A stretch of DNA of 64,000 nt from Polyangia bacterium. GTDB taxonomy: Bacteria > Myxococcota_A > Polyangia > Palsa-1104 > JAEUJZ01. The notes beneath the pieces are model-generated. The model was not told the DNA's origin. It was given only the letters and a program-made list of their open reading frames with translations, and ran no database searches. Numbering within the stretch: the stretch's first letter is position 1; every line of letters begins with the position of its first letter. This document shows positions 1 through 64,000 of the stretch, one piece after another. The stretch covers positions 5,234 through 69,233 of the forward strand of contig JBGANQ010000041.1 of assembly GCA_044222245.1 (NCBI GenBank), given 5' to 3'. The position numbers were made by a program, and so were the translations under genes.

Positions 1-159
1 TGGCTTCACTTGGGATCGACGCGTCGATGGTCGCCGCCGGCGTCTGCCGCGAGCGGACTTCTTGCGTCTTGCCAGGGACGGCCACGGGAGTCTCCTTGGT
101 TCCTGCCTCCGGATCAGCGGCGACTTGCAGGAGCGCGCGGCGATCCAGAGCTCGGGAGT

Positions 160-1482
160 TCAGCGCGTCGGATCGTGGATGACGTTGCCGGTCGCCGGGT
201 TGCTGCCGTCCCAGTAGTACTGCTGCGGGTAGCCGTTGAGCGGATTCAGATCGCCGCCGTGGCCAAAGCTCGCGTACTCCCTGCGGTAGCTGGTCTTCCA
301 GTCGGGATTGTGGGGATTGTTGAAGGCCGAACCGAGGACATTGTCGCTCACGCTGCCGTTGTAGAAAAACGGTACGTTGTCGAGGACGCTGCCGATGCGG
401 TCGTCCTCCGCATCGCGCGCCACCTGCTCGGGGCTGCGCTGAAAGCCGTTGCGCCAGTCGCCGATCGTCGGGCCGCGCGGCGCGATGAGCTTGGAGGCGC
501 CGGAGTTGAACAGGCCGGCGTTGCCCATGCGCTTCATCTGCGTCTGGTCGGTCGGGTGCAGACCATAGAGCCCCTGCAGCGGGCCGGCATTCATGTAGCG
601 GCCCAGATTCCAATCGGTGTCGTGGCCCATGGCGATGGTCGACAGCGGCTCGCCAGCGTGACCGAGCGGCAGCACCTCGGGTCCGTTGCCGGCGGTGCCG
701 CCGTTGGGATCAAACTCCAGGAAGAACTCGGGCGGGATCTTGCCCCCGGTGCGCGCGGCGGCGGCGTAGGCCCAGACCAGGTGCTGCTCGGAGTCGTAGT
801 AGCGGCTGCCCGGCCCCCCCTGCTTGGTGTCGGCGAGCATCTGGTTGGTGGTCTTGCCATAGGCCAGCTGGTCGTCCGCGTTCTTCTTGGCCCGCCACTC
901 ATCGAGCAGCTTGTTCATCGCCACCGGGTTGTCCAGCGGCAGGTTCAGCTGGACGTCCTTGACCTCGACCCGGATGTTGTTCGAGGTCACCACATAGACT
1001 CCTTTTTGGGAGTCGAACACCGAGTGGATATTGTAGTCGGCGGCGGTCTTCTCGCCGGCTGGGTGCTCGCTGTCGGTGCGCCAGTTGATGGCGGGCTGCC
1101 CGGGGGCGACCTCCGGGGTGGCGCCGCGGGTCGTGCCGGGGGCGGAGGCGAGGAGCATGCCCGGCTTGCTCAGCTCCTCCGCGGTCTTGGAACCGGGGTG
1201 CGAGAGCGACTCCTTGAGCTGGACTCCCGCCGCCGCCGGCTGGCTGGCCGCCCCGGAAGCCCAGTGCGCCAGGTTCTGGGCCAAAAAGGAGCCCGGCTTG
1301 TTTAGCTGCCCGCCGAGCGCAGTGTCCGGATTGGCGGCGTGGGTCAGCAGCGTCCCACCCGCTCCGGACGCCGGCAGCGCGGCGTGGTCGTTCGCTGCCG
1401 GGTGCACCGCCGGGGTCGCGGCGGCTGGCTCATGACCAAACGGCGACTGGGCAGGCCGTGGCCTGACTTCATAAGTGCTCAT
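160..1482 (-). CDS. Hypothetical protein with Ala/Pro/Ser-rich low-complexity N-terminus and globular C-terminal region containing a His-Asp pair (GHDTDW)
   Basis: 440-aa ORF with natural amino-acid composition; GGAGG-like RBS (gggagg) just upstream of the ATG on the minus strand; no family recognised. Confidence 0.7.
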   Translation of the reverse strand: MSTYEVRPRPAQSPFGHEPAAATPAVHPAANDHAALPASGAGGTLLTHAANPDTALGGQLNKPGSFLAQNLAHWASGAASQPAAAGVQLKESLSHPGSKTAEELSKPGMLLASAPGTTRGATPEVAPGQPAINWRTDSEHPAGEKTAADYNIHSVFDSQKGVYVVTSNNIRVEVKDVQLNLPLDNPVAMNKLLDEWRAKKNADDQLAYGKTTNQMLADTKQGGPGSRYYDSEQHLVWAYAAAARTGGKIPPEFFLEFDPNGGTAGNGPEVLPLGHAGEPLSTIAMGHDTDWNLGRYMNAGPLQGLYGLHPTDQTQMKRMGNAGLFNSGASKLIAPRGPTIGDWRNGFQRSPEQVARDAEDDRIGSVLDNVPFFYNGSVSDNVLGSAFNNPHNPDWKTSYRREYASFGHGGDLNPLNGYPQQYYWDGSNPATGNVIHDPTR

Positions 1483-1894
1483 CGCAGCCTCCCGCTAACA
1501 AACTAAGCAAAGATGGTCGGGCGGCGCCGCTCGCAATCCGAGCCGCAGATGGCACCCCCCAATACCGCCAATATTGTATGGGCTCGGGCGGCCTCCGCCA
1601 AGCTGTAAGAAAATGCCAAGTATCGTCGGAGAGATGCCTACAGAAGGGCTGCCCGAGCGCCGGCTCGGGAGGCACTGGGCGCCGCCGCCGCCGGCAATTC
1701 CGACAGCTCACTACAGGAGCGCACCCGCACTTTTGGGACTGGGGACGCCGCCGGCTGCCCCGCCACGCACTTTTCGGTGTAGTCCGGGGCGCGTGTGCTG
1801 CATCCTAACCTTGGGGGCTGGCGGCGCCAGCTAGCGCGGTGCGCAGCGCCAGCAGGCCGAGCCCGAGCCTGAGCCAGACCCTGGGAGTGATAGC

Positions 1895-3457
1895 TTGTCC
1901 ACGGAGCAAACAACTGGCAGCCGAGCGGCGAGCGGCGAGGCGAGCATGCTCACCGATACGGTGGAGCGGCCGGCCGACCTCGGTCCGCCATCGTCCCCGG
2001 TGCCGGTAGCCGGGGCGAGCGCGCCGCCGGCGGCGCAGCGCATCGGCCGCTATGCAGTGCTGCGCCAGCTCGGGGAGGGCGGCATGGGGGTCGTGCTCGC
2101 CGCCTACGATGAAGAGCTCGACCGCCGGGTCGCGGTCAAGCTCCTACGCGAGCACGGTGCCCACGCCTTCGAGCACCGCATGCGCATCTTCCGCGAGGCG
2201 CAGGCCATGGCGCGGGTGTCCCACCCCAACGTCGTGCAGGTCTACGAGGTCGGGGAGTTCAGCCCGCCTGGAAGCCGCGAAAGCCAGGTGTTCATCGCCA
2301 TGGAGTTCATAGATGGCGTCACCCTGTATGACTGGCAGCGGCAGGACGGCCGCGCCTGGGAGGAAATCCTCGGCGTCTACCTGGCGGCCGGCCAGGGGCT
2401 GCGGGCGGCGCACGACTCGGGGCTGGTCCACCGCGATTTCAAGCCCGACAACGTGCTTGTGGGAAGTGACGGCCGACCGCGGGTGGCCGACTTCGGACTG
2501 GCGCGCGGCGGTGACGACGCTGCCGACAAGACCCCGCCGGTCGCCCCTGCGCCCGAGCGCAGCGCCGGCTTCCTCTTGCGGTCGCCGCTGACCCAGGCGG
2601 GCGCGATCCTGGGGACGCCGATGTACATGTCGCCCGAGCAGTACCGCGGTGAGCTGGCCGGCCCGCGCAGCGACCAGTTCAGCTTCTGTGTCGCCTTATA
2701 TGAAGCGCTGTATGGCGTGCCGCCGTTTGACGGCAGCACGTTCGAGGCGCTGCGCGCCAACGTCCTTCTACATCGGGTGCGCCCGCGGCCTGCGGGGACC
2801 GCGGTGCCGCCGTTTGTTCACGAGACCATCGTGCGCGGCATGGCGCTCGATCCCGAGCAGCGGTTTGCCAGCATGGCCGAGCTGCTCGCGGCGCTCACCT
2901 TCGATCCCGGGCAGAACCCGGCGGCGCTGCCGCTCATCCGGCGGGCGTTCAGCGCCATCCTGCTCGCGTTGAGCGTGGGGCTGGTGTCGCTGTTTCTCGG
3001 CCCGACGCTGCGCAACCAGAACACGGTGCGCATGGCGCTGGCCTCTTCGGTGATCCTGTTCTTCGGGCTCGGCCTGGCGACTCTTGTCCTGCGCAAGATT
3101 CTCTTACGCAATGCCTTCCATCGCGGCATCGTCATCCTGATCCTCAGCCTGGCCGGGCAGGAGGCGCTGATCAGCGCCATCGCCTACCTGATGAACGCCA
3201 CGGTGGCGCAGGCAGTGGCGATGGAGCTGGCGGCGCTGGTCGCGGTCATCGTCTCGCTTACCTATTTCTTTTTCCGCCGCGGCTGGGTGGGCATTCCGGT
3301 GGTGCTCGGCGCGATCGGCTATCTTCTGTACTCGCCGCAGGACGCCGGACTTGTGGCCATGCTGGTGCATGTCCTGTTCGCCGCGGCGGTCATCTGGCTG
3401 TGGGGCCGCTCGGGGCGGGTCCGCGGCATCCGCCAGCTCGATCTGCCGAGTCAGTGA
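1895..3457 (+). CDS. Ser/Thr protein kinase (Hanks type) with C-terminal multi-pass membrane region
   Basis: LGEGGMGVV, VAVKLL, HRDFKPDN, DFGLA, GTPMYMSPE motifs; about 5-6 hydrophobic segments in last 170 aa; exact start uncertain (TTG 1895 or a later ATG). Confidence 0.93.
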   Translation: MSTEQTTGSRAASGEASMLTDTVERPADLGPPSSPVPVAGASAPPAAQRIGRYAVLRQLGEGGMGVVLAAYDEELDRRVAVKLLREHGAHAFEHRMRIFREAQAMARVSHPNVVQVYEVGEFSPPGSRESQVFIAMEFIDGVTLYDWQRQDGRAWEEILGVYLAAGQGLRAAHDSGLVHRDFKPDNVLVGSDGRPRVADFGLARGGDDAADKTPPVAPAPERSAGFLLRSPLTQAGAILGTPMYMSPEQYRGELAGPRSDQFSFCVALYEALYGVPPFDGSTFEALRANVLLHRVRPRPAGTAVPPFVHETIVRGMALDPEQRFASMAELLAALTFDPGQNPAALPLIRRAFSAILLALSVGLVSLFLGPTLRNQNTVRMALASSVILFFGLGLATLVLRKILLRNAFHRGIVILILSLAGQEALISAIAYLMNATVAQAVAMELAALVAVIVSLTYFFFRRGWVGIPVVLGAIGYLLYSPQDAGLVAMLVHVLFAAAVIWLWGRSGRVRGIRQLDLPSQ

Positions 3458-5748
3458 TGGACTGGGGAGTGCTGCAGCGATTTCGCGCCGGGGCGGTCCT
3501 CAGTGAGGACGACGCCCGCAAGGCGCGCATCCTGCGGGCGCTGCTCGCCATCGGCATCGGCAGCTCGCTGTGCTATCTGACGCTCGGCAACCTGGTGCCG
3601 CGGCTGGGCCTGCGCACCGACGCTGTGGCCTACGGACGACTGGCGGTCTCTTCGCTCATCCTGCTCATTCTACGCCTGGGCTTTATCCGGTTCGCCACGC
3701 GCCTTGGGCTGGTCCTCACCCTGGGCCTGATCGGGCTGGCCGCCTGGAGCAACGGCGGCATGCGGGCGCCGGTGGTGCTGCTGTATCCGGCGTTTGCAGT
3801 CTCGACCGGATTTCTGCTCGGGCGCCGCTCCAGCGTCGTGGTGGGCCTGCTCGCCGTGGTCTCGGGTCTGGTCCTGGTGGTGGCTGAGCAGCGGGGGCTA
3901 CTGCCGCCGCCGGTGCGGCCGCCGACGGCGCTGGCCAGCTGGGTGGTGCTGACGATGGCCATGGTGACGGTGACCGCGCTTCTGCGGGTGAGCCTGCGGA
4001 TCTTTGACGAGTCGCTGACCGAGGCTCGCCGCCAGCTCGCGGTGCGCGCCGAGGTAGAGCGGACCCTGCGTCAGCGCGAGACCGAGATCACCCAGCTCAA
4101 CTCGGAGCTGGAGGAGCGGGTCCGCCTGCGCACCGCCGAGCTCTCGGAAGCCAAGGAGGCGGCCGAGGCGGCAAGCCAGGCCAAGAGCCGCTTTCTGTCC
4201 AACATGAGCCACGAGCTGCGCACCCCGTTAAATGGACTCATGGGCACCATCAACCTGCTCGACAAGACCACGCTCACCCCCGAGCAGCGGCAGCTGCTAG
4301 ACATCTCGCGCCTGGCCGGCGACGCCCTGCTTGGGGTCATAAACGACGTCATCGATTTTTCGCGCATCGAAGCGGGCAAGATCGAGCTGCATACCGAGAC
4401 CGTCGACTTGCGGGTCCTGCTGGAGGACGTGGCGGTGATGCTGGCCGAGCGCGCCTACACCAAGGGTCTGGAGCTCTTGCTCGATCTCGAAGAGAGCCTG
4501 CCCTCGGCCGTCCTGTGCGACCGGCTGCGGCTGCGCCAGATCGTCATCAACCTCCTTGGCAACGCGATCAAGTTCACCGACCACGGGGAGGTGATCCTGC
4601 GCGCCAGCGTCAAAAACCGCCAGGTCGGCCGCGCTACCGTCCAGATCGAGGTCGCCGATACCGGCATCGGCATGACGGCAGAGCAGGTGCAGCAGCTGTT
4701 CCGGCCGTTCTCGCAGGCCGACTCCTCGAACACCCGGCGGTTTACCGGCAGCGGCCTCGGGCTCGCCATCACCAAGCAGCTGGCCACCGCCATGGGCGGC
4801 GACATCAAGGTCGTCACCCAGCCCGACCGCGGCAGCTCGTTCGGACTTACCTTGCCGCTGACGATGGCCGCCGGCGCCAGCGCCTGGGCCACCGAGTCGT
4901 GGCAGCAGCTGCAGCGCACCAAAGTCCTGCTCGTGCAGACCCGCGCCACCGCCACCGCGATCCTGCTGCGCTGGCTGACCGCGATGGGACTTAGCGCGGA
5001 AGCGGTGGCCGACGCCGGGGCAGTGCCCGAGCGCCTGCGCCAGGCGGTGGCGGCGGGCCAGCCGCTGCCGCTGGTCCTGCTCGATACGCAGTGGACGGGC
5101 GCGGCCAGTATGAAGCTGCTGCAAAAGGTGCGCGGCGACGAGGCGCTGCGCGCCACCCCCTTTGTCCTGTTTCACCCCCTGGGGAACCCCGAGCTGGTCG
5201 GCGCGGCGGCGCGGCAGGGCGCGGTGCAGTGCGTGCTCAAGCCGGTCCGCCGCGCCGCGCTGCGCGAGGCCCTGCGGCTGGCTCTGCGGCCGCAACCGGC
5301 GGCGGCGAGTCCGGCGGCGACCGCGCAGCCGCACCACCAGCTGGCCGGGCGCCGCATCCTGCTGGCCGAGGATAACCCGCTCAACCAGTTTATCGCCCGC
5401 CGCACTCTGGAGGCCTACGGCTTCGTCGTCGACTGTGTCGGCGACGGCCGGGCGGCAGCCAGCGCCAGCGCCGCGGGGCACTATGACGCGATCCTGATGG
5501 ACTGCCAGATGCCCGAGCTCGATGGCCTGGACAGCACGCGCCTCATCCGCGCCCGCGAGGGCTCGGGGCCGCGCACGCCCATCATCGCCCTCACCGCCCA
5601 CGCCCTGGGCGAGGAGCGGCAGCGCTGCCTTGCCGCCGGCATGGACGACTACCTGAGCAAGCCGTTTTCTCCCGAGGGCCTGCTCCAGGTGCTCGCGCAG
5701 TGGCTCACCGCGCCGCCCGCCGACGCCGCGAAACCGTCGCCCGAGTGA
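3457..5748 (+). CDS. Membrane-bound hybrid sensor histidine kinase with two receiver domains
   Basis: N-terminal TM helices, H-box MSHELRTPLNG, N-box NLLGNAIKFT, DTGIG, GSGLGL, receivers LVLLDTQW and AILMDCQMPELDG; ATG 3457 overlaps kinase stop (TGATG). Confidence 0.93.
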   Translation: MDWGVLQRFRAGAVLSEDDARKARILRALLAIGIGSSLCYLTLGNLVPRLGLRTDAVAYGRLAVSSLILLILRLGFIRFATRLGLVLTLGLIGLAAWSNGGMRAPVVLLYPAFAVSTGFLLGRRSSVVVGLLAVVSGLVLVVAEQRGLLPPPVRPPTALASWVVLTMAMVTVTALLRVSLRIFDESLTEARRQLAVRAEVERTLRQRETEITQLNSELEERVRLRTAELSEAKEAAEAASQAKSRFLSNMSHELRTPLNGLMGTINLLDKTTLTPEQRQLLDISRLAGDALLGVINDVIDFSRIEAGKIELHTETVDLRVLLEDVAVMLAERAYTKGLELLLDLEESLPSAVLCDRLRLRQIVINLLGNAIKFTDHGEVILRASVKNRQVGRATVQIEVADTGIGMTAEQVQQLFRPFSQADSSNTRRFTGSGLGLAITKQLATAMGGDIKVVTQPDRGSSFGLTLPLTMAAGASAWATESWQQLQRTKVLLVQTRATATAILLRWLTAMGLSAEAVADAGAVPERLRQAVAAGQPLPLVLLDTQWTGAASMKLLQKVRGDEALRATPFVLFHPLGNPELVGAAARQGAVQCVLKPVRRAALREALRLALRPQPAAASPAATAQPHHQLAGRRILLAEDNPLNQFIARRTLEAYGFVVDCVGDGRAAASASAAGHYDAILMDCQMPELDGLDSTRLIRAREGSGPRTPIIALTAHALGEERQRCLAAGMDDYLSKPFSPEGLLQVLAQWLTAPPADAAKPSPE

Positions 5749-5762
5749 GCTCGCGCCGCGGC

Positions 5763-6539
5763 TCAGTCGCGGGTGGCGATGAGGCCGAACATCTCGATGT
5801 CCAGCTCGACCTTGGCGGCGTTGCGGACAAAGCCTGGCATCTCGAGCCAGTCTTCCAGCGACCGCATCTCCAGGATGCGCCAGGGCGCCACCAGCGCCGC
5901 CAGCTCCGGCGGCTGCCGCAGGAAGTGCTGGATGTTGGCGAGCTTGGCGGCCTGCGCCGAGTCCTGCCGCGCCGCCTGGCTCATCGGCTCGCGGTCGGTC
6001 GGCCACGCCTGGAAGCTCAGCGCCAGCGTGCTGCCGGGGGCGCACAGCTCGTGCAGCTGGGTCAGCAGGCTGCGCACGACTTCATCGCTCAGAAAATAAA
6101 TGATCCCGATCGCGCCCACACATAGCTTGCGCGGGCTTGGGAAGAACTGCCGGGCCTGGGCGAGCAGCGGCTCTGGCTGACGCAGGTCGGCCTGTATGTA
6201 CTGCTGGTGCGGACGCCCCTGCAGGATCTCCTGTCCGTAGGAGACCGACAGCGGGTCGTTGTCCGAAAACAGGATGCGCGCCGCCGGCAGGTACTCGTTG
6301 AAGTGCCCCTGGGTCGGCAGTCCCGAGGCGAGGTCGAGGACGTTGGTCGCGCCCTCGGCCGACCAGCGGGCGGCGACCAGCTGCAGGAACCAGCGGTTCA
6401 GGCGCGCCAGCTCGGGGTAGTAGGGAACCAGCTTGAGGATCTCGGCTACCGCCTGGCGGTCGACCTCGAAGTTGTGGTGGCCGCCGAGCACGAAGTCATA
6501 GATGCGGCCGACGTGCGGACGGGTGCTGTCTATCGTCAT
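5763..6539 (-). CDS. SAM-dependent methyltransferase of the actinobacterial-type S-adenosyl methyltransferase family
   Basis: Signature N-terminus IDSTRPHVGRIYDFVLGGHHNF, VLDLASGLPT motif I, ADLR. Confidence 0.88.
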   Translation of the reverse strand: MTIDSTRPHVGRIYDFVLGGHHNFEVDRQAVAEILKLVPYYPELARLNRWFLQLVAARWSAEGATNVLDLASGLPTQGHFNEYLPAARILFSDNDPLSVSYGQEILQGRPHQQYIQADLRQPEPLLAQARQFFPSPRKLCVGAIGIIYFLSDEVVRSLLTQLHELCAPGSTLALSFQAWPTDREPMSQAARQDSAQAAKLANIQHFLRQPPELAALVAPWRILEMRSLEDWLEMPGFVRNAAKVELDIEMFGLIATRD

Positions 6540-7411
6540 GCCTTGCTCCCTGCGGGGGTGGAGCTGCGCGGCCGTGGCCGCGGCGCTCCGGACAGCTGCA
6601 GCGCCTGCTCGATGCCGTGCTGCAGATCGGCCTCGACCACCAGGCCGGCCAGGTCGAGCTCATGCTGGGCCAGAAGGCGCGCGCTCATCGGGCTGAGACC
6701 GACCAGGATCGGTCGCGCGCCAAGCAGTCGCACTGCGTTGGCGGTGCGCAGCAGCGCCATCGCCGCTTGCTCGCTGAGGGTCACGATGCCGGTGACATCG
6801 ATCAGGATGACGCGCGCCTTTTTAAGGACAATCTCTTCCAGCACCCGCTCGGCGATGCGCTGCGCTCGCTCATCGTCGATCTCGCCGATGAGCGGCAGCA
6901 CCAGGATGCGGTCAAAGACCGGCATGATCGGCGTCGACAGCTCCTGGATCATGCGGCGCAGCGCCTTCTCGCGCTCGGCGATCATGCGCTCCAGGGCGCC
7001 CTGGATGTCGTCGCGCTGGCGGGTGATGGTCTGCGTCTCTCCTTCGGTGATTCCTTCCAGGATGGCGGTCATGAAATCGTTGAGCCCGAGGATGCGCTCG
7101 CGGCTGGCGGGCTCCTGGGCGGTCGTCGACTCCGGCGCCGGCGCACCGAGCGCATCGTCGAGCAAGCTGCGGCCCAGGGCCAGCACGGTGCGCAGCCCGA
7201 GCCCCTGCTCGGCCAGGCTGCGCCCCACCGCGCGCACCGCGTCGCCATCGCGGCTGCCGGCAAACTCCTTGAGCGTCGCGAGGAACTGCTGGGCGATGGC
7301 AGCAAAGCGGAACGGCGGCAGCGCGCTGCGGTTGTGCACCGCATTGAGCTTCAGGACCTGCACCAGGTGCTGGGCCAGCGTGCCGTGGATTCGCTCAAGC
7401 CAGTCCTGCAT
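6536..7411 (-). CDS. RsbR-like STAS domain protein (N-terminal helical sensor, coiled coil, STAS)
   Basis: ELSTPIMPV...LPLIGEIDDERAQRI...VILIDVTGI...VRLLGARPILVGL; 4-bp overlap with methyltransferase. Confidence 0.88.
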   Translation of the reverse strand: MQDWLERIHGTLAQHLVQVLKLNAVHNRSALPPFRFAAIAQQFLATLKEFAGSRDGDAVRAVGRSLAEQGLGLRTVLALGRSLLDDALGAPAPESTTAQEPASRERILGLNDFMTAILEGITEGETQTITRQRDDIQGALERMIAEREKALRRMIQELSTPIMPVFDRILVLPLIGEIDDERAQRIAERVLEEIVLKKARVILIDVTGIVTLSEQAAMALLRTANAVRLLGARPILVGLSPMSARLLAQHELDLAGLVVEADLQHGIEQALQLSGAPRPRPRSSTPAGSKA

Positions 7412-7600
7412 CGTGAAAAAGTGGGCCCCCAGCGCTGGACTTTGACTATAAAGCCGCCTTTTTATTATACGGCACGGGCGGCGCCCAAGACAAGGATCGG
7501 ACCGGCGGCGCGGGCCGCGCCTATAGCAGACGGCGGTGGCCGGATTTTCTGCGCTTGCGCGTCTTTACATATGTTGCTAGCCACTTAGCCGCCAAAATGC

Positions 7601-8179
7601 ATGCTGACCCATACTCCCAGGCCCTGCCCTGCAGAACCTCCAGCGGCTCCCGATGCTCAAGGAGTTTGCCGGCGGCCGACCGAGCGCATCGAGTCGATCT
7701 ACCGTCGCTGCTTTCCGGTAATCGAGGCCAAGTGCCGCCGGATGTTTCACAGCGGCGCCGAGGCGCAAGATGTCGCGCAGGAGGTATTTGCGCGGCTGCT
7801 TGAGAGCGAGCTCGCCGCGCGCCTTGACGCGGTGGCCGCCGAGACCCTGCTTGGGTGGATCTACCGGGTAAGCGGACGGGTGGCGATTGACTACGTGCGC
7901 ACACGCAAGCGGCGCGCGGCGCTGCTCAGCGAGAGTCTGTTTGCGCCCGAGCTGGGCAATCAGCTCGGCGAGGGTTCGGTGGACGCCCGGCGGGTGATGG
8001 CGGCGCTGTCGCAGGAGGTGCCGGCCGCCGAGCTGGAGGCGGCCATCCTGTGCCGCGTCGATCGGCTGACCCACGAGCAGAGCGCGGCGGTGCTTAAGAC
8101 CTCGGAGAGGACAGTCCGCCGCCACCTCAGCCGCTTTGATGAGCGCGTGGCCGGACGCAAGAAGGAGCTTTTAAGATGA
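7601..8179 (+). CDS. ECF RNA polymerase sigma factor
   Basis: AQDVAQEVF region 2.2, WIYRVSGRVAIDYVR region 2.4, LTHEQSAAVLKTSERTVRRHLSR region 4 HTH. Confidence 0.88.
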   Translation: MLTHTPRPCPAEPPAAPDAQGVCRRPTERIESIYRRCFPVIEAKCRRMFHSGAEAQDVAQEVFARLLESELAARLDAVAAETLLGWIYRVSGRVAIDYVRTRKRRAALLSESLFAPELGNQLGEGSVDARRVMAALSQEVPAAELEAAILCRVDRLTHEQSAAVLKTSERTVRRHLSRFDERVAGRKKELLR

Positions 8180-8922
8180 GCCAAGAACCAGCGGGTCCGC
8201 TGCACCCTTCCTTCCTGGAGCTCGACAGACTGTTCCTGGCGACTCAAGGCCAGGGCCGCGCCGCAGAGCCGTGGGCGGCCCACTGCCGCGACTGTGTCCA
8301 CTGCCAGCGCTACCTGCAGGACCTGCAGCGCCGGGCGGCGGCGCCGGTGCCGCTGTGGGCGAGCGCCCTGCAGGAGCGCCGCGCGGGCCATTGGGAGCGG
8401 CTGCGCCAGCGCTGGGCGCGGCCGCTCCTGCTCTTCCCCTTGCCGGCCGCCGCGGCGGGACTGGCGCTCCTGCTGGCGCTCAAGGGCGGCCCGCTGCCGC
8501 CGCCGCCGCCGCCGGAAGTACGCGCCAAGGGCGGTCCCAGCATCAGCGTGTACATCAAGCGCGGCGAGCGAGTCACCCAGTGGGACGGCCAGCTGCGGCT
8601 GCGGCCGCAGGATCGCATCCGCCTGCAGGTCATGGCGGCCGGCTACTCGCAGGTCACGGTGGCGGTGCCGCCGCCGGGCGGCCCGTCGCATGATCAGATG
8701 CTGTATCAGGTGCTGTACGCCGGCGCGCTGCCGCCGACCGCGCCGACCGCGCTGCCGGTGAGCTGGGAGGTGAGCGGGCAAGGCGCGGCGGAAGTGCTGA
8801 CCGTCATCCTCAGCACCGGGCCGCTGGCCGAGGCGGCGCGGCCCCTGGACGTAGCCGCGCTGCGGCGCCGGCCGGGGATAGTTGTCACCGAGCTGGTTCT
8901 GCCCAAGGAGGAGCTGCGATGA
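8176..8922 (+). CDS. Zinc-finger anti-sigma factor with one TM helix and extracytoplasmic (DUF4384-like) domain
   Basis: HCRDCVHC (HxxxCxxC ZAS motif), hydrophobic segment, poly-Pro linker, beta-rich C-terminus; ATGA overlap with sigma gene. Confidence 0.8.
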   Translation: MSQEPAGPLHPSFLELDRLFLATQGQGRAAEPWAAHCRDCVHCQRYLQDLQRRAAAPVPLWASALQERRAGHWERLRQRWARPLLLFPLPAAAAGLALLLALKGGPLPPPPPPEVRAKGGPSISVYIKRGERVTQWDGQLRLRPQDRIRLQVMAAGYSQVTVAVPPPGGPSHDQMLYQVLYAGALPPTAPTALPVSWEVSGQGAAEVLTVILSTGPLAEAARPLDVAALRRRPGIVVTELVLPKEELR

Positions 8923-10790
8923 GAGGCAAGCGACTGGGATTCGGATGCCGGCGCGGCGCGGCGGCGCGCGTCGTCTTTGCCCTCTTGCCGCTGTTTATTG
9001 CGGTCGCGACGGCGCGGGCGGCCGCGCCGCGGCGAGTTGCGGTGCTGGTGGGGGCCAACGCGCCGGCGCTCGGGCGGCAGCCGCTGCGCTACGCCCACCG
9101 CGATGCCGCGCAGCTTGGCCAGGTGCTCTTGCAGGTGGGCGGATTTGCCGCCGCCGACGTCCACGTCTTAAATGATCCGCCGCCGGAAGCGGTGGTGGCG
9201 CTGCTTGAAAAAGAGAGCGCGCAGCTGAGCCAGAGGGACGCCGCGGGCGGCGAGACCCTGCTGTTCTTCTACTACTCTGGCCACGCCGATGCCGAGGCGA
9301 TCTATCCGGGCGGCCTGGCGCTGCCGCTGCAGCGGCTGCGGGCGCTGCTTGGCGACAGCCGGGTGACGGTGCGGGTCGGTCTCATCGATGCCTGCCGCGG
9401 CGGCGGCTGGACGCGCACCAAGGGGCTGTCAGAGGCCGCGGTGTTCGAGCTGCCGGCGGTGCTGAGCAGCGAGGGCACGGTGCTCATCTCCTCCAGCTCC
9501 GGGGTCGAGAACGCCCACGAGTCAGAGCAGCTGCGCGGCTCGTTCTTCAGCCACCACTTCATGGCCGCCCTGCTCGGTGCCGCCGACCAGACCGGCGACG
9601 GCGAGGTCTCGCTCAACGAGGCCTTCGAGTATGCCAAGCAGCTGACCATCCGCGACACCGCCCGTCTGGCCAGCGCGCCGCAGCACCCAAGCTTCGAGGT
9701 GCAGCTGCGCGGGCGCCGCGATCTGGTGCTGTCGCGACTGCGCGCCAGCCTGACCGCGGTGCGCCTGGAGCAGGAGCACGGACCGCTGGAGATCGTGGCG
9801 CTGCAGTCCGGGCAGGTGCTGGCCGAGACCCAGCCCGGGCGGCGCGCGGTGACGCTGGCGCTGCCGCCGGGCCACTACCTGGCGCGGCGGCCGCTACGAA
9901 CCTTGTACAGCGCCGACGAGTTTGACGTGGCGGTGGGCAGCGCAGTGGTCGTCCGCGAGCGCGACCTGCAGCCGATCGCCAACGGCGGCCGCGGCCTGCG
10001 CCCCAAGGGCGGCTACGTCTCGCGGCTGCCGCTGGACGCCACCACCGTTGAGAGTGGAGTGGTCGAGGTGCGCGTCGGCCTGGGCCTCAGCTTCCTCCCC
10101 AGCATCCTGCCGATGAGCCAGAGCCTGCTAGGCGTCATCGCCCTCGACTCAACCAGCCTCACCGAGGAGCCGCATTCGCTCTTTACGACGCAGCTCAACG
10201 CCTACCTGGGCATCACCAGCCGCCTGCAGTGGCTCATCGGCACCGGCGCCTTCGCCTACCGGCTGGGACAGCGCGGCCGACCGGAGCTGGTCCTGTGGGG
10301 CGGGATGGTCGGCTGGGGTCCCAGCAGGGACTTCGGCGGCAACCTGGCCTTCGGATACCGGCTGGGCCTGGGGCTGGACCTCCGCCTGCCGGTTGCCCAG
10401 ACGCAGTCCATCCTGCTCGGCGCCAGCGCCCACAGCAGCGGGCTGGCCTCGCAGGAGTACAGCGTGCTGCCGACCACCTGGCGGGTCAAGCTGGACCTTG
10501 GCTATCGCACCACGGTGGCGCGCAAGGTCACCTTCAACCTGGCCATGGGAGTGGAGCTCAACGCCGTCTATCACGGCCGGCGGCCGGATGCGGACGCCGA
10601 CGGCGAGCAGCTCGACCTGACGCTGCAGGTCGGCTCGGTGCAGGCGCTGGGAATGCGGGCGCTGCCGCTGGTCCAGTTTCACCTGAACCGCTGGCTGAGC
10701 ATCGATGGCTACCTTGCCCTGCAGATGAACCAGCGGAGCGGCGATCTGCGCTCCAGCTTTGCGCTCGGCGCCACCCTGCTGGCGTTCTGA
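8919..10790 (+). CDS. Exported caspase-family (peptidase C14) protease with C-terminal probable outer-membrane beta-barrel
   Basis: Signal-peptide-like N-terminus, catalytic His (YYSGHA) and Cys (IDACRGG), alternating aromatic/hydrophobic beta-strands, terminal Phe. Confidence 0.88.
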   Translation: MRGKRLGFGCRRGAAARVVFALLPLFIAVATARAAAPRRVAVLVGANAPALGRQPLRYAHRDAAQLGQVLLQVGGFAAADVHVLNDPPPEAVVALLEKESAQLSQRDAAGGETLLFFYYSGHADAEAIYPGGLALPLQRLRALLGDSRVTVRVGLIDACRGGGWTRTKGLSEAAVFELPAVLSSEGTVLISSSSGVENAHESEQLRGSFFSHHFMAALLGAADQTGDGEVSLNEAFEYAKQLTIRDTARLASAPQHPSFEVQLRGRRDLVLSRLRASLTAVRLEQEHGPLEIVALQSGQVLAETQPGRRAVTLALPPGHYLARRPLRTLYSADEFDVAVGSAVVVRERDLQPIANGGRGLRPKGGYVSRLPLDATTVESGVVEVRVGLGLSFLPSILPMSQSLLGVIALDSTSLTEEPHSLFTTQLNAYLGITSRLQWLIGTGAFAYRLGQRGRPELVLWGGMVGWGPSRDFGGNLAFGYRLGLGLDLRLPVAQTQSILLGASAHSSGLASQEYSVLPTTWRVKLDLGYRTTVARKVTFNLAMGVELNAVYHGRRPDADADGEQLDLTLQVGSVQALGMRALPLVQFHLNRWLSIDGYLALQMNQRSGDLRSSFALGATLLAF

Positions 10791-10806
10791 GGGAGGGAGC
10801 CACCCT

Positions 10807-11400
10807 ATGAAAAAGATGCCTAAGATGAGAGTGAAGACTCCCACCGCCCGGTCGCCGCGATGGGGGCGATGCTGCGCGGCCGCCCTGGGCGCTGCCGTGG
10901 CGCTGGGCGGCTGCATTCGCTCGGACCTTATCTATCCGGATCTGCCGCCCATCGATCCGCTGGCGACGCCGGTGTACGGAATGGGGCAGATCTGTGTTGT
11001 TCGTCCGCACACCTGGGCGATGGCTCGCACCTCGCTGTTTCGGGATAACGGCAACCTGGTCGGGGCGACGCGCGGCCCGAGCTACTTCTGCTATGCGGCG
11101 CAGCCCGGATTGCACCGCCTAGAGGTGCTCGATGACTCACCGCCGTCGGCGGTGGAGTTTCCGCTGGCGGCGGGACAGCGCCTGTTTTTTCACCACCGGG
11201 TCGGGCTGGCGAATGATCGGCTGAGCCTGATGACCGAGCAAGAGGCACCCGAGCTCCTGGACAAGTGTGATTACAGCCAGCTCCTGGACACTCCCCAGCG
11301 GCTGGTGACCTCCGAGGCGCCGGCGCGTCCGGTGAGCCAGCCGGCAGCGGCGCCGCAGTCCCAGTCTGGCCGCGCCGGCCCGTCTTCCGCGCAGCCATAA
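10807..11400 (+). CDS. Lipoprotein, DUF2846-like
   Basis: Lipobox ALGGC; short beta-rich domain (ICVVRP...GATRGPSYFCY...PGLHRL); gagggag RBS upstream. Confidence 0.65.
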   Translation: MKKMPKMRVKTPTARSPRWGRCCAAALGAAVALGGCIRSDLIYPDLPPIDPLATPVYGMGQICVVRPHTWAMARTSLFRDNGNLVGATRGPSYFCYAAQPGLHRLEVLDDSPPSAVEFPLAAGQRLFFHHRVGLANDRLSLMTEQEAPELLDKCDYSQLLDTPQRLVTSEAPARPVSQPAAAPQSQSGRAGPSSAQP

Positions 11401-11479
11401 TCCGCTAGGCCGGCACTGGCTTGCTCTGGTCAGGACGGCGGCATTGACCTCTTACTTGGCTCCTTAGTACTGTAATTTC

Positions 11480-12649
11480 ATGATGGTGAGCCAGTTTCCT
11501 CATGACGGGTCGCCGGATGCGGCGGCGGCGGGACTTGATCCGCAGCGCCTGGCGCGCGCGGTCGCGCTGTTCACCGCCCAGCAGGCGCGCGGCGACTTCC
11601 CCGGCGGGCAGCTGGCGGTGCGGCGCGGCGGTCGGCTGGCTGCCGATGTGGCGGTGGGTCTGGCCCGCGGCCTGCGCCCCGGTGAGCCCGAGCGCGCCGC
11701 CACGCCGCACACCTTTTTCAACGTCCACTCTGCCAGCAAGCCGCTGGTGGCGCTGGCGGTGGCGGCGCTCGGGGAAGACGGGCGGCTCGCGGTCGAGCTG
11801 CCTGTGGCCCGCTACCTGCCGGAGTTCGCCGGGCGCGGCCGCGATCAGATTACCGTGCTCGATGTGCTGACCCACCGCGCCGGGGTGCCGATGCCCGAGC
11901 TCATCAGCCACCCCGAGCGCTGGGGCGATCCCGCGGCGGTGCGCGCCGCGCTGGCGGCGGCGACGCCCCGCTACCCGCGTGGCACCCTGGCCTACTTGCC
12001 GGTGGAGTTTGGCTGGATCCTGGCCGAGATTGTGCATCGCATCACCGGCCAGCGCTTCGATGACTTTCTGCGCCAGCGGCTGCTCTTGCCGGCGGGCCTG
12101 CGCGGGCTCGCCTTCACCGCCACCGCCGAGGAGCTCGCCGCCGCGGCGCGCTGCTACTGGGTCGGCAGCAAGACGGCGCTGCTGCACGGGGTCGATCTGC
12201 GCGAGCAGTTCGAGAAGACCTGGAACGACCCGGCGACGCTCGCCGCGCCGGCCCCCGGAGCCAGCCTGCTCACCGATGCGGCGCACCTTGCGGCGCTGTA
12301 CGAGCTGCTGCTGCGCGGCGGGTTGACCGCCGATGGCCAGCGGCTGCTGCGGGAAGAGACGGTGGCCGCCTACACCAGCCGGGCGGCGTTTGGCTTTGAC
12401 CGCGCCAACCGGGTGCCGCTGGCCGTGGCGCGCGGATTTCTGACCGGCACCCCATGGCCCAGCATCTACGGGCTGTGGGGCAGCTCGGGCTGCTTTGGTC
12501 ACGCCGGCGGCTTCTCGACCCTGGCCTTCGCCGACCGCGTCACGGGCCTCGCCGCCGCCGTGGTGACCAACGGCAACGCGGGCGCCGGCGACTTTTTCCG
12601 CCGCTTCCGTCCGCTGGCCGAGGCGCTGCGCCGCGCCGCCGTGCGCTGA
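11480..12649 (+). CDS. Serine hydrolase, beta-lactamase/penicillin-binding protein-like family
   Basis: SxxK (HSASKP), LTHRAG, FGHAG motifs. Confidence 0.9.
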   Translation: MMVSQFPHDGSPDAAAAGLDPQRLARAVALFTAQQARGDFPGGQLAVRRGGRLAADVAVGLARGLRPGEPERAATPHTFFNVHSASKPLVALAVAALGEDGRLAVELPVARYLPEFAGRGRDQITVLDVLTHRAGVPMPELISHPERWGDPAAVRAALAAATPRYPRGTLAYLPVEFGWILAEIVHRITGQRFDDFLRQRLLLPAGLRGLAFTATAEELAAAARCYWVGSKTALLHGVDLREQFEKTWNDPATLAAPAPGASLLTDAAHLAALYELLLRGGLTADGQRLLREETVAAYTSRAAFGFDRANRVPLAVARGFLTGTPWPSIYGLWGSSGCFGHAGGFSTLAFADRVTGLAAAVVTNGNAGAGDFFRRFRPLAEALRRAAVR

Positions 12650-12665
12650 GCCGCCGCCCCTTCTG

Positions 12666-13724
12666 TTAGGGCGCCGCAGCGCGCATCGCCAGCACTTCCG
12701 CGACCGCGCTTACGACCGCCTCGGGGGCCTCAAAGGGAATCATGTGTCCGCTTTTGGCCAGGACCTGACGGCCGCGGGTGGACAGCCGCGCCAGCTGCGG
12801 CTGCAGCTCGTGGACCCACAGGCGGTTCCACTGCTGCTTCATGTGCTCGGGCCCGCCGTTGGGAGTAAAGTCCTCTGCGGTCAGTACGATAAGCGGCAGG
12901 CTGCCCAGCCCCTTGCCGGCGCGCATCGCGTCGCAGGTCGGCGTCACCCCGGCCAGCTCTGCCACCGACGCCGGATACCAGGTCGGCCGGTTCAGCAGAT
13001 AGATCGCCTCGGCCACCACCTGCGGACCCAGGTTGAAGTCCTGCTGCTTGGCCGCCTGCCCAAGCTGCCAGCGCAGCACGCCGCTCCAGATGAGCAGCCG
13101 GATCACCGGCTGCAGCCGCTGGGCCTGCCGCAGCTCGGCCGCCGCCTCGGCCCGCCAGTCTCGGCCGAGCGTCGCCATGAAGCGCTCGTCCATGTACTCT
13201 GAAGAGGAGTCGACCAGCACCGCGGCGGCGATCTCCGCGGGAAAGCGCTCGTAGTACGCGCGAATCAGGTAGCCGCCATTGGAGTGCCCGACCAGGACAT
13301 AGGGCCCCGGCTCCTGCGCGCGCTGCAGCAAGAGCTGCAGCTCTGCGGCCAGGAGCGCCGCCGGGCGCGGGGTCAGCGTCGGCTCCGGCTCGCTGTAGCC
13401 GAGCCCGGCGCGGTCATAGGAACAGACGCGGTGGTGGCGGGCCAGCTCGGTCTGTACCCGCACCCAGCCAAGCGCCGGCATGCCAAAGCCGGTGTCGAGA
13501 ACCACCGTCGGCTGCCCCTGACCCGTGCAGTGCAGGTGCAGCTTGTGGCCGGCCACTTCATAGAGCTTTCCCGGCGGCTGAAAGCGTCGCCGATCGCGGG
13601 CATTGCACAGCGCGTTCCAGGTGGCCGCGATCAAGAGTAACCCGAGCGCTAGCGCGAGCAGCGCGCCAAGGCCAAGCAACCCGGCGCGCGCGAGCCGCCG
13701 GAGGGACCAACCTGAGCTCTTCAT
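12666..13724 (-). CDS. Alpha/beta hydrolase with N-terminal membrane anchor
   Basis: GHSNGG nucleophile elbow, YDRAGLGYS, SGHMIPFEAPEAV; start set at MKSSG (13724) rather than the ORF-track start 14051, which overlaps tgt. Confidence 0.88.
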   Translation of the reverse strand: MKSSGWSLRRLARAGLLGLGALLALALGLLLIAATWNALCNARDRRRFQPPGKLYEVAGHKLHLHCTGQGQPTVVLDTGFGMPALGWVRVQTELARHHRVCSYDRAGLGYSEPEPTLTPRPAALLAAELQLLLQRAQEPGPYVLVGHSNGGYLIRAYYERFPAEIAAAVLVDSSSEYMDERFMATLGRDWRAEAAAELRQAQRLQPVIRLLIWSGVLRWQLGQAAKQQDFNLGPQVVAEAIYLLNRPTWYPASVAELAGVTPTCDAMRAGKGLGSLPLIVLTAEDFTPNGGPEHMKQQWNRLWVHELQPQLARLSTRGRQVLAKSGHMIPFEAPEAVVSAVAEVLAMRAAAP

Positions 13725-13792
13725 ACCTGCAAGACGCCGCCGGCGCCTGGAGGTCGCACAAAATTTAACGCAGCGCCAGTCCGCGCCTGGCG

Positions 13793-14959
13793 CTACAGGC
13801 CGGCGCTGGCTTGCGCCCCGGCGCTGCCGTGCCGTCGGTCGCTGTGCTCGTGGCGATCGATCGCCTCCAGCTTGGCGCGGGCAAAGGCAGCGTAGGTCCC
13901 GGCCTCGATCGCCGCCCGCGCCTCGGCCATCAGGCAGTGGTAGTGGTGCAGGTTGTGCTTGGCGACCAGCCGCGGCCCGAGCGGCTCGCGGCACTTGAAC
14001 AGGTGGTGGAGGTAGGCGCGGCTGAAGCTCGTGCAGGTGCTGCAGCTGCACGCCGGGTCCAGCGAGTCGTCGACCGCGGCGTTGGCCTGGCGCAGCAGCC
14101 GCACCCGGCCGGTGGAGGTGAAGGCGGTGCTCTGCCAGGCGAAGTTGGTCGGCAGGATGCAGTCGAACATGTCGACGCCGGCGCCGATCGCCGCCAGCAG
14201 ATCGGGCGGGGTGCCGACGCCCATCAGGTAGCGCGGGCGATCGGCGGGCAGAAGCTCGGCCGCCAGCGCCGTCATGTCTTCGCGCTCGCCGCGTCCCTCG
14301 CCCACCGCCAGGCCGCCGATGGCGAAGCCGTCAAAGGGGTGGCTGGTGAGAAACGCCGCGGACTCGCGGCGCAGCTCGGGAATCACCCCGCCCTGCACGA
14401 TCGCGAACAGCGACTGCGCGGGATTCTGGCGCGCCGCCAAGCTGCGCAGCGCCCAGCGGTGGGTGCGCTCCATCGCGGCGCGCGTCGCCGCCAGATCCGA
14501 GGTCGAGTCGATGCACTCATCGAGCACCATCATGATGTCCGAGCCGATGGCGGTCTGCACCTCGATCGAGCGCTCGGGAGACAAAAGGTGCACCCGCTGA
14601 TCGACATAGCTGCGGAAGCGCGCCCCCTGCTCGGTGATCGTCCGCTGTCCGGGCAGCGAGAAGATCTGAAATCCTCCCGAGTCGGTGAGCACCGGTCCCG
14701 ACCAGCCCATGAACTTGTGAATGCCGCCGACCCGGCGGAATAGCTCGGGTCCCGGGCGCAGCATCAGGTGATAGGTGTTGCCAAGGACTACCTGGACGCC
14801 GATCTCGGCCAGGTCGGGCGGACCAAAGCCGGTGACGGTCGCGCGCGTGCCGACGGCCATGAACACCGGCGTCTCGACCCGACCATGCGGCGTGAGCAGC
14901 GTGCCGCGGCGCGCCCGGGAGCCGGGATCCCGGGCAAGTACAGTAAACGGTAGGGTCAT
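13793..14959 (-). CDS. tgt: Queuine tRNA-ribosyltransferase (tRNA-guanine transglycosylase)
   Basis: TPVFMAVGT, NTYHL, TDSGGFQ, DEC, GGLAVGE, YLMGVG, DMFDC, zinc site CSCSTC...H. Confidence 0.95.
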   Translation of the reverse strand: MTLPFTVLARDPGSRARRGTLLTPHGRVETPVFMAVGTRATVTGFGPPDLAEIGVQVVLGNTYHLMLRPGPELFRRVGGIHKFMGWSGPVLTDSGGFQIFSLPGQRTITEQGARFRSYVDQRVHLLSPERSIEVQTAIGSDIMMVLDECIDSTSDLAATRAAMERTHRWALRSLAARQNPAQSLFAIVQGGVIPELRRESAAFLTSHPFDGFAIGGLAVGEGRGEREDMTALAAELLPADRPRYLMGVGTPPDLLAAIGAGVDMFDCILPTNFAWQSTAFTSTGRVRLLRQANAAVDDSLDPACSCSTCTSFSRAYLHHLFKCREPLGPRLVAKHNLHHYHCLMAEARAAIEAGTYAAFARAKLEAIDRHEHSDRRHGSAGAQASAGL

Positions 14960-15025
14960 CGGCGGCGAGTCTAGCCCAAGTCCGGGTCGAGGTGAAACCC
15001 CAGGGGGCGCGTGTATACTTTCGGC

Positions 15026-15394
15026 ATGAGCTTCCTTGGCAACATCCTGTGGCTGATCTTTGGCGGCTTCTTTGCAGGGTGCGGATATATCCTGGGCGGC
15101 ATCGCCCTGTGCCTTACTATCGTCGGCATTCCTTTTGGGCTTGTGGCCATCCGCATCGGCTTTGCCACCTTCGCCCCGTTTGGCAAAAAGATCGTCGAGG
15201 GACCCGACGCCAACAGCACCCTGCGGGTGATCTTCAACCTGATCTGGATTGTGCTATTTGGCTGGGAGATCGCCATGGCCCACCTGGCCTCGGCGATCGT
15301 CTGCGCGGTGACGATCATCGGCATTCCCTTCGCGGTCCAGCACCTAAAGCTCATTCCTCTTTCGCTTCTGCCGTTCGGACGCGAGCTGCGCTAA
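15026..15394 (+). CDS. YccF domain inner-membrane protein
   Basis: Duplicated motif LGNILWLIFGG...TIVGIPFG / FNLIWIVLFGW...TIIGIPFA...LPFG. Confidence 0.9.
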   Translation: MSFLGNILWLIFGGFFAGCGYILGGIALCLTIVGIPFGLVAIRIGFATFAPFGKKIVEGPDANSTLRVIFNLIWIVLFGWEIAMAHLASAIVCAVTIIGIPFAVQHLKLIPLSLLPFGRELR

Positions 15395-15419
15395 ACGACC
15401 GTGGCGCGGCCGCCCTCCG

Positions 15420-16664
15420 CTAAGACGCCAGCTCGGCCAAGGGGACGCTGAGGTCGGCCAGGCGCGCGGGATCGAGGGCGGCGCGGCTACCGACCAGGCG
15501 CCGGGCGATGCCGAAGTCGGCCGGCTTGCCGATGACATCGGCGGCCTGGATGCGGCCCTCCTTGAGGTAGAAGGCGACAAGCTCCTTGCCATCCGCCGAC
15601 TGACGGGTGATGCAGCAGTCGTGGCCGGCGGACAGGCCGACCATCTGCAGCTTGAAGCCGTACTGCTCGGACCAGAACCAGGGGACGCTGGTCGAAGCCT
15701 CCGGCTGGCCCAGCAGGGTGGCGGCGGCGAGCCGGGCCTGCTCCATGGCGTTTGGCACCGACTCCAGGCGGACGCGGCCGCCGGTGTGCGAGCTCGGCTG
15801 GCTGGTGCAGTCGCCGATGGCGAGGATGTCCGGGTCGCTGGTCCGCGCGTACTCGTCTACGACGATGCCGTTTTCCACCGCAAGGCTGGCGGCGCTGGCG
15901 AGCTCGCTGTTGGGAACGATGCCGATGCCGACCAGGATCAGGTCGGCGGCGAGGCGCTCGGGGCCGCTCGGGCCCGCGGTCACCACCGCGCGCACCCGGC
16001 GCCGCTCGGGGTCGAGCTCGAGCTCGCTGACCTGGGTCGCCAGCCGGAAGCCGACCCCGTGCGCGCGATGGGTCTTTTCGATGAAGGCAGCGACCTCGGC
16101 GCCCGTCACCCGGGCGAGCAGGCGCGGCAGAGCCTCGACCACCGTGACCGTCAGCCCGAGCTGCACCGCCGCCGCCGCCACCTCCAGGCCGATGTAGCCG
16201 CCGCCGACGACCACCAGGTGACGTCCGGGCAGAAGCTGGCTGCGCAGCGCCTCGGCATCGTCCAGCGTGCGCAGGCACAAAAGGTTCTCAAGGCGCGCGA
16301 GCTCGACCCCGGCAAGGCTCAGCTGGCGCGGCCGGCTGCCGGTGGCCAGCACCAGCTTGTCGTAGGCTAGCGGCGCTCCCGCGGCCAGCGTCAGCTCCTT
16401 CTGGCTGCGGTCGATGGCCACCACGCGCGTCGCCGGTCGCAGCTCGATGCTCGCCTGCTCGTAAGCGGTCTGCGGGCGGAAGCCGAGCTGCGCCTGGCTC
16501 GTCTTGCCGAGCAGGAAGCCCTTGGACAGCGGCGGCCGCTGGTAGGGCAGGTGGGGCTCCTCGCCGACAAGGACGATGCGGCCGGCGTGGCCGCGCTTGC
16601 GCAGGGTGTTTGCAAGCTCGCTCCCGGCGTGCCCGGCCCCGACGATGACGATCGGCAGATTCAT
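15420..16664 (-). CDS. FAD/NAD(H)-dependent ferredoxin reductase (putidaredoxin reductase-like)
   Basis: VIVGAGHAG, PYQRPPLSK, VVGGGYIGLE, TSDPDILAIGD, RLESVPNA, PWFWSEQY. Confidence 0.92.
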   Translation of the reverse strand: MNLPIVIVGAGHAGSELANTLRKRGHAGRIVLVGEEPHLPYQRPPLSKGFLLGKTSQAQLGFRPQTAYEQASIELRPATRVVAIDRSQKELTLAAGAPLAYDKLVLATGSRPRQLSLAGVELARLENLLCLRTLDDAEALRSQLLPGRHLVVVGGGYIGLEVAAAAVQLGLTVTVVEALPRLLARVTGAEVAAFIEKTHRAHGVGFRLATQVSELELDPERRRVRAVVTAGPSGPERLAADLILVGIGIVPNSELASAASLAVENGIVVDEYARTSDPDILAIGDCTSQPSSHTGGRVRLESVPNAMEQARLAAATLLGQPEASTSVPWFWSEQYGFKLQMVGLSAGHDCCITRQSADGKELVAFYLKEGRIQAADVIGKPADFGIARRLVGSRAALDPARLADLSVPLAELAS

Positions 16665-16779
16665 CTCTTTTTTGGTCCTTACCTGGGTGACCCGCGTGGA
16701 GGCGCGGGCGGAGTAAAGATGCTTGAATCGCCACAAGAGTCAATGCGGTCGCGGCGCGGCCGGGGCGCCGGTCAGCGGC

Positions 16780-19700
16780 TCAGCGCGGCCGCTCGGCGAC
16801 CGCCCCGCAGCGGGCGAGCAGCCGCTCGGCAGCGTCGAGGTGCAGGCGCGGCTCGGGCCTTTCGCGGGCCGGCAGCGCCGCGGTGCTCGCGAGGCGGCCG
16901 ATGGCCAGGTGGGCCAGCGCCTGATCGTAGGGCAGGCCGTGCGACTGCGCGGCCCGCAGGGCGCGGCGCAGCCACTTGAGGGCCAGCGGCCAGTGACCCT
17001 GCAGCTCCGCAAAACGGGCCTGGCACAGCGCGGCGCGGGCGGTGCCGATGGGCACAAGGCGGGCGTAGCGGTGCAGACCCGGCAGCGCCTGCTGCACCAC
17101 CTGCAACAGCTCGCGGCGGCGGGCGGCGGGCGCGGCGTCCGCCGCCAGCTCGAGGTAGGTCGTGACGACGCCGAAGTAGCCTTCGAGCGCGCCGTGGCCG
17201 GTCTGCGCGGTGGCGCGGATCTCGTGCAGCGCCGCCTCCGCCAGCTGCTGCGCGGTGCTCCGCTCGCCCTGCTGCAGGGCGACCCAGGCGCGCTGCCCGG
17301 CGACGAAGATGCGCGCGGTCTTGGCCTGATCCAGCTGCGCCAGCGCGTGCGCCGCATCCAGCTGCCGCCGCGCCTGGGCCCAGGCTCCGCGGCGCAGCAG
17401 GACGCTGCCGAGCGTGCCGAGCGCCCACACCTCATACTGCGGGAAGCCGTCGCGCTGCGCCTCGCCAAGGAGCGCCGTGGCGTCGGCCTCGGCGGCCGCG
17501 TACTCCGCCTGCCAGTAGGCGACCGTGGCGCGCTGCAGCAGACAGAACAAGTAAAGGGGAGAGTTGCCCAGCGTGCGCGCCAGCACCATCGCCTTGTCGT
17601 AGCGCAGCCGCGCCGGACCCCACTCTCCGGTCATCAGGTGCAGCGCCGCGGTGATGCGGTGCAGCTCGAGCTCCGCCTTGGCATCGCGCAGGCCGCCAAG
17701 GCGCGCCTCGGCCATCGCCAGGTAGCGCTCGCGCAGCGCCGGCAGCCCGAGCACCGCGCCGAGGAAGCCCATCACCGCGTAGAGCATCACGAGCGCCGGC
17801 GCATCGTCGAGCTCCTCGGCCAGGTTGACGCTGAGCAGGGTGCCGAGCAGGACCTTTTCCTGCTCGCCGGTCCAGGCGTACATCTCCCCCGAGCCGAGGA
17901 TCACCTGGAGCAGCTCGTGCAGGAGCTGCCGTCTCTCACCGGAGGGTAGCGCCGACAGGGCGCCGGCTGGCCGCAGCCGGTGCCACAGCTGCCGCGCCGA
18001 CTGACCGAGCAGCGCCGCGCCCAGGCGCAGCCCGGTCGGCGGCAGCGGCGCCCCGAGCAGCGCCAGGGCGCTCTCCATGAGCGGCAGGCTGTCGCCGATG
18101 CGGCCAAGCCCCCACAGCGCGCTCGCCAGCAGGCGCAGCACGCGGGCGCGCTCCAGGGGCGGCGGGTCCAGGCGCGCGTGCAGCTCGCGCGCCTTGGTCA
18201 ACAGCGCCACCGCCTCGGTGAGCGCGCCGGCCTGCAGCGCCTCGGCGCCGGCCAGCGCGGCGTAGTGGGCGCAGCGGGCCGGGTCGGCTGCCTGCGCGAA
18301 ATGGTAGGCCAGCTGGGCGGCGTGTCCGGGCTCGCTGCCGTAGACCTGCTCCAGGGCGCCGGCGAGCTGGCGGTGCAGCTCCTGCCGCGCCTCGGCCGTG
18401 AGGTCGGCGAGCAGCCGCTCGCGCAGGCGGTCGTGGGCGAAGCGCCAGCTGCCGTCCTCGACCTCGAGCACCGCCACCGCGGCGGCGGCCATAAGGAGCG
18501 CCAAGAGCCCCGGCTCGGGTGCCGGCACCAGCACCTGCAGCACCCGCAGGTCCAGGCGGGTGCCGAGCGCCGCGGCCAGGCGCAGCAGCGGGCGCGCCGG
18601 CTCGGGCACGCGCTCGAGCCGCTGCCGCAGTACCTCCTTCATGCCGCCCCAGGCGGCGATGATCTGCGCCGCCGGCAGGTCGTGCTGGCCAACGGCGGCC
18701 AGGCGCCCTGCGGAGTCCGCGAGCACGCGCACCGCCTCGATGACGAAGTGCGGGTTGCCGGCCGTCTCCTGCAAGAGCAGCGCGGTAAGCTCGGCGTTGT
18801 CGGCCGCCGACCCGACGATGGCCCGCGTGAGCTCGCCGACTCCCTCGGCGTTGAGGCGCGCCAGGGGCAGCACGGTGAGCTGCGGCAGCTCGCCCGGCAG
18901 CAGCGGCCGCTCATCGCTGCGGTAGCTGCCGACGAGCAGCAGCGGCCGCCCGCCGAGCGCGCCGGCGATGCGGCGCAGCAGCGCCAGGCTCTCGCTGTCG
19001 GCCCACTGCAGATCCTCCAGCACGAGCAGCGTCGGCTGCGCGACCTGCAGCAGCAGCCCCTCGGCGACCGCGCGCAGCCGGCTCTGCGTCGCCTGAGCGT
19101 CCAGGACCGGCGCCTCGGGGATCGCCCGCCCGAGCAGTGCTGGCAGCTCGGGCAGCACCGTCTTGAGCACCCCCGCCGCCAGATCCGACAGCTCGCTATA
19201 CAGGGCCAGGTGCCGCAGCACGCTGATAAACAGCTGCAGCGGCTGGCCGCCGGCCGCCACCGCCTGACCGCGCACCACCAGCATGCCGGCCACCAGCGCC
19301 GCGGCGCGCGCCTCGGCGAGCAGCCGCGACTTGCCGACGCCGCTCTCGCCGGCAAGCAGGAAGCCGCTGCCGCGACCCGCGACCGCTTCGCCGATGGCCG
19401 CTAGCAGGCGCGCCACCTCGGCGTCGCGACCGACCAGCCGCGAGGCGCGCAGGAAGCTCTCGCGCAGCTGCGCCGTCTCGACCGCCAGCGGCTCGTCGAG
19501 CAGCTGGTTCAGATCCAAAAGTACGGTCGCCGCATCCTGGTAGCGCTGCGCCGGGTTGCGCGCCAGCAGCCGGCGCAGGAGCGCCTGCAGCGGCGGCTCC
19601 AGCACCTGCAGCCGGGCCTCGAAGCGCGCCACCTGCGAGTCGCTTGGTTCGTGCTCGTCCTCGTCGACGTGCGGCACCGAGTTGAACATCTCGGCGAGGT

Positions 19701-20010
19701 CATCGGCCAGGGTGACATCGGCGCTGGTGCCCAGCACCTGCGCCAGCAGGCGGGTGCGGTTGGCGTGGTCAAAGGGGAAGTGCCCGGTGAGCAGCTCGTA
19801 GCCGAGCACCCCGACCGCGTACAGGTCGGACTCGACCGAGGGCTGCTGCCCGAGCAGCAGCTCCGGTGCCATGTACAGCACGGTGCCAGCGGCGGTCCCG
19901 CGCAGCTTGGCCGCCTGCACTGCCTGCGCGGCGATGCCGAAGTCCACCACCTTGATCTCGCCGTCTACGCACAGCACGTTGGCCGGCTTCAGATCACGGT
20001 GACTGATCCG
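16780..20010 (-). CDS. Kinase C-lobe / AAA (STAND-like) ATPase / TPR-like protein; kinase N-lobe missing (5'-truncated, possibly pseudogenised kinase part)
   Basis: HRDLKPAN, DFG, GTVLYMAPE present but no Gly-rich loop or VAIK upstream; Walker A GESGVGKS, Walker B LEDLQW; helical repeats; upstream frame open to 20193 but not kinase-like; true start unknown. Confidence 0.78.
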   Translation of the reverse strand, partial: RISHRDLKPANVLCVDGEIKVVDFGIAAQAVQAAKLRGTAAGTVLYMAPELLLGQQPSVESDLYAVGVLGYELLTGHFPFDHANRTRLLAQVLGTSADVTLADDLAEMFNSVPHVDEDEHEPSDSQVARFEARLQVLEPPLQALLRRLLARNPAQRYQDAATVLLDLNQLLDEPLAVETAQLRESFLRASRLVGRDAEVARLLAAIGEAVAGRGSGFLLAGESGVGKSRLLAEARAAALVAGMLVVRGQAVAAGGQPLQLFISVLRHLALYSELSDLAAGVLKTVLPELPALLGRAIPEAPVLDAQATQSRLRAVAEGLLLQVAQPTLLVLEDLQWADSESLALLRRIAGALGGRPLLLVGSYRSDERPLLPGELPQLTVLPLARLNAEGVGELTRAIVGSAADNAELTALLLQETAGNPHFVIEAVRVLADSAGRLAAVGQHDLPAAQIIAAWGGMKEVLRQRLERVPEPARPLLRLAAALGTRLDLRVLQVLVPAPEPGLLALLMAAAAVAVLEVEDGSWRFAHDRLRERLLADLTAEARQELHRQLAGALEQVYGSEPGHAAQLAYHFAQAADPARCAHYAALAGAEALQAGALTEAVALLTKARELHARLDPPPLERARVLRLLASALWGLGRIGDSLPLMESALALLGAPLPPTGLRLGAALLGQSARQLWHRLRPAGALSALPSGERRQLLHELLQVILGSGEMYAWTGEQEKVLLGTLLSVNLAEELDDAPALVMLYAVMGFLGAVLGLPALRERYLAMAEARLGGLRDAKAELELHRITAALHLMTGEWGPARLRYDKAMVLARTLGNSPLYLFCLLQRATVAYWQAEYAAAEADATALLGEAQRDGFPQYEVWALGTLGSVLLRRGAWAQARRQLDAAHALAQLDQAKTARIFVAGQRAWVALQQGERSTAQQLAEAALHEIRATAQTGHGALEGYFGVVTTYLELAADAAPAARRRELLQVVQQALPGLHRYARLVPIGTARAALCQARFAELQGHWPLALKWLRRALRAAQSHGLPYDQALAHLAIGRLASTAALPARERPEPRLHLDAAERLLARCGAVAERPR

Positions 20011-20183
20011 CCCCCCGCGCTGCCGCGACAAGTCGAGTCCTGACCGGCCCTCTGGACACTGGCTGGAAAGCGCGTCGCGCCAGCGTGCCGCGCGCAGCTC
20101 CCGCAGGACCCTTGGGCGAAAGGGTCCTCCACCGCAAAATAAGGGGCTGGCTGGCTGCCGGCTGGCATGGGAGCATGCGCCCC

Positions 20184-21995
20184 ATGGGCTCAACGCCAGT
20201 GGTGACGCGCAGCGAGCTGCGCCAGCTTATCGGTCGGCTGCTGCGCACCGACAGCGATCAAGACGCCTTTGTGCTCGATTACTTTCACGAGGTCTACCGG
20301 CTCTTCGCCGCCGGCATGGATCGCACCCAGAAGATCAACCTGCTCTTTGAACAGGTTGATGGCGACGAGATCCTGCAAGCGCTGGAGCAGCATAAGCCGA
20401 CCGAGGTCCGCAAGTTCCTATCGCAGCGCAGCTCCTCCCAGGCATCGCTCGGTACCCCAGAAGCGGCGCCCACCCCCAAACCGCTGCCCGACCCCACGGT
20501 CCCGCACCTGGTCTGCCTCTACGCGGACGGCTCTAGCGTCGACCGCGCTGCCTTCCTCGAGCTGCGCAAGTATCTGAGCCCCAAGCTGCGCGCCGGCGCG
20601 CTGACCCTGTGGAGCCGGGAAGACGCGCTGCCCGGCGAGCACCTGGAGCTGGTCCGCGCCCACCACCTGCAGAACGCGGCTGTCGTGGTCTTGCTCGTCA
20701 GCCCGGACTTCCTCGCCGATGCGGAGCTCGATGAGCTGGTCAAGGGGGTGCTCAAGCGGCGGACCCAAGGGCGCTGCGTGGTGGTGCCGGTGCTGGTCGT
20801 CGCCGTCGACTGGAAGAACAGCCACTTTGGCTCGCTGCAGCCGGTGCCGCGCGACGGCGTGCCGATCCGCTCGCGCAAGGATCGCGACTCGGCCTGGGTC
20901 GAGGTGGTCGAGGGCCTGTCGCAGGCGCTGCAGCATCGGCCGCTGCGCGATGCGGGCCTCGTCCCCCCGAGCAGCGGAGTCGGCGCCGCCCCGCCAGTTC
21001 AAGAGGTGCCCGACTGGGCTAGCTCCCAGGCGGCCGCCCCCAGCCCGAGCGCGGCCGCCGCTACCGCTGCTGCGCCGAAGCTCAGCGTCAAGGTTAGCGA
21101 CGATGACCTGTTTGTTCCCAAGCTGCTCGCGCAGGCGCTGCAGCGCCACGCGGTGGTGCCCTTCGCCGGCGCCGGGGTGTCGCGCGCAGTCGCAGATCGC
21201 GAGACCAACCGGCCGCTGTTTCCCGACTGGAAGGAGCTGCTCCTGGGGGCTGCCGAGCGCCTCAAAGAAGCCGGCAAGGACGGCTACGCGCGCACCGTCT
21301 CCGGCCTGGTCGACATCGGCGAGGGGGACTCCCTGCTCGACGCCGCCAAGCGCGCGCAGCAGGGTCTGGGGCCGGTGTGGTTTCAGTATCTGCGCGAGGC
21401 GCTCGATCCCCCTTTCAGCCGGGCCAGGCCAGAGAGCCTGGCGCTCGCTCAGGCGCTGTGGACGTTCGGCAGTCGGCTGATCATCACGACCAACTACGAT
21501 CACGTCCTGCGCTGGGCTTGCCCCGACAGCCTGCGCCGGGACCAGCACACCTGGGACATCTCGGCCCCCGCGGAGTTTGCCCAGCTGCTGAGCGGCGGGC
21601 TCGATCGGGCGACGGTCTGGCACCTGCACGGCTACGTCGGCAACCTCGCCAACATCATCCTCACGCCGGACGGCTATCAGCGGCTCTACCCCGACAGCTC
21701 GCATATAAAGAACACCTATGATGCCTCACTGCTGACCCTGCGCGCCGTGCTGTCCTCTCGCACGCTCTTGTTTGTCGGCTTCAGCTTCACCGATCATGCG
21801 TTTGCCGAGCAGGTCCGCTTCCTCGATGAGGTCTTCCGCGGCGCTGTCGGGCCGCACTATGTGCTCGTAGAGCAGTCCAATCTCGGGCTGGCGCGCCAGC
21901 GGCTGCGCGGCCTGACGTCGATCGAGCTGCTTCCCTTCGCGAGCCGCGAGGCTCTGCCCGCCCAGCTGCGCCGCCTCGCCGCGCTCGCCGGCTGA
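20184..21995 (+). CDS. Fusion of N-terminal effector-associated-like helical domain, TIR-like domain and SIR2-family NADase
   Basis: TIR-like LWSREDALPG...VVLLVSPDFLA...VVPVL...LQPVPRDG; SIR2 motifs PFAGAGVS, TTNYD, HLHG, FVGFSFTD; start 20175 or 20184. Confidence 0.87.
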   Translation: MGSTPVVTRSELRQLIGRLLRTDSDQDAFVLDYFHEVYRLFAAGMDRTQKINLLFEQVDGDEILQALEQHKPTEVRKFLSQRSSSQASLGTPEAAPTPKPLPDPTVPHLVCLYADGSSVDRAAFLELRKYLSPKLRAGALTLWSREDALPGEHLELVRAHHLQNAAVVVLLVSPDFLADAELDELVKGVLKRRTQGRCVVVPVLVVAVDWKNSHFGSLQPVPRDGVPIRSRKDRDSAWVEVVEGLSQALQHRPLRDAGLVPPSSGVGAAPPVQEVPDWASSQAAAPSPSAAAATAAAPKLSVKVSDDDLFVPKLLAQALQRHAVVPFAGAGVSRAVADRETNRPLFPDWKELLLGAAERLKEAGKDGYARTVSGLVDIGEGDSLLDAAKRAQQGLGPVWFQYLREALDPPFSRARPESLALAQALWTFGSRLIITTNYDHVLRWACPDSLRRDQHTWDISAPAEFAQLLSGGLDRATVWHLHGYVGNLANIILTPDGYQRLYPDSSHIKNTYDASLLTLRAVLSSRTLLFVGFSFTDHAFAEQVRFLDEVFRGAVGPHYVLVEQSNLGLARQRLRGLTSIELLPFASREALPAQLRRLAALAG

Positions 21996-22064
21996 GCCGC
22001 AGCGGGTCGGCGCGCCCGAGCCCAGCGCGAGGCGCGCAGCTCTTGCCCGCTCCAGCCCGGCCGG

Positions 22065-22102
22065 GCAGGCAAGAGTTGCCTGCGCAGGCAACTCTTGCCT
22101 GC
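22065..22102. repeat. Perfect 38-bp palindrome; each arm is itself an 8-3-8 inverted repeat
   Basis: GCAGGCAAGAGTTGCCTGC GCAGGCAACTCTTGCCTGC read directly; second half is the exact reverse complement of the first. Confidence 0.95.
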
Positions 22103-22198
22103 TGGCGCCGCCCAGACTGGACGCCGCGTCCGCTCGGAAATCCGTACTCACGACGAGAAAGCCGCCACCCCGGCGCGGGCGGCGGTCGGTTTCGGAAG

Positions 22199-22214
22199 TG
22201 GCACGCAGGTTGCT
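22199..22214 (+). promoter_or_regulatory. Sigma54 (-24/-12) promoter upstream of lanA
   Basis: TGGCAC-GCAGG-TTGCT matches TGGCAC-N5-TTGCW with exact GG-N10-GC spacing. Confidence 0.75.
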
Positions 22215-22387
22215 TTGTCCTTCTGGCACGCGCCGAGGACGAGACAGCCTTCGCGGACCGTCAGTCCTCTCCGCTTCCCAGCGAGCCGCCGCCTCCGGGC
22301 CGGGCGGCGACTCGCCGACCGCGCCGCTGCGCCTCCGGCTCTTGCCGACAGCGGCCTTCATCCGGCCCACAAAGAAAGGGAACCATC

Positions 22388-22570
22388 ATGAAGACCGAAC
22401 TCATCATCCGCGCCTGGAAAGATCAGCAGTTCCGCTCGCAGCTCGGCGCCCAGGCGCCCGCCCACCCCGCCGGTCGGTCGACCCCGGCCGAGCAGGTACT
22501 GAAGGAGAGCGTGATGAGCACCTCGCCGCAGTCGTACTGCAGCATCGGCTCGCACTGCCAGTGCGGCTAG
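22388..22570 (+). CDS. lanA: Class II lanthipeptide precursor (mersacidin/lichenicidin-type leader), 60 aa
   Basis: MKTELIIRAWKDQQFRSQL...PAHPAG leader; Ser/Thr/Cys-rich C-terminus SVMSTSPQSYCSIGSHCQCG; AAGAAAGGG RBS; directly upstream of lanM. Confidence 0.88.
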   Translation: MKTELIIRAWKDQQFRSQLGAQAPAHPAGRSTPAEQVLKESVMSTSPQSYCSIGSHCQCG

Positions 22571-22765
22571 AAGTCTGATTCAGGACCCACTGCGGACCCC
22601 GAGCCAGGTGGCGTCCGTCCTCACGGCCCCGAGGCCGCTGCGGGCGGGTGCCACGCGGCTCGGGGCGCCTCGCGACGGTTCTGAAGCAGGCTTTTTGTCC
22701 GCTAGTCCCGCAGCGTCCCGGCGGCCGGTCCGCCGGGCGGCGCGTCTTGCACCCAGGAGGCTCTC

Positions 22766-25700
22766 ATGATCTGCTCGCTCGCTGGCGCCACCCCGGTGGC
22801 GACTCCCTCGCTCCCGACCATGACTCCCTTGAGCTTCGCGGAGCTCCTGCAGCGCTTCCTGCCGCTTGCCCCAGAGGCGCCGCCGCCGCCTGGGACGCTG
22901 CCGTTTATTCCGGCGCTGTACGGTTTTGTCCGGCCCGCGGTCAGCGCCCTGCGCGCTCGCCTTTTGCCGCCGGTCGGCTATGAGCTGGACTGGATCGCCG
23001 TCGAGCGCGACTGCCTGACGCACCTTGGCGAGCAGCTTCACCGGCTCTGCCGGCGCACCCTGGTGCTCGAGCTCAACGTGGCGCGGCTGCGCGAGCTTTT
23101 GCGCGGTGACACCCCCGAGCAGCGCTTCCAGGACTACACCCGCCGCATCCTCCAGGACCCCGCCGCCTGGGCCGAGCTTGCTGCCGAGTACAAGGTGCTG
23201 GCGCAGCAGCTGGCGGCCGCCATCGAGCGCTGGACGCGCGTGTGGTGCGAGCTGTTTTGCTCCCTCACCGCAGACTTCGCGCAGGTCGCCACCCTGCTGC
23301 AGCCGGCGCTGCAGCGGCCGACTCTGGTGGCGGTCAAGGGCGGGCTCTCGGACCCTCACCGCGGTGGGCGCGGCGTCTTTCACCTCACTTTTCAGGATGC
23401 CGGCGCGACGCCCCAGCAGGCGCGGGTGGTCTACAAGCCGCGGTCGCTGACCGTGGACGCGCACTTCCAGCAGCTGCTCGCCGCGTGCAACCAGGCGGCC
23501 GCCTGCGGCACCCTCAGCCTGCGCGGCCTGCGCTACGCCGCCCCGCCGCTGCTCGGCTGCGAGTTCCCGCGCTTCCGCACGCTGCGCAGCATCGACTGCG
23601 GCGATCACGGCTGGGTCGAGTTCGTAGCCGCCGCGCCGTGCCAGAGTCCGGAGGAGGTGGCGCGCTTCTACGCCCGCCAGGGCGGCTTCCTGGCGCTGCT
23701 GCACCTGCTGGACGGCGCCGACCTGCACCACGAGAACATCATCGCCCACGGCGAGCACCCGATGCTGGTGGACCTCGAGATGCTGTTTCATCCGTGGACC
23801 GGACCCGCCCCTGCGGCCGGGGCCCGCGAGCGCGCCGAGGCGCTGCTGCGCGAGTCGGTGATGCGCACCATGCTGCTGCCGGGCCGCTCGTGGGGCGACC
23901 GCGAGCGGGCCGGGGTCAACCTGGGCGGGCTGGGCAACGGCGGCGAGCAGCCGGTGCCGCAGCCGGTGAGCTGCTGGGCCGACGCCGGGACCGATGAGAT
24001 GCGCCTGGCCACCGGACCCGGCTCGCTGCCGCCGGGCGACAACCTGCCGCGCCTGAATGGGGCGGTGGCCCCAGTGTCGCACCACGCCGAGGCGGTGGTG
24101 GCCGGCTTTGAGGCCGTGCTGCGCCTGGTGCTGAGCGAGCGCGAGCGCTGGCTGACCCCCGACGGACCGCTGTGGGCCTTTGCCCACGATGAGGTCCGCC
24201 GGCTGGTGCGACCGACCGTGGTGTACGCCGAGATCCTCGACGTCCTCACCCACCCCGACCACCAGCGGGAGCGCCTGGCGCGCGAGCAGCTTATCGCGGT
24301 GCTCACCGATGTTCCGACGGTGCCGGCCCTGCCGCCGTGGGCCCTGGAGGTCGAGCGGACGGACCTGGAGCAAGGGGATGTCCCGCTGTTCCTCAGCCGT
24401 CCCGCCAGCACCTTGCTTGCCGATTCGCGGGGGGTGAAGGCAGCGGGCTATCTGGACGAGCCGGCGCTCGCCGCGGTGCTGCGGCGGGTCGCGACGCTCG
24501 ACGAGCGGGCAGTCGGGCAGCAGGTCTTCATCATCCGCGCCGCGCTCGCCGTGGCGGGGCTGAGCCTGGGGGTGACCGCGCCGACCGCGCCGCTGGCCCA
24601 CCGCCCCGTGGAGCCGAGCCTGGGCGGGGCGCCGGCGCTGCCGCCGCCGGGAGCCGCTGCGGTCGCGGCCCACGACCAGCTGGCGGCTGCAGCCCGCGCT
24701 GCGGCCGTCGACTCCGCCCCCAGGCGCGCCGGCGCGGCGGGCGACGATGCAGCCAGCGCGGGGTCCGGGGACGGGGCCGGCGAGCTGGCGGGCGAAGTGG
24801 ACTGGGCGCCGCGCTGGCTCGCCGAGCGGCTGAGCCGCGATGCGGTGCGCGGGGAGCTTGACGTCAGCTGGATCGGCGCCATGGCGATCAGCGAGACCGC
24901 CTCCGAGCTGGCGCCGCTGCACCCGGATCTATACGACGGGACGGCGGGGGTGGCGCTGTTTCTGGGCTACCTGGGGCGGCTGAGCGGGGAGGCGCGCTAC
25001 CTGGAGCTGGCGCAGCGGGCCGGCCGCGCCCTGCACGCCGGACTGCTCGCGCAAAAGCCGGGGGCGCCGCTCGGGGGCTTCGGCGGCCTGCCGTCCCAGC
25101 TCTACGCCCTTTTGCACCTGCAGGCGGTGCTCGGCGACCGCGGCCTGCTCTCGACGCTGGACGATGCGCTGCGGATCATCGCGGCGGAGCTTGACCGGGA
25201 CGAGCGTCTTGATGTCATGTACGGTGCCGCGGGCGCGCTGCTGGTGCTCCTGACCGCCCATGAGATGACGCGCGCGGAGGCACCGCTGGCGGTGGCGGTG
25301 GCCTGCGGGCGCCACCTGGCCGCCAAGGCGCGGCGCGGCGCGGCGGGGGCCTGCTGGCCGGTACAGGTGGCGACGCAGCCGCTGCTCGGGTTTGCCCACG
25401 GCGCCGCGGGCATCGCTGCGGCGCTGGCGCGCCTGGCGCGCCTGGTGGCCGACCACGACGAGTTCGGCGCCGAGGCGGCCGGCTTCCTGGGGCTGGCCCG
25501 CGAGGCGCTCGCCTTCGAGCGCGCGAGCTACGATGCGGCGCGCGGCTGGCCGGATCTGCGCCAGGCGCCGGCGCAGTACCCGCTGGCCTGGTGCCACGGC
25601 GCCCCCGGGGTGGCGCTCGGCCGGCTGCCGCTGCTCGACCTCGATCCGCAGGCGCGGACCGAGGTGGCCGAGGCGATCACCCGCACCCTGGCGGCGCCGC

Positions 25701-25987
25701 CGCTGCTCGGCCACGGCCTGTGTCACGGTCAGCTCGGCAACCTGGTCATCGCCGATGAGGCGGCGCGCCGGCTGGGTCGCGCCGACCTGGCCGCGCAGGT
25801 GCAGCACAAGGGGCGCGCGGTGCTGCAGGTGCTGCACCGCAGCGGTCCGCGCGGCTCGCTCGCCTTCGCCGCCGCGGCGCCCGGCCTGATGGACGGGCTG
25901 GCCGGTGTCGGGCTTGGCCTGCTGCGCCTGGCCTACCCGGACAAGGTCCCGCTGGTTCAGGCGCTGGCCGCTGGCCCGCCCGGCTAA
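22766..25987 (+). CDS. lanM: Class II lanthipeptide synthetase LanM
   Basis: Dehydratase motifs VYKPR, DLHHEN, VDLE, RPT; cyclase motifs GFAHG, WCHG, CHG; start may be slightly later. Confidence 0.93.
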   Translation: MICSLAGATPVATPSLPTMTPLSFAELLQRFLPLAPEAPPPPGTLPFIPALYGFVRPAVSALRARLLPPVGYELDWIAVERDCLTHLGEQLHRLCRRTLVLELNVARLRELLRGDTPEQRFQDYTRRILQDPAAWAELAAEYKVLAQQLAAAIERWTRVWCELFCSLTADFAQVATLLQPALQRPTLVAVKGGLSDPHRGGRGVFHLTFQDAGATPQQARVVYKPRSLTVDAHFQQLLAACNQAAACGTLSLRGLRYAAPPLLGCEFPRFRTLRSIDCGDHGWVEFVAAAPCQSPEEVARFYARQGGFLALLHLLDGADLHHENIIAHGEHPMLVDLEMLFHPWTGPAPAAGARERAEALLRESVMRTMLLPGRSWGDRERAGVNLGGLGNGGEQPVPQPVSCWADAGTDEMRLATGPGSLPPGDNLPRLNGAVAPVSHHAEAVVAGFEAVLRLVLSERERWLTPDGPLWAFAHDEVRRLVRPTVVYAEILDVLTHPDHQRERLAREQLIAVLTDVPTVPALPPWALEVERTDLEQGDVPLFLSRPASTLLADSRGVKAAGYLDEPALAAVLRRVATLDERAVGQQVFIIRAALAVAGLSLGVTAPTAPLAHRPVEPSLGGAPALPPPGAAAVAAHDQLAAAARAAAVDSAPRRAGAAGDDAASAGSGDGAGELAGEVDWAPRWLAERLSRDAVRGELDVSWIGAMAISETASELAPLHPDLYDGTAGVALFLGYLGRLSGEARYLELAQRAGRALHAGLLAQKPGAPLGGFGGLPSQLYALLHLQAVLGDRGLLSTLDDALRIIAAELDRDERLDVMYGAAGALLVLLTAHEMTRAEAPLAVAVACGRHLAAKARRGAAGACWPVQVATQPLLGFAHGAAGIAAALARLARLVADHDEFGAEAAGFLGLAREALAFERASYDAARGWPDLRQAPAQYPLAWCHGAPGVALGRLPLLDLDPQARTEVAEAITRTLAAPPLLGHGLCHGQLGNLVIADEAARRLGRADLAAQVQHKGRAVLQVLHRSGPRGSLAFAAAAPGLMDGLAGVGLGLLRLAYPDKVPLVQALAAGPPG

Positions 25988-26079
25988 GGCAGGCCCGCAC
26001 AACTGGGCGCCCGGGCCGCGGCGGTCACGAACTTGCGGGGCTGTACCCGGCGTGAGGCTGGGGCGCGGCCGCCCGTCCT

Positions 26080-26970
26080 TTACAGGCCAAAGTCGCCAAT
26101 GAAGGGCTTGATCAGGTCGAGCAGGGCGCGGATGCGCGGGATCTCGGACAGGACGGCCGGTACCATCACCCGCAGTCCGATATCGCGGCACACCAGCTCG
26201 GGCAGCACCGGGACCAGCGTCCCCTCGGGGACCCCGGGGTCGGGGAGCATCGCATCGGGCACCAGCGCGATGCCGTGGCCGGCGAGCGCGAACTGGCGGA
26301 TAAGGTGAATGTGCCTGGTGATCAGAAGCGGACTGACGGACAAGGTCCCGCCGCCGCGCAGCGGCCAGAGCTTGCCGTCGGCTCCCGGGCACTCCCAGGC
26401 CAGCAGATCGTGCTGGGCGAGGTCAGAGAGGGTGCGCGGCGTGCCGCGCTGCGCCAGATACGCGGCGCTGGCGACCAGCCAGACCCGGATCCGCACGAGC
26501 TCGCGCGCCACCCACGGCCCCTTGGGGCTGGTCTCGCCAAAGTGCACCGCCAGGTCCACGTCCTCGACCAGACCCCCGGCAGGGTCATCGCTGAAGTGCA
26601 GGCGGAAGGTCAGCCGTGGGTAGCGACTGTGGACGTAGCCGAGCATCGGCGTCAGCACGTGCGGCGGCAGGCCCACCGGCAGCAGGATGCGCAGCACCCC
26701 GGAGGGCTCGGCCCCCACCTCGCGCACCGACTGGATGAGGGCGTTTACCTCCTGGACCATCAGCCGCCCGCGCGCCGCCAGCACCGAGCCCGCCGTGGTG
26801 AGCGAGACGCCGACGCGGGTCCTATCGACCAGCAGCACGCCGGCGCGCGCCTCCAGCTGATCGATCCGCCGCCGCAAGGTCGCGCGCGAGAGGCGCAGGG
26901 ACTTGGCTGCGGTCAGAAACGAGCCGGTGTCCGCCACCGCCAGCAGGGCTCTGAGTTCTTCAAGATCCAT
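26080..26970 (-). CDS. LysR family transcriptional regulator
   Basis: MDLEELRALLAVADTGSFLTAAKSLRLSRATLRRRIDQLE HTH; substrate-binding domain. Confidence 0.92.
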   Translation of the reverse strand: MDLEELRALLAVADTGSFLTAAKSLRLSRATLRRRIDQLEARAGVLLVDRTRVGVSLTTAGSVLAARGRLMVQEVNALIQSVREVGAEPSGVLRILLPVGLPPHVLTPMLGYVHSRYPRLTFRLHFSDDPAGGLVEDVDLAVHFGETSPKGPWVARELVRIRVWLVASAAYLAQRGTPRTLSDLAQHDLLAWECPGADGKLWPLRGGGTLSVSPLLITRHIHLIRQFALAGHGIALVPDAMLPDPGVPEGTLVPVLPELVCRDIGLRVMVPAVLSEIPRIRALLDLIKPFIGDFGL

Positions 26971-27130
26971 GGGTGCTCCATCGGAGTGAGCGGTTGGTGA
27001 ACCTGAGGCAGCCGGCGCTCTCCCGCGGCCGCGACCTCATCATTCAAACCCGAAGTGGCTCCATCCCGCCATCCCGCCCGGTGCCCGGCGCCCGGCCCCT
27101 GACTCCTGGCTCCTGGCTGAAGACCGGTGG

Positions 27131-29035
27131 CTAGCGGTGGCGCAGCAGCATCCCGCCGACGCCGGCGGCGCGCAGCACGCCGCCGCTGCCCGACACCGCG
27201 AGGAAGCTGTTGTTGGTGCCGCTCGGCGCGCGCGACCAGGTGGCGCCGTCCCAGTGCAAAAGGAGTCCTAGCGGACCGCCGATCCACAGGTCGCTCGCCC
27301 CGCTGCCCCCTACGGCGGTCAACGCCGAGGTGGTTCCGCTGGCGACCGCGGACCAGCTGCTGCCGTTCCAGCGTAAGATGACACCCATCTCGCCGATGGC
27401 CCAGACGTCGCTGGCGGCGCTGCCCCAGACGCTGCGCAGCCCCTGCGTGGTGCCGCTCGGGCTGCGCGACCAGCTGGTTCCGTCCCAGCGCAGGATGACG
27501 CCTCCGTCTCCCACCGCCCAGACCGCGCCGGCGGCGCTGCCCCAGACTCCCAAGAGCCGCGTGGTGACGCCGCTTGCGGTCGGCGCCCAGCGGGTCCCGT
27601 CAAAGTGCCAGATGGCGCCGCCGTCGCCGACCGCCCAGAGGTCGCTGGCGCCGCGCCCCCACACGCCGCGCAGCGTGACGGTGACTCCGGAGAAGCTCCG
27701 CCACGCGCTGCCGTTCCAGCGCAGGATGGTCCCGCTGTCGCCGACCGCCCAGAGGTCGCTGGCGCCGCTGCCCCACAGCGCCCGCAGGTCGGCGGTGGTG
27801 CCGCTCGGCACCGCGCCAAAGCGGCTGCCGTCCCAGTGCAGGAGGGTGCCGCCGGCGCCGACGGCCCAGGCAGAGTCGGCATCGCTGCCCCACACGCCGA
27901 GCAGATCCTGGGCGCTCAGGCTGCCGAGCAGCGACCACTGGGTCCGGTTCCAGCGCAGCCGGAGGCCGTGGCTGCCGACCACCCACAAGTCGCTGGCGCT
28001 GCTGCCCCACAGCGCGAACAGCGAGACTGCGGGCGCCCCGGCGACCGCGCTCCACGCGGTGCCGTCCCAGTGCAGCACGACGCCGGCATCGCCGGCCGCG
28101 AAGACCTCGCTGCGGCCACTGCCCCAGACGGTGTAGAGGGTCTCGGCGGTGCCGCTGGTCACGGTGCTCCAGGCCGCGCCATCCCAGTGCAACAAGGTGC
28201 CCGCATCGCCGACTACCCACACGTCATCGGCGGCGCTGCCCCAGGCGCTGACCAGGATGCTGGTGGCCCCCGAGGCGACCGGGGCCCAGGCAGTCCCGTC
28301 ATAGTGGAGCAGGAGTCCGTCATCGCCCACCGCCCAGACATCGCGGGCGCTGCTCCCCCAGACTCCGTTAAGGGCCGCGGTGGCGGGGCTCTTCACGCTG
28401 CTCCAGGCGGCGCCGTCCCAGTGGACGATGGTGCCGCTCTGCCCCACGGCCCAGACGTCGCTGGCGCCGCTGCCCCAGACGCCGTTGAGCGTTGTGGTGG
28501 TCGCCGAGCTCACGGCGCTAATGGCGGTGCCGTTCCAGTGCAGCACGGCTCCGCCGTTGCCCACCGCCCAGACGTCGCTCGGCCCGGTCCCCCAGACGCT
28601 GGTCAGCGACTGCGCGGTGCCGCTGTCCACCACCGTCAGGCGCTGGCCGTCGGAGTGGACGATGCCTCCCAGCGAGCCGACCATCCAGACGTCGCTGGCC
28701 GAGCTGCCCCAGACCGCGTAGTGCGAGTTGCCGTGCGGCAGCGGATGTTCCCAGCACCAGCCGCCGCTGTTGCAGACCGGCGGCGGCGGCTCCCCGCCAT
28801 CGGGCGGCGGGGCGGCGGCGTCAATAGGGGCGCCATCTGCGGTGCCAGCATCGGGCAGCGCGGCGCCGCTGCCGCAGCCGGACCCGGCTCCGAGCACGAG
28901 CAGGAGACCGACCACAAGGCCGCCGAGCCAGAGCCGGGATCGGCGCCGAAGCGTTAGCGCGGCCGGGTTGCGTGCGGTGAGGTATCGCAAGGAGTCCCTT
29001 TCAACTAGCCCTTCCGGAGGCTGCAGCGGCTTCAT
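27131..29035 (-). CDS. Beta-propeller repeat lipoprotein with 14 repeats of about 39 aa (WGSxxSDVWAVGxxGxILHWDGxxWS)
   Basis: Repeats counted in translation; hydrophobic segment ending GSGC lipobox-like; start uncertain. Confidence 0.82.
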   Translation of the reverse strand: MKPLQPPEGLVERDSLRYLTARNPAALTLRRRSRLWLGGLVVGLLLVLGAGSGCGSGAALPDAGTADGAPIDAAAPPPDGGEPPPPVCNSGGWCWEHPLPHGNSHYAVWGSSASDVWMVGSLGGIVHSDGQRLTVVDSGTAQSLTSVWGTGPSDVWAVGNGGAVLHWNGTAISAVSSATTTTLNGVWGSGASDVWAVGQSGTIVHWDGAAWSSVKSPATAALNGVWGSSARDVWAVGDDGLLLHYDGTAWAPVASGATSILVSAWGSAADDVWVVGDAGTLLHWDGAAWSTVTSGTAETLYTVWGSGRSEVFAAGDAGVVLHWDGTAWSAVAGAPAVSLFALWGSSASDLWVVGSHGLRLRWNRTQWSLLGSLSAQDLLGVWGSDADSAWAVGAGGTLLHWDGSRFGAVPSGTTADLRALWGSGASDLWAVGDSGTILRWNGSAWRSFSGVTVTLRGVWGRGASDLWAVGDGGAIWHFDGTRWAPTASGVTTRLLGVWGSAAGAVWAVGDGGVILRWDGTSWSRSPSGTTQGLRSVWGSAASDVWAIGEMGVILRWNGSSWSAVASGTTSALTAVGGSGASDLWIGGPLGLLLHWDGATWSRAPSGTNNSFLAVSGSGGVLRAAGVGGMLLRHR

Positions 29036-29126
29036 ATGAGAGCTTGTGGCGTGCACCCTACCTGCTTTGGGCGCCGGATTGCACGCGCTTTTGCTCGCGC
29101 CGCCGGCTGGCTGTGTAAGATGCGCC

Positions 29127-30680
29127 ATGCGCACCCTCTCTCGCTCCTTGCCCGTCGCCGCCGCGGCCACCCTGCTGGCCGCGGTCACCCTGCTGGCTGC
29201 GGCCACTGGCTGCCGCCAGGGCTCGGATGAGCCGGCGTTCCCAGATGACTTCCTGTTCGGTGTCGCCACCGCGGGGTTCCAGAACGATCCCGGCTGCCCG
29301 ACCCTGCCCGCTTCGGAGTGCATCGACGCGGGCAGTGACTGGTATCAGTTTGTCACCTCGCCGGAGGTCCGCGCCTCCAGGCGGAGCTACCTCAGCGGCG
29401 ATCCGCTCAGCCTGGGCCCGGGCAGCTATGAGCTTTATGAAAAAGACTTCGATCTGGTAAAGGATGGCCTCTCTGGCAACGCCGTCCGCCTGAGCCTGGA
29501 GTGGTCGCGCATCTTCCCCCGCGCCACCTTCGGCGTCGAGGGCTTCGCCGCCCTGCGGGCGCAGGCCGATGGCAAGGCGCTGGCTCACTATCACGCCGTG
29601 CTGCGGGCGCTCAAGCAGCGGGGCCTGACGCCGCTTGTCACCCTGCATCACTACACCTTGCCGGCCTGGCTGCACGACGCCGTGGGGTGCCACAAGGATC
29701 TGACTACCTGCCAGCCGCGCGGCTGGCTCGATGAGCGCGCGGTGCACGAGATCACCAAATACGCCGGCTTCGCGGCGCAGGAGTTCGCCGCCGAGGTCGA
29801 CCTGTGGGCGACGCTGAACGAGCCGTTCGCGGTGATCCTGCCCGGCTTTATCGCCCCCACCGCCGACCGCACCAACCCGCCCGCCGCGCTGCTCGCCCTG
29901 ACCGAGGCGCGCACCGCGCTGCTGGCGATGATAAAGGCCCACGCGCGCATGTACGACGCCGTCAAGGCAGCGGACCAGAGTGATGCCGATGGCGATGGGC
30001 GACCGAGTCAGGTGGGCCTGGTCTACAACATGACCCCGGCGGCGCCGCGCGATCCGCAAAACCCGCTCGACGTGCTCGGCGCCGAGCGGCTGTTCTACCT
30101 TTACAACGAGGTGTTCCTCAACGCCGTGCTGCGCGGTGAGCTGGACGAGAACCTGGACGGCAACCGGGTGGCGCGGCCCGAGCTGCAGCGCATGGACTAC
30201 GTAGGAATCAACTACTACACCCGCGCCATCGTCGATGGCACCGCCAAGCCGTTCCTGCCCGACCTGTCGCCGCTGTCGACCTTCAACCCGCTGACCTCGA
30301 CCCTGTATACCGAGTATCCTAAGGGCATCTACGACATGGTGGCCTACGTCAACGAGCGCGGCTACCCGGCGATCATTACCGAGAACGGCAGCGCCGATCC
30401 GAGCGACTTGATGACCGCGCCGCGCTACCTGGCCGAGCACTTGGGCTGGCTGCAGCGCGCCGTGGCCACCGGCGCCCGGGTGCGCGGCTACTTCTACTGG
30501 ACGCTGGTCGACAACTACGAGTGGAACCACGGCCTGCAGCTAAGCTACGGGCTGTACCAGCTGCTGCAAGACCCGCAAAAGACGCGCGTGCCGCGGCTGG
30601 CGGTGGAGGTCTTTCGCCAGATCGCCACGCGCAAGGCGATTCCGCCCGAGCTCCAGCTGAAGTATCCCCTTCCCGACTAG
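29127..30680 (+). CDS. Glycoside hydrolase family 1 (beta-glucosidase-like), probable lipoprotein
   Basis: FPDDFLFGVATAGFQ, catalytic TLNEP and ITENG, WTLVDNYEW; lipobox AATGC. Confidence 0.92.
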   Translation: MRTLSRSLPVAAAATLLAAVTLLAAATGCRQGSDEPAFPDDFLFGVATAGFQNDPGCPTLPASECIDAGSDWYQFVTSPEVRASRRSYLSGDPLSLGPGSYELYEKDFDLVKDGLSGNAVRLSLEWSRIFPRATFGVEGFAALRAQADGKALAHYHAVLRALKQRGLTPLVTLHHYTLPAWLHDAVGCHKDLTTCQPRGWLDERAVHEITKYAGFAAQEFAAEVDLWATLNEPFAVILPGFIAPTADRTNPPAALLALTEARTALLAMIKAHARMYDAVKAADQSDADGDGRPSQVGLVYNMTPAAPRDPQNPLDVLGAERLFYLYNEVFLNAVLRGELDENLDGNRVARPELQRMDYVGINYYTRAIVDGTAKPFLPDLSPLSTFNPLTSTLYTEYPKGIYDMVAYVNERGYPAIITENGSADPSDLMTAPRYLAEHLGWLQRAVATGARVRGYFYWTLVDNYEWNHGLQLSYGLYQLLQDPQKTRVPRLAVEVFRQIATRKAIPPELQLKYPLPD

Positions 30681-31960
30681 CGGGTCTGCGGTCCGGATGA
30701 CGGGGACGGCGCGTCGCCGCCGAGCAGCTCTGCCGCCGCCTGCCGGTAGATGCCCGCCATGTCCGCCGCATCCTGCGCGGTGGTGTCCGAGGGCACCGCC
30801 TGGAGCACCGAGCAGGCGAACAGCTCGTCGCTGCGCGGCAGGGTCCCGCGGTCATAGCGCGCCGGCGCGTGCTGGTTTTCCGGGTGGGTCCAGGGAAATC
30901 CGTCCGCGCTGTTGCTCAGCTTCCGGGTGAGCTGCTGGATGTTGTAGTAGATGTGAAATCCCCAGTCGGGCAGGTAGTGCACAAGCTGGCCCTGGGGGCC
31001 GCAGACAAGGCCCAGCTCGACCAGGCGCCGCGCCATCGCCGCCGCGGTGGCGGCGTCCGGGTAGCGGGTGAGCAGGAACGCGCCGTTGTCGCCTTGCGGG
31101 TCTTCCAGCCGCCGCAGCGTGAGCCCGGGGATCTGGGCGAGCTCGCGGCGCAAGAGCTGCTTGGCGGCGCGCATCGCCCCGGTAATCGCCGGCAGCTTGC
31201 GCAGCTGGATGAGACCAAGCGCCGCCTGCAGCTCGGTCATCACCGTGCCCAGCCCCCACAGTACGGTCGGCGCGCCGCCGCGCGCGAAATCGACGCTGTG
31301 GCCGACGTCGTAGGCGGCCTGGCAGCGCTTGTAAAGGGCGTAGTCGCTGGTCACCACCATGCCGCCCTCGCCGGTGCTCAGGGCCTTGCTGTGCTGGAAG
31401 CTGAAGATCGCAAGGTCGCCGAAGCTGCCGAGCGGCCGGCCCTTGTACGCGCCGCCCACCGCCTGCGCGCAGTCTTCGACAAGGGCGATGCCGTGCTGCC
31501 GGGCGATGGCGCGCACCTCGATGAGGTTGCCGGTCGCGCCGCTCATGTGGACGTGGATGATGACGCGGGTGCGCGCGGTCAGCTTGCGCCGCACGTCGGC
31601 CGGCTCCAGGCAGTAGCTGTCATCGACCTCGCAGAGCACCGGAATCGCCCCGCGGTGGATCACCGCGGCGGCGACGCTCACCCACAGATAGGCGGGGATG
31701 AGCGCCTCCTGCCCCGGTCCCAGGCCGAGCGCGGTCAGCGCTACGTGCAGGGCGCCGGTGCCGCTGCCCACCGCGACGCCGTAGCGGGCGCCGACCTGGG
31801 CGCTGAACTCCTGCTCGAAGCGGTCGCACAGGCGCAGCGGCTCGGGCCCAAAGAAGCGCGAGGGCGAGCGCGCCGCCAGCACCTCGACCACGAGCCGCGC
31901 CTCGTCCTGGTCGATGAAGGGGCCGCCCGGCCACGGATAGCCAAAGGGACTCTGGCGCAT
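30677..31960 (-). CDS. DegT/DnrJ/EryC1/StrS family PLP-dependent aminotransferase
   Basis: SGTGALHVAL, EDCAQA, FSFQHSK (PLP Lys), TGEGG. Confidence 0.92.
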   Translation of the reverse strand: MRQSPFGYPWPGGPFIDQDEARLVVEVLAARSPSRFFGPEPLRLCDRFEQEFSAQVGARYGVAVGSGTGALHVALTALGLGPGQEALIPAYLWVSVAAAVIHRGAIPVLCEVDDSYCLEPADVRRKLTARTRVIIHVHMSGATGNLIEVRAIARQHGIALVEDCAQAVGGAYKGRPLGSFGDLAIFSFQHSKALSTGEGGMVVTSDYALYKRCQAAYDVGHSVDFARGGAPTVLWGLGTVMTELQAALGLIQLRKLPAITGAMRAAKQLLRRELAQIPGLTLRRLEDPQGDNGAFLLTRYPDAATAAAMARRLVELGLVCGPQGQLVHYLPDWGFHIYYNIQQLTRKLSNSADGFPWTHPENQHAPARYDRGTLPRSDELFACSVLQAVPSDTTAQDAADMAGIYRQAAAELLGGDAPSPSSGPQTR

Positions 31961-33189
31961 CAGGCAGCGGGCTTGCGGGCCGGCGGGTCCAAAAGGGCCG
32001 ATGGTGGCGCTGCGTACTCTGCCTGGGCGAGGCGGACCGCCTCGCTCACCAGTGGATCGCGGAACATCAGGCTCCAGGTCTGCGCGCTCTCAAGCGGAAT
32101 CTGCCCCGAGAAGATCATGTCGATGGCGTTCCAGTCGACCAGGCAGTCCTCCAGCAGCGGACACTGCGCACCTTTGGGGCGCGCCGCCGGGAAGCTCGGG
32201 CTGCCCTGCTGCACCGCCTGCTGGTGCGCCGCTACGGACTCCTGTTTGTCGATCTGGTACAGGCCCAGCTCACCCACCCCGCGCATGCCGCAGCCGAAGC
32301 TCTTGTAGCTGCCGCTGGTCGCGATCGCGTCGTCGAGGAAGTGGAAGCAGACCTGCCAGTCGTGCAGGAAGCAGGTGCGGGCGAAGCTGCCGCTGTGCGG
32401 GAAGCGGGCCCGCCACGCCGGCGGCAGCGCGTCGCTGCGGCCGCTCTCGCGGTAGGCCTTGCAGGTGGTGGCGATGATGAACTCGGCCAGCCGCAGATAG
32501 TGCGGCCAGATCGGCGCGATGAGCGGGCTGTCGGTCGCGCGCGTCAGCACGTAGGTCAAAAAGGCGTAGGCCTGGGTGATGGTCGGCTTGCCGTTTTCCT
32601 TATCATACTCGGAGACGCAGTGGGCCGGCAGCATGAGCAGCCCGCTGCGGATTGCCTCGGGGTAGGTCGCCCAAAGGTGCTCGACAAAGTCGGGGAAGCC
32701 GTCGATGTTGGCTTGGTTCAGGGTGCACAGCAGCATGGTCGGCACGCCCGCTTCGAGCAGCGCGCTCAAGGTGTCCTGCACCCGCGCGAGCAGCATCGCG
32801 CTGTTGCCGAAGCGCGGCAGGTTGGCAAGCTGGGTGTGTCCGTCCAGGCTCATCGCCAGGTAGGCCTTGCGGCCGGCGAGCCGGGCGATATGCTGCGGCC
32901 GGATGAGGGTGCCGTTGGTCGAGATCCGCACCCAGCGGTCGGGGAAGGTGTCGAGCAGGGCTTCGACGATCGCCGGGTAGACGAAGGGCTCGCCGCCGGA
33001 GTACTCGACAAAGACCACCGAGGGGTAGTCGCTGGCGACGAGCTGGCCGATGCGGCCGATGCGGGCGGCGGCGGCGGCGCGACCGGCTTCATCCAGGCGC
33101 TCGATCGGCCGCATCTTCCAGTCGCAGTAGGTGCAGCGCAGGTTGCAGAAGTTGGTCATGCCCAGGATCTCAGCGAGCAGCTTCACCAC
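31960..33189 (-). CDS. Radical SAM enzyme with additional C-terminal cysteines
   Basis: CNLRCTYC, YSGGEP, STNGTL, SLDG; AGGAGG RBS before GTG; TGATG overlap with aminotransferase. Confidence 0.9.
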   Translation of the reverse strand: MVKLLAEILGMTNFCNLRCTYCDWKMRPIERLDEAGRAAAAARIGRIGQLVASDYPSVVFVEYSGGEPFVYPAIVEALLDTFPDRWVRISTNGTLIRPQHIARLAGRKAYLAMSLDGHTQLANLPRFGNSAMLLARVQDTLSALLEAGVPTMLLCTLNQANIDGFPDFVEHLWATYPEAIRSGLLMLPAHCVSEYDKENGKPTITQAYAFLTYVLTRATDSPLIAPIWPHYLRLAEFIIATTCKAYRESGRSDALPPAWRARFPHSGSFARTCFLHDWQVCFHFLDDAIATSGSYKSFGCGMRGVGELGLYQIDKQESVAAHQQAVQQGSPSFPAARPKGAQCPLLEDCLVDWNAIDMIFSGQIPLESAQTWSLMFRDPLVSEAVRLAQAEYAAPPSALLDPPARKPAA

Positions 33190-33362
33190 GACCTCCTGTG
33201 CTTGCGGTCGGGCGCCTGGCCGCTGGCACCGCTGCCTGCGTGCCGCCTCGGTCCGCCTTGGGCTTCATGAGGCCGGATAGTCTGTGAAAGGCGGCGCCCG
33301 GATCAAGGCCTTTGTCGCCGCGTGCGTCTTGGGCCCGGCTCCGGCGCTGCGCGCGCGGGGCT

Positions 33363-36300
33363 TCAGTCTTTTTTGGGAAGCTTGCGCGACAGCCGCTCGG
33401 CGCCGCTTTCCTGACTGCGGCTAGACTGCGCGGTGCGATTGAGGGCGTAGGCGATGCCGCTCTGCAGGGTGCCCAGGGTGACGATCGAGCCGAGGTCGAT
33501 GCCCAGGCGAATCAGGGTCTGCGCGACCTCCGAGCGGATGCCGGTGAGCACCGCCTGGGTGCCGAGTAGGCGCAGCGCGCTGGCGGCCTGCATCAGCGTG
33601 CGGGCGACATGCGTGTCGATGTGCTTGATGCCGGTGATGTCGATGATCACGGTCGTCGTCCGGTGCGCCTGGGCCCCGGCCAGCGCCGCCTCGACGACCT
33701 GCTGCGCCCGCTGCTCATCCACGGTGCCGATGATCGGCATGACCATGATCTGGTCGGTGATCGGAATAAGCGGCGTCGATAGCTCGGCGAGGCGAACTCT
33801 TTGCGCGGTGATGATCTCTTCGCGCAGCGCGGCCTGGGCCTGCTGCGCCTGCAGGCGCTCCTGCTCGGCGCGCGCGCGCTCCACAAGCTCGCGCTGCAGC
33901 TGCGTGTTGGTCTCGCTCAGCTCGCGGTTTTTGACCCGCAGCTGCTCGGTGAGGGCGTTGAGCTCGGAGTAGAGCAGGGCGTTCTGCACCGAGACCGCGG
34001 CGTGAGAGGACAGCAGGCGCAAAAGCTCGACGCGGCTCTCGGTAAAGACGTTGGCGGCGAGGTTGTTCTCCAGGTACAGGATGCCCGCCAGGCGGCCCTG
34101 GTGCATAAGGGCCAGGCAGAGCAGGGACCGCGGCTTCTGCGCCACGATGTACGGATCGCTGACGAAGCTGTTGCGACCGCTGGCGTCGGCCAGGACCACG
34201 GTCTCATGGGTGCGCGCAACATACTGCACCACCGAGGTCGCAAGCTCGGTGCTCGTTTCGACGGGCAGGGCGAGCTTGGTGCGCACCGCGCCCTCGGGGC
34301 CGAGCATGGCCTCGATAAACAGGGTCCCGCCGCGCTCAAGGACCAGGCAGCCGCGCTGCGCCCCGGAGTTGGTCACCACCGCCTGCAGGATCTGCTCCAG
34401 CACCTGATCGAGGACGATCTGGCTGGCCAGCGCCTGCGCCACCCGCAGCACCGTGCTCAGGTCGAGCGTCGAGTCGGTCGCCGCGCGCCCTGGCTCGCCG
34501 GCGGGACTCTCGGCCATGGGCACCCCGCGCGGCGGCGTCGGCTCGCGCTGCAGCAGCTGGGCATAGGTGGCGTCCAGGTCAGCGACCTTGGCGGTCGCGC
34601 CCCAGCGCAGGTAGGCGTGGCGAGCGCTCTGCATGCGCGCCGCCGCTGACTCGAGCTGTCCCAGGGCGAGGTAGTACTTGGCCGCCCGCTCCCAGGTGAG
34701 CGCCTGCTCGCGCTTGAAGTCGCTGGCCACCGCCTCCCGGATCGCCTCTTCATAGAGCGGTCCCGCCTCGGGCATCCCGGCCAGCGCCGCCGCCTCCGCG
34801 CGAAACAGGGCGAGCTTGTGGGCGTAGTTGGCCGGGCACTGCTCGGCCCAGACGGCCAGACTCTCTTGATAGGAGGTCAATAGCTCGCTGTGCTGCGAGC
34901 GCTCGGCCGCCGGCAGCGCCGCGGCGCGCGCGAACAGGGTCAGTCCTTTGTAGAATATGTAGCTGCACTTTTCATAAAGTCCGGTGATGCTGTCGGCCCG
35001 CTTGTCGATCTCGGCCGCGGCCGCCAGCGCTCCGTCGTAGTCGCCGTACAGGTAGAGCAGCTGTAGCTTGTTCAGGTAGTAGCGGCAGACGTTGGGCGCG
35101 ACGCGGCTCTCCTCCTGTTCGATGCGGAACTTCTCTTCGTCAAAGCTGGCATCGCTCAGGCTGCAGCGGTCGCGGGTGCGTCCCTGCAGGCACTCGATCA
35201 CCTGGCGGCAGAGCAAGAGCTGCGGCGCGGCAGTCGCGTCCTTGGTCCGGTTGGCCATCTTCAGAAACCAGCTGACCTCGGCCGCGACCTCCTGCAGGTC
35301 ATCGCCGAGGTTGAGCCGCAAAAGGATGATGCTGAAGCAGGAATAGGACAGCCAGATGAAGTCGCCGACCTCAAGGCCCGCCCGATAGGCGCGGCCGTAC
35401 GAGTCGATCGACTGCCGCAGCGGCGCGCTGAAGTGCAGCGACATCGCATACACGGCGTGAATCTGTCCCGTCAAAAGGACGTTGTTGAACTTGTCGTTGA
35501 GGGCCAGCGCCAGCTGACCAAACGCGCGGCCCTTTTCATACTGGCCAAGGAAGCTAATCAGGATGAGCCCATAAGAGACAAAGCCGTACGCCGAGGTGTT
35601 GGAGTTGCCGTGCTGCAGCGAGACGTTGACCTGCTTGAGGATGATGAGGCCGTACGACTGCGGCGCCACCAGGTAGGCGGCGGTGGCCATGAGGTTTAGC
35701 AGCTTCAGGGCGAGGTTGATCGCCGGGTCGCTGACCACCTCTTCGCTCACCAGATCGGCGATCCGGCGCTGGCCCAGGTACTTCTCGCTGGCGGCCAGCT
35801 CGGCGGCGAATGCGGCGGCGACCTCCTGTGGATCTTCGGGCAGGGTGATGCCCAGGCGCTGCAGGGCGCGGTAGCCGTAGGCCATCGCTTCACCGTGCTG
35901 GCCCTGCATGCCGCAGGCGAGCATGCGCAAGCTGCAGGCCTGGGCATACTCCACGCTGGTGCGGCTGCGGCTAAGCAGCTCGCCGAGGGTGGTGTCCACC
36001 TGGGCGAACCTGCCGTTGAGGCTCTCGCACTCGGCGTACTCGCTGGCCAGGCTGAACCAAAGATCGGGGTGGTGTTCCCAGTCAGGTGGCGCGAGCGTGG
36101 CCAGGCCGGCGCCGAAGTAGGCCGCCGCTGCCTCCGGAGCCGAGGACGCCTTGGCCCGCCGGCCGGCCTGGAGGTTCAGCTGCGCGAGCTCCAGGCGCTC
36201 GCTCTCCACAGTCATCAGCTGCACGCCGAGATTGAGGTGCTTGGTGATATCGAGCAGCTGGTCGCTCGGTCCCGGCGGCAGCCGACTGGCCAGCATCAGC

Positions 36301-38435
36301 CTGCCGATGCGCAGGTGCAGCTGCGCGCGCTGGTCCTGGGGACCCAGCGCGTAGGCGGCCTGCTGGACGCGGTCGTGGAGGAACTTGAAGGCGACTTGCG
36401 CGCCGGTCTCGGCGAGGTTTTCGGTGGCGCCGGCCTCGCCCGGATAGAGAAACTGATAGTCGCCATGGAGGGGCCACAGGAACCCTCCCTCCAGCGCCGG
36501 CCACAAAAGGGCGCCGGTCTCGGCCAGACTCTTTTCCAGGACCGTGGCGAGCGTCTTACAGTCGAAGCGGTGGCCGATGGCCGCCGCCAGGTGCAGGACC
36601 CGCTGGGTCTCGGCGGGCAGCTGCTTGAGCTTCGCGGTCAGGAAGAAGACTACGTTGTCCGTGACCATCCGGTCTTGGATGGCGCCCAGGTCCCACTGCC
36701 AGCGTCCACTTGGCTCGTCAAACGTGAGCAGTCGCTCTGCGTGCAGCGAGGCGACAAACTGACTGACGAAGAACGGGTTGCCGCTGGTCTTTTTGTGCAC
36801 CACCGCGGCCAGCGGTGCGAGCTGCTCCTCGGACTGGCTGAGCATATCGGCCAGCATCGCGTTCACGCTGCCCACCTCCAGGGGTGCCAGCCTGATCTCG
36901 TGCAGGACGAGGTCGGTCTTTTTCAGGACATCCAGGGCCAGGGCCAGCAGGTGCGCCGAGTCGACCTCGTTGTCGCGATAGGCGCCGATGACCAAAAGGT
37001 GGGCGCGCTCGGGATCGGTCAGCACCGCCTCCAGCACCTTGAGCGAGGCGGAGTCGATCCACTGCAGATCGTCGAGGAATATCACCAGCGGGTGCTGCGC
37101 GGTGGCCAGCGCGCGCACAAAGTTCTGCAGCACCAGGCGGAAGCGATTCTGCGACTCGGTGGGGCCGAGCGTCGGCACGCTCGGCTGGCGGCCGATGATA
37201 AGCTCCAGCTCGGGAATCAGGTCTGTCAGCAGCTCGCCATTGGGGGCGACTGCGGCTTCCAGCTTGACCTTCCACGCCGCCAGCGTCTCCGCCTTCTCGG
37301 CCAGGATCAGGCGGACGAGCTCGCGGAAGGCCTGGACCAGGGAGTCATAGGGAATGTTCCGGTTGTACTGATCAAACTTGCCGCCGATGAAGTAGCCGCC
37401 GCGGATGGCGATGGGCTTGCTTATTTCATGGACCAGGACGGACTTTCCCACGCCCGAGTAGCCGGACACCAGGACCAGCTCGCAGGCGCCGCGGCCGACG
37501 CGCTCAAACGCCGCCATCAGGGTCTCGGTCTCGGCTTCGCGACCATACAGCCGCTGCGAGGCGCGCAGCTGCCCATCATGGTCACTGCGGGCGAGCGGGA
37601 AGACCCGCGCCGGCTGACCGCTGGCCGCCTGCTGCAGGCACTCATCGATGTCGGCCTTCAGGCCGCGGGCCGTCTGATAGCGGTCCTCCGGAGCCTTGGC
37701 GAGCAGCTTGAGCAGGATCGTGCTGACCGACTCGGGAAGCTCGGCGAGAAGCTCATGCGGGGGGGCAGGACGACGGGCCAGGTGGCTGTGCACCAGCTCG
37801 ATCGGATCGGCCGACTGGAAGGGCACCGCGCCGGTGATCAGCTCATAGAGGGTAATGCCCAGCGAGTATAGATCGGTGCGCGAGTCGACGACGCGATTCA
37901 TGCGCCCGGTCTGCTCGGGCGACATGTAGGCCAGGCGCTCGGGATCGAGACCAACCTCCCCGGCGCTGGCGGCTTCGACGCCCAGTCGCGAGGCGGCGCG
38001 GAAGTCGATGAGGTGAACCCGCTGACCCGAGCCATCGCTGAAGATGCTGGCCGGGCGGACTCCCTGGTGGATGATCCGGCGCTGATGGAGCTTGGCCAGG
38101 ATTCCCGCGACCGCCGAGCCGATGCGCAGCGCCTGCGCCCAGCCGAGCCTCTGACGGGCGATGAGCTGCGAGAGCGGCTGTCCAGGGATGTCCTCGCAGA
38201 TGAGCGCCAGGCTATCCTCACCATGGCGGACCAGCGCCCGTGCCACCGGGACGCCGGGCAGGCGGAGGCTGCGCAGCAGGCTGTACTCATGCCGCAGCTG
38301 GGCCAGCGCGCGCACGCTCGGGCGCTCCGCCCGAGGCAGCTTGATGATGGCCGAGATCCCATCCTCGCCGTAGACGCCGCGATGATAGAGGTTGTCGGCA
38401 TCGCCATGAAAAGACTCGGAGAACTTGTAGGACAT
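33363..38435 (-). CDS. Degenerate Ser/Thr kinase - AAA ATPase - TPR-like - GAF - coiled coil - STAS multidomain sensor
   Basis: Kinase-like N-terminus (HQGVRPASI, DFR, YMSPEQTGRMN), Walker A GYSGVGKS, LDDLQW, GAF (RLAGILYLENN), STAS (STPLIPI...IDITGI); start 38435 or 38447. Confidence 0.9.
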   Translation of the reverse strand: MSYKFSESFHGDADNLYHRGVYGEDGISAIIKLPRAERPSVRALAQLRHEYSLLRSLRLPGVPVARALVRHGEDSLALICEDIPGQPLSQLIARQRLGWAQALRIGSAVAGILAKLHQRRIIHQGVRPASIFSDGSGQRVHLIDFRAASRLGVEAASAGEVGLDPERLAYMSPEQTGRMNRVVDSRTDLYSLGITLYELITGAVPFQSADPIELVHSHLARRPAPPHELLAELPESVSTILLKLLAKAPEDRYQTARGLKADIDECLQQAASGQPARVFPLARSDHDGQLRASQRLYGREAETETLMAAFERVGRGACELVLVSGYSGVGKSVLVHEISKPIAIRGGYFIGGKFDQYNRNIPYDSLVQAFRELVRLILAEKAETLAAWKVKLEAAVAPNGELLTDLIPELELIIGRQPSVPTLGPTESQNRFRLVLQNFVRALATAQHPLVIFLDDLQWIDSASLKVLEAVLTDPERAHLLVIGAYRDNEVDSAHLLALALDVLKKTDLVLHEIRLAPLEVGSVNAMLADMLSQSEEQLAPLAAVVHKKTSGNPFFVSQFVASLHAERLLTFDEPSGRWQWDLGAIQDRMVTDNVVFFLTAKLKQLPAETQRVLHLAAAIGHRFDCKTLATVLEKSLAETGALLWPALEGGFLWPLHGDYQFLYPGEAGATENLAETGAQVAFKFLHDRVQQAAYALGPQDQRAQLHLRIGRLMLASRLPPGPSDQLLDITKHLNLGVQLMTVESERLELAQLNLQAGRRAKASSAPEAAAAYFGAGLATLAPPDWEHHPDLWFSLASEYAECESLNGRFAQVDTTLGELLSRSRTSVEYAQACSLRMLACGMQGQHGEAMAYGYRALQRLGITLPEDPQEVAAAFAAELAASEKYLGQRRIADLVSEEVVSDPAINLALKLLNLMATAAYLVAPQSYGLIILKQVNVSLQHGNSNTSAYGFVSYGLILISFLGQYEKGRAFGQLALALNDKFNNVLLTGQIHAVYAMSLHFSAPLRQSIDSYGRAYRAGLEVGDFIWLSYSCFSIILLRLNLGDDLQEVAAEVSWFLKMANRTKDATAAPQLLLCRQVIECLQGRTRDRCSLSDASFDEEKFRIEQEESRVAPNVCRYYLNKLQLLYLYGDYDGALAAAAEIDKRADSITGLYEKCSYIFYKGLTLFARAAALPAAERSQHSELLTSYQESLAVWAEQCPANYAHKLALFRAEAAALAGMPEAGPLYEEAIREAVASDFKREQALTWERAAKYYLALGQLESAAARMQSARHAYLRWGATAKVADLDATYAQLLQREPTPPRGVPMAESPAGEPGRAATDSTLDLSTVLRVAQALASQIVLDQVLEQILQAVVTNSGAQRGCLVLERGGTLFIEAMLGPEGAVRTKLALPVETSTELATSVVQYVARTHETVVLADASGRNSFVSDPYIVAQKPRSLLCLALMHQGRLAGILYLENNLAANVFTESRVELLRLLSSHAAVSVQNALLYSELNALTEQLRVKNRELSETNTQLQRELVERARAEQERLQAQQAQAALREEIITAQRVRLAELSTPLIPITDQIMVMPIIGTVDEQRAQQVVEAALAGAQAHRTTTVIIDITGIKHIDTHVARTLMQAASALRLLGTQAVLTGIRSEVAQTLIRLGIDLGSIVTLGTLQSGIAYALNRTAQSSRSQESGAERLSRKLPKKD

Positions 38436-39054
38436 GTGGATGTTCACGGCACCGGGTGTGACCGGTGATTAAAGGGCGCACACGCGACAGTTCACTATAG
38501 ACCGACATTGTATAAAATTTGGGACTTCGTGCGCAGAGAAATTAGCCTCTTCCCAGTCGGCACCTCTCTGTAGACCAGAGTTTGTCCTAGGGGCAGAGTA
38601 GAAGAAGCGATCGCCGACAGAGCTTGCATGTAGGGATTCTGGGCGGTCAGGAAGGGCGCACAGGGACTGAAGTGGCTGCAGTCCCGACTTCGCTTCCGCG
38701 GCTGCGCCTTCACTACAGAGTGTCGCCAGCACGCACCGGCGGGCCCGCGGTCAGGAGAAGACCTTCGCTGATAACGCGCTTGTCACGGCGCGCGCCGCGG
38801 TATCATACAGAGCGCTTTTCTGCTTTTGCTCCGCTGTCTTGGCGCAGAGAGATATTTTTCATCCAGAGTGCCAGTTTAGTGAGTAGTTATGCGACGCGTG
38901 TCTACAAATAAACCGATACTATCCAACGTGGGCCTTCACACACAAAAAGATTGGCAATGTGACGCTTGCACCCTCGACTTTGTCTGTCTTAATTAACTGA
39001 AGCGATCTGGATCACGTTGGTTCATATCGCGCTCTATCGAAAATGGAGTTTTTC

Positions 39055-40134
39055 ATGAAAGTGCAGCTTTTTCTGGCACTGGCATCGGTCTCCTTACTAT
39101 TCACTTCTAGCGCTACGGGGTGTGGGTCGGGGGAGTCGGCTGGGCCGGAGCTGCAGAATATTACGCAAGACAGTCTCGCTGCGGATGCCGAGTCAGATGA
39201 TTCCTTTGGCGGGTCTGTGCGCATTGCCTGGTTCGGCAATACCCCCGACAACAATTATGACAATGCCAGCCTGAACGGAGCCATCGATGGGGCGCGCCGC
39301 GGGCACTCTACGGTCCGTCCGTTCTATTGTCAGTACGACCCGAAGACTCAGCTTGATCAGTGTCTGAGCGCGGTGCGCTCGCGCAGCTTTGACGCGTTTC
39401 TGATCGACGCCAATGACGGGGTCGGGATCATTCCCTGCGTACAGAGCGCCGCCAGCCGCGGAATCTCGGTGGTCGCCGTCGATCTTCCCATCGGCTCGGA
39501 CCCGGCCTCGATTCAGCCCCAGGTGCGCGGGCAGGACGGCGCCGTGCTGACCCCGGCGGCGAAGTTCGGTGACACCTTGGTTACCGTCGTCAGCGACCTG
39601 TGCGGCCGGCTCGGCAAGTGCAACCTGGTCTACCTGGCGGGCTCGCTGGGAATAAACTACGACATCATCGCGATTCAGGGTCTGCAGGGACTCTTGCCGA
39701 CCCACCAGAACATCCAGATTGTCTCCATTCAGGAGGCCCTCTATGACCAGGCTACGGCGCGTACCATCATGCAGGGAATCCTGGCCCAGACCCACGACAT
39801 CCAGGTCGTGATCGCCGGCGGCGACCAGATGGCGCGCGGGGCCGAGGAAGCGCTGGCGGCAGCCGGGCCGCTGCCCAATCCGGTGAAGATCATCGGCGGC
39901 GGCGCCGGTGCCTATGCGGTGGATGCGGTGCGCGCCGGGCGGTGGTATGGAACGTTTGTGACCCTGCCGTTTGATGAGGGGGAGCTGGCGGCGCAGATGG
40001 CCATTCGCGCCGCTCGCAGGCAGCGGCTTAAGGTGCGCGGCATTGATCCGGTGGTAAATCGGAATCTGCCGGCCTTTCTCACCGCGGACAACCTCGCCGC
40101 GTTTGCCCAGTTCACCCCGCAGTGGCCGGGGTGA
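39055..40134 (+). CDS. Sugar-binding periplasmic-type (RbsB-like) lipoprotein
   Basis: Lipobox ATGC, GISVVAVD, AGGDQMARGA, IIGGGAG; no permease or ATPase adjacent. Confidence 0.85.
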   Translation: MKVQLFLALASVSLLFTSSATGCGSGESAGPELQNITQDSLAADAESDDSFGGSVRIAWFGNTPDNNYDNASLNGAIDGARRGHSTVRPFYCQYDPKTQLDQCLSAVRSRSFDAFLIDANDGVGIIPCVQSAASRGISVVAVDLPIGSDPASIQPQVRGQDGAVLTPAAKFGDTLVTVVSDLCGRLGKCNLVYLAGSLGINYDIIAIQGLQGLLPTHQNIQIVSIQEALYDQATARTIMQGILAQTHDIQVVIAGGDQMARGAEEALAAAGPLPNPVKIIGGGAGAYAVDAVRAGRWYGTFVTLPFDEGELAAQMAIRAARRQRLKVRGIDPVVNRNLPAFLTADNLAAFAQFTPQWPG

Positions 40135-40158
40135 ACCAACCGCTAGCGCGGTATAAAT

Positions 40159-40182
40159 AAGAGCTCGTAGGCGAGCTCTTTA
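40159..40182 (+). terminator. Candidate intrinsic terminator hairpin after the binding-protein gene
   Basis: AAGAGCTCG-TAGG-CGAGCTCTT stem-loop with short T tail. Confidence 0.5.
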
Positions 40183-40487
40183 ACTCTGAGGCGCTGCGAG
40201 CTCATCGTGCGCCATCGTTTGCGCCTATCGCTGGTCGCGGTGACCCCAAGATGGCCTATCTTGGGGTCCTTGCGCAGGCGCTAATAATAGCCGCCCGCAG
40301 CGGCTGGCTCAGGTTCCGGCTGAGCCGATAAAAAACCGATAGTGAGCTAATCGGCGCCGCCGGGTCTGCGCCCTATTGCTTACTGTTGTAAGGGAGGGCT
40401 TCTATCCAAAGGAGCGCGCAGCATCAATCTGCGGCGCGCCGCCGGCTCCCCCCGAATGAGGCAGTATTCGTATTTGACAAGTTTTCA

Positions 40488-40956
40488 ATGCCAAAGAGGA
40501 AGCATACGGATATGAAATTCGAAAGATCATCCCAGCTCAATTCACAAGCCGTGAGCACCTATCAGCAGCAGGGCTTCCTGATGCTGCCAGAGTACTTTTC
40601 TCAAGACGAGGTCCTGGCTCTCAAGTCGTGCCTGCCGCACATCTTGTCGGCGAAGACCGAGCGGACCATCTTTGAGCCCGACGGGCACACCGTGCGCTCG
40701 GTGTACGCGGTGCATAAGGACTGTGAGCTGGTGGCCCGCCTGTCTCGCCACCCGCTGCTGGTCAACGCCGCCCGCCAGCTGCTCGGCGGCGAGGTGTATC
40801 TGTATCAGAGTAAGCTGAACCTGAAGCCGGCGTTTGCCGGAACCGCCTGGGACTGGCACCAGGACTACACCTACTGGCACAACGAGGACGCGATGCCGGC
40901 CCCGCTGGCGGTCAACATCGCCGTGTTTCTCGACGACGTCAGCGAGTTCAACGGAC
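40488..40956 (+). pseudogene. 5' half of an Fe(II)/2-oxoglutarate dioxygenase (PhyH/EctD family, proline 4-hydroxylase-like), interrupted
   Basis: QGFLML, YQSKLNLK, WHQDY (HxD), FLDDVSEFNG then similarity stops abruptly; continues at 47734. Confidence 0.9.
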
Positions 40957-41049
40957 GGCAAGCTCCTTTACGACAGCTCGCCGGCAAACACCTACACCTT
41001 TGGGCTGGTCACATCTGCTAACTCCAGCGGGAGCCTTGGCCGTGAGCCG

Positions 41050-41075
41050 ACCGGAGGTGTCTACCGGAGGTGTCT
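41050..41075 (+). repeat. Tandem duplication of 13 bp (ACCGGAGGTGTCT x2)
   Basis: Read directly. Confidence 0.85.
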
Positions 41076-41136
41076 TTGCGGGGCGGCTTGCTCCCCGATG
41101 GAAACATCGCAGGGTAGGGGGGGGCTCGCGGCGCGG

Positions 41137-41730
41137 CTATTTTGACTTGTACCCACTTGGAAGCGCTCGCTCAAGACGACTTTGCAGGTTGAGCTCACTA
41201 GCAAGGATAGACTCCAACGCACTCCCTTCGCGATCCGCAGTCCAGGGAAATCCCATCGCTGTGGTGATGCAGATCGGCTGCTGTTCGGCTCCCGCGATCT
41301 CGACCTCAGCCCAGTAGCCTGGGTTTTCAGCTTCGGACTCGGGCTTCCCCTCAGCGGTGGACCGGATGGTCATGGAGAGGCGGTTGGGCTTTACGATCTG
41401 CCCGGCACGATAACGGACCACGATGCCCCTGGGATCGTCGCGACTTATTTCGACTCGCCACTTGGGGCCCCTGAAGTATCTGTGCAGAACCCAGAGGCCC
41501 AGTCCGACTAGAGGCAGAATTTTGCCAAATATGAAAGATACCTGACTTTCTTCATTAGGTCCGCCGGCAGCGAATGGAGTATCACTGAAGATGAGGAACA
41601 AGCAGAGGCACAGCATCCCCGTGGCGAACAGCGACAGCAGAGACGAGACACTAAACGTCCAGAACCCTTGCGTATAACTGACGACGGTTTTTTGCGCGCT
41701 CTTATGAACCTTAAAGCTACTGCTGGGCAT
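41137..41730 (-). CDS. Hypothetical two-TM membrane protein, visibly lower GC than neighbours
   Basis: ORF from MPSSSFK with two hydrophobic segments and a soluble C-terminal domain. Confidence 0.6.
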   Translation of the reverse strand: MPSSSFKVHKSAQKTVVSYTQGFWTFSVSSLLSLFATGMLCLCLFLIFSDTPFAAGGPNEESQVSFIFGKILPLVGLGLWVLHRYFRGPKWRVEISRDDPRGIVVRYRAGQIVKPNRLSMTIRSTAEGKPESEAENPGYWAEVEIAGAEQQPICITTAMGFPWTADREGSALESILASELNLQSRLERALPSGYKSK

Positions 41731-41868
41731 CTTCGCTCCGCTATCACCTGACCGTGATTTTATCACGCCGCAATAAGTCCTGTGGCGACTGCACAACGGG
41801 GCGCTGGCGTGATTGCGCGGTCGTAGGGAGAGCGGGCCGCGAGCGGGCGTGGGCCGGGCGGTGGCAGA

Positions 41869-42789
41869 GTGCGCAACCTGTCAAATTCTGTTAGCCCAGA
41901 TCGCCCGCGACGTGGCATGGTGCGCTCGATGTCGCCCGCCTCGCTCCTTGGCCGCCGCGCCCACCTCCGAATCCTCCGCCTGACCGCGCTCGGCGCCTGC
42001 CTCGCGCTCGACGATGACGCGATCGCCGACGAGGTCCTCCTGCTGCCCATCGCCGAGCTGCCGGCCGGCGCGAAGGTCGGCGACGAGCTCGCGGTGTTCG
42101 TGTACCTCGACTCCGAGCAGCGGCCGATCGCGACCACTCGCAGGCCGCGGCTCGTGCTCGGGGAGGTGGCCTTCCTCAAGGTCACCGCCGTCACGCCGAT
42201 CGGCGCGTTCGTGGACTGGGGCCTTGGCAAGGAGCTGCTCGTGCCGTTCGCCGAGCAGGCCAAGGAGCTGTTCGTCGGCGAGCGCCAGCCCATCGGCCTC
42301 TACCTCGACAGCACTGGCCGGCTCGCCGGGACGATGTTTGTCGGCGCGCTCATCGAGCGCACGCCGCCCGATGACCTCGCGCTCGACGATTGGGTCCAGG
42401 GCGAGGCGTGGCGCAACGACCCCGACATCGGGCTGTTCGTGATCCTCGAGCGCTCGTATGTCGGTCTGATGCCGGCGTCCGAGCCGCACCGCCTCCAGCG
42501 CGGCGAGTCCGCGCGCTTCCGCATCGCGAACATCCTGCCCGACGGCAAGCTCGTGCTATCGCTCCGCCAGCACGCGCACCACGAGCTCGCCGCCGACGCC
42601 GAGCACGTCCTCGCCGTGCTCGGCCGCCCCGGGGCACCGCGCGTCGGCGATCGCTCCGACCCCGACAAGCTGCGCGCGCTGTTTGGCCTCAGCAAGAAGG
42701 CCTTCAAGCGCGCCGTCGGCCGACTACTGAAGGAGCGCGCGGTCGCGCTTGACGATCAGGGCTTCGTGGTCGTCACCAAGGGCGCTTGA
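41869..42789 (+). CDS. CvfB-like S1 RNA-binding domain protein with C-terminal winged helix
   Basis: FVYLDSEQRPIATT, GAFVDWGLGKELLVPFAEQ, FGLSKKAFKRAVGRLLK; true start may be later. Confidence 0.88.
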   Translation: MRNLSNSVSPDRPRRGMVRSMSPASLLGRRAHLRILRLTALGACLALDDDAIADEVLLLPIAELPAGAKVGDELAVFVYLDSEQRPIATTRRPRLVLGEVAFLKVTAVTPIGAFVDWGLGKELLVPFAEQAKELFVGERQPIGLYLDSTGRLAGTMFVGALIERTPPDDLALDDWVQGEAWRNDPDIGLFVILERSYVGLMPASEPHRLQRGESARFRIANILPDGKLVLSLRQHAHHELAADAEHVLAVLGRPGAPRVGDRSDPDKLRALFGLSKKAFKRAVGRLLKERAVALDDQGFVVVTKGA

Positions 42790-43127
42790 GGGGGAAGGCC
42801 AGCCCCAGCTAGCCGCGACCGCGGCGACCGCCGGCGGAGCTTGTCTCTGATAAAGCGACCTTGGGCTCGCCAATTTGCGCGACCTGTGCAGTCGGGTCAT
42901 GTAGTCCGGCCTCGCGGTCCGCTTTCCGCCCGGGCCCGCGCTGTCTTTCGCGGTGACACCTTTGGCGAGCAATCTCCAGCGCTTCGGGATGCTACGGAGC
43001 GCGCGCCGGCCAAAGCGAGCCTGCCTGCTCACTGCCGGTAGAGGCAAACGCTCGAGTCTCCCACGCCCTATGTCCCCCGGTCATGGCAAAATGAACCATA
43101 GAACCACTCTTCGAGGCCTGAATCGCG

Positions 43128-43505
43128 ATGTCTGAATGGCTCGCCCGCCACCTTGCCGGGCTGACCTCGTGTGCCCTCGGGGTAGCGGCGCTAGGCACTT
43201 CTTTGATCTTGCTTCTCTCGGGGCAGCGCGCTTCCTCCCTGCCTCTCCCAGACCATATGACGCTCGCCTCGTGGAGCGAGGCCGTGACGCAAGGCCTGCA
43301 ACAAGTGGGACCCGCTCCCATTGTCCTGTTTCTGCTCAGCTTGATCGCCGCCGTCATCGCCCGCGCCCGCGGCGAAGGGTCGCGGTGGCTGTGGGCGGTT
43401 GGAATCGCCAGCGGGGCCTGCGCCCTGGTGGTCCCGGTGGTCTTGGCCGCCCTCGCCCTGCTCTTTATCGTCGCCGTCATCGTGGCGGTAATCACCGGGG
43501 GCTGA
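43128..43505 (+). CDS. Small hypothetical membrane protein (3-4 TM)
   Basis: 125-aa strongly hydrophobic ORF. Confidence 0.55.
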   Translation: MSEWLARHLAGLTSCALGVAALGTSLILLLSGQRASSLPLPDHMTLASWSEAVTQGLQQVGPAPIVLFLLSLIAAVIARARGEGSRWLWAVGIASGACALVVPVVLAALALLFIVAVIVAVITGG

Positions 43506-43660
43506 TGTTGCAGCGCGTGGAGGATGCTACGGTGCTCCTGCCGGTGTCAGCCAAGACGCAGTTGATGCCCCCGCGGCTGCTGAGGGAGCGCTGCGCGCTG
43601 GAGGTTGTCGCCGGTGTGGGTGCACCTCACGCCGCTGCAGCGCGGGCGGATGAGCGCCGC

Positions 43661-46600
43661 ATGACTACGATGCGGACTCGGCCCCGGTGCGCAGTCTTGC
43701 TGGTCTGCCTGGCCCTGGGCTTTGGACTTGCGCTGGTCGGCGGGTGCCATGGCGGCGTTGTTTCAGCCAATGGACCCCTGACCTGCAGCGGACCGCAGCT
43801 TGCGCCGTGCGCGCGGGCGCTGCAAGCGGCCGGGGAGGCGGCTGATGCCACCGCGCTGCGCGAGCGGGCGGCCAAGTATGCCGCGCTCGCCCGCGAGCAC
43901 GACCAGGGCGATCCGTGGGCGCAGCTGTTTGCCGCCCTGCAGCGCCAGCGCAGCACCCTGCCGAGCGATGGGCCAGCGACCGTGATCGTCGCCGAGCTGG
44001 CCGTCGCGCCCCAGGTCTTGGCGGCGGCGGCTCGGGCCAGGGTGGCGGTCGTGGTCCAGGACCTCAAGGAGCCGGCATCCCTCCCGGCCGCCGAGCTTCT
44101 GACCTGGCTGGCCGCGGCCGCGCGCTTCGATCATGTGCTGTGGGTGCGCGGGCAGGCAGCGTGGCAGCTTTTCCCCCTGGACCCGCTGCAGCCTTTCATG
44201 GCGGGCCTTGCCCCGGTGGTGCGCGATGACGCCGCGCTCACCCATCTGACAGAGACGGTGGCGCTGGCGCAGACGCTGCGCGCGGCATTTTCTGCCGCCA
44301 GCGGCTTTCATTACGTCGAAGCCGCGGCCCTGGCCGATCGCCTCGTCGCGCAGGCGGGCCGCGAGGCGACACCCGATGAGCCGGTGCTGCGGGCCCGCTA
44401 CGGGCTGCAGCTGCTCAGGGCGGCCGGGATTGTCCTATCGCGAGCGGGCGCGGGCGACTCCACCCCGGACCTTACTTTTTCCGCTTCCCCGGCCGACACC
44501 CCCTACGGGGATCTGCTCCGGGTGCGCCTGGCCACCAGCAAGGCCCGCACGGACGAGTGGACGGCGCGCCGCACCAACATCTTGCGCGGGATTGCCGCCG
44601 ACCGTCGCGACGACTTCGCCGATCTCATGGCGCCGGCACCGGCCTGCCGCAGCCAGCGCCTGCTGCCCATGGAGTCGGTGCGCGACCTGGCGTTCAGCCA
44701 GCGCCTGGCAGACACCCTGGCCCCAGAGGGGGCGACTCCGGCGGCGGGCCAGCTCCCGCTGAGACAGTGGCAGCAGCGCTATGACACCCTGGTCGAGCTG
44801 GTGTCCGCCACCGGCAGCGCCTGGTCCTACCTGCCCGCCCTGCTGCGTCAGCGCGGTCCCGCTCCGATTTCGCCTTCTCCCCCAGGCCGCACCCAGGCTC
44901 GCGTGACCGAGCTGGCGCTGGCTCACCTGCACGCCAGTCAGGAGCTCCAGCAGGCGGCCCCCGCTCGGTATCAGGTCCTGTCCCAGTTCGAGCTCCTGCT
45001 GTGCGCCGGCCTGCGCGCCGATCCGCCGCTGTTTCGCGAGATGCTCTTTCTCAGCGACGCGAGCGTCAAGTCCCGTCTGGCACCTCCGGCGAGCCCGGCG
45101 GCGGTCCTGGAAGGCGTGCTGTGGGCGGCCCTGGCCGGCCTCGGCTACCCCGATGCGGCGCGGGCGAGCTATTTCAACGGCCTCCACGCGGTGCTGAGCA
45201 GCCGGCTGGGCGGCGATCTGCAGAGCCAGACCGGGTGGGCGGTGGCGGGCCTGTACGCGCTTGATGAGCTGTACCGACGGCTGACTGGAGCGCCATCCCA
45301 GCTGGCGACAGACACCCACCACCTGGTGCGCGCGCTCGCCGACCCGGGGGTGGCGTATCCGGAGCTCGCCGGGCTCGTGCAGGCCGCGGCGCTATATCTG
45401 GGGCTGGTCCTTGACAACGCCTTGGACGCCGCGCTGGTCGGCAATCCCGCCGGATTCCCCAGCCAGCGGCTTGAAGCCTATCAGCTGCTGCAGCGCGCCC
45501 TGCAGACCCTTGGCACAAGTGATGCGGCGGCGGCCGCGAGCAGCGAGGCCCGCGACCTGGCCGCAGTCGCCGATGGCCTCTTTACTGTCCTTGCCGCCGC
45601 TGTGCACAGTAAGCCCGGCTGGGAGCCCCAGTGCAAAGACGAGGCGGCGGCGCAGTCGCCACAGCTGCGCACCGCGCTCGACAAGCTGCGGGCGCTGCGG
45701 CTGCAGCTTATTGGGCCGGCGATTTCTCCGACCACCGCGACCAGCGGACAGCTGCGCACCCGGCTGCTGCTGCAGATCTTGTCGGATCTTCTGGACTACG
45801 GGGCGCGCGATGGTCAGCCGATTCGCTTCGCGACTGCCAGCGATGCCGCGGAGAGGAACGTGCGCGACGGGCTGCGCACCTGGCCGCTCGGCACCGGCGC
45901 GGCGCTGCTGGGTCAGAGCTACCGCCTGCTGCGCGACTATCTGGCGCAGGCCGCGGAGCTGCGCAAGGTGCCGCTCAGCCCGGCCCAGACGCAGGCGCTG
46001 CTGGCGCAGCTCCAGGAGCTCGTCCGGGCGGCGGCGCGGGCCGGCACGGGCTCACAGCTGGTCGCCGCGCTGTCGCAGCTGGACTTCAGCAAGCTGCGCA
46101 GCGACAACCTGGCGCAGGCCGCCGCCGGGCTGGCGCAGGGCCTGTACTTGCACGAGCAGCCGCAGCAGGCCGGCATCCTGCTCCTGACCGCCGCCCTCCT
46201 CGACAGCGGGGACGCTGCGGCGACGCGGGCAGTGCTCGCCGCAGCAGAGCGGCAGGATCGTCCCCTGGTCGCCATGGTGCGGTTCCTCCTGGACAGCCAG
46301 TCTCACCTTCAGGGCCGCGCGCCCGCTCCCTCTGCCTACGCCGCGGCCCTGCGCAGCGATGCCGAGTCGGTCTGCCAGGAGAGCGGAACCGCGCAGGTGT
46401 TGACGCTGCTGCAGGCGGCCAGCGACTTCAGTCACGGCAAGCGCGGGCGCGCCCGCAGCAGCCTGCGCGCCTGGCTGCAGGACGCCGAAGAGCACGGACT
46501 CAGCGTGCCGCGCGTCACCTACCAGTTTGAGGAGAAGGTTGGCACCCTGACCTTCCAGCTGGGCTACTCGCTGTCTTATGGGCTGGGCGTGCTCAACGCC

Positions 46601-47521
46601 GGCAAGGACTTCAAGCTCGGCCTGGGTGCCAGCACAACCCCGCACTCGGAGAGCAAGCTCACGACCAGCTTCGCCAGCCACGACAACGACAAGGCCAACC
46701 AAGAGGCAACCCGGTATTACGTTTATGGCGCGGCGCTGCTCGCCGTCTATGAGCTGCTTGACGGTCACACTGCGGCGGCCGAGCAAGCTGCGGCGCGGGC
46801 GCTTATTGGCAGCGAGGGGCGCACCCGGCTCGGCCGGCGTCCGCTGCCAGCGGGGAACGTGAACCTGGCACATGATTCCCGCGCCGTGTTCGCGGTGGCG
46901 GCGCAGCTGTTGGCTGAGGCCGGACGGCCGATTCTGGCCGGTCGCCTGTGGGCCAAGGTCTACGGCGGTTTTTTCGATCACGATGATGAGGCGACCGTGC
47001 TGTCGATCCTCAGCCCGCTGCCCACCGGACTGGCTGGCGTGGCCGCTGTGCCGCCGCTGCTGCCGCGCGTGCAGGCGTCGCTGCGTCAGCTTGCCCGCGA
47101 CCTGCCTTGCCGCCGCCGCGGGCAGCCCCCCTTGGCGGCCAAGGTGGTCACCTGCGCTGAGTACCCGCTCGCGCTGGCGCTCTCTCTGGGCGGCGATGGC
47201 GAGCCGCTGCCGGGCTTTCCCACCAGGCCCCAGACCGCGTGTGAAAACTGGCAGGCCCTGGACCGCTTCATGCGGGTGCAGCGCGAGCGGCAAGCTCCGC
47301 GGCCGGCAAGGGCCGCCGCTATCACGGCCGCGGTGTCGGCGCTGCTCGCGGCGCGGGATGAAGTCGGGGCGGCTCTTCTGCTGTTGCCCCTGCCGAGCTG
47401 TGACGCAGAGCTGCTTACCGCTGCGCAGCGCGTCGCTGCCACCGGAGTGCCACCTCCGCTGCAGCAGCAGCTGCTCAGCGAAGTGACAAGCTGCACACCA
47501 CGCTCTACGCCTGCGCAGTAA
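43661..47521 (+). CDS. Large hypothetical lipoprotein (about 1286 aa), mostly alpha-helical
   Basis: Long ORF with natural codon bias; lipobox LVGGC after MTTMRTRPR; no family recognised. Confidence 0.72.
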   Translation: MTTMRTRPRCAVLLVCLALGFGLALVGGCHGGVVSANGPLTCSGPQLAPCARALQAAGEAADATALRERAAKYAALAREHDQGDPWAQLFAALQRQRSTLPSDGPATVIVAELAVAPQVLAAAARARVAVVVQDLKEPASLPAAELLTWLAAAARFDHVLWVRGQAAWQLFPLDPLQPFMAGLAPVVRDDAALTHLTETVALAQTLRAAFSAASGFHYVEAAALADRLVAQAGREATPDEPVLRARYGLQLLRAAGIVLSRAGAGDSTPDLTFSASPADTPYGDLLRVRLATSKARTDEWTARRTNILRGIAADRRDDFADLMAPAPACRSQRLLPMESVRDLAFSQRLADTLAPEGATPAAGQLPLRQWQQRYDTLVELVSATGSAWSYLPALLRQRGPAPISPSPPGRTQARVTELALAHLHASQELQQAAPARYQVLSQFELLLCAGLRADPPLFREMLFLSDASVKSRLAPPASPAAVLEGVLWAALAGLGYPDAARASYFNGLHAVLSSRLGGDLQSQTGWAVAGLYALDELYRRLTGAPSQLATDTHHLVRALADPGVAYPELAGLVQAAALYLGLVLDNALDAALVGNPAGFPSQRLEAYQLLQRALQTLGTSDAAAAASSEARDLAAVADGLFTVLAAAVHSKPGWEPQCKDEAAAQSPQLRTALDKLRALRLQLIGPAISPTTATSGQLRTRLLLQILSDLLDYGARDGQPIRFATASDAAERNVRDGLRTWPLGTGAALLGQSYRLLRDYLAQAAELRKVPLSPAQTQALLAQLQELVRAAARAGTGSQLVAALSQLDFSKLRSDNLAQAAAGLAQGLYLHEQPQQAGILLLTAALLDSGDAAATRAVLAAAERQDRPLVAMVRFLLDSQSHLQGRAPAPSAYAAALRSDAESVCQESGTAQVLTLLQAASDFSHGKRGRARSSLRAWLQDAEEHGLSVPRVTYQFEEKVGTLTFQLGYSLSYGLGVLNAGKDFKLGLGASTTPHSESKLTTSFASHDNDKANQEATRYYVYGAALLAVYELLDGHTAAAEQAAARALIGSEGRTRLGRRPLPAGNVNLAHDSRAVFAVAAQLLAEAGRPILAGRLWAKVYGGFFDHDDEATVLSILSPLPTGLAGVAAVPPLLPRVQASLRQLARDLPCRRRGQPPLAAKVVTCAEYPLALALSLGGDGEPLPGFPTRPQTACENWQALDRFMRVQRERQAPRPARAAAITAAVSALLAARDEVGAALLLLPLPSCDAELLTAAQRVAATGVPPPLQQQLLSEVTSCTPRSTPAQ

Positions 47522-47556
47522 CGCCCAGGGTGGACAGAGCGCGCAAACCCAGAGAC

Positions 47557-47706
47557 TGCGTGGTCGACGTCGCTGTGGAAGAATTCTTGGACCGAGTCAG
47601 CCGCGATGCGCTGATGGGAAAGCTGGCCAGTCGGATCGTGCGCAAGCGGATGCAGGGACTGGCCCGCCGCTACCTGGAGGCCGGCATCATGGCCGATGAT
47701 AGATGA
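47557..47706 (+). pseudogene. Degenerate fragment of a group II intron-type reverse transcriptase
   Basis: Translates CVVDVAVEEFLDRVSRDALMGKLASRIVRKRMQGLARRYLEAGIMADDR*, resembling the RT segment VVDxDLEKFFDRVNHDxLM...IRRYLEAG; not in ORF track. Confidence 0.72.
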
Positions 47707-47733
47707 TAACTGTTGTATTTGACTTTAAGGGAC

Positions 47734-48179
47734 CCCTGTATCTGGTCCCCGGCTCGCAAAAGGACGGCATCCAGGATCACTCCGAGCTCACTGGCCGGCC
47801 GGAAGGATATGAGCAGTCACCCGAGTGGATCTCGAACCTGACGGCGAAGCTCAAGTATGTGGTCGAGCGCGACCGCGTCGCCGAGCTGGTAAAGAGTCAC
47901 GGCCTCACCGCCGCCAAGGGGCCGGCGGGCTCGGTGCTGGTATTTCACAGCAACATCGTCCACGCCTCTCCTCCCAACATTACGCCGCTGGAGCGCTCTA
48001 CTCTGCTCTTTTCCTACAATCACATCAGCAACGCCCCCCCCGAGTCGCTGCGCCGGCGGCCCGACTTCTTGTCGAGCGCCGATACCCATCCGATCCAGGA
48101 GGTAGATGAGGAGCTCGGCCACCTCCTGAGCTGCGCCGTGGCACGCCCGCTTGGCCGGGGGAACCATGAGCACCACTAG
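47734..48179 (+). pseudogene. 3' half of the interrupted Fe(II)/2-oxoglutarate dioxygenase
   Basis: PLYLVPGSQ, GPAGSVLVFHSNIVHAS (distal His), ERSTLLFSYN, RPDFLS; stop overlaps NRPS start. Confidence 0.9.
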
Positions 48180-51100
48180 CCTGCCCCCCGCCGCGTGGAA
48201 CGAGACTGCGGCCGACTTCCCCCACGACCGCTGCGTCCACGAGCTGTTCGCGGACCAGGTCCGCCGCACCCCGGACGCGGTGGCGGTGGTCTATGGCGAT
48301 GCGGCCCTGACCTATGCCGAGCTCGATCGCCGGGCCAACCAGCTGGCGCACCGGCTGCGCGCCAGCGGCGTCGGGCCCGATACGCTGGTCAGCCTGTGCG
48401 TGGAGCGCTCGCTGCACTTGGCGGTGGGCGTGCTGGGAATCTTGAAGGCGGGCGGCGCCTACGTACCCCTGGACCCGGCCTACCCGGCAGAGCGCCTGGC
48501 GCAGCTGCATGGGGACTCGCAGGCGGCGGTGCTGCTGACGCAGCGGGCGCTCCTGGGTCGCCTGCCGCAGCCGGCGGGCGCGCTCTTGCTGCTGGACGAG
48601 CCGACAGCCGACCCGTGGCCGCAGGATGCGCCGGCAGTGGCGATGAGCGCCGACTCTCTGGGCTACGTCATCTACACCTCCGGATCGACCGGTCGTCCCA
48701 AAGGGATCTGTCTGCCCCACCGCGCGCTGGTGAACCTGATCGTCTGGCACGAGCGCACGCTCCTGTGCGGCGTCAACACCCTGCAGTACGCCTCGCTGAG
48801 CTTTGACGCCAGCTTCCACGAGATGTTCGCTGCCTGGTGCTCGGGCGGGACGCTGTTCCTGCTCAGCGAAGAGGTCCGCCACGATCTCGGGGCGCTGGCG
48901 CGCTTCATCCACGCCCACCAGATCGAAAAGGTCATCCTCCCGGTCATCGTCCTGTCGCAGCTCGCCGAGCAGGTGCGCGGTCAGGAGCAGCTGCTCGGCA
49001 GCCTCAAGGAGCTCACCACCACCGGCGAGCAGCTGCAGATTACCGGGCCGATCATCCAGCTCTTCCGCCGGCTTCCCGGCTGCGCGTTTCACAACCACTA
49101 CGGACCTTCCGAGAGCCATGTGGTGACCGCCTACACCCTGCCCGCCGATCCCGACGCCTGGGTGACCCACCCGCCGATCGGGCGGCCGATTGCCAACACC
49201 CGCATCTATCTGCTGGACGAGCAGCGCCGCCCAGTGCCGGTAGGCGCCACGGGCGAGCTGTATATAGGAGGCGTGTGCCTGGCGCGCTGCTACCTCGGTC
49301 AGCCCGAGCTCACCGCCAGCCGCTTTGTCGCCACCGGCGAGCTGCCCGCTGGCGAGACCCGGCTTTACCGCACCGGCGATCTGGCGCGCTACCGGCCCGA
49401 TGGCTGCCTGGAGTATCTAGGCCGCATCGATCACCAGGTCAAGATCCGCGGCTTCCGCATCGAGCTGGGTGAAGTCGAGACGGTGCTCAGCCAGCACCCG
49501 GGGGTGCGCGAGGTTGCGGTGCTGGCGCGCGAGGATGCGCCGGGGGAAAAGCGCCTGGTGGCCTATGTCGTGCCGGACTTCGCCGCCGCCACCTCGGGAG
49601 CCGCGCCGCTGCACGGCGAGCCGCTGCACGGCGAGCCGGTGCGCGCCCTGGGCGCTGACCTCCGCGCCCGGCTGCGCGAGAAGCTGCCCGACTACATGAT
49701 CCCCTCCGCGCTCGTCATGCTGGCGGCGCTGCCGCTGACCCCCAACGGCAAGCTGGATCGCCGCGCGCTGCCGCCGCCCGGCCCCGCCCGCCCCGAGCTG
49801 GCCACCGCCTATCGCGCGCCGCGCACCGCGCTGGAGCGGGAGGTGACGGCGCTGTGGGAGCAGCTCCTGCACCTGGACGGCATCGGGGTCGAGGACAGCT
49901 TCTTCGATCTGGGCGGCAGCTCGATCCACGCGGCGCAGTTCCTGGCCCGGGTGCGCAGCGCCTACGGCATTGAGCTGACCTTTGCGCGCTTCTTCGCCCA
50001 GCCGACGGTGGCGGCGCTCGCCGCGGCGCTGCAAGAGCAGCGGCCGGAAGGGCCCGCCGCGGCGACGATACCCATGGTGCCGCGCGAGGGCGGGCTGGCG
50101 CTCTCGCTGGCTCAGGAGCGGCTATATTATCTGTACCAGCTCGCTCCCGAAAGCCGCGCCTATAACTGTGCTTCCTGCTTTCACCTGCGCGGCACGCTGG
50201 ATGAGCAGGGGCTGGAGCGCAGCCTGCAAGCGCTGGTGGCGCGGCATGAGATCCTGCGCACCCGCTTCAGCCAGCGCGACGGACGGCCGCTGCAGCTTAT
50301 CGATTCACCGCCGCCGCCGCCGCCGCCGTCGCGCACCCTGGCGGTGGTGGATCTGCAGGCGCTGCCCGAAGCCGAGCGCCCGCTGGCCGCCCGCCGGCAG
50401 CTGGAAAAGGAGACGCAGCACCTGTTCAACCTGGAGCAGGGGCCGCTGTTCCGGGCCACGCTGTGGCGCCTCGGACCGGGCGAGCACTTCCTGCTGCTCA
50501 ACTTCCACCACATCATCATCGATGGCTGGTCGATCGAGGTCGCGCTGCGCGAGCTGGCGCTGTATTACAAAGCCTGGGTCACGCACACGCCGCCGGCGCT
50601 CGCCCCGCTTCCCATCCAGTATGCCGACTACGCGGCGTGGCAGCTGCAGCAGGCCGACAGCGCCGCCCAGCGCGAGCTTGTCGGCTGGTGGAAGCAGAAG
50701 CTGCAGGGCGCGGCGCCGCTCCTCCAGCTGCCCACCGATCATCGGCGCCCCGCAGTGCAAAGCTTCCGCGGCGCCACGGTGGCATTTGCCATCGACGCCC
50801 CGCTGACCGCGGCGCTGCGCGAGCTGGCGGCGCGCAGCGGCATGACCCTGTCCATGGTGCTGCTGGCCGCGTACGCGGCGCTCTTGCATCGCTACACCCG
50901 CAGCGAAGACCTGCTCATCGGCATCCCCAGTGCCAGCCGCCATCGCGTCGAGCTGGAAGGAGTGCTGGGATTTTTCATCAACACCCTGCCGCTGCGCATC
51001 GATCTGTCGGGCGGGCCTTCTTTTGCCGAGCTGCTCGGTCGGGTGCGCGCCACCGCGATCGAGGCCTACGAGCGCGACGCAGCCCCGTTTGAGCAGATCG

Positions 51101-54100
51101 TCAAGGAGCTGCGCCCCGAGCGCGATCCCGCCTACAACCCGGTGGTGCAGCTCGGCTTTGCGCCGCAGCCGCCGGCCGAGCGCGCCCTGGCGCTGCCCGG
51201 GCTGCAGGCCGAGCACGTAGAGGTCGATGCCCAGAAGACGGTCTTCGATCTGACCCTTTACCTTTGGGAGGAGCCGACCCGCACCGCCGCCCTCTTTGAG
51301 TACAGCACCGACCTGTTCACGCCTGCAACGATCGCCCGCCTCGCCGAGCAGTATGTCCTGCTGCTGCGTGCCGCGCTAAAGGACGCGCAGCAGCAGGTCG
51401 CGGCCCTGCCGCTGCTGTCCGCTGCAGAGCGCGACAAGATCCTGCAGCAGTGGAACCCGCCCCCCAGCGCCCCGGCGGCCGCGCCGAGCCTGTATGAGCT
51501 GTTTGCGGCGCAGGCGGCGCGCGCGCCCGCGGCGCCGGCGGTGGTGATGGATGCAGTCACGGTGACCTACGGGGAGCTCGACCAGCGGGCGAGCCAGCTG
51601 GCGCAGCTGCTGCAGGCGCTGGAGCTGCCTGCAGAGACGCCGATTGGGGTGTGCCTGGAGCGCTCTGTGGATCTGATCGTGGCGTTTCTGGGCATCCTCA
51701 AGGCTGGCGGGGTGTACACGCCGCTCGACCCCGGCTACCCCCAGAGCCGACTGCACTACATGCTCGCTGACAGCGCCGCGCCCGTGGTCCTCACCTCGGC
51801 CCGCCATGCCGAGCTGCTCGCCGGCGCTGGAGCTCGGGTCCTGTGTCTGGACACGCCGGCCGCGGCGCTTGCCGCGACGGCCGAGCGCCGTCCGCCCCCG
51901 GTGGCGCCAGGTCAGGCCGCCTACCTGATCTATACCTCGGGCTCCTCCGGCCGGCCCAAGGGAGTGGTCATCGAGCACCGCAGCGCGGTCGCCTTTGTCC
52001 GCGCCCAGCAGGCGGTGGTCGGGGTCACCGCAGAGTCACGAGTCCTACACCTGGCCTCGCCGAGCTTCGACGCCTCGGTATGGGAGCTGCTGCTGGCGCT
52101 GACCGCCGGCGCCGCGCTGTTCCCGGTGCCGGTGGCGGCGACGCTCCCCGGGCCCGAGCTGTGTCGGTTCCTGCGCCAGCACCGCATCTCGATCGCCTTC
52201 CTGGCGCCGGCGGCGCTGGCGCAGCTGCCGCGGGAGGAGCTGCCCGAGCTGACCACCCTGCTCACCGGTGGCGAGGCCTGTCCCGCTGCGCAGGTCCAGC
52301 GCTGGGCCCCCGGGCGCCGCTTCATCAACGCCTACGGACCCACCGAGGCCACGGTCTGCGCGACGATGCAGGTGTGCACCCCGGGCCCCGAGGCGCCGGC
52401 CATCGGCGTGCCGCTGACCAACGCGCGCGTGTACGTCCTGGATGCCGCCGGCCAGCTGCTTCCCACCGGCGTTCCCGGAGAGCTCTACCTTGGCGGTGCG
52501 AGCCTCGCCCGCGGCTACCTGAACCAGCCCGAGCTGACGGCGCAGCGGTTTCTCCCCGATCCCTTTGCGGCGCCCGGCGCCCGCATGTACCGGACCGGCG
52601 ACCTGGGGCGGTGGCGCGCCGATGGGAGCCTGGAGTTTTTGGGCCGCCTGGATGATCAGATCAAGCTGCGCGGCTTGCGCATCGAGCTCGGTGAGATCGA
52701 GTCCGTCCTGCGCGAGCAGCCGCTGATCGCGGCGGCGGCGGTGGTCCTGCGCGAGGAGCGGGACGGTGATCGGCGGCTGGTCGCCTACCTGGTCCCGCGC
52801 GCCGGCGCGCCGACCGCCGCCCCGGCGGCAGCCCCCGCCACGCTGAAGGAGCAGCTGGTCGGCGACTGGCTGCGCCTCTATGAAGACGTCTACAAGCGGG
52901 CCGACGCCGCCGGCGACCCGACCTTCAATATCGAAGGCTGGAACAGCAGCTTCACCGGCCAGCCGATCCCGGCGGCGCAGATGAGCGCCTGGGTGGCGAG
53001 CACGGTGGCGCGGCTGCAGGCGCTGGCGCCGCGGCGGGTGCTGGAGCTTGGCAGCGGCAGCGGCCTGCTCTTGTTCAAGGTGGCCCCGAGCTGCGCGCAG
53101 TATCTGGGGACGGATTTCTCGCCGGCCGCGGTGGCGCGCCTTGGGCAGCTGGTGGCGGCGCGCGGGCTGACCCAGGTGACGCTGCAGCAGCGCGAGGCGA
53201 ACCAGCTGGCCGACCTGCCCGAGAAGAGCTTTGACACCATCATCCTGAACTCGGTCGTGCAGTACTTTCCCGGGCTCGCCTACCTGCGCGAGGTGCTGGG
53301 CGGCGCCGTGCGCGCCCTGACCGCGCCGGGGGTGATCTTCATTGGCGATGTGCGCAGCCTGCCGCTGCGCGAGGCGTTTCACGCTGCGGTGCAGCTCTAC
53401 CAGGCGGCGCCGCAGACCGCCGCCGCGGCCCTGCGCGACAAGACCAGCCGCGCTGCCAGCAGTGACCGCGAGCTGCTGCTTGCGCCCGAGTTCTTCACCG
53501 CGCTGGCGTCCGAGCTGGGACCGCAGGTGCATGCCGAGGTCTGGCTCAAGCGCGGCCGCGGCAGCGATGAGATGACGCGCTACCGCTACGATGTGGTGCT
53601 GTTTGTCGGCTGCGCGGCGCCGGCGGTCGAGCCGAGCGCCACGCGCCACTGGGCCGCGGTGGACGCCTCGGTTGCCGGGCTGCAGGCGTGGCTCACGCAG
53701 GCCAGGCCGCAGGTCGCCGAGATCCTGGCGATTCCCAACGCGCGGCTCGCTGGCGACTGGCAGGCGCTGCAGCGGCTGCAGCAGGCGCCCGACTGCAGCT
53801 GCGACGAGCTTGCGGCCGCCCTGGCGCCGGCGGTGGCGGCCGCGGTGGCCCCCGAGGATCTGTGGCAGCTCGGGGAGCAGCTCGGCTACGCCGTGCGCAT
53901 CACCTACTCGGCAACCGGCGGCCCCGCCTGCATGGACGTACTGTTCGAGCGCGCGGCGGCTGCTCCCTACCCGCGCCCGTGGCGACCCGCCCCCCGGCAG
54001 CCGGCCGCCCGCGAGCGCGCGGACGACTATGCCAACGATCCGCTGCGCGCCAAACAGGACCGGGATCTCATCCCGCAGGTGCGCGAGGCCCTCTTGCGCA

Positions 54101-57100
54101 AGCTGCCTGCGTATATGATTCCCGCCGCCTTCGTCGTGCTCGATGAGCTGCCGCTGACCGCCAGCGGCAAGCTGGATCGCAAGCGCCTGCGCGCCCCCGC
54201 CGAGCTCCGCCCCGAGCTCGGGCGCGACTATGTCGCCCCGACGACCGCCTTGCACAGCGAGCTTGTCGCGATCTGGCGCACGGTGCTGGGAGTCGAGCGC
54301 ATCGGAATTCATGATCCGTTCTTCGAGCTGGGCGGTCACTCCCTGCTGCTGCCGCAGGTGCGCGCGGCCATCGCGACCCGGCTGGGTATCCAGGTGCCGG
54401 TCATCAAGCTGCTGCAGTGCGCGACCGTGAGCGCGCTTGCCGCATACCTGCAGGCGAGCGCCGAGCCGGAGGCGCCGGCCGTGCCGCCGCCGCGCCCCGA
54501 GGTCGCCGCGTCCGCCGCCGCGAGCCGCGCGGTGGCCGTGATAGGTCTTGCCGGGCGGTTCCCCCAAGCCGCCGATGTCGAGGAGCTGTGGCAGAACCTG
54601 GCCAGCGGGCGGGAGTGCCTGACCTTCTTTACGCCGGCCGAGCTGGCAGAGCAGGGCATCGAGCCGGAGCTGCTCCGCTCGCCGCGCCTGGTGCCTGCCT
54701 GCGGCGTACTAGAGGAGGCGATGGGCTTTGACGCGGGCTTTTTCGGCTGCGGTCCCAAAGAGGCGCTGTACATGGACCCGCAGCACCGCGCGTTTCTTGA
54801 GTGCGCGTGGGCCGGACTGGAGGATGCGGGGTACACCGCGCCGACCTATGATGGCGCGATCGGCGTGTTTGCTGGCGCCGAGGCCCCGCGCTACTGGCTG
54901 GAGCGGCTCGGCCTGCACGGCGGACCGTGGAACGCCGAGGACTATCAGGCGGTGCACGGCAACCTGCCCGACAACCTCACCACGCGGGTGGCCGACCAGC
55001 TTGGCCTGCGCGGCCCGGCGATCACGGTGGCCACTGCTTGCTCGACCTCGCTGGTCGCCATCCACCTGGCCTGCCAGCAGCTGCTGGCGGCGCAGTGCGA
55101 CCTGGCGCTGGCCGGCGGCGTGGGAGTCCACTCGCCGTTCGCGCCGGGGCACCTGTATCAGGACGGCGGCCTGATGTCGCGCAGCGGTCACTGCCGCCCC
55201 TTTGACGCCGCCGCCGAGGGCATCGTCAGCGGCAGCGGGGTCGCGGTGGTGGTGCTCAAGCGGCTCGAAGATGCGCTGCGCGATGGCGATCACATAAGAG
55301 CGGTGATCCGCGGCTCGGCGATCAACAACGACGGCGGCAACAAGGCCAGCTACCTGGCGCCGAGCGTCGAGGGCCAGCTGGCGGTGCTGCGCAAGGCCTA
55401 CGCTTCGGCGGACGTCGATCCCGCGACCGTGTCGTACATAGAGGCGCACGGCACAGCGACCCGGCTGGGCGATCTGGTCGAGTTTACGGCGCTGCGCCGC
55501 GCCTTCGCGGAGCGCACCGAGCGGCGGCAGTTCTGCGCGCTCGGCTCGGTCAAGAGCAACCTGGGTCACCTGGGTGCCGCGGCAGGTGTGACCGGTCTTA
55601 TCAAGGCGACGCTGGCGCTGGAGCGCGGGCTCATTCCGCCCACCCTTCACTTTACCGCACCGCCGGCCGAGCTCGAGCTGCAGGACAGTCCGTTTTTCGT
55701 CCATGCGCAGCCGCGCCCCTGGCCGGCGGCAGCGCAGCCGCGCCGCGCCGGGGTCAGCGCCTTCGGGGTCGGCGGCACCAACGCCCACGTCGTGCTGGAG
55801 CAAGCGCCGGCGATCCCGGCGGCGGGCCGCGCCCGCGGCGTGCAGCTGCTGCTCTTGTCGGCGCGCACCCCCTGGGCGCTGGACGAGGCGACGCGGCGGC
55901 TCGCCGCGCACCTGCAGCAGCACCCCGAGCAGCCCCTGCCCGATGTCGCCTATACGCTGCAGCGCGGCCGCGCCCACCTGCAGCACCGGCGGGCGGTCAT
56001 CGCCAGCGACGCCGCTGCTGCCAGCGCCCGGCTGAGCGCGGCGGAGCCGACGCTGGTAGCGACCGGCAGCGTGCCGGCGCGGCCGCCCAAGCTGGTGTTC
56101 ATGTTCCCCGGCGGCGGCACGCAGCGGGTGCAGATGGGAAGGGAGCTCTATGAGCAGGAGCCGGTCTACCGGGAGGCGCTGGCGCGCTGCGCGCGGCTGT
56201 TTCAAAACGAGCTTGGCTGCGACCTGCTCGCGCTGCTGTTCCCGCCGCCGGGCGACGAGCCGGCGGCGGCGGCGGCGCTGCTGCGCCCCTCGCTGAACAA
56301 CGCGGCGATCTTCGCCACCGAGTTTGCGCTGACCGAGCTGCTCCAATCCTGGGGGCTGCGGCCGGCTGCGGTGACCGGTCACAGCCTGGGCGAGTACGCG
56401 GCGGCGTGCCTGTCGGGGGTGCTGCGCCTGGAGGACGCGGTGGCCCTGGTCGCCCTGCGCGGGCGCATCTATGACGAGCTGACCGGCGGGGCGACAATGA
56501 GCGTGCTGCTGCCCGAGGCGACCCTGCGCGCGCGGCTGGGCAGCGGGGTCGAGCTCGCGGCAGTCAACGGTCCGGCTTCCTGTGTGGTCGCCGGCGAGCG
56601 CGCCGCCGTGCTGCGGCTGCAGGCGGAGCTCGCTGCGGAGGGGCATGAGGCGCGCCTGCTGGCGATCGACTGCGCGGCGCACTGCTCGAGCGTCGAGCCC
56701 CACCTGCCGCGCCTCACCGCGCGGGCGGCGACCCTGGACCTGCAGGCGCCGCGCATTCCCATCGTGTCCAACCTCACCGGCGGCTACCTGAGCGAGAAGC
56801 AGGCGCGCGACCCAGCGCACTGGGCCGCCCACCTGCGTGGGACGGTGCGCTTTGCCGCCGGACTTGCGACCTTGCTCGCCGACCCGGACGCGGTGTTCCT
56901 GGAGGTCGGGCCCGGCTGGACGCTGAGCACCCTGTGCCGCCGCCATCCCGACGCCGGGGCCGAGCGGGTGGCGGTGGCCAGCCTGGCCAGCGCCGGCTCG
57001 GGCCGCTCGGATCTGGAGGTGCTGCTGTTGGCGCTGGGGCAGCTGCACTGCACAGGGGTGGCGGTGGACTGGCAGCGCTTCTCTGCCACCGAGCAGCGCC

Positions 57101-58359
57101 GCCGGGTGCCGCTGCCCACGTATCCGTTTGAGCGGACTTTATACGACCTGGGAACGCGCGCGGTGCGGACCGGGGCGGCGCTGCCGGCGGTGCCGCCGCT
57201 TGCTCGCGCCGTCGGGACCGCGGTGCTGCGTTCGCTGCCGCCGCTCGCCCCCCGGGATGCGCTGGCGCAGCGGCTGGCCGCGCTGTGGTCCGAGGCGCTC
57301 GGGTTCAGCCCGCGCGATGGCGACAACTTCTTTGATCACGGAGGCAACTCCTTTGTCGCCGTCCAGCTGAGCTCCAAGGTGCGCGATGAGCTGAACATCG
57401 CTCTGCCGCTGCACACCCTGGTCCAGCACCCGACCTTCGCGGCGCTGCTGGAGTACGTGCGCGCGCTGCCCAGCGCCGCCGGCGGGCCGGCGGGCCGCCG
57501 CGAGCTGCCCGCGCCCGAGCCCGCGCCTGCTGCCGCCTCCCTGCTGGTCGAGTTCAACCGCGGCGCCGCCACGCAGCTGCCGCTGTTTCTCATCCAGCCG
57601 ATCGGCGGCACCGTGTTTACCTACGCCGCCCTGGCCCGCGCCCTGCATCCCAGCCTGCCGGTCTACGGGGTGCGCGCCTCGGGCATGGAGGCCGGTGAGG
57701 AGGTGCTCACCGCGCTGCCGCAGATCGTCGCCCGCTACCTGGAGAGCCTGCGCGCCGTGCAGCCGCGCGGTCCCTACCGCCTGGGTGGTCACTCCGCTGG
57801 CGGCATCATCGCCTTTGCCATCGCCGCGCAGCTCCTGGCGGAGGGTGAGCAGGTGAGCTGGCTGCTGCTGCTCGATAGCGCCTCGCTGCCCCAGATGCGG
57901 CGCACCGCGGCCCTGCCGCTCGCGCAGCTGCTCGCCGAGCTCGATCGCGGCGGCAGCGCGCCGAGCGAGGGTCAGCTGAGCCTGCGCGCGGCGCTGCAGG
58001 CCGACACGCCATTCCGGGCGATCGCGCTCGGGACGCTGCAGGCCCTGGCCGGGGCGCAGCTGGGACCCTTGCCGGTCCGCCTGACCTATGTGCTGGCCCG
58101 CGATGAGCCCGGCCCGCTCGACGCGCAGCGGGCGGCGTTCTGGCTGGCCATGACCGAGCAGAGCTTCGCGCTGCAGCGGGTCGCCGGCACACACTTCACC
58201 ATGATGGAGCCGCAGCAGCTGACCCCCATCGTCGAGCTCTGTCACGAGCAGCTGCTCGGCCGCCGCGCCGCCGACCCGGCCAGCGACCTGGGTGAGCCGC
58301 GGCGGGTCGCTAGCTCGCAGCAAGGCCGCGCCGTCCCGGGCCCACCGGACTTAGGATGA
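48166..58359 (+). CDS. Hybrid NRPS-type I PKS: A-T-C-A-MT-T-KS-AT-ACP-TE
   Basis: A cores YTSGSTGRPKG and YTSGSSGRPKG; T GGSS and GGHS; C HHIIIDG; MT VLELGSGSG and LNSVVQYFP; KS TACSTSL, EAHGT, NLGHL; AT GHSLG; ACP GGNS; TE GHSAG. Confidence 0.96.
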   Translation: MSTTSLPPAAWNETAADFPHDRCVHELFADQVRRTPDAVAVVYGDAALTYAELDRRANQLAHRLRASGVGPDTLVSLCVERSLHLAVGVLGILKAGGAYVPLDPAYPAERLAQLHGDSQAAVLLTQRALLGRLPQPAGALLLLDEPTADPWPQDAPAVAMSADSLGYVIYTSGSTGRPKGICLPHRALVNLIVWHERTLLCGVNTLQYASLSFDASFHEMFAAWCSGGTLFLLSEEVRHDLGALARFIHAHQIEKVILPVIVLSQLAEQVRGQEQLLGSLKELTTTGEQLQITGPIIQLFRRLPGCAFHNHYGPSESHVVTAYTLPADPDAWVTHPPIGRPIANTRIYLLDEQRRPVPVGATGELYIGGVCLARCYLGQPELTASRFVATGELPAGETRLYRTGDLARYRPDGCLEYLGRIDHQVKIRGFRIELGEVETVLSQHPGVREVAVLAREDAPGEKRLVAYVVPDFAAATSGAAPLHGEPLHGEPVRALGADLRARLREKLPDYMIPSALVMLAALPLTPNGKLDRRALPPPGPARPELATAYRAPRTALEREVTALWEQLLHLDGIGVEDSFFDLGGSSIHAAQFLARVRSAYGIELTFARFFAQPTVAALAAALQEQRPEGPAAATIPMVPREGGLALSLAQERLYYLYQLAPESRAYNCASCFHLRGTLDEQGLERSLQALVARHEILRTRFSQRDGRPLQLIDSPPPPPPPSRTLAVVDLQALPEAERPLAARRQLEKETQHLFNLEQGPLFRATLWRLGPGEHFLLLNFHHIIIDGWSIEVALRELALYYKAWVTHTPPALAPLPIQYADYAAWQLQQADSAAQRELVGWWKQKLQGAAPLLQLPTDHRRPAVQSFRGATVAFAIDAPLTAALRELAARSGMTLSMVLLAAYAALLHRYTRSEDLLIGIPSASRHRVELEGVLGFFINTLPLRIDLSGGPSFAELLGRVRATAIEAYERDAAPFEQIVKELRPERDPAYNPVVQLGFAPQPPAERALALPGLQAEHVEVDAQKTVFDLTLYLWEEPTRTAALFEYSTDLFTPATIARLAEQYVLLLRAALKDAQQQVAALPLLSAAERDKILQQWNPPPSAPAAAPSLYELFAAQAARAPAAPAVVMDAVTVTYGELDQRASQLAQLLQALELPAETPIGVCLERSVDLIVAFLGILKAGGVYTPLDPGYPQSRLHYMLADSAAPVVLTSARHAELLAGAGARVLCLDTPAAALAATAERRPPPVAPGQAAYLIYTSGSSGRPKGVVIEHRSAVAFVRAQQAVVGVTAESRVLHLASPSFDASVWELLLALTAGAALFPVPVAATLPGPELCRFLRQHRISIAFLAPAALAQLPREELPELTTLLTGGEACPAAQVQRWAPGRRFINAYGPTEATVCATMQVCTPGPEAPAIGVPLTNARVYVLDAAGQLLPTGVPGELYLGGASLARGYLNQPELTAQRFLPDPFAAPGARMYRTGDLGRWRADGSLEFLGRLDDQIKLRGLRIELGEIESVLREQPLIAAAAVVLREERDGDRRLVAYLVPRAGAPTAAPAAAPATLKEQLVGDWLRLYEDVYKRADAAGDPTFNIEGWNSSFTGQPIPAAQMSAWVASTVARLQALAPRRVLELGSGSGLLLFKVAPSCAQYLGTDFSPAAVARLGQLVAARGLTQVTLQQREANQLADLPEKSFDTIILNSVVQYFPGLAYLREVLGGAVRALTAPGVIFIGDVRSLPLREAFHAAVQLYQAAPQTAAAALRDKTSRAASSDRELLLAPEFFTALASELGPQVHAEVWLKRGRGSDEMTRYRYDVVLFVGCAAPAVEPSATRHWAAVDASVAGLQAWLTQARPQVAEILAIPNARLAGDWQALQRLQQAPDCSCDELAAALAPAVAAAVAPEDLWQLGEQLGYAVRITYSATGGPACMDVLFERAAAAPYPRPWRPAPRQPAARERADDYANDPLRAKQDRDLIPQVREALLRKLPAYMIPAAFVVLDELPLTASGKLDRKRLRAPAELRPELGRDYVAPTTALHSELVAIWRTVLGVERIGIHDPFFELGGHSLLLPQVRAAIATRLGIQVPVIKLLQCATVSALAAYLQASAEPEAPAVPPPRPEVAASAAASRAVAVIGLAGRFPQAADVEELWQNLASGRECLTFFTPAELAEQGIEPELLRSPRLVPACGVLEEAMGFDAGFFGCGPKEALYMDPQHRAFLECAWAGLEDAGYTAPTYDGAIGVFAGAEAPRYWLERLGLHGGPWNAEDYQAVHGNLPDNLTTRVADQLGLRGPAITVATACSTSLVAIHLACQQLLAAQCDLALAGGVGVHSPFAPGHLYQDGGLMSRSGHCRPFDAAAEGIVSGSGVAVVVLKRLEDALRDGDHIRAVIRGSAINNDGGNKASYLAPSVEGQLAVLRKAYASADVDPATVSYIEAHGTATRLGDLVEFTALRRAFAERTERRQFCALGSVKSNLGHLGAAAGVTGLIKATLALERGLIPPTLHFTAPPAELELQDSPFFVHAQPRPWPAAAQPRRAGVSAFGVGGTNAHVVLEQAPAIPAAGRARGVQLLLLSARTPWALDEATRRLAAHLQQHPEQPLPDVAYTLQRGRAHLQHRRAVIASDAAAASARLSAAEPTLVATGSVPARPPKLVFMFPGGGTQRVQMGRELYEQEPVYREALARCARLFQNELGCDLLALLFPPPGDEPAAAAALLRPSLNNAAIFATEFALTELLQSWGLRPAAVTGHSLGEYAAACLSGVLRLEDAVALVALRGRIYDELTGGATMSVLLPEATLRARLGSGVELAAVNGPASCVVAGERAAVLRLQAELAAEGHEARLLAIDCAAHCSSVEPHLPRLTARAATLDLQAPRIPIVSNLTGGYLSEKQARDPAHWAAHLRGTVRFAAGLATLLADPDAVFLEVGPGWTLSTLCRRHPDAGAERVAVASLASAGSGRSDLEVLLLALGQLHCTGVAVDWQRFSATEQRRRVPLPTYPFERTLYDLGTRAVRTGAALPAVPPLARAVGTAVLRSLPPLAPRDALAQRLAALWSEALGFSPRDGDNFFDHGGNSFVAVQLSSKVRDELNIALPLHTLVQHPTFAALLEYVRALPSAAGGPAGRRELPAPEPAPAAASLLVEFNRGAATQLPLFLIQPIGGTVFTYAALARALHPSLPVYGVRASGMEAGEEVLTALPQIVARYLESLRAVQPRGPYRLGGHSAGGIIAFAIAAQLLAEGEQVSWLLLLDSASLPQMRRTAALPLAQLLAELDRGGSAPSEGQLSLRAALQADTPFRAIALGTLQALAGAQLGPLPVRLTYVLARDEPGPLDAQRAAFWLAMTEQSFALQRVAGTHFTMMEPQQLTPIVELCHEQLLGRRAADPASDLGEPRRVASSQQGRAVPGPPDLG

Positions 58360-59259
58360 GGGACGCAGGAAGATCTGGTCGCGGGCCGCCTGACAGATGG
58401 CCAGGACGGCCGGGTGCTTGATGCGACGCTCGACGGAGATGGCGTAGAAGCGCTCGCTGAGCGGGCTCGCCTCACCAATCTGCTGGCAGCCATGCTGGTC
58501 GCGGATCTGCTCGGCCATGATGCTCGGGCCGGCGAACATGCCGGCGCCTGACTGCGCGAATACTTTCATGAGCGCGCTGTCGTCAAACTCACCGACAACC
58601 TGCGGCTCCACCCCCTGGGTGCGAAACCAGTGCTCCAGCGAGCGGCGCAGCGCCGCGTGCTCCGAGGGGAGCAAGAGCGGCGCCCCCGAGAGTGAGCCTG
58701 GGAATCGGGGCTTGTACTTGTGGCACAGCGCCGGCGCGCCGTAGATGGACACCCCACACTCACCGAGCAGGTGGTTGTAAGCGCGGACCTTGACCCCGGC
58801 GGCGAGCGGTGTATCCGACAGGACTACATCGAGCTCGTGAATCGCCAGGGCGGCGACCAGGCGCTCCTGGCTGCCTTCCCGGCAGTGAATGCGCAGCGGC
58901 TTGTCGAGCATCAGCGCCGGCCGCAGCAGCTCGTGGGCGATCAGCTTGGGCACCGCATCGGTGACTCCGACATGCAGCTGTAGGCGCTCCTGACTGTGGC
59001 CGCGCAGCACCTGCTGCAGGTCGCGCCCGAGGGCGAAGATCTCGCTGGCGTACTGGTAGACGACCCGTCCTACATCCGTGAGCGCGAGGGAGCGGCCCTG
59101 GCGCTTGAACAGCCGCTCGCCGAGCTGCCGCTCGAGCTCGCGCAGCTGGCCGCTGATGGTCGGCTGGGCCAGGCGCAGCTCCTGGGTCGCCTTGGAGATG
59201 CTGCCCTCGCGAGCGACGACCCAGAAGTAGTATAGGTGATGATAGTTGAGCCAGTGCAT
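58351..59259 (-). CDS. nhaR: NhaR-type LysR transcriptional activator
   Basis: MHWLNYHHLYYFWVVAREGSISKA, LRLAQPTISGQL, AISVERRIKHPAV. Confidence 0.88.
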   Translation of the reverse strand: MHWLNYHHLYYFWVVAREGSISKATQELRLAQPTISGQLRELERQLGERLFKRQGRSLALTDVGRVVYQYASEIFALGRDLQQVLRGHSQERLQLHVGVTDAVPKLIAHELLRPALMLDKPLRIHCREGSQERLVAALAIHELDVVLSDTPLAAGVKVRAYNHLLGECGVSIYGAPALCHKYKPRFPGSLSGAPLLLPSEHAALRRSLEHWFRTQGVEPQVVGEFDDSALMKVFAQSGAGMFAGPSIMAEQIRDQHGCQQIGEASPLSERFYAISVERRIKHPAVLAICQAARDQIFLRPSS

Positions 59260-59275
59260 CGGCGACCCCTGATTC

Positions 59276-59290
59276 ATCGGTTTTCCCGAT
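59276..59290. promoter_or_regulatory. LysR-type T-N11-A inverted-repeat box in the nhaR / ABC divergent region
   Basis: ATCGG-TTTTC-CCGAT. Confidence 0.55.
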
Positions 59291-59415
59291 AGGAGGCGTT
59301 CAAATTATCTATGTTTTTCTCTTCCCGGCAATGACATCTTTACACCCAGGGGCGGCGAGGCAGCGCCCGCGCAGGCACTCGGTAAGAAGCGATCAGGCAG
59401 CCCAGGAATTAGCCA

Positions 59416-61257
59416 ATGAATGAATCAACCAGCCCGCAGGGCGAACCGGGCGCGATGGCAGTCGTCGGCGCCAGCACGCCCGCAGTCGATTCCGCTATCA
59501 GCTCGACCTCGCAAGAGCTCTCGCTGGAGGTGGCAGCGGCCAGCTCCGGGCATGCGGGAGCAGGCGACCACCCGACCCCGGTGCAGCGGCTCTTCCAGCT
59601 GCTGCAGCTGGAGGCCGGCGATCTTTGGATTATTGCCGTCTATGCGCTCGCGCTGGGAGTGCTGTCCCTGGCCACTCCGATCGCGGTCCAGGCCATGGTC
59701 AATCAGGTGGCGTTCGGGCAGCTCTTGCAGCCGCTGGTGGCGCTGCTGCTGGTGCTGCTGGTGCTGCTCGGGCTGGCCGGTGGGCTGCGCATCTTGCAGA
59801 ACATCGCCGTCGAGATCTTGCAGCAGCGGCTGCTCGTGCGGAGCGGGCTGGGGCTGGCTCGCTTGCTGCCGCGGGTTCCTTTGCCGGTCCTCCGCGAGCA
59901 CGGTCCGGACCTGGCCAGCCGCTTTCTGGAGATCGCGGCGGTACAGAAGGCCGCCGCCGGGCTTTTGCTCGATGGGCTGGCGATTGCGCTGCAGCTGCTC
60001 ATCGGTATGGCCGTGCTGGCCTTTTATCACCCGCTGCTGCTGGCGTTTGACGTCGTCCTGTCAGGATTTGTCGCGCTCATCTTGCTCGGCCTTGGCCGCG
60101 CCGCGGTGCCCACCAGCATCGCCGAGTCGCAGGCCAAGTACGCGGTGGCAGACTGGCTGGCGGCGCTGTGCCGGCACCCGCTGGCCTTCAAGTTCGCCGA
60201 TGGGCCCAAGGTGGCCAGCGCGCGGGCCGACGCACTCCTTTGTGACTATGTGCACGCCCGGCGTGGCCACTTTCGCATCCTGCTGCGGCAGATCATCGGC
60301 TCGCTGACCCTGCAGGCGGTGGCCAGCGTGGCCCTGCTCGGCATCGGCGGCGCCCTGGTCATCGCCGGCCAGCTGACGCTGGGCCAGCTCATCGCCGCCG
60401 AGCTTATCGTCAGCGCGCTGCTCGCCGGCATCGCCAAGTTCGGCAAGCACCTGGAGGCGTATTACGATCTGCTCACGGCGCTCGACAAGCTCGGGCACCT
60501 CTCCGACCTCGAGCACGAGCGTGCCGATGGCGAGCTGCTGCCCGAGCAGCTGGGCGGCCTCCAGCTGCAGCTGAGCGCGGTCGCGGCCGGCTATCCGGGC
60601 GGCGACATCCTCATCAGCGACATCAACCTGCAGCTGCCCGCCGGCGCGCGCGTCGCCATCATCGGTGCGCCGCAGAGCGGCAAGACGCTGATGGGCGAGC
60701 TGCTCACCGGGCTTGTGCCGCCGCGCGAGGGCGCCCTGACCTACGACGGCTGCGATCTGCGGGACCTGCAGCTGTCGGCGCTGCGGGCCCAGATCGCGCT
60801 GGTCTGCGCCGAGGAGCCGGCCCTGTTCGCCGGGACGGTGGCCGAGATCCTGTGCGGTGCCGGTGAGCGGCGCAGCGGCCCGGTGAGCCGGACGCCCGGC
60901 CGCGGTGAGCTGCGCGCGGCACTCAGCGCCGTCGGGCTGTGGCCGGCCCGGCGGGCGTTCAAGGATGGTCTGGACACCGCTCTTGGCGATGGCGCGCCGT
61001 CTCTGTCGCGGGATGAGCGGTGGCGGCTCCAGCTGGCGCGGGTCCTGGTGCAGCGGCCGCGGCTTGTCGTCATCGACAAGACGACCCCGAGCGGCGGCCC
61101 GCAGGATGACGCCACCGCGGCGCTACTGTACTCCGAGCTGCCGTTCACGGTCGTGCTCTGCACGGCGCCCGGAGACCCGCTGCTGGCGCGCTGCGATGAG
61201 GTCTACCAGATACAGGATGCCACGCTGGTTGCGGTGGCGCGAAAGGGTCGAAAATGA
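59416..61257 (+). CDS. Type I secretion-like ABC half-transporter with degenerate nucleotide-binding domain
   Basis: ABC TM domain (LSLATPIAVQAMVN, GQLTLGQLIAAELI); Walker A GAPQSGKT; signature LSRDE and Walker B VVIDKT deviate. Confidence 0.87.
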   Translation: MNESTSPQGEPGAMAVVGASTPAVDSAISSTSQELSLEVAAASSGHAGAGDHPTPVQRLFQLLQLEAGDLWIIAVYALALGVLSLATPIAVQAMVNQVAFGQLLQPLVALLLVLLVLLGLAGGLRILQNIAVEILQQRLLVRSGLGLARLLPRVPLPVLREHGPDLASRFLEIAAVQKAAAGLLLDGLAIALQLLIGMAVLAFYHPLLLAFDVVLSGFVALILLGLGRAAVPTSIAESQAKYAVADWLAALCRHPLAFKFADGPKVASARADALLCDYVHARRGHFRILLRQIIGSLTLQAVASVALLGIGGALVIAGQLTLGQLIAAELIVSALLAGIAKFGKHLEAYYDLLTALDKLGHLSDLEHERADGELLPEQLGGLQLQLSAVAAGYPGGDILISDINLQLPAGARVAIIGAPQSGKTLMGELLTGLVPPREGALTYDGCDLRDLQLSALRAQIALVCAEEPALFAGTVAEILCGAGERRSGPVSRTPGRGELRAALSAVGLWPARRAFKDGLDTALGDGAPSLSRDERWRLQLARVLVQRPRLVVIDKTTPSGGPQDDATAALLYSELPFTVVLCTAPGDPLLARCDEVYQIQDATLVAVARKGRK

Positions 61258-62585
61258 GCCGGCAGACTGACTCGGCCAGGCGCCACCGCCAGGGCGCCGC
61301 GACGATGGTGCGGACTCCCTACGGAGTGCGCGAGCTGGCGATCGCGCTGCTCGTCCTTTTTGTGTTGCTGGCCATCGGGCTGCTGGTCCTTCCCTGGCAG
61401 CAGAGCGTGCGCGGCAGCGGGCGCGTCGTCGCCTACACTCCGACCGAGCGGCAGCAGACGCTCGAGGCGCCGATCGAGGGGCGCATCGTGCGCTGGCTGG
61501 TCCGTGAGGGCTCGCGGGTCAAGGCGGGCGAGCGGGTGGTCGAGATCGCCGACAACGATCCTGCGCTCCTGCAGCGGCTTGCGGAGGAGCGTGACGCGGT
61601 GCAGGCGCGGCTCGCCGCTGCCAAGTCCCGCCAGCTGGCTCTGGAGGAGCGGCTGTTGCAGCTTGGGGGCGCGCAGGGGGCGGCGATCTCGGGGGCGGGA
61701 GCGCGCGTGCGCATGGCCCGCGAGCGGATGCGCGCGGCGACCCAGGCGCTGGCCGCCAGCGAGGCCGCCCGCCGCACGGCGCAGCTGAATCAGCAGCGGC
61801 AGCAGGCGCTGTTTGACAAGGGACTGACCTCGCGCCGGGCGCTCGACCTGGCAGAGCTCGAAGCGGTGCGGACCACCACGGAAGAGGCGCGGGCGCTGGC
61901 CACCTTGCAAGCGGCCCGCGGCGAAGAGTCGGCCCTGCGCGCCGACAAGGCCCGCGCCACCAGCGACACCGGCGCCGTGCTGGAAGACGCCCGCGCCGCG
62001 CGCGCCGCGGCCCAGGGCGAGGTCGCCAATGTCACCGCCGAGCTAGCCCGCATCGAGGTCCGGCTGGCGCGTCAGGCCAGCCAGTCGGTAAGCGCCCCGC
62101 GCGACGGCGTGATCCTGCGCCTGCTCGCCTCCGAGGGAGGCGAGATGGTCAAGGCCGGCGACCCGCTGGCAGTGCTGGTGCCCGATACCCAGGAGCGCGC
62201 AGTCGAGCTTTGGGTGGACGGCAACGACATCCCGCTCCTGTCAGAAGGACGGACGGTGCGGCTGCAGTTCGAGGGCTGGCCGGCGGTCCAGTTCGTCGGC
62301 TGGCCGGCGGTCGCGGTGGGCACCTTCCCCGGGCGGATTGCCCTCCTTGATGCCACCGACAACGGCAAGGGCAAGTTCCGCGTGCTCGTCGTCCCCGAGC
62401 CGGGCGCCAGCCCGCCGTGGCCTGCGGGGAGCTACCTGCGCCAGGGAGTGCGCGTCCAGGGCTGGGTGCTGCTCGGGCGGGTCAAGCTGGGCTATGAGCT
62501 GTGGCGCCAGTGGAACGGCTTTCCCCCGGTAGTAGCGGACCATGAGCCGGCCGAGGTCGCGACCAAAAAGGGAGGCGGCAAGTGA
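61254..62585 (+). CDS. HlyD family periplasmic adaptor
   Basis: TM anchor, LEAPIEGRI...VREGSRVKAG, long coiled coil, APRDGVI, VRLQFEGWPA. Confidence 0.92.
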   Translation: MSRQTDSARRHRQGAATMVRTPYGVRELAIALLVLFVLLAIGLLVLPWQQSVRGSGRVVAYTPTERQQTLEAPIEGRIVRWLVREGSRVKAGERVVEIADNDPALLQRLAEERDAVQARLAAAKSRQLALEERLLQLGGAQGAAISGAGARVRMARERMRAATQALAASEAARRTAQLNQQRQQALFDKGLTSRRALDLAELEAVRTTTEEARALATLQAARGEESALRADKARATSDTGAVLEDARAARAAAQGEVANVTAELARIEVRLARQASQSVSAPRDGVILRLLASEGGEMVKAGDPLAVLVPDTQERAVELWVDGNDIPLLSEGRTVRLQFEGWPAVQFVGWPAVAVGTFPGRIALLDATDNGKGKFRVLVVPEPGASPPWPAGSYLRQGVRVQGWVLLGRVKLGYELWRQWNGFPPVVADHEPAEVATKKGGGK

Positions 62586-64000
62586 GGGAGTATGCGCGTT
62601 TGTCTGTAGGTCTACTGGGAGTGCTGCGCGGCGCGGCGCTGCTCGGGCTGGGGCTGGCGGGCCTGCGGTCCGCGTCGGCTACCGTGACCCCGGAGCTGGC
62701 GGTCGCATCGGTCGCGCCGGTCGCGCCGGCCGCGCCGGTCGCGCCGGCCGCGCCGGCCGCGCGGAGCTCGGCGCCGCTTCTGCTCGGCGAAGTGCTCGAC
62801 TCCGTGCAGCGCCACTTTCCCGCCATCATCGCCGCGCAGAAGGAGCAGCGCGCCGCGGAGGCCGAGCTGCTCGCCGCCCGCGGCGGCTTTGATCCGCTGC
62901 TGCGGCTGCGCGCCGAGGGCGCAGTGCTCGGCTACTACCAGAACGGCCGGCTGGACGTCTCGCTAGAGCAGCCGACGCCGCTGTGGGGAACCCGATTCTT
63001 CGCCGGCTGGCGCCTGGGGACCGGCAGCTTCGCCGACTACGATGGCAAGCTCGAGACCAATGAATATGGGGAAGTGCGGGTCGGGGCAGTGGTTCCGCTG
63101 TGGCGCAATGGACCCATCGATCGCACGCGGGCGGCGATCAAGCGGGCGGCAGTGGGGCAGACGCTGGCCGCCCAGGGCGTCGCGCAGCAGCGCCTGGAGG
63201 CGGTGCGGCTGGGCAGCCAGCGCTACTGGGAGTGGACGGCTGCCGGGCAGCGCTTGCACATCGCCCACAGCCTGCAGCGCCTGGCGGCAGAGCGGGACGC
63301 CGCGCTCGCGCAGCGGGTGCGCCATGGCGACCTGCCCGAGATCGAGCGCATCGACAACCAGCGGCTCATCTTGTCGCGCCAGAGCCTGCTGATCGCCGCC
63401 CAGCGCGGGCTGGAGCAAGCGCAGATCGAGCTGTCGATCTACCTGCGCGATGCCCGGGGCGAGCCCTGGCTGGTCCCCGCCGAGCGGCTGCCGCGGGAGC
63501 TGCCGCTGCCCGAGCCGCGAGCGCTGACCAGCGAGCGGCTCGCCGCCGACATCCAGACTGCGCTGGCGCGCCGCCCCGAGGCCGAGCGCCTGCGCCTGCA
63601 GCTGGAGCAGCTGGGCATTGATCGCGACCTGGCGAAAAACCAGCTGGCGCCGGCCGTGGATGTCGGCCTGGCCTTCTCGCAGGATCTGGGGGCCGGCAGC
63701 TCGACGCGCACCCCGCCGGTGCTGGAGGGCAGCGTCCTTTTCGATATGCCGATTCCCAATCGCACCGCCAAGGGGCGGCTCGGCGCGACCGAGGCGCAGA
63801 TGGCCCGGCTGCAGGCCCAGGCCCGGCTGGTCCGCGATCGGATCTGTGCCGAGGTCCAGGATGTGCAGTCGCTGCTGAGGACGGCAGAGCAGCGCGTCGC
63901 GCTGGCCCGAGCCGAGCTCCAGCTTGCGCAGAAAGTTGAGACGGCGGAGCACCAGCGGTTCGAGCTTGGCGACAGCACGCTGGTCCTGGTCAATCTGCGC
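62582..64000 (+). CDS. TolC family outer-membrane channel (runs off the window end)
   Basis: Manual translation from GTG 62582 (GTGA overlap with hlyD): signal peptide, LLLGEVLDSVQRHFPAI...ARGGFDP, PLWRNG, RRPE; no stop before 64000. Confidence 0.88.
   Translation, partial: MREYARLSVGLLGVLRGAALLGLGLAGLRSASATVTPELAVASVAPVAPAAPVAPAAPAARSSAPLLLGEVLDSVQRHFPAIIAAQKEQRAAEAELLAARGGFDPLLRLRAEGAVLGYYQNGRLDVSLEQPTPLWGTRFFAGWRLGTGSFADYDGKLETNEYGEVRVGAVVPLWRNGPIDRTRAAIKRAAVGQTLAAQGVAQQRLEAVRLGSQRYWEWTAAGQRLHIAHSLQRLAAERDAALAQRVRHGDLPEIERIDNQRLILSRQSLLIAAQRGLEQAQIELSIYLRDARGEPWLVPAERLPRELPLPEPRALTSERLAADIQTALARRPEAERLRLQLEQLGIDRDLAKNQLAPAVDVGLAFSQDLGAGSSTRTPPVLEGSVLFDMPIPNRTAKGRLGATEAQMARLQAQARLVRDRICAEVQDVQSLLRTAEQRVALARAELQLAQKVETAEHQRFELGDSTLVLVNLR
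62711..62764 (+). repeat. In-frame 9-bp tandem repeat (GYCGCGCCG, six units, last imperfect) encoding VAP/AAP linker
   Basis: Read directly in tolC 5' region. Confidence 0.8.

Follow-up and report, generated by a model that had tools for sequence, protein, structure and literature searches.

In a wastewater myxobacterium, a hydroxylase gene next to an NRPS-PKS gene is split by an insert of 6,777 bp, and other wastewater assemblies carry the same gene intact, with an empty site at exactly this position. The insert is best explained as the product of a single, old event of illegitimate insertion, whose presence or absence is now polymorphic among strains and redistributed by homologous recombination. 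We give this reading a probability of about one half.

The split hydroxylase gene and its product

The stretch analysed, referred to as the window, is 64,000 nucleotides long. The features in and around the insert are as follows.

40488..40956, + strand: 5' half of the hydroxylase gene, PhyH/EctD/GriE-type (sequence reading, Pfam, 169-aa gene calls)
40953..40956: left GGAC copy (sequence reading)
40957..47733: insert, 6,777 bp including the right GGAC copy; single-copy in the genome
40991..41155, + strand: motif of ~150 nt, repeated in the genome
41137..41727, - strand: ORF of 196-197 aa, low GC, no family match
41917..42789, + strand: CvfB-like S1 RNA-binding protein, 290 aa (S1_2 5.8e-21, CvfB_WH 1.6e-14)
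43128..43505, + strand: ORF of 125 aa, no family match; a gene call in other assemblies
43664..47521, + strand: predicted lipoprotein of ~1,285 aa, no family match (lipobox MTTMRTRP...LVGGC)
47530..47706, + strand: group II intron reverse-transcriptase/maturase relic, 58 aa (TIGR04416 E = 2.3e-7; PADLOC RT 1.8e-4)
47730..47733: right GGAC copy (sequence reading)
47734..48179, + strand: 3' half of the hydroxylase gene (sequence reading)
48166..58359, + strand: NRPS-PKS gene, ~3,400 aa, its ATG overlapping the end of the hydroxylase gene
Left junction (attL): TTCAACGGAC followed by GGCAAG
Right junction (attR): TTTAAGGGAC followed by CCCTG; variant form CTGTAAGGGAC
Joined site: TTCAACGGACCCCTG
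Circle junction, hypothetical: TTTAAGGGACGGCAAG (TTTAAG-GGAC-GGCAAG)

A sequence-only reading had described a dioxygenase gene split at this locus, and direct reading of the sequence bears this out. The 5' half ends at 40956 with ...GAGTTCAACGGAC, and its frame continues for 21 codons into the insert to a stop at 41019-41021. The right GGAC copy (47730-47733) is followed by CCCTGTATCTGG. When 40488-40956 (469 nt) is joined to 47734-48179 (446 nt), the 915 nt form, as claimed, a single 304-aa ORF reading ...FLDDVSEFNGPLYLVPGSQ..., and the Pfam PhyH domain spans the join in its product (residues 25-244, E = 5.8e-33). The proposed separation of the ligands also holds in an alignment to the solved homologues 7dzz, 5nch (leucine hydroxylase), and 3emr/4mhr (EctD). 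The left half contains the HxD (WHQDY), and the right half contains both the distal His (NIVHAS) and the Arg (PLERS). The HxD...H triad and the 2OG-binding Arg are all present in the joined hydroxylase. As first described, the right half overlaps the NRPS gene, with its stop at 48177-48179 and the NRPS ATG at 48166, and the NRPS-PKS gene is uninterrupted in split as well as intact alleles.

The ATG at 40512 is likely the true start of the hydroxylase gene. The recorded left-half protein is a 169-aa form that starts at Met9, and an exact look-up of the 177-aa left ORF gave no match in the records. For the 3' half, an in-frame ATG at 47703, within the insert, opens a 158-aa ORF that covers it.

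The natural intact allele matches 7dzz (9.8e-61), 5nch (GriE, 1e-53), and EctD (4.5e-45), and it conserves the WHQDY...H...R pattern. Like GriE, the hydroxylase adjoins an NRPS. It has "PGSQ" in place of the usual "PGSH"; the intact alleles have "PGSQ" too, so this is native and not decay. The enzyme is probably a free-amino-acid hydroxylase that would feed the downstream NRPS-PKS. Because the hydroxylase is split, carriers of the insert should be without the hydroxylated building block. Transcription of the NRPS-PKS may nonetheless continue by read-through, since all insert genes but one point in the same direction. A promoter consensus scan of the region gave no promoter, and terminator-like sites occur at chance level.

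Split and intact alleles in the population

The genome is a MAG of 181 contigs with 83% completeness, which could point to an assembly or binning chimera, one of the options raised by the sequence-only reading. However, 23 independent public assemblies from different pipelines and samples span one or both of the same junctions, and three of them (L034, L058, and L066) have the whole insert in place. Moreover, a chimera is not expected to return to the same base of the same codon. A chimera is thus refuted and retains next to no probability.

The insert exists as two haplotypes ~3% apart and therefore predates the strain diversification of the species. Another option of the sequence-only reading, a recent microhomology-mediated insertion that silences the gene, thus agrees with our preferred reading in all but its age. 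Part of the insert is decaying: contigs L037-L039 have 119 nt in place of 791 nt of insert and are missing the ORF at 41137..41727. The first 97 nt of the insert have 1 variable site, compared to 3-7% elsewhere in its non-coding DNA. The two haplotypes differ by an indel just upstream of the right-half ATG, yet both keep this ATG in frame, 10 codons before the junction (N-termini MITVVFDFKG and MRPVVFDCKG).

The joined sequence AACGGACCCCTG, proposed as a diagnostic of the intact form, does occur, both elsewhere among the assemblies and within one sample that also has the split form. An intact allele of 296 aa, with 99.4-99.8% identity to the flanks in the window, is found in six further wastewater assemblies, and their empty site is exactly as predicted. 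They have exactly one GGAC at the site, as a duplication or overlap of 4 bp would predict. The intact allele is present in 6/29 assemblies, and ~80% of the sampled genomes have the gene interrupted. One assembly, ERR2607423, contains both forms, a co-occurrence at the level of the sample. Both forms also occur within one run series (SRR146102xx), where their right flanks differ at 0-1 positions across as much as 1.7 kb. A comparison of the locus in relatives, likewise suggested beforehand, found only the intact gene. The sister species (85-87% nt) has an empty site at the same position, and four more distant family members also carry the gene intact. The intact gene in the order PBP-PhyH-NRPS is ancestral. 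Among JGI metagenome contigs, the only match to the empty-site 22-mer was L040. This distant PhyH homologue has the EFNGPLY motif in common with the hydroxylase, is 72% identical over 109 nt, and is not an allele of the gene.

The intact alleles all belong to a single, nearly uniform haplotype and have hardly any changes of their own. They differ from the split allele of the window at 9-12 positions in 3.6 kb, whereas split alleles differ from each other at 17-24. This pattern resembles recent descent of the intact haplotype from a split allele more than it does an old ancestral lineage. A rooted tree of the concatenated flanks gives a three-way split and so by itself is no proof of such a derivation.

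Both halves of the gene look selectively constrained, judging by site counts. In split alleles they have 10 synonymous and 5 non-synonymous variable sites and no stops across 23 contigs (binomial P 0.0006-0.012 against neutrality). This constraint equals that of the neighbouring PBP gene and is stronger than that of the cargo genes. Recombination in the population is pervasive, as seen in mosaic contigs and in four gametes between sites ~100 nt apart, including the insert-end haplotype against site 47825. The flanks common to intact and split alleles consequently need no excision. The flank haplotypes were taken from metagenome contigs and may be chimeric between co-occurring strains, which weakens both the recombination and the recent-derivation arguments.

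Contents of the insert and the search for mobility machinery

The insert has a GC content of 0.688, compared to 0.70 for the window. Its sole gene on the opposite strand is the low-GC ORF at 41137..41727. The ~150-nt motif near the left end has two further copies in the genome that are ~73% identical (C111:43760-43907 and C24:29325-29461), and in insert haplotype B it is cut off after 41053. The ~1,285-aa lipoprotein is confined to this genome and one congener (81% aa). In this congener, G001, the CvfB-like and lipoprotein genes are on different contigs in unrelated, ordinary chromosomal contexts, and homology stops at the limits of each cargo gene. The insert thus lacks the behaviour of a mobile unit, and as a unit it was found at no other site and in no other genome. 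A search for a donor locus through G001 gave nothing, as the tested neighbours of the cargo genes had no clear counterpart in this genome. A phage or defence origin of the cargo was rejected because PHROGs and PADLOC gave no match besides the reverse-transcriptase relic. Searches of the region for tRNAs and Rfam families found nothing relevant.

The insert had been called recombinase-less. No recombinase or transposase was found in its ORFs by Pfam, NCBIfam, PHROGs, or PADLOC, but the description omits the small group II intron relic at the right end. The insert also has no RDF, and its contig, C28, gave no recombinase match. The recommended search of the genome for recombinases returned ~60 tyrosine-recombinase matches and at least one clear large serine recombinase (C89). 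GGAC is the whole sequence common to both junctions, with arms that are similar at 10/13 positions on one side; a 4-bp match at both junctions has a chance of roughly 1 in 256. The hypothetical attP has a dyad symmetry of 11/20 (P about 0.02), and attB has 4/20. The circle junction was looked for in the genome, in all loci compared, in viral contigs (IMG/VR), and, as a called ORF, in the protein collection, and it was absent from all of them.

Several classes of element were considered and rejected. The GGAC on both sides, present once in the empty allele, corresponds to the target-site duplication of a DDE transposon or insertion sequence; there are no terminal inverted repeats (the end-to-end alignment score equals the shuffle median), no transposase, and no further genome copies. 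An inverted octamer (7/8) located 12 nt from each insert end is not significant. For an IS200/IS605-type peel-and-paste element, no Y1 transposase (PF01797) occurs in this 83%-complete genome, and no convincing subterminal hairpins were seen by eye at the insert ends. A group II intron is represented by only the 58-aa relic, which covers model positions 120-171 of 353. No Rfam intron match was found at E <= 1 over 38000-49000, and no GUGYG occurs at any boundary within the GGAC register. It was also considered that the relic is permuted across the hypothetical circle junction, but, by eye, the reverse-transcriptase frame is not continued at the left end.

Origin of the insert and comparison with known systems

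In our preferred reading, a linear fragment of ~6.77 kb of accessory myxobacterial DNA, without machinery of its own, would have been caught at a break in the hydroxylase gene. The GGAC duplication could have arisen by fill-in and ligation of a break with a 4-nt stagger. The host would be capable of end-joining, since Ku is encoded in the genome. The interrupted allele would not have become fixed; instead, it and the intact allele would both segregate in a wastewater population with high recombination, and both states would pass between strains through homologous recombination in the flanks. Three observations count against this reading. A dead gene, interrupted in ~80% of genomes, should look more relaxed than the two halves do; the single intact haplotype looks recent; and the right-half ATG is kept in both insert haplotypes.

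In the remaining option of the sequence-only reading, which is our main alternative, the insert would be an excisable gene-intervening element of 6.8 kb without a recombinase, precisely cut out by a site-specific recombinase that acts in trans and is encoded by the host or by another element. We regard this alternative as tentative. Excision in some cells or conditions would rebuild both the hydroxylase gene and the PhyH-NRPS operon as a DNA-level switch, possibly tied to myxobacterial cell differentiation. Such excision would then toggle, in a fraction of the population, either the natural product itself or the state of its hydroxylation, a reading that is equally tentative. Trans excision agrees with the natural occurrence of the exact joined sequence at 99.4-99.8% flank identity, with the presence of both forms in ERR2607423 and SRR146102xx, and with one intact haplotype nested among diverse split alleles. 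It would also account for purifying selection on halves free of stops and frameshifts and for the nearly invariant first 97 nt of the insert. The weak symmetry of attP and the recombinases in the genome fit as well, and a large serine recombinase would fit best, since a 2-bp crossover is all that it requires. However, neither the insert nor its contig encodes a recombinase, the insert has no RDF, only 4 bp are common to the junctions, and dyad symmetry is absent from attB and reaches only P about 0.02 in attP. The circle junction was not found in the collections searched, the insert as a unit is absent elsewhere, and intact forms occur on one flank background only despite the diversity of split alleles. 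Furthermore, all known gene-intervening elements carry their own recombinase (PMC4191935, PMC5595907).

The young intact haplotype, which adjoins the split allele of the window, could also be a revertant produced once by a rare GGAC-GGAC deletion, through slippage or through microhomology-mediated end joining at a break within the insert, and then selected, with no dedicated excision system. Only an exact deletion restores function, so selection would favour exactly this product, and Ku is present. A revertant leaves the constraint on the halves across diverse split alleles unexplained and is improbable. A 6.8 kb deletion between 4-bp repeats is expected to be extremely rare. The constraint and the open frames of the halves, together with the right-half ATG that is kept in both haplotypes despite the upstream indel, would instead be explained if the 169-aa and 158-aa pieces assemble into a working hydroxylase, so that the gene is not dead in carriers. 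Yet the break parts the HxD ligands from the distal His and Arg inside one jelly-roll fold, and direct reading of the sequence gave no convincing ribosome-binding site at the right distance. We know of no natural split enzyme of the PhyH/EctD/GriE family, and a two-piece enzyme is more improbable still.

If the locus is only a segregating insertion, it represents natural within-species on/off variation of an NRPS-PKS tailoring enzyme in abundant, uncultured activated-sludge Myxococcota, whose strains would make a hydroxylated product, a non-hydroxylated product, or none. If active excision is true, myxobacteria and secondary metabolism would join the known settings of developmental-type gene reconstitution, here through an element wholly dependent on a trans-acting enzyme. 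It would then be the first switch of its kind in a biosynthetic cluster, the first that works entirely in trans, and the first known beyond spore-formers and cyanobacteria. The case is directly testable, as it is known which runs contain each form and how all four junctions read.

Known gene-intervening elements include skin in sigK of B. subtilis, SPbeta in spsM, gin in gerE of B. cereus, and the Anabaena elements in nifD, fdxN, and hupL. Like the insert, they interrupt a coding sequence, their exact removal restores an uninterrupted ORF, interrupted and intact forms exist, and their hosts are bacteria with a developmental life style. In contrast to the insert, they each encode a site-specific recombinase, in many cases together with a directionality factor, such as SprA/SprB for SPbeta (PMC4191935). 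They also have a defined repeat at both junctions, of 9 bp in gin (PMC5595907), compared to 4 bp here. Their excision occurs in differentiation, whereas the joined form here is known at the level of the sample.

CIME-type (att-flanked) and Xer-dependent IMEX elements are integrase-less and are moved by an enzyme encoded elsewhere. The insert likewise has no integrase inside, and any mobility must come from an enzyme elsewhere. In CIME and IMEX elements, att or dif sites of 10-30 bp can be recognised, and the same genomes contain autonomous relatives; neither such sites nor a partner element was found here. For insertions captured by end joining, purifying selection on both target halves and a perfectly restored allele on a near-identical background are not expected, unlike what is seen here. 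Otherwise the likeness is close: such insertions also have no terminal inverted repeats or transposase, a very short duplication, a single-copy, one-off occurrence, and ordinary chromosomal or accessory cargo, and the presence of Ku in the genome fits end-joining capture as well.

The split hydroxylase gene and its intact allele

Read directly in the window, the left junction (40956/40957) passes from GAGTTCAACGGAC to GGCAAGCTCC, and the right junction (47733/47734) from GACTTTAAGGGAC to CCCTGTATCTGG. As the sequence-only reading had proposed, 40488-40956 joined to 47734-48179 gives 915 nt and a single 304-aa ORF, and Pfam PhyH spans the join as one protein (residues 25-244, E = 5.8e-33). Alignment to solved hydroxylases bears out its division of the ligands by the break, with WHQDY before and the distal His and Arg after. 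The right-half stop does overlap the NRPS ATG at 48166 (window reading and gene calls).

The predicted joined sequence exists. P0131, an intact 296-aa protein, is one sequence in the protein clusters, and each of its halves is identical to a split-allele half. Six contigs from six assemblies carry it; they read GAGTTCAACGGACCCCTGTATCTGG at the site, the exact join, and are 99.8% identical to the window over the left flank (4.3 kb) and 99.4-99.6% over the right. This natural intact allele matches solved amino-acid hydroxylases (PDB 7dzz, 9.8e-61; GriE leucine hydroxylase 5nch, 1e-53; EctD, 4.5e-45). In one assembly, ERZ965056 (run ERR2607423), an intact contig occurs together with a contig that crosses the left junction (window 40892-43482). 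In the SRR146102xx series, intact (SRR14610239) and split (SRR14610229/245/249) alleles have a common right-flank haplotype, with 0-1 differences.

An assembly chimera was one of three options in the sequence-only reading. The split recurs, however, in 23 other assemblies (JGI, ENA, Logan), from activated sludge and wastewater, and three contigs (L034, L058 and L066) have the complete insert in place; that the arrangement is an artefact is scarcely credible. The named sequences closest to the insert's CvfB-like gene come from Kofleriaceae MAGs, which makes the host a myxobacterium.

An intact orthologue of 270-296 aa occurs in four family members in the same PBP-PhyH-NRPS order, PBP being the gene neighbouring the hydroxylase. 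In the sister species, both flanks are 85-87% identical and the site is empty at exactly the same position (AACGGGCCCCTT). Judged from these comparisons, the intact gene is the ancestral form. A contig of the sister lineage (L033; ENA ERZ650282, NODE_59710, coverage 2.4) has a break in the hydroxylase gene, 18 nt upstream of the insertion site; beyond it come an IS1595-type transposase gene (Zn_ribbon_IS1595, 1e-8) and a GlnE-like fragment, in that order. Either an IS has struck this gene independently, or the low-coverage contig is chimeric.

Content of the insert

The insert is 6,777 bp long and single-copy in the MAG (9.59 Mb, 181 contigs). Its layout was drawn from base-composition periodicity, together with the genes called in other assemblies.

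Features of the insert and associated motifs (window positions unless a contig of the same genome is named)
Insert, ~900 nt: low-GC, mostly non-coding DNA containing a 197-aa ORF, minus strand
Insert: CvfB-like S1-domain gene (periodicity and gene calls)
Insert: 125-aa ORF
Insert: lipoprotein gene, ~1,285 aa, no family match
47530-47706: 58-aa ORF, after the lipoprotein stop and before the right junction
40991-41155; C111:43760-43907; C24:29325-29461: copies of a ~150-nt motif
40470-40478: 9-mer GTATTTGAC, 18 nt ahead of the hydroxylase ORF; also kept in the sister species
47715-47723: 9-mer GTATTTGAC, 7 nt from the insert right end, same strand as the 40470-40478 copy

The insert had been described as recombinase-less, and no recombinase was found among its proteins. 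Neither a transposase, phage or defence protein nor a tRNA or Rfam match was found in it. The 58-aa ORF aligns with TIGR04416, a group II intron RT/maturase model, over model positions 120-171 of 353 (E = 2.3e-7); by this homology it is a short remnant of such a reverse transcriptase, with no second copy in the genome. Feature tests failed for an IS or transposon (no terminal inverted repeats, no transposase, a single copy), for an IS200/IS605 element (no Y1 transposase in the genome) and for a group II intron (only the 58-aa relic, and no Rfam match).

In the congener, the only one having both, the CvfB-like gene and the lipoprotein gene are on separate contigs, each in an ordinary setting, and homology to the insert ends at their gene borders. 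Because the cargo genes are unlinked there and homology is limited to the genes, the insert does not look like a mobile unit. A CvfB pseudogene remnant on contig C151 of the window's genome is 90% identical to the insert copy and has an internal deletion, leaving the insert copy as the only intact CvfB-like gene in the genome; 2.5 kb separate the remnant from an IS21-type istA/istB pair (the two features at C151:219-2711 and 5195-5641).

The ~150-nt motif is conserved, intergenic and present in three copies in the genome (~73% identical). It terminates in TATTTTGACTTGT, has a predicted fold with a single compensatory pair and no match in Rfam, and could be a small RNA, leader or repeat element. 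The 9-mer GTATTTGAC includes TTGAC, a -35-like core, and has 13 occurrences genome-wide (9.6 Mb); its presence at both places may be coincidental, or it may mark a promoter or operator that now stands ahead of the right half and NRPS. Ten codons ahead of the right junction stands an in-frame ATG (MITVVFDFKG and MRPVVFDCKG in the two insert haplotypes, A and B). An indel just upstream differs between them, yet each keeps this ATG (window 47703) in frame with the right half.

Age and origin of the split

Split alleles comprise at least two insert haplotypes, ~3% apart, whose right ends also differ. One of them has a left part riddled with deletions; there, in the lineage of L037-L039, 119 nt take the place of 41054-41844 (791 nt), so that the 197-aa ORF is lost along with most of the ~150-nt motif. 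The insert's opening 97 nt are nearly unchanged in all alleles. Between-haplotype synonymous divergence is 0.05 in cargo genes and 0.03-0.04 in flanking genes; being at least at flank level, it indicates that the insert diverged together with its flanks. The earlier suggestion of a recent insertion does not hold, and by sequence divergence the insertion is evidently old yet not fixed.

The likeliest account, with a probability of about one half, is a one-off illegitimate capture. A DNA fragment would have been captured at a staggered break, splitting the hydroxylase gene, after the sister species separated and before strains of the window's species diversified; the split allele would since have segregated alongside the intact one. 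Ku is encoded in the genome. A switch, in which the intact allele arises by removal of the insert, is possible but doubtful, and it draws real support from the joined alleles, their co-occurrence with split ones and the constraint on the halves. Two observations count for excision. First, intact alleles form a single near-identical haplotype (1-4 differences in 3.6 kb, essentially one private SNP), with 9-12 differences from the window's split allele against 17-24 between split alleles. Second, across 23 split contigs, 10 variable sites in the halves are synonymous and 5 are non-synonymous, and no stop occurs; the binomial P is 0.0006-0.012 if neutral non-synonymous fractions of 0.76-0.65 are assumed. 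The PBP gene is equally constrained (12:5), the cargo genes less so (16:12, 8:8, 27:24). Of the other readings, a selected spontaneous revertant and a two-piece enzyme formed by the halves are both improbable, the second slightly more so.

Against excision, recombination is pervasive: mosaic contigs are seen, and within ~110 nt the insert-end haplotype and site 47825 occur in every one of their four combinations. Common flanks can therefore come from ordinary allelic exchange, and flank haplotypes of metagenome contigs can also mix co-occurring strains. The junctions have only 4 bp in common, with weak att-like symmetry. Of the switch put forward by the sequence-only reading, the joined form was found, but the circle junction was absent from the genome, fetched loci, viral contigs and called ORFs, and none of the genome's many tyrosine recombinases or its large serine recombinases (at least one) is linked to the locus. 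The switch has no mechanistic anchor.

Comparison with gene-intervening elements

Spore-formers and cyanobacteria have gene-intervening elements whose defining feature is a self-encoded recombinase (PMC4191935, PMC5595907), whereas the insert described here is without its own. Because of this, and because excision is only a candidate, the locus is not placed among those elements, which it resembles in operation (PMC4191935, PMC5595907).

What the first reader, a model, noticed from the sequence alone, without database searches (positions are those of the whole stretch)
48166..58359. Compact single-protein NRPS-PKS making a probable (hydroxy)prolyl - N-methyl-hydrophobic residue - ketide
Seen: A-T-C-A-MT-T-KS-AT-ACP-TE, with no starter C domain and no KR/DH/ER. 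By-eye alignment to GrsA gives A2 code DAWFLGAVCK, between Leu-type (DAWFLGNVVK) and Phe-type (DAWTIAAVCK) codes. The MT sits inside A2, the usual position of N-methyltransferases. Inference: a dipeptide with a free N-terminus is extended by one unreduced ketide and released by TE as a beta-keto acid, ketone or cyclised product. I do not recognise a characterised cluster with this layout.
Basis: partly seen in the sequence, partly recalled or inferred. Interest (0 to 1): 0.78.

Follow-up and report, generated by a model that had tools for sequence, protein, structure and literature searches.

The report
CorA-like dipeptide-ketide synthetase with N-methyltransferase
A single intact 3,397-residue myxobacterial enzyme joins two amino acids (one N-methylated) to one ketide unit, a layout already characterised in the coralinone synthetase CorA, and here it most likely makes an N-methylated (pyrrolo)pyrazinone ring from a hydroxyproline-like starter.

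Summary
ORF 48166..58359 (+) is one uninterrupted NRPS-PKS, A-T-C-A(N-MT)-T-KS-AT-ACP-TE. It has no starter C and no KR/DH/ER, and every catalytic motif is intact. The A2 code DAWFLGAVCK is reproduced.

The claim that no characterised cluster has this layout is wrong. CorA of Corallococcus exiguus (coralinone) is A-T-C-A-T-KS-AT-ACP-TE. Its dipeptidyl beta-keto acid decarboxylates and cyclises to a 5-methylpyrazinone, and variants with an embedded nMT were already listed bioinformatically.

New here:
- A1 (code DAHITTHVVK) is linked in 15 of 19 loci to a PhyH dioxygenase whose nearest solved relative is a proline 3/4-hydroxylase.
- Sister clusters in related myxobacterial MAGs end in a reductase (A-T-C-A(MT)-T-R, the peramine-synthetase layout) instead of KS-AT-ACP-TE.
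- In this genome the hydroxylase is split by a 6,777-bp insertion, yet the synthetase is under purifying selection (dN/dS 0.13).
- The AT motif is CAAH, and its nearest solved relatives load unusual extender units.

Most likely product: an N-methyl, C-alkyl pyrrolo[1,2-a]pyrazinone or pyrazinone. Verdict: a new variant of a known kind, of moderate interest.

The parts
48166..58359 (+). NRPS-PKS gene (3397 aa from ATG; TTG at 48151 also opens the frame)
   Evidence: It is 99% identical to P0003 on an independent metagenome contig.
48229..49770 (+). A1 adenylation domain, code DAHITTHVVK
   Evidence: The same code is seen in 15 of 19 PhyH-adjacent A domains.
49837..50034 (+). T1 carrier domain (GGSS, Ser591)
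50095..51444 (+). Condensation domain (HHIIIDG at 786)
51502..52830 (+). A2 adenylation core, code DAWFLGAVCK
52831..54030 (+). N-methyltransferase inserted in A2 (VLELGSGSG, ILNSVVQYFP, RYRYDVV, IPNARL)
54031..54225 (+). A2 C-terminal subdomain (A10 Lys in GKLDRKRL)
54259..54450 (+). T2 carrier domain (GGHS, Ser2064)
54526..56040 (+). KS domain plus KS-AT linker (Cys2297, His2433, His2473)
56095..57063 (+). AT domain (GHSLG Ser2745, Arg2770, CAAH 2841-2844)
57253..57465 (+). ACP (GGNS, Ser3067)
57580..58251 (+). Thioesterase (Ser3215, Asp3242, His3348)
40488..40956 (+). 5' half of the PhyH-family Fe/2OG hydroxylase (carries WHQD; ends ...EFNG, GGAC)
40957..47733 (+). 6,777-bp insertion splitting the hydroxylase (CvfB-like gene, 1461-aa unknown protein, RT-like remnant), flanked by a GGAC duplication
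47734..48179 (+). 3' half of the hydroxylase (PLYLVPGS... distal His in VHAS). Its stop overlaps the NRPS-PKS start by 14 nt.
39043..40134 (+). Periplasmic binding protein (Peripla_BP_4), syntenic with PhyH in the reductase-type sister clusters
33363..38447 (-). Pkinase-AAA_16-GAF-STAS protein (1694 aa). Its orthologue flanks every related cluster, including that of Sorangium atrum.

Best explanation
This is a CorA-type dipeptide-ketide assembly line of a myxobacterial MAG.

Shown: the domain order and intact catalytic motifs.

Inferred steps:
1. A1 loads a hydroxylated proline-type imino acid. In related clusters this is supplied by the translationally coupled Fe/2OG hydroxylase.
2. A2 loads a hydrophobic residue (Leu/Phe-like), which the embedded MT N-methylates on T2.
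3. C makes the dipeptide.
4. KS-AT-ACP add one malonyl-type unit without reduction.
5. TE hydrolyses the beta-ketoacyl thioester.
6. As shown for CorA, the beta-keto acid loses CO2 spontaneously. The free N-terminal amine then condenses with the new ketone to close a six-membered ring.

With a hydroxyproline starter, loss of water plus a further 2H aromatises the ring to an N-methyl, C-alkyl pyrrolo[1,2-a]pyrazin-1-one. This is the peramine logic, with a PKS-derived alkyl group where peramine has H.

In this genome the hydroxylase is interrupted. The synthetase therefore either works on proline or scavenged hydroxyproline, or is starved of its preferred starter.
For: - Architecture and active sites are intact.
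- CorA has the same layout, with in vitro proof of beta-keto acid, decarboxylation, cyclisation and pyrazinone formation. nMT variants are noted in clade II.
- Named myxobacterial relatives with the same PKS end: Sorangium atrum, Sorangium So ce1000 and Chondromyces apiculatus are C-A-T-C-A(MT)-T-KS-AT-ACP-TE, and Nannocystis exedens is A-T-C-A-T-KS-AT-ACP-TE. Identities are KS 56-60%, AT 52-62%, TE 38-46%.
- The same giant kinase-STAS neighbour sits next to the Sorangium atrum gene.
- Sister clusters in same-family MAGs are PBP-PhyH-[A-T-C-A(MT)-T-R]-kinase, with A1 55-64% identical and the same A1 code. A homologous dipeptide is thus released as an aldehyde there and as a ketone here.
- PpzA-1 (peramine) is A-T-C-A-M-T-R. 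It probably uses 4-hydroxyproline plus N-Me-Arg, and its product cyclises spontaneously (PMC6926027).
- The hydroxylase model (pLDDT 91) best matches trans-3/4-proline hydroxylase H11 (45% id, TM 0.90-0.94). GriE follows at 38% and EctD at 32%.
- A DAHxxTHVV A domain lies within 3 kb of the hydroxylase homologue in 15 of 19 loci.
- After its own class, A1's nearest A domains carry DVQF[IV]A[QH]VV proline codes.
- The synthetase is under purifying selection against a 99.4% identical strain: 52 synonymous and 18 non-synonymous differences, dN/dS 0.13.
- Myxobacteria do make pyrrolopyrazinones: nannozinone B.
Against: - No product data exist.
- The A1 code matches no published code.
- The hydroxylase tree does not resolve proline hydroxylase H11 from leucine hydroxylase GriE.
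- CorA's own sequence could not be obtained, so kinship to CorA rests on layout and on named cor-like relatives.
- The only hydroxylase copy in this 83%-complete MAG is split.
- The aminotransferase / CmcI-like MT / cupin genes that accompany the 60%-identical relatives are absent.
- The AT motif CAAH and its nearest solved relatives point away from plain malonyl-CoA, so the ring substituent is uncertain. Those relatives are 5yda (AAAH) and ZmaA-AT (GAAH, hydroxymalonyl-ACP).
- No corB-like peptidase is nearby.
Confidence: 0.6

Rival explanations
1. Same assembly line, but A1 loads a hydroxylated open-chain amino acid with a primary amine, for example 5-hydroxyleucine made by a GriE-like enzyme. 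The product would then be a monocyclic 1-methyl-5-alkyl-2(1H)-pyrazinone, a direct N-methyl analogue of coralinone.
For: GriE (leucine 5-hydroxylase) is the second-best solved relative of the hydroxylase (38% id), and the tree leaves H11 versus GriE unresolved. CorA and its relatives use aliphatic residues. The A1 code differs from the canonical DVQ proline codes at 236, 239, 299 and 301.
Against: A1's nearest A domains outside its own class all carry proline codes, and it shares their HVV tail and insertions. The hydroxylase is closer to the proline hydroxylase at 45% versus 38%. The A-T-C-A-M-T-R sister clusters mirror the peramine synthetase, which uses hydroxyproline.
Confidence: 0.2
2. 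The cluster is a decaying remnant in this strain. With the hydroxylase split and the accessory genes lost, the synthetase makes nothing relevant, or only shunt products such as an N-methyl diketopiperazine or a linear ketone.
For: The hydroxylase is interrupted by 6,777 bp in two strains, and no second copy exists in the MAG. The aminotransferase / CmcI-like MT / cupin trio of relatives is absent. Truncated peramine synthetases are known to fall back on diketopiperazines.
Against: The 10.2-kb ORF has no stop or frameshift, and all motifs are intact. dN/dS is 0.13 over 70 differences that accumulated after the shared insertion. The reductase-type sister clusters also lack the trio, so it is not core. 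The MAG is only 83% complete.
Confidence: 0.15
3. The PKS module installs a non-malonyl extender (alkyl-, hydroxy- or aminomalonyl). The ring substituent, or even the ring chemistry, would then differ from the CorA precedent.
For: The AT motif is CAAH (GTSH, GASH or GAAH in relatives) instead of HAFH, YASH or CorA's SGFH. The best solved AT relatives are 5yda (AAAH; from memory the broad-range SpnD-AT) at E 2.7e-64 and ZmaA-AT (GAAH, hydroxymalonyl-ACP) at 2.5e-60, ahead of CurL and DEBS.
Against: No CCR, FkbH-type or free ACP genes that would supply such units are present in the window or in the related loci. GHSLG and Arg2770 are as in CorA, which takes malonyl- and methylmalonyl-CoA.
Confidence: 0.25

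Closest known systems
CorA, coralinone synthetase of Corallococcus exiguus SDU70 (PMC10979478, PMC13691573)
   Same: A-T-C-A-T-KS-AT-ACP-TE in one protein, with no reductive PKS domains and a terminal TE. It is myxobacterial. The AT has GHSLG and an atypical specificity motif.
   Different: The window has an N-MT inside A2, a proline-type rather than aliphatic A1, a coupled Fe/2OG hydroxylase, AT motif CAAH rather than SGFH, and no corB peptidase. No direct sequence comparison was possible, because the CorA sequence was not retrievable.
Clade II cor-like NRPS-PKS of Sorangium, Chondromyces and Nannocystis (described bioinformatically only)
   Same: The same PKS end (KS 56-60%, AT 52-62%, TE 38-46% identity). 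An nMT is embedded in A2 in Sorangium and Chondromyces. Sorangium atrum has the same Pkinase-AAA_16-GAF-STAS neighbour and a cupin.
   Different: Those carry an N-terminal C domain and other A1 codes (for example DAWFLGNVV), with no adjacent PhyH seen in the two loci inspected. Nannocystis A1 domains (DVYITTHVV) belong to the window's A1 class but lack the nMT.
PpzA-1/PerA peramine synthetase of Epichloe (PMC6926027)
   Same: The A-T-C-A-M-T order. The first residue is probably hydroxyproline and the second is N-methylated. The released carbonyl cyclises spontaneously onto the ring nitrogen.
   Different: PpzA-1 is fungal and releases through an R domain as an aldehyde. The window instead extends with KS-AT-ACP and releases by TE, while the reductase version exists in the window's sister clusters. 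Sequence kinship was not tested.
Dipeptide-aldehyde pyrazinone synthetases (AusA/PznA type, A-T-C-A-T-R)
   Same: A two-module dipeptide with a free amine closing onto the released carbonyl. The AusA NCBIfam model is the second-best full-length hit.
   Different: The score of 992 is far below the AusA cut-off of 2500. Those enzymes have no PKS module and no MT.

Membership tests
CorA-type (cor-like) NRPS-PKS 5-alkylpyrazinone synthetases | Two aminoacyl modules (A-T, C-A-T) giving a dipeptide with an unacylated N-terminus | tested here: met
   no starter C; A domain begins about 20 residues from the N-terminus
CorA-type (cor-like) NRPS-PKS 5-alkylpyrazinone synthetases | One minimal KS-AT-ACP module without KR/DH/ER, followed by a TE with Ser-Asp-His | tested here: met
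CorA-type (cor-like) NRPS-PKS 5-alkylpyrazinone synthetases | Sequence kinship to CorA and its myxobacterial relatives | tested here: inconclusive
   Kinship to named Sorangium, Chondromyces and Nannocystis synthetases of this layout is shown. CorA itself was not retrievable.
CorA-type (cor-like) NRPS-PKS 5-alkylpyrazinone synthetases | N-terminal primary amine that forms the N4=C5 imine of a monocyclic pyrazinone | tested here: inconclusive
   A1 looks proline-type, which would give a secondary amine and a fused ring
CorA-type (cor-like) NRPS-PKS 5-alkylpyrazinone synthetases | Adjacent corB (DegP-like peptidase) self-resistance gene. The paper reports this mainly for Corallococcus clusters. 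| tested here: not met
   no such peptidase among the window's genes
CorA-type (cor-like) NRPS-PKS 5-alkylpyrazinone synthetases | Product is a 5-alkyl-2(1H)-pyrazinone | not testable with these tools
   needs expression and LC-MS/NMR
Peramine-type pyrrolopyrazine synthetase (PpzA-1) | Domain order A-T-C-A-M-T | tested here: met
Peramine-type pyrrolopyrazine synthetase (PpzA-1) | C-terminal thioester reductase releasing a dipeptide aldehyde | tested here: not met
   The window ends in KS-AT-ACP-TE. An R domain (NAD_binding_4) is present in sister clusters L017, L020, L026, L123 and L137.
Peramine-type pyrrolopyrazine synthetase (PpzA-1) | First module uses 4-hydroxyproline | tested here: inconclusive
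   hydroxylase nearest to proline 3/4-hydroxylase H11; A1 code novel
Interrupted adenylation domain with backbone N-methyltransferase | SAM-MT inserted between the A core and the A C-terminal subdomain, with NRPS N-MT motifs | tested here: met
   VLELGSGSG, ILNSVVQYFP, RYRYDVV, IPNARL; 5wmm E 4.5e-51
Fe(II)/2OG free-amino-acid hydroxylases (H11 / GriE / EctD clade of PhyH) | HxD...H iron triad on one intact polypeptide | tested here: not met
   The triad residues are present, but WHQD lies in the 5' half and VHAS in the 3' half, 6,777 bp apart. Orthologues in relatives are intact.

The most novel reading that the evidence does not exclude
Myxobacteria carry a bacterial counterpart of the fungal peramine pathway in two interchangeable release versions. 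A proline hydroxylase feeds a dedicated DAHITTHVV A domain. The N-methyl dipeptide then leaves either as an aldehyde (R domain) or, as here, as a PKS-extended ketone, giving C-H or C-alkyl pyrrolopyrazinones. These would act as signals read by the conserved periplasmic binding protein and the giant kinase-like STAS protein. In this lineage an insertion in the hydroxylase has switched the starter unit while the synthetase stays under selection.
Probability: 0.3. Interest if true: 0.65.

Novelty: new variant of a known kind. Interest (0 to 1): 0.45.

Why it matters
The finding places an orphan metagenomic megasynthase in the recently characterised CorA family of myxobacterial morphogen-like pyrazinones, so its chemistry is predictable and testable with one gene.

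The added value lies in three points:
- It defines a hydroxylase-plus-A-domain cassette with an unpublished specificity code.
- It offers a natural pair of homologous clusters that differ only in release chemistry (R versus KS-AT-ACP-TE). This is a clean example of how C-5 substitution of pyrazinone-type rings evolves.
- It suggests that peramine-like pyrrolopyrazinones may be made by bacteria.

Tried and rejected
- Retrieving CorA's sequence failed. Full-length and PKS-region protein searches were swamped by multimodular NRPS/PKS. The ACP-TE search found Sorangium, Nannocystis and Chondromyces relatives but not Corallococcus. The PDB copy lacks CorA. The paper's supplement gives only a BioSample number.
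- A phylum-wide genome search with the long query failed. With the TE alone it found only weak matches.
- Literature and supplement searches for the codes DAHITTHVVK, DAWFLGAVCK and DAWFIGAVCK returned nothing.
- PDB-code text searches did not identify 7e01/7dzz. The fold search did.
Read-level evidence for or against excision of the insertion, and for expression, could not be sought.
- Halogenase reading of the dioxygenase: rejected, because it has HxD rather than HxA/G.
- Tetramic-acid closure by the aa2 nitrogen: rejected on chemistry, because that nitrogen is a tertiary N-methyl amide.
- The insertion as an assembly artefact: rejected, because a second assembly that differs at 0.6% of positions carries it.
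- No intact hydroxylase allele close to the window's was found in genomes or metagenomes. The best is 55-56% identity.
Full report
**Observation**

The window has about 70% G+C. The ORF 48151..58359 (+) is uninterrupted. Gene callers on an independent contig start it at the ATG at 48166, giving 3397 aa.

Pfam gives A (to 534), T, C (649-1098), A (1118-1457), a methyltransferase (1615-1751), T (2037-2100), KS (2126-2501), AT (2649-2971), ACP and TE (3144-3367). There is no KR/DH/ER and no N-terminal C domain.

An alignment with five full-length relatives shows every catalytic motif in place:
- carrier serines in GGSS, GGHS and GGNS;
- HHIIIDG in the C domain;
- KS Cys/His/His;
- AT GHSLG, Arg and His;
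- TE Ser3215/Asp3242/His3348;
- N-MT motifs VLELGSGSG, ILNSVVQYFP, RYRYDVV and IPNARL.

The MT region alone has one close solved relative, the interrupted A-MT-A protein 5wmm (E 4.5e-51). The next hit is at 1e-4.

The A2 code DAWFLGAVC(K) is reproduced. A2 aligns without gaps to the GrsA spacing between positions 235 and 331.

**Organism**

The window is contig C28 of a 9.6-Mb, 83%-complete MAG. The window therefore comes from an uncultured myxobacterium.

**Known precedent**

CorA of Corallococcus exiguus SDU70 has exactly A-T-C-A-T-KS-AT-ACP-TE. Heterologous expression and in vitro reconstitution showed that it makes a dipeptidyl beta-keto acid. This spontaneously decarboxylates, cyclises and oxidises to the 5-methylpyrazinone coralinone, a morphogen.

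A survey of 110 cor-like clusters defined a clade II (Sorangium, Chondromyces, Nannocystis, Polyangium) with embedded KR, nMT or cMT domains (PMC10979478).

A search restricted to ACP-TE found just such named relatives:
- Sorangium atrum, Sorangium sp. So ce1000 and Chondromyces apiculatus: C-A-T-C-A(MT)-T-KS-AT-ACP-TE.
- Nannocystis exedens: A-T-C-A-T-KS-AT-ACP-TE.
- Identities to the window: KS 56-60%, AT 52-62%, TE 38-46%.

The Sorangium atrum gene is flanked by a 1687-aa Pkinase-AAA_16-GAF-STAS protein and a cupin. The window and its 60%-identical relatives have the same unusual kinase-like neighbour.

**Closest relatives and conserved context**

Only two metagenomic proteins share the whole architecture at 60% identity, P0016 and P0017. 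Their contigs read kinase-STAS, then an intact 277-aa PhyH dioxygenase, then the NRPS-PKS. An aminotransferase, a CmcI-like methyltransferase and a cupin sit alongside.

In the window the dioxygenase is in two pieces. Residues 1-141 of the profile are at 40488..40956 and residues 140-211 at 47734..48179. The break is exact...EFNG | PLYLVPGS.... It is flanked by GGAC at 40953-40956 and 47730-47733, so the insert is 6,777 bp.

A JGI metagenome contig (L005) is 99.38% identical over 21.7 kb and carries the same insert. The split is therefore real and older than the divergence of the two strains.

tblastn of the whole MAG finds no second hydroxylase copy and no CmcI-like or cupin homologue.

**A sister family with a reductase**

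Searching relatives' genomes, GTDB genomes and metagenomes with the hydroxylase uncovered a second version of the cluster in several myxobacterial MAGs. Its order is periplasmic binding protein, PhyH, an NRPS of A-T-C-A(MT or MT-like insert)-T-R (NAD_binding_4), then the same kinase-STAS protein.

Its A1 is 55-64% identical to the window's. The binding protein is about 53% identical to the window's gene at 39043..40134.

In a hydroxylase tree the six cluster-linked enzymes form one clade (99/98). This splits into a KS-AT-ACP-TE subclade (window, L001, L002; 97/93) and a reductase subclade (95/85).

Homologous clusters thus differ chiefly in whether the dipeptide is released as an aldehyde or extended and released as a ketone. 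The same relation holds between the classical pyrazinone synthetases and CorA.

A-T-C-A-M-T-R is also the layout of the fungal peramine synthetase PpzA-1. Feeding experiments indicate that its first substrate is 4-hydroxyproline and its second is N-methylated arginine. Its aldehyde cyclises spontaneously to a pyrrolopyrazinone (PMC6926027).

**First residue**

Motif-anchored extraction gives the A1 code DAHITTHVV(K). The code is identical in P0016, P0017 and the reductase-type enzymes.

Across all fetched loci, 15 of 19 A domains lying within 3 kb of a hydroxylase homologue carry DAH[ITV][ITML]THVV. This argues that these A domains take the hydroxylase's product.

A1's nearest A domains are, in order:
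- a D[AV][HY]ITTHV[VA] class (55-57% identity), which includes the first A domain of the Nannocystis NRPS-PKSs;
- domains with canonical proline codes DVQF[IV]A[QH]VV (49-54% identity).

The hydroxylase has HxD...H, so it is a hydroxylase and not a halogenase. An AlphaFold model of the intact orthologue (pLDDT 91) best matches trans-3/4-proline hydroxylase H11 bound to proline or hydroxyproline (45% identity, TM 0.90-0.94). GriE leucine hydroxylase follows at 38% and EctD at 32%.

The tree does not separate H11 from GriE, and the code is unpublished. Hydroxyproline is therefore the best guess (about 0.55) and not a result.

Nannozinone B, a pyrrolopyrazinone from Nannocystis pusilla, shows that such rings exist in myxobacteria. 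Assigning it to the Nannocystis genes is my inference.

**Second residue and extender**

P0056 and Chondromyces carry near-identical codes. The 60% relatives have DVWIVGGIA, and the reductase type has the aromatic-looking DASTIAAVC. A2 thus varies within the family.

The AT has GHSLG, like CorA. Its specificity motif is C2841-A-A-H2844, placed 99 residues after the serine exactly as CorA's S2353-G-F-H2356 is. Relatives have GTSH, GASH or GAAH.

The best solved relatives of the AT are, in order:
- 5yda (AAAH; from memory the broad-range splenocin SpnD-AT);
- ZmaA-AT (GAAH, hydroxymalonyl-ACP, PMC4207774);
- then CurL, the 8xju/8xjy PKS (probably colibactin ClbI, from memory) and DEBS.

No genes for unusual extender supply are nearby. 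Malonyl- or methylmalonyl-CoA remains the default, but the size of the ring substituent is uncertain.

**State of the pathway here**

Between the window and L005 the synthetase shows 52 synonymous and 18 non-synonymous differences (dN/dS 0.13). All of these arose after the shared insertion, so the enzyme has stayed under purifying selection without its hydroxylase.

The 3' hydroxylase fragment shows 5 synonymous and 1 non-synonymous change. The counts are small and I leave this unexplained.

Downstream lie a divergent LysR gene and an ABC-HlyD-OEP exporter set. These are absent from the relatives' contigs.

**Mechanism**

Shown:
- domain order and intact active sites;
- homology to cor-like synthetases;
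- the hydroxylase-A1 linkage;
- the R versus PKS-TE alternation.

Inferred from CorA and PpzA-1:
- TE hydrolysis and loss of CO2;
- attack of the N-terminal amine on the ketone;
- with hydroxyproline, dehydration and loss of 2H to an N-methyl, C-alkyl pyrrolo[1,2-a]pyrazin-1-one.

A tetramate closure is excluded, because the aa2 nitrogen is a tertiary amide.

**Verdict**

This is a new variant of a known kind: a CorA-like synthetase with an nMT, a hydroxylase-linked proline-type starter and an unusual AT. It is not an unprecedented layout. Interest is moderate at 0.45.

Noticed in passing
window 40957-47733: The 6,777-bp insert in the hydroxylase is single-copy in the MAG. Only a CvfB-like fragment (about 90% identity) recurs on contig C151, and 60-90-bp stretches of the insert's left end (insert positions 42-198) recur on C111 and C24. 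The insert carries a CvfB-like S1-domain gene (41869..42789) and a 1461-aa protein (43136..47521) with no Pfam or NCBIfam hit.
   Followed up: partly
window 47557-47706: A 50-codon frame (CVVDVAVEEFLDRVSRDALMGKLASRIVRKRMQGLARRYLEAGIMADDR*) resembles the N-terminal part of a group II intron/retron-type reverse transcriptase (resemblance judged from memory). The only indels between the window and the 99.4% identical contig L005 fall in or next to it (near 47539, 47604 and 47695), consistent with decay.
   Followed up: partly
window 47734-48179: The 3' fragment of the split hydroxylase shows 5 synonymous and 1 non-synonymous difference against L005, with dS 0.046, higher than its neighbours (0.004-0.019). 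Counts are small and the cause is unexplained.
   Followed up: partly
window 33363-38447 (-); L150 19599-24662; L001 3776-8842: A roughly 1690-aa Pkinase-AAA_16-GAF-STAS protein is conserved next to this family of synthetases. It appears from uncultured MAGs to Sorangium atrum, in both the reductase and the PKS-TE versions. This suggests a dedicated regulator or sensor. In the window it is on the opposite strand to its orientation in relatives.
   Followed up: partly
L001 20191-22977; L002 919-3596: The 60%-identical relatives carry a class I/II aminotransferase (NCBIfam also matches the GntC cyclodehydratase model at 1e-77, below cut-off), a CmcI-like methyltransferase and a cupin next to the synthetase. 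None of the three is in the window's genome, apart from a 42% aminotransferase paralogue.
   Followed up: partly
L131, L133, L140, L023, L025: In other phyla (for example Pyrinomonadaceae MAGs) the same hydroxylase sits between NRPS genes of larger assembly lines, directly after an A domain of the DAHxxTHVV class. The hydroxylase plus A domain pair thus behaves as a portable cassette.
   Followed up: partly
window 22766-25987 and 20085-21995: A class II lanthipeptide synthetase (DUF4135 + LANC_like) and a TIR-SIR2 protein lie upstream. A radical SAM + DegT aminotransferase pair lies at 30677-33189. All appear unrelated to the synthetase.
   Followed up: no
G000 contig C41:52133-52972: A second thioesterase-bearing megasynthase frame in the same MAG (36% identity to this TE) is read through 3 stop codons (2 TGA, 1 TAA). 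It is possibly a pseudogene or carries assembly errors.
   Followed up: no

Follow-up and report, generated by a model that had tools for sequence, protein, structure and literature searches.

A divergent proline-type loading domain beside a split proline-hydroxylase-like gene, and its probable hydroxyproline starter

Which amino acid does a loading module take when its adenylation pocket ends like that for proline but is otherwise polar, and when a broken dioxygenase gene lies directly upstream? This question is raised by an NRPS-PKS gene in a 64,000-nt stretch of Polyangia bacterium DNA (the window, to which all positions refer). NRPS substrate prediction still fails for most non-proteinogenic amino acids. 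Our preferred reading, to which we give a probability of about 0.6, is that the dioxygenase makes a hydroxyproline, probably the trans-4 form, and that the first adenylation domain (A1) loads it as the starter of a CorA-like assembly line. The features of the locus are listed below.

33363..38447, minus strand: Ser/Thr kinase with AAA_16, GAF and STAS, regulator-like (ORF list; Pfam of the genes of orthologous locus L013)
39043..40134, plus strand: periplasmic-binding-protein gene, Peripla_BP_4 (Pfam)
40488..40955, plus strand: N-terminal half of the dioxygenase, PhyH family, with the HxD iron ligands in WDWHQDY and ending ...SEFNG (Pfam PhyH profile positions 1-141; PDB alignments)
40956..47732, no strand: insertion of 6,777 bp splitting the dioxygenase, with GGAC at both ends (sequence at both junctions)
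47733..48179, plus strand: C-terminal half of the dioxygenase, from PLYLVPGSQ onward, with the distal His (NIVHAS), the Arg of PLERST and RRRPDF (Pfam PhyH profile positions 140-211; alignments)
48166..58359, plus strand: NRPS-PKS gene, A1-T-C-A2(nMT)-T-KS-AT-ACP-TE (Pfam; domain order by BLAST)
48211..49830, plus strand: A1 adenylation domain, core and C-terminal subdomain (Pfam AMP-binding/AMP-binding_C; TIGR01733, 429.7 bits; A-domain tree)

The NRPS-PKS gene probably starts at the ATG at 48166; the longest ORF (3402 aa, 48151..58359) starts from a TTG at 48151. No C domain precedes A1, which forms the loading module. Its TIGR01733 score is well above the cut-off of 317.4, and it carries the adenylation core motifs YTSGSTGRPKG, FDAS, NHYGPSE and GKLDR, including both D235 and K517. 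[quoted passage not shown]

To read the A1 pocket, core motifs of the 3402-aa ORF were mapped onto GrsA-PheA numbering. The resulting specificity code is DAHITTHVVK, exactly the code that had been read by eye in the initial annotation. The codons are as follows.

48805..49125, plus strand: nine of the ten pocket codons, D235 A236 H239 I278 T299 T301 H322 V330 V331 (motif mapping)
48805-07, 48808-10 and 48817-19, plus strand: D235, A236 and H239 (motif FDASFHE)
48934-36, plus strand: I278 (motif IEKVILPV)
49015-17 and 49021-23, plus strand: T299 and T301 (motif LTTTGE)
49096-98, 49120-22 and 49123-25, plus strand: H322, V330 and V331 (motif NHYGPSESHVV)
49750-49752, plus strand: K517, the tenth code residue (motif GKLDR)

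The range first given for the pocket, 48800-49130, thus holds nine of the ten code residues, and K517 lies outside it. As an internal control, the same mapping on other A domains of the fetched loci returned the textbook codes DVQFIAHVV (Pro/MePro), DASTIAAVC (Tyr), DAFWLGGTF (Val) and DAWFLGNVV (Leu), and a near-Thr code, DFWNIGMVV. In A1 the HVVK end of the proline code (H322/V330/V331/K517) is kept. In place of the canonical proline residues V236, Q239, L/F278, I299 and A301, however, it has A236, H239, I278, T299 and T301. A literature search for DAHITTHVVK, DAHIITHVVK and DAHIMTHVVK returned no paper with these code strings.

In the A-domain tree, 39 A domains with this type of code (DAH-type), from at least four phyla, form one monophyletic clade (SH-aLRT 96). 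This clade is nested in a clade of 50 together with DVQF..HVV proline-type domains (SH-aLRT 100). The changes V236A, Q239H, F278I and A301T are constant across the DAH clade, and I299T is additional in the window copy. Constant motif differences also separate DAH-type from proline-type domains: FDASFHE versus FDVSFQE, KVILP versus RLFLP, and TTGEQ versus TAGEQ. Among solved structures (PDB), the best single-stretch match of A1 is a TycB module, which we take to be Pro-activating. By phylogeny A1 is a proline-type domain, though a divergent one, which has A236 and H239 against a proline-type background. This placement and the TycB match uphold the earlier view of it as divergent proline-type. 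When 401 genomes of the phylum of the window were searched with A1 (strict E-value; four candidates per genome scored), only the window itself was found, a scope too narrow for this result to bear on the pairing.

The dioxygenase gene is not a single uninterrupted frame of about 270-300 aa, since it is split at 40955/47733. By Pfam, the insertion contains an unknown 219-aa ORF (minus strand), a CvfB-like S1 protein and a 1461-aa protein without a family match. The intact orthologues L013-L016 each have one 277-aa dioxygenase gene. In the syntenic L013-L015 it is accompanied by a 3383-aa NRPS-PKS of the same architecture with an identical A1 code. In the window, the stop of the dioxygenase overlaps the start of the NRPS gene by 14 nt. 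When the two halves are rejoined, the H124/D126/H233 triad and the 2OG Arg R244, aligned to PDB relatives, are invariant in the dioxygenase alignment. The motifs quoted in the initial annotation are all present, WDWHQDYTYWHNED in the N-terminal half and GPAGSVLVFHSNIVH and RRRPDFL in the C-terminal half. The substrate-carboxylate-binding Arg is also kept; its equivalent in GriE is R242 (PMC5676206).

The closest solved structures of the rejoined dioxygenase are the PhyH set 7dzz/7e00 (E 1e-60), GriE (3.5e-53) and EctD (7e-46). We take 7dzz/7e00 to be the L-proline trans-hydroxylase of Hu et al. 2023; the depositors' name of 7dzz is 'Phytanoyl-CoA dioxygenase', and a literature search on 7DZZ, 7E00, 8H7T and 7DT0 returned chance matches only. 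The proposed likeness to actinobacterial L-proline trans-4-hydroxylases agrees with the best solved match, whereas "actinobacterial" is the wrong label for the nearest relatives. With 7dzz/7e00, GriE (5nch) and EctD (3emr, 4q5o) the window enzyme shares the fold family, the HxD...H triad, the 2OG Arg, the substrate-carboxylate Arg and the lid-loop region. It differs from them in having YQSK instead of HQFK, and a Tyr instead of the His of the proline hydroxylase in VRxVHGCH. Its gene is also split, unlike those of the free-substrate hydroxylases of the PhyH subfamily. In tP4H, a related pipecolate/proline hydroxylase, H58 has been suggested to contact the substrate amine (PMC11290999). This residue appears to correspond to a Tyr in the window dioxygenase (VRSVYAVH), as in GriE.

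In the dioxygenase tree, the window enzyme and that of L013 branch outside a clade (support 100/99) that holds both the 7dzz proline hydroxylase and GriE. The tree does not resolve the relative placement of these two inside the clade, and EctD is a distant outgroup. Because the window enzyme lies outside the clade of both enzymes, orthology fixes neither substrate nor regiochemistry.

We retrieved 80 genome loci by the dioxygenase alone, and 53 of them held any A domain. A DAH-type A domain was present in 35 of these 53, in Myxococcota, Cyanobacteriota, Acidobacteriota and Pseudomonadota. Counted by domain, the same or nearly the same code (DAHI[T/I/M/L]THVV, DAHTITHVV) occurred in 36/125 A domains adjoining homologous dioxygenases. 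The control was a set of 80 loci retrieved by A-domain similarity (a metagenome scan with the DAH alignment), mostly with generic A domains. Among the matches listed for this set, only 2-3 of 196 A domains (about 1%) were DAH-type and such a dioxygenase was found in 2/80 loci, one of them adjoining a DAH-type module. The association has a Fisher p of 2e-16, which overstates the case because related loci are not independent. The pairing of the DAH-type A domain with the dioxygenase is not chance.

The details of these loci agree with this pairing, with some exceptions. Minimal DAH clusters consist of the dioxygenase and the NRPS only, and where a synthetase has many modules, it is often the DAH module that abuts the dioxygenase gene. 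At L189, DAHFIAHVV lies about 3 kb from a dioxygenase of the family of the window enzyme. On the other hand, 18/53 dioxygenase loci showed only other A-domain codes within 10 kb; at L182 and L179 the dioxygenase stands beside NRPS modules without any proline-type code; and L099 has DAHITTHVA without a dioxygenase in the stretch examined. Around the DAH loci we found no conserved cyclodeaminase, Zn-dehydrogenase or P5C reductase, which suggests that a single hydroxylation separates the substrate from a primary amino acid.

A published code precedent comes from the scytocyclamide synthetase, whose Hyp/Pro module LxaC3 has DAHFIAHVVK and whose Pro-only module LxaK3 has DVQFMAHVVK (PMC7524897). 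Like A1, LxaC3 (scytocyclamide/heinamide, laxaphycin) belongs to the Pro clade and has A236 and H239; it serves a 4-hydroxyproline position. A clustered enzyme, LxaN, is reported to convert L-Pro to 4-OH-Pro (PMC8471579). As at LxaC3, a hydroxylase-like gene is clustered with the A domain in the window, here a PhyH dioxygenase directly upstream, split in this copy. The likeness has limits: only A236 and H239 are altered in common, since LxaC3 keeps F278, I299 and A301 where the window has I278, T299 and T301, and whereas A1 is a starter, LxaC3 serves within a lipopeptide line of 11 residues. That the dioxygenase supplies the A1 starter, as first proposed, holds as far as can be read from sequence, given the cross-phylum co-localisation, the controls and the LxaC3 code.

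Since A1 belongs to a polar-pocket branch of the proline domains that usually stands beside a proline-hydroxylase-like gene, it most likely loads hydroxyproline. The five changes (V236A, Q239H, F278I, A301T and I299T) would have remodelled the pocket to take a hydroxylated proline, most likely trans-4-hydroxy-L-proline. A236 would make room, and the hydroxyl on the ring could form hydrogen bonds with H239 and T301/T299. Free L-proline would be hydroxylated before loading by the Fe(II)/2-oxoglutarate dioxygenase from the gene directly upstream, and A1 would put the hydroxyproline on T1. Module 2 would then add an N-methylated hydrophobic residue, KS-AT-ACP would add one malonate unit, and TE would release the chain. 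Because its dioxygenase gene is cut by the 6.8-kb insertion, the window copy should be unable to supply this building block. LxaC3 gives both Hyp and Pro congeners, which suggests that a deoxy product is possible. We would expect the split copy to give a deoxy (prolyl) product or to lower the yield strongly.

It is possible, though rather unlikely, that A1 loads another imino acid made by the dioxygenase, such as trans-3- or cis-hydroxyproline, dihydroxy- or oxo-proline, or hydroxylated pipecolate. The basal position of the window enzyme to the clade with both the proline hydroxylase and GriE leaves room for this. Trans-3 and trans-4 proline hydroxylases are listed in a review as coming from the same uncultured source (PMC8061225), and the native substrate of the close relative tP4H is L-pipecolate (PMC11290999). 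Further polar Pro-clade codes, for example DVQFIGEVV and DLYFITEVV, also recur beside these dioxygenases. Against pipecolate, no lysine cyclodeaminase is conserved near the DAH loci, and the sole published code precedent, LxaC3, is for 4-hydroxyproline.

Less likely still is that A1 loads plain L-proline and the dioxygenase acts later, on carrier-bound prolyl or the released product, with the polar changes as lineage drift. The unchanged H322/V330/V331/K517 core is consistent with this. The Hyp module of pseudovibriamide has a normal Pro code, with the timing of hydroxylation open (PMC11796379), and the proline of telomycin is hydroxylated after assembly (PMC8471579). However, the four pocket substitutions are conserved within a single clade that covers at least four phyla, and their occurrence follows that of the dioxygenase gene. 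Three control loci have standard Pro-type codes without such a dioxygenase; yet L081, L087 and L183 have Pro-type modules together with the dioxygenase. Codes also differ in a synthetase with both Hyp and Pro positions (PMC7524897), and the characterised members of the subfamily, proline 4-hydroxylase, GriE and ectoine hydroxylase, are described as acting on free substrates (PMC11611013; PMC5676206).

We consider it very improbable that the dioxygenase is a GriE-like leucine 5-hydroxylase acting as the first step towards 4-methylproline, and that methylproline is what A1 loads. Among the solved relatives GriE ranks second, and the Tyr in VRSVYAVH agrees with GriE VRALYASH. This pathway, however, requires the GriF/NosE dehydrogenase and a reductase (PMC5676206), and neither is conserved beside DAH loci. 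The Nostoc synthetases L081 and L087 carry DVQFIAHVV, the hydrophobic Pro/MePro code, alongside the DAH module. With only about 14% identity to GriE, the leucine hydroxylase LdoA of cyanobacteria falls outside the family of the window enzyme (PMC5676206); on the same figure, we rejected the Nostoc dioxygenases as LdoA-type leucine hydroxylases.

We give very little weight to the view that the dioxygenase hydroxylates ectoine, or is some unrelated PhyH protein, and stands beside the NRPS by coincidence: its best NCBIfam match is TIGR02408 (ectoine hydroxylase) and many database homologues are auto-named 'ectoine hydroxylase', but its halves score only 122.6 and 50.7 bits, far under the cut-off of 336.5, it has WHQDYTYWH where the EctD structure 3emr has WHSDFETWH, EctD is remote in the tree, and the stop/start overlap with the NRPS gene and the repeated co-localisation argue against coincidence.

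With a hydroxyproline starter as the preferred reading, the product of the window locus would differ from that of the nearest myxobacterial model. CorA, the NRPS/PKS for coralinone (a 5-methylpyrazinone) in Corallococcus, makes a dipeptidyl beta-keto acid that decarboxylates and cyclises, and nMT variants are reported (PMC10979478). Both CorA and the window enzyme are single myxobacterial megasynthases with the order A-T-C-A-T-KS-AT-ACP-TE, to which the window enzyme adds the nMT in A2. The CorA starter is a primary amino acid (dipeptide Leu-Val), which permits an aromatic pyrazinone, whereas the window starter is a predicted imino acid and residue 2 is predicted to be N-methylated. If the code reports the substrate, residue 1 would lack the primary alpha-amine of the CorA type. 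With an imino-acid starter and an N-methylated residue 2, a monocyclic pyrazinone could therefore not form in the way of CorA.

The fungal peramine synthetase PpzA-1 (PerA) is also a two-module line, A1-T1-C2-A2-M2-T2-R2, and 4-hydroxyproline feeding raised its product 50-fold; modelling placed its polar code residues Thr500 and Glu521 so that they could bond the ring hydroxyl (PMC6926027). The order A-T-C-A-MT-T-R is common to the DAH-first bacterial relatives L023, L037, L050 and L063-L085. PpzA-1 differs in being fungal, in its other pocket residues and in its terminal R, where the window enzyme ends in KS-AT-ACP-TE. To our knowledge, no bacterial product is known.

For genome mining, these results give a testable rule: a Pro-clade A domain with A236, H239, I278 and T301 beside a P4H-like PhyH dioxygenase marks a putative hydroxyproline position. 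The rule spans the four phyla named above. The results also connect two published pyrazinone routes, one with release by a reductase and one with release by a CorA-type PKS, to a predicted imino-acid starter. From this connection we predict that bacteria make counterparts of peramine, the insect deterrent of fungi, and for the window locus we predict which product would be lost or changed upon interruption of the hydroxylase gene. A much more speculative proposal, unlikely as a whole, is that DAH-first two-module synthetases (ending in R or in KS-AT-ACP-TE) with a P4H-like dioxygenase may be how many bacteria make peramine-like pyrrolo[1,2-a]pyrazinones. The free ring N of the starter hydroxyproline would attack an aldehyde or ketone at the C-terminus, and the ring would become aromatic by losing the 4-hydroxyl. 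A split or intact hydroxylase gene would set the congener. In myxobacteria and xanthomonads, the products would serve as signals, and the periplasmic binding protein and Ser/Thr-kinase regulator of the cluster would read them. Six other two-module loci also have Peripla_BP_4 homologues flanking the dioxygenase/NRPS pair. Next to the intact orthologous cluster of L013 lies a kinase homologue of 1691 aa, and L018, L024, L025 and L028 have neighbouring kinase-AAA_16 genes.

The core motifs of the first adenylation domain (A1, the loading module) were placed on GrsA-PheA numbering, and the pocket code was read from them. The window DNA is high-GC, and Pfam and BLAST gave the domain order A1-T-C-A2(MT)-T-KS-AT-ACP-TE for the NRPS-PKS.

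48151..58359, NRPS-PKS ORF, 3402 aa, probable ATG at 48166
A1 motif FDASFHE: D235, A236 and H239
A1 motif IEKVILPV: I278
A1 motif LTTTGE: T299 and T301
A1 motif NHYGPSESHVV: H322, V330 and V331
A1 motif GKLDR: K517

The resulting code, DAHITTHVVK, is the same string that the initial annotation had read by eye. Codons 1-9 lie at 48805-49125 and the K517 codon at 49750-52. As a mapping control, A domains of other fetched genome or metagenome loci (L-numbers) gave canonical codes, among them DVQFIAHVV, DASTIAAVC, DAFWLGGTF and DAWFLGNVV. The second A domain (A2) has the code DAWFLGAVCK.

A tree was built from 108 A-domain cores, all from the fetched loci. The DAH-type domains, whose code begins D235 A236 H239 in a Pro-type background, formed a single clade (39/39, SH-aLRT 96) nested inside a 100%-supported clade with DVQF..[HQ]VV proline-type domains. 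Motif comparison showed four constant changes between the two types.

Pocket residues of the two types: the four constant changes, then position 299
Position 236: Pro type V, DAH type A
Position 239: Pro type Q, DAH type H
Position 278: Pro type F, DAH type I
Position 301: Pro type A, DAH type T
Position 299: Pro type I/V, DAH type T, I, M or L

Because of this nesting and these changes, the earlier description of A1 as a divergent proline-type pocket is right both by phylogeny and by residues. The same code was found in relatives. L013-L016, from activated-sludge and other contigs, carry an A1 67% identical to that of the window with an identical code, in a 3383-aa NRPS-PKS of the same domain order. 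This is preceded by an uninterrupted 277-aa dioxygenase, 57% identical to the window's. A third relative, L012, also has DAHITTHVV.

In the window, this PhyH-family Fe(II)/2OG dioxygenase gene, just upstream of the NRPS-PKS, is split by an insertion.

40488-40955, dioxygenase N-half, ends ...SEFNG, PhyH profile positions 1-141
47733-48179, dioxygenase C-half, starts PLYLVPGSQ, PhyH profile positions 140-211
43136-47521, + strand, 1461-aa ORF, the largest gene in the inserted segment

The halves are separated by 6,777 bp with GGAC at each end, and the C-half stop overlaps the NRPS ATG by 14 nt. The 1461-aa ORF had no Pfam or NCBIfam match, and no recognisable transposase or recombinase was found in the inserted segment. 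Judged from its sequence, the split copy cannot yield an enzyme. No second close copy was seen in the source assembly (9.6 Mb, 83% complete). L011:1-1553 (ENA ERZ650282) holds a dioxygenase N-half with 88% nucleotide identity to window 40465-40938. Its match to the window ends at 40938, about 16 bp short of the insertion junction; unrelated DNA follows, and no C-half was found within the next 1 kb. Either the contig is an assembly chimera, or this is a second, different interruption at almost that position.

The halves were rejoined for searching only. The top solved relatives were the 7dzz/7e00/7dt0 set (E 1e-60), deposited as "Phytanoyl-CoA dioxygenase", which we take to be the L-proline trans-hydroxylase of Hu et al. 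2023. GriE leucine 5-hydroxylase (E 3.5e-53) and EctD (E 7e-46) were also matched. The rejoined enzyme keeps H124, D126, H233, R244 and an Arg matching GriE R242. The score against the ectoine-hydroxylase model was far under that model's cut-off.

We fetched 80 genome loci with the dioxygenase alignment alone. At least one A domain lay within 10 kb in 53 of them, and 35 of these 53 had a DAH-type domain (36 of 125 A domains). These loci span Myxococcota, Nostoc/Anabaena/Scytonema, Pyrinomonadaceae and other Acidobacteriota, Lysobacteraceae and Steroidobacteraceae. In long synthetases, the module next to the dioxygenase gene, whether before or after it, is often the DAH one. As a control, 80 metagenome loci were taken by A-domain similarity from among the matches listed; only 2-3 of their 196 A domains were DAH-type, and only 2 of these 80 listed loci had a P4H-like dioxygenase, one directly behind a DAHTITHVV module. 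The Fisher p is nominal and overstates the pairing, since the loci are related and not independent; recurrence over phyla and cluster architectures is the stronger argument. The pairing is genuine, and the DAH code with the dioxygenase makes a useful cross-phylum signature.

There are exceptions. Eighteen dioxygenase loci have other codes only, and L099 (DAHITTHVA) has no dioxygenase in the stretch covered. Since L179 and L182 have the dioxygenase without a Pro-type module, the sub-branch of L179, L180 and L182 may use a different amino acid. In these three related clusters (cyanobacterial G121, G062 and G097), a DIEDIGTVS code directly adjoins the dioxygenase. Actinomycetotal dioxygenases (L030, L049, L054, L056, L059, L066, L070, L075) form their own clade with an HQSK motif and adjoin KS-AT-T PKS genes; in L056 and L075 the neighbouring A domains are DVWF[LF]SLIV, not DAH-type. 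This pairing differs from the DAH pairing and is uncharacterised.

Other Pro-like codes beside family dioxygenases are DVQFIGEV[VA] (L097, L188, L193), DANFLTEVV (L019), DLYFITEVV (L062), DAHFIAHVV (L189) and DAHFQAHVV (L084). Several of the recurring ones carry Glu322, and the modelled hydroxyl contacts of fungal PpzA-1 are Thr and Glu. The L062 domain, the only one of these treed, fell inside the Pro clade. The recurring codes may be independent solutions to hydroxylated-proline binding.

When neighbouring ORFs at 38 DAH loci were clustered, no further family proved to be shared throughout, including cyclodeaminase, Zn-dehydrogenase and P5C reductase, and some Nostoc clusters consist of NRPS and dioxygenase only. 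This points to an amino acid that a single hydroxylation separates from a primary metabolite. The methylproline route requires a dehydrogenase and a reductase (PMC5676206). In the scytocyclamide synthetase, LxaC3, at the Hyp/Pro position, has DAHFIAHVVK, sharing A236 and H239 with the window A1, and the Pro-only LxaK3 has DVQFMAHVVK (PMC7524897). LxaN reportedly forms 4-OH-Pro from L-Pro (PMC8471579). The DAHFIAHVV of L189, from another cyanobacterial genome, has a dioxygenase of the window family some 3 kb away. LdoA, a cyanobacterial leucine hydroxylase, falls outside this family.

In the dioxygenase tree, the clade holding both 7dzz and GriE excludes the window enzyme and L013, and DAH-associated enzymes are found both inside and outside it. 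The tree does not fix the position of hydroxylation, so we give hydroxyproline, probably trans-4, a probability of about 0.6; another hydroxylated imino acid is an unlikely building block. For hydroxyproline, the comparative evidence (the clade, the pairing and the LxaC3 precedent) backs the initial proposal of a dioxygenase-supplied hydroxyproline-type starter, and supports reading the window system as a putative hydroxyproline-selecting A domain with a clustered free-proline hydroxylase. Since Hyp and Pro congeners both occur at the LxaC3 position, a prolyl analogue or reduced yield seems more likely to follow from the insertion than a full block.

Two-module synthetases that start with a DAH domain have two release types. 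One, A-T-C-A(±MT)-T-R, occurs in several Myxococcales MAGs and in Nostoc, Anabaena and Kofleriaceae; the window and L013 have the other, A-T-C-A(MT)-T-KS-AT-ACP-TE. The C-A-T-C-A-T-R route to pyrazinones and the CorA route, A-T-C-A-T-KS-AT-ACP-TE, both published (PMC10979478), parallel these respectively, the window and L013 adding the MT. Fungal PpzA-1 (A-T-C-A-M-T-R) matches the reductase type; there, peramine rose 50-fold on feeding with 4-hydroxyproline, and in the model polar code residues lie where they might bond the hydroxyl (PMC6926027). As pure inference from these parallels, a bicyclic pyrrolopyrazinone would be a reasonable prediction for the product.

L065:593-9814 (Nostoc linckia NIES-25) is a compact two-gene cluster of a C?-A(DAHITTHVV)-T-C-A(MT)-T-R NRPS and a dioxygenase. 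About 12 similar Nostoc loci, free-living and lichen-associated, make this type widespread. The first A domain of its NRPS has, at its end, an inserted PilZ-like segment (residues 939-1021).

Of the neighbouring window genes below, the binding protein and the kinase also recur beside two-module DAH clusters (L018, L023, L024, L025, L028, L037, L013).

39043-40134, Peripla_BP_4 periplasmic binding protein, kept in Myxococcota and Pseudoxanthomonas
33363-38447, Ser/Thr kinase with AAA_16, accompanying several clusters, with GAF and STAS too in the window and L013
within 30677-33189, - strand, 427-aa DegT-like aminotransferase-type ORF, upstream of the kinase
within 30677-33189, - strand, 409-aa ORF, likewise upstream of the kinase, carrying a radical-SAM-like CxxxCxxC motif

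The binding protein and kinase hint that the two-module DAH product might be sensed or regulated as a signal. In the syntenic L013, the place of the 427-aa and 409-aa ORFs is taken by an aminotransferase, a CmcI-type methyltransferase and a cupin.
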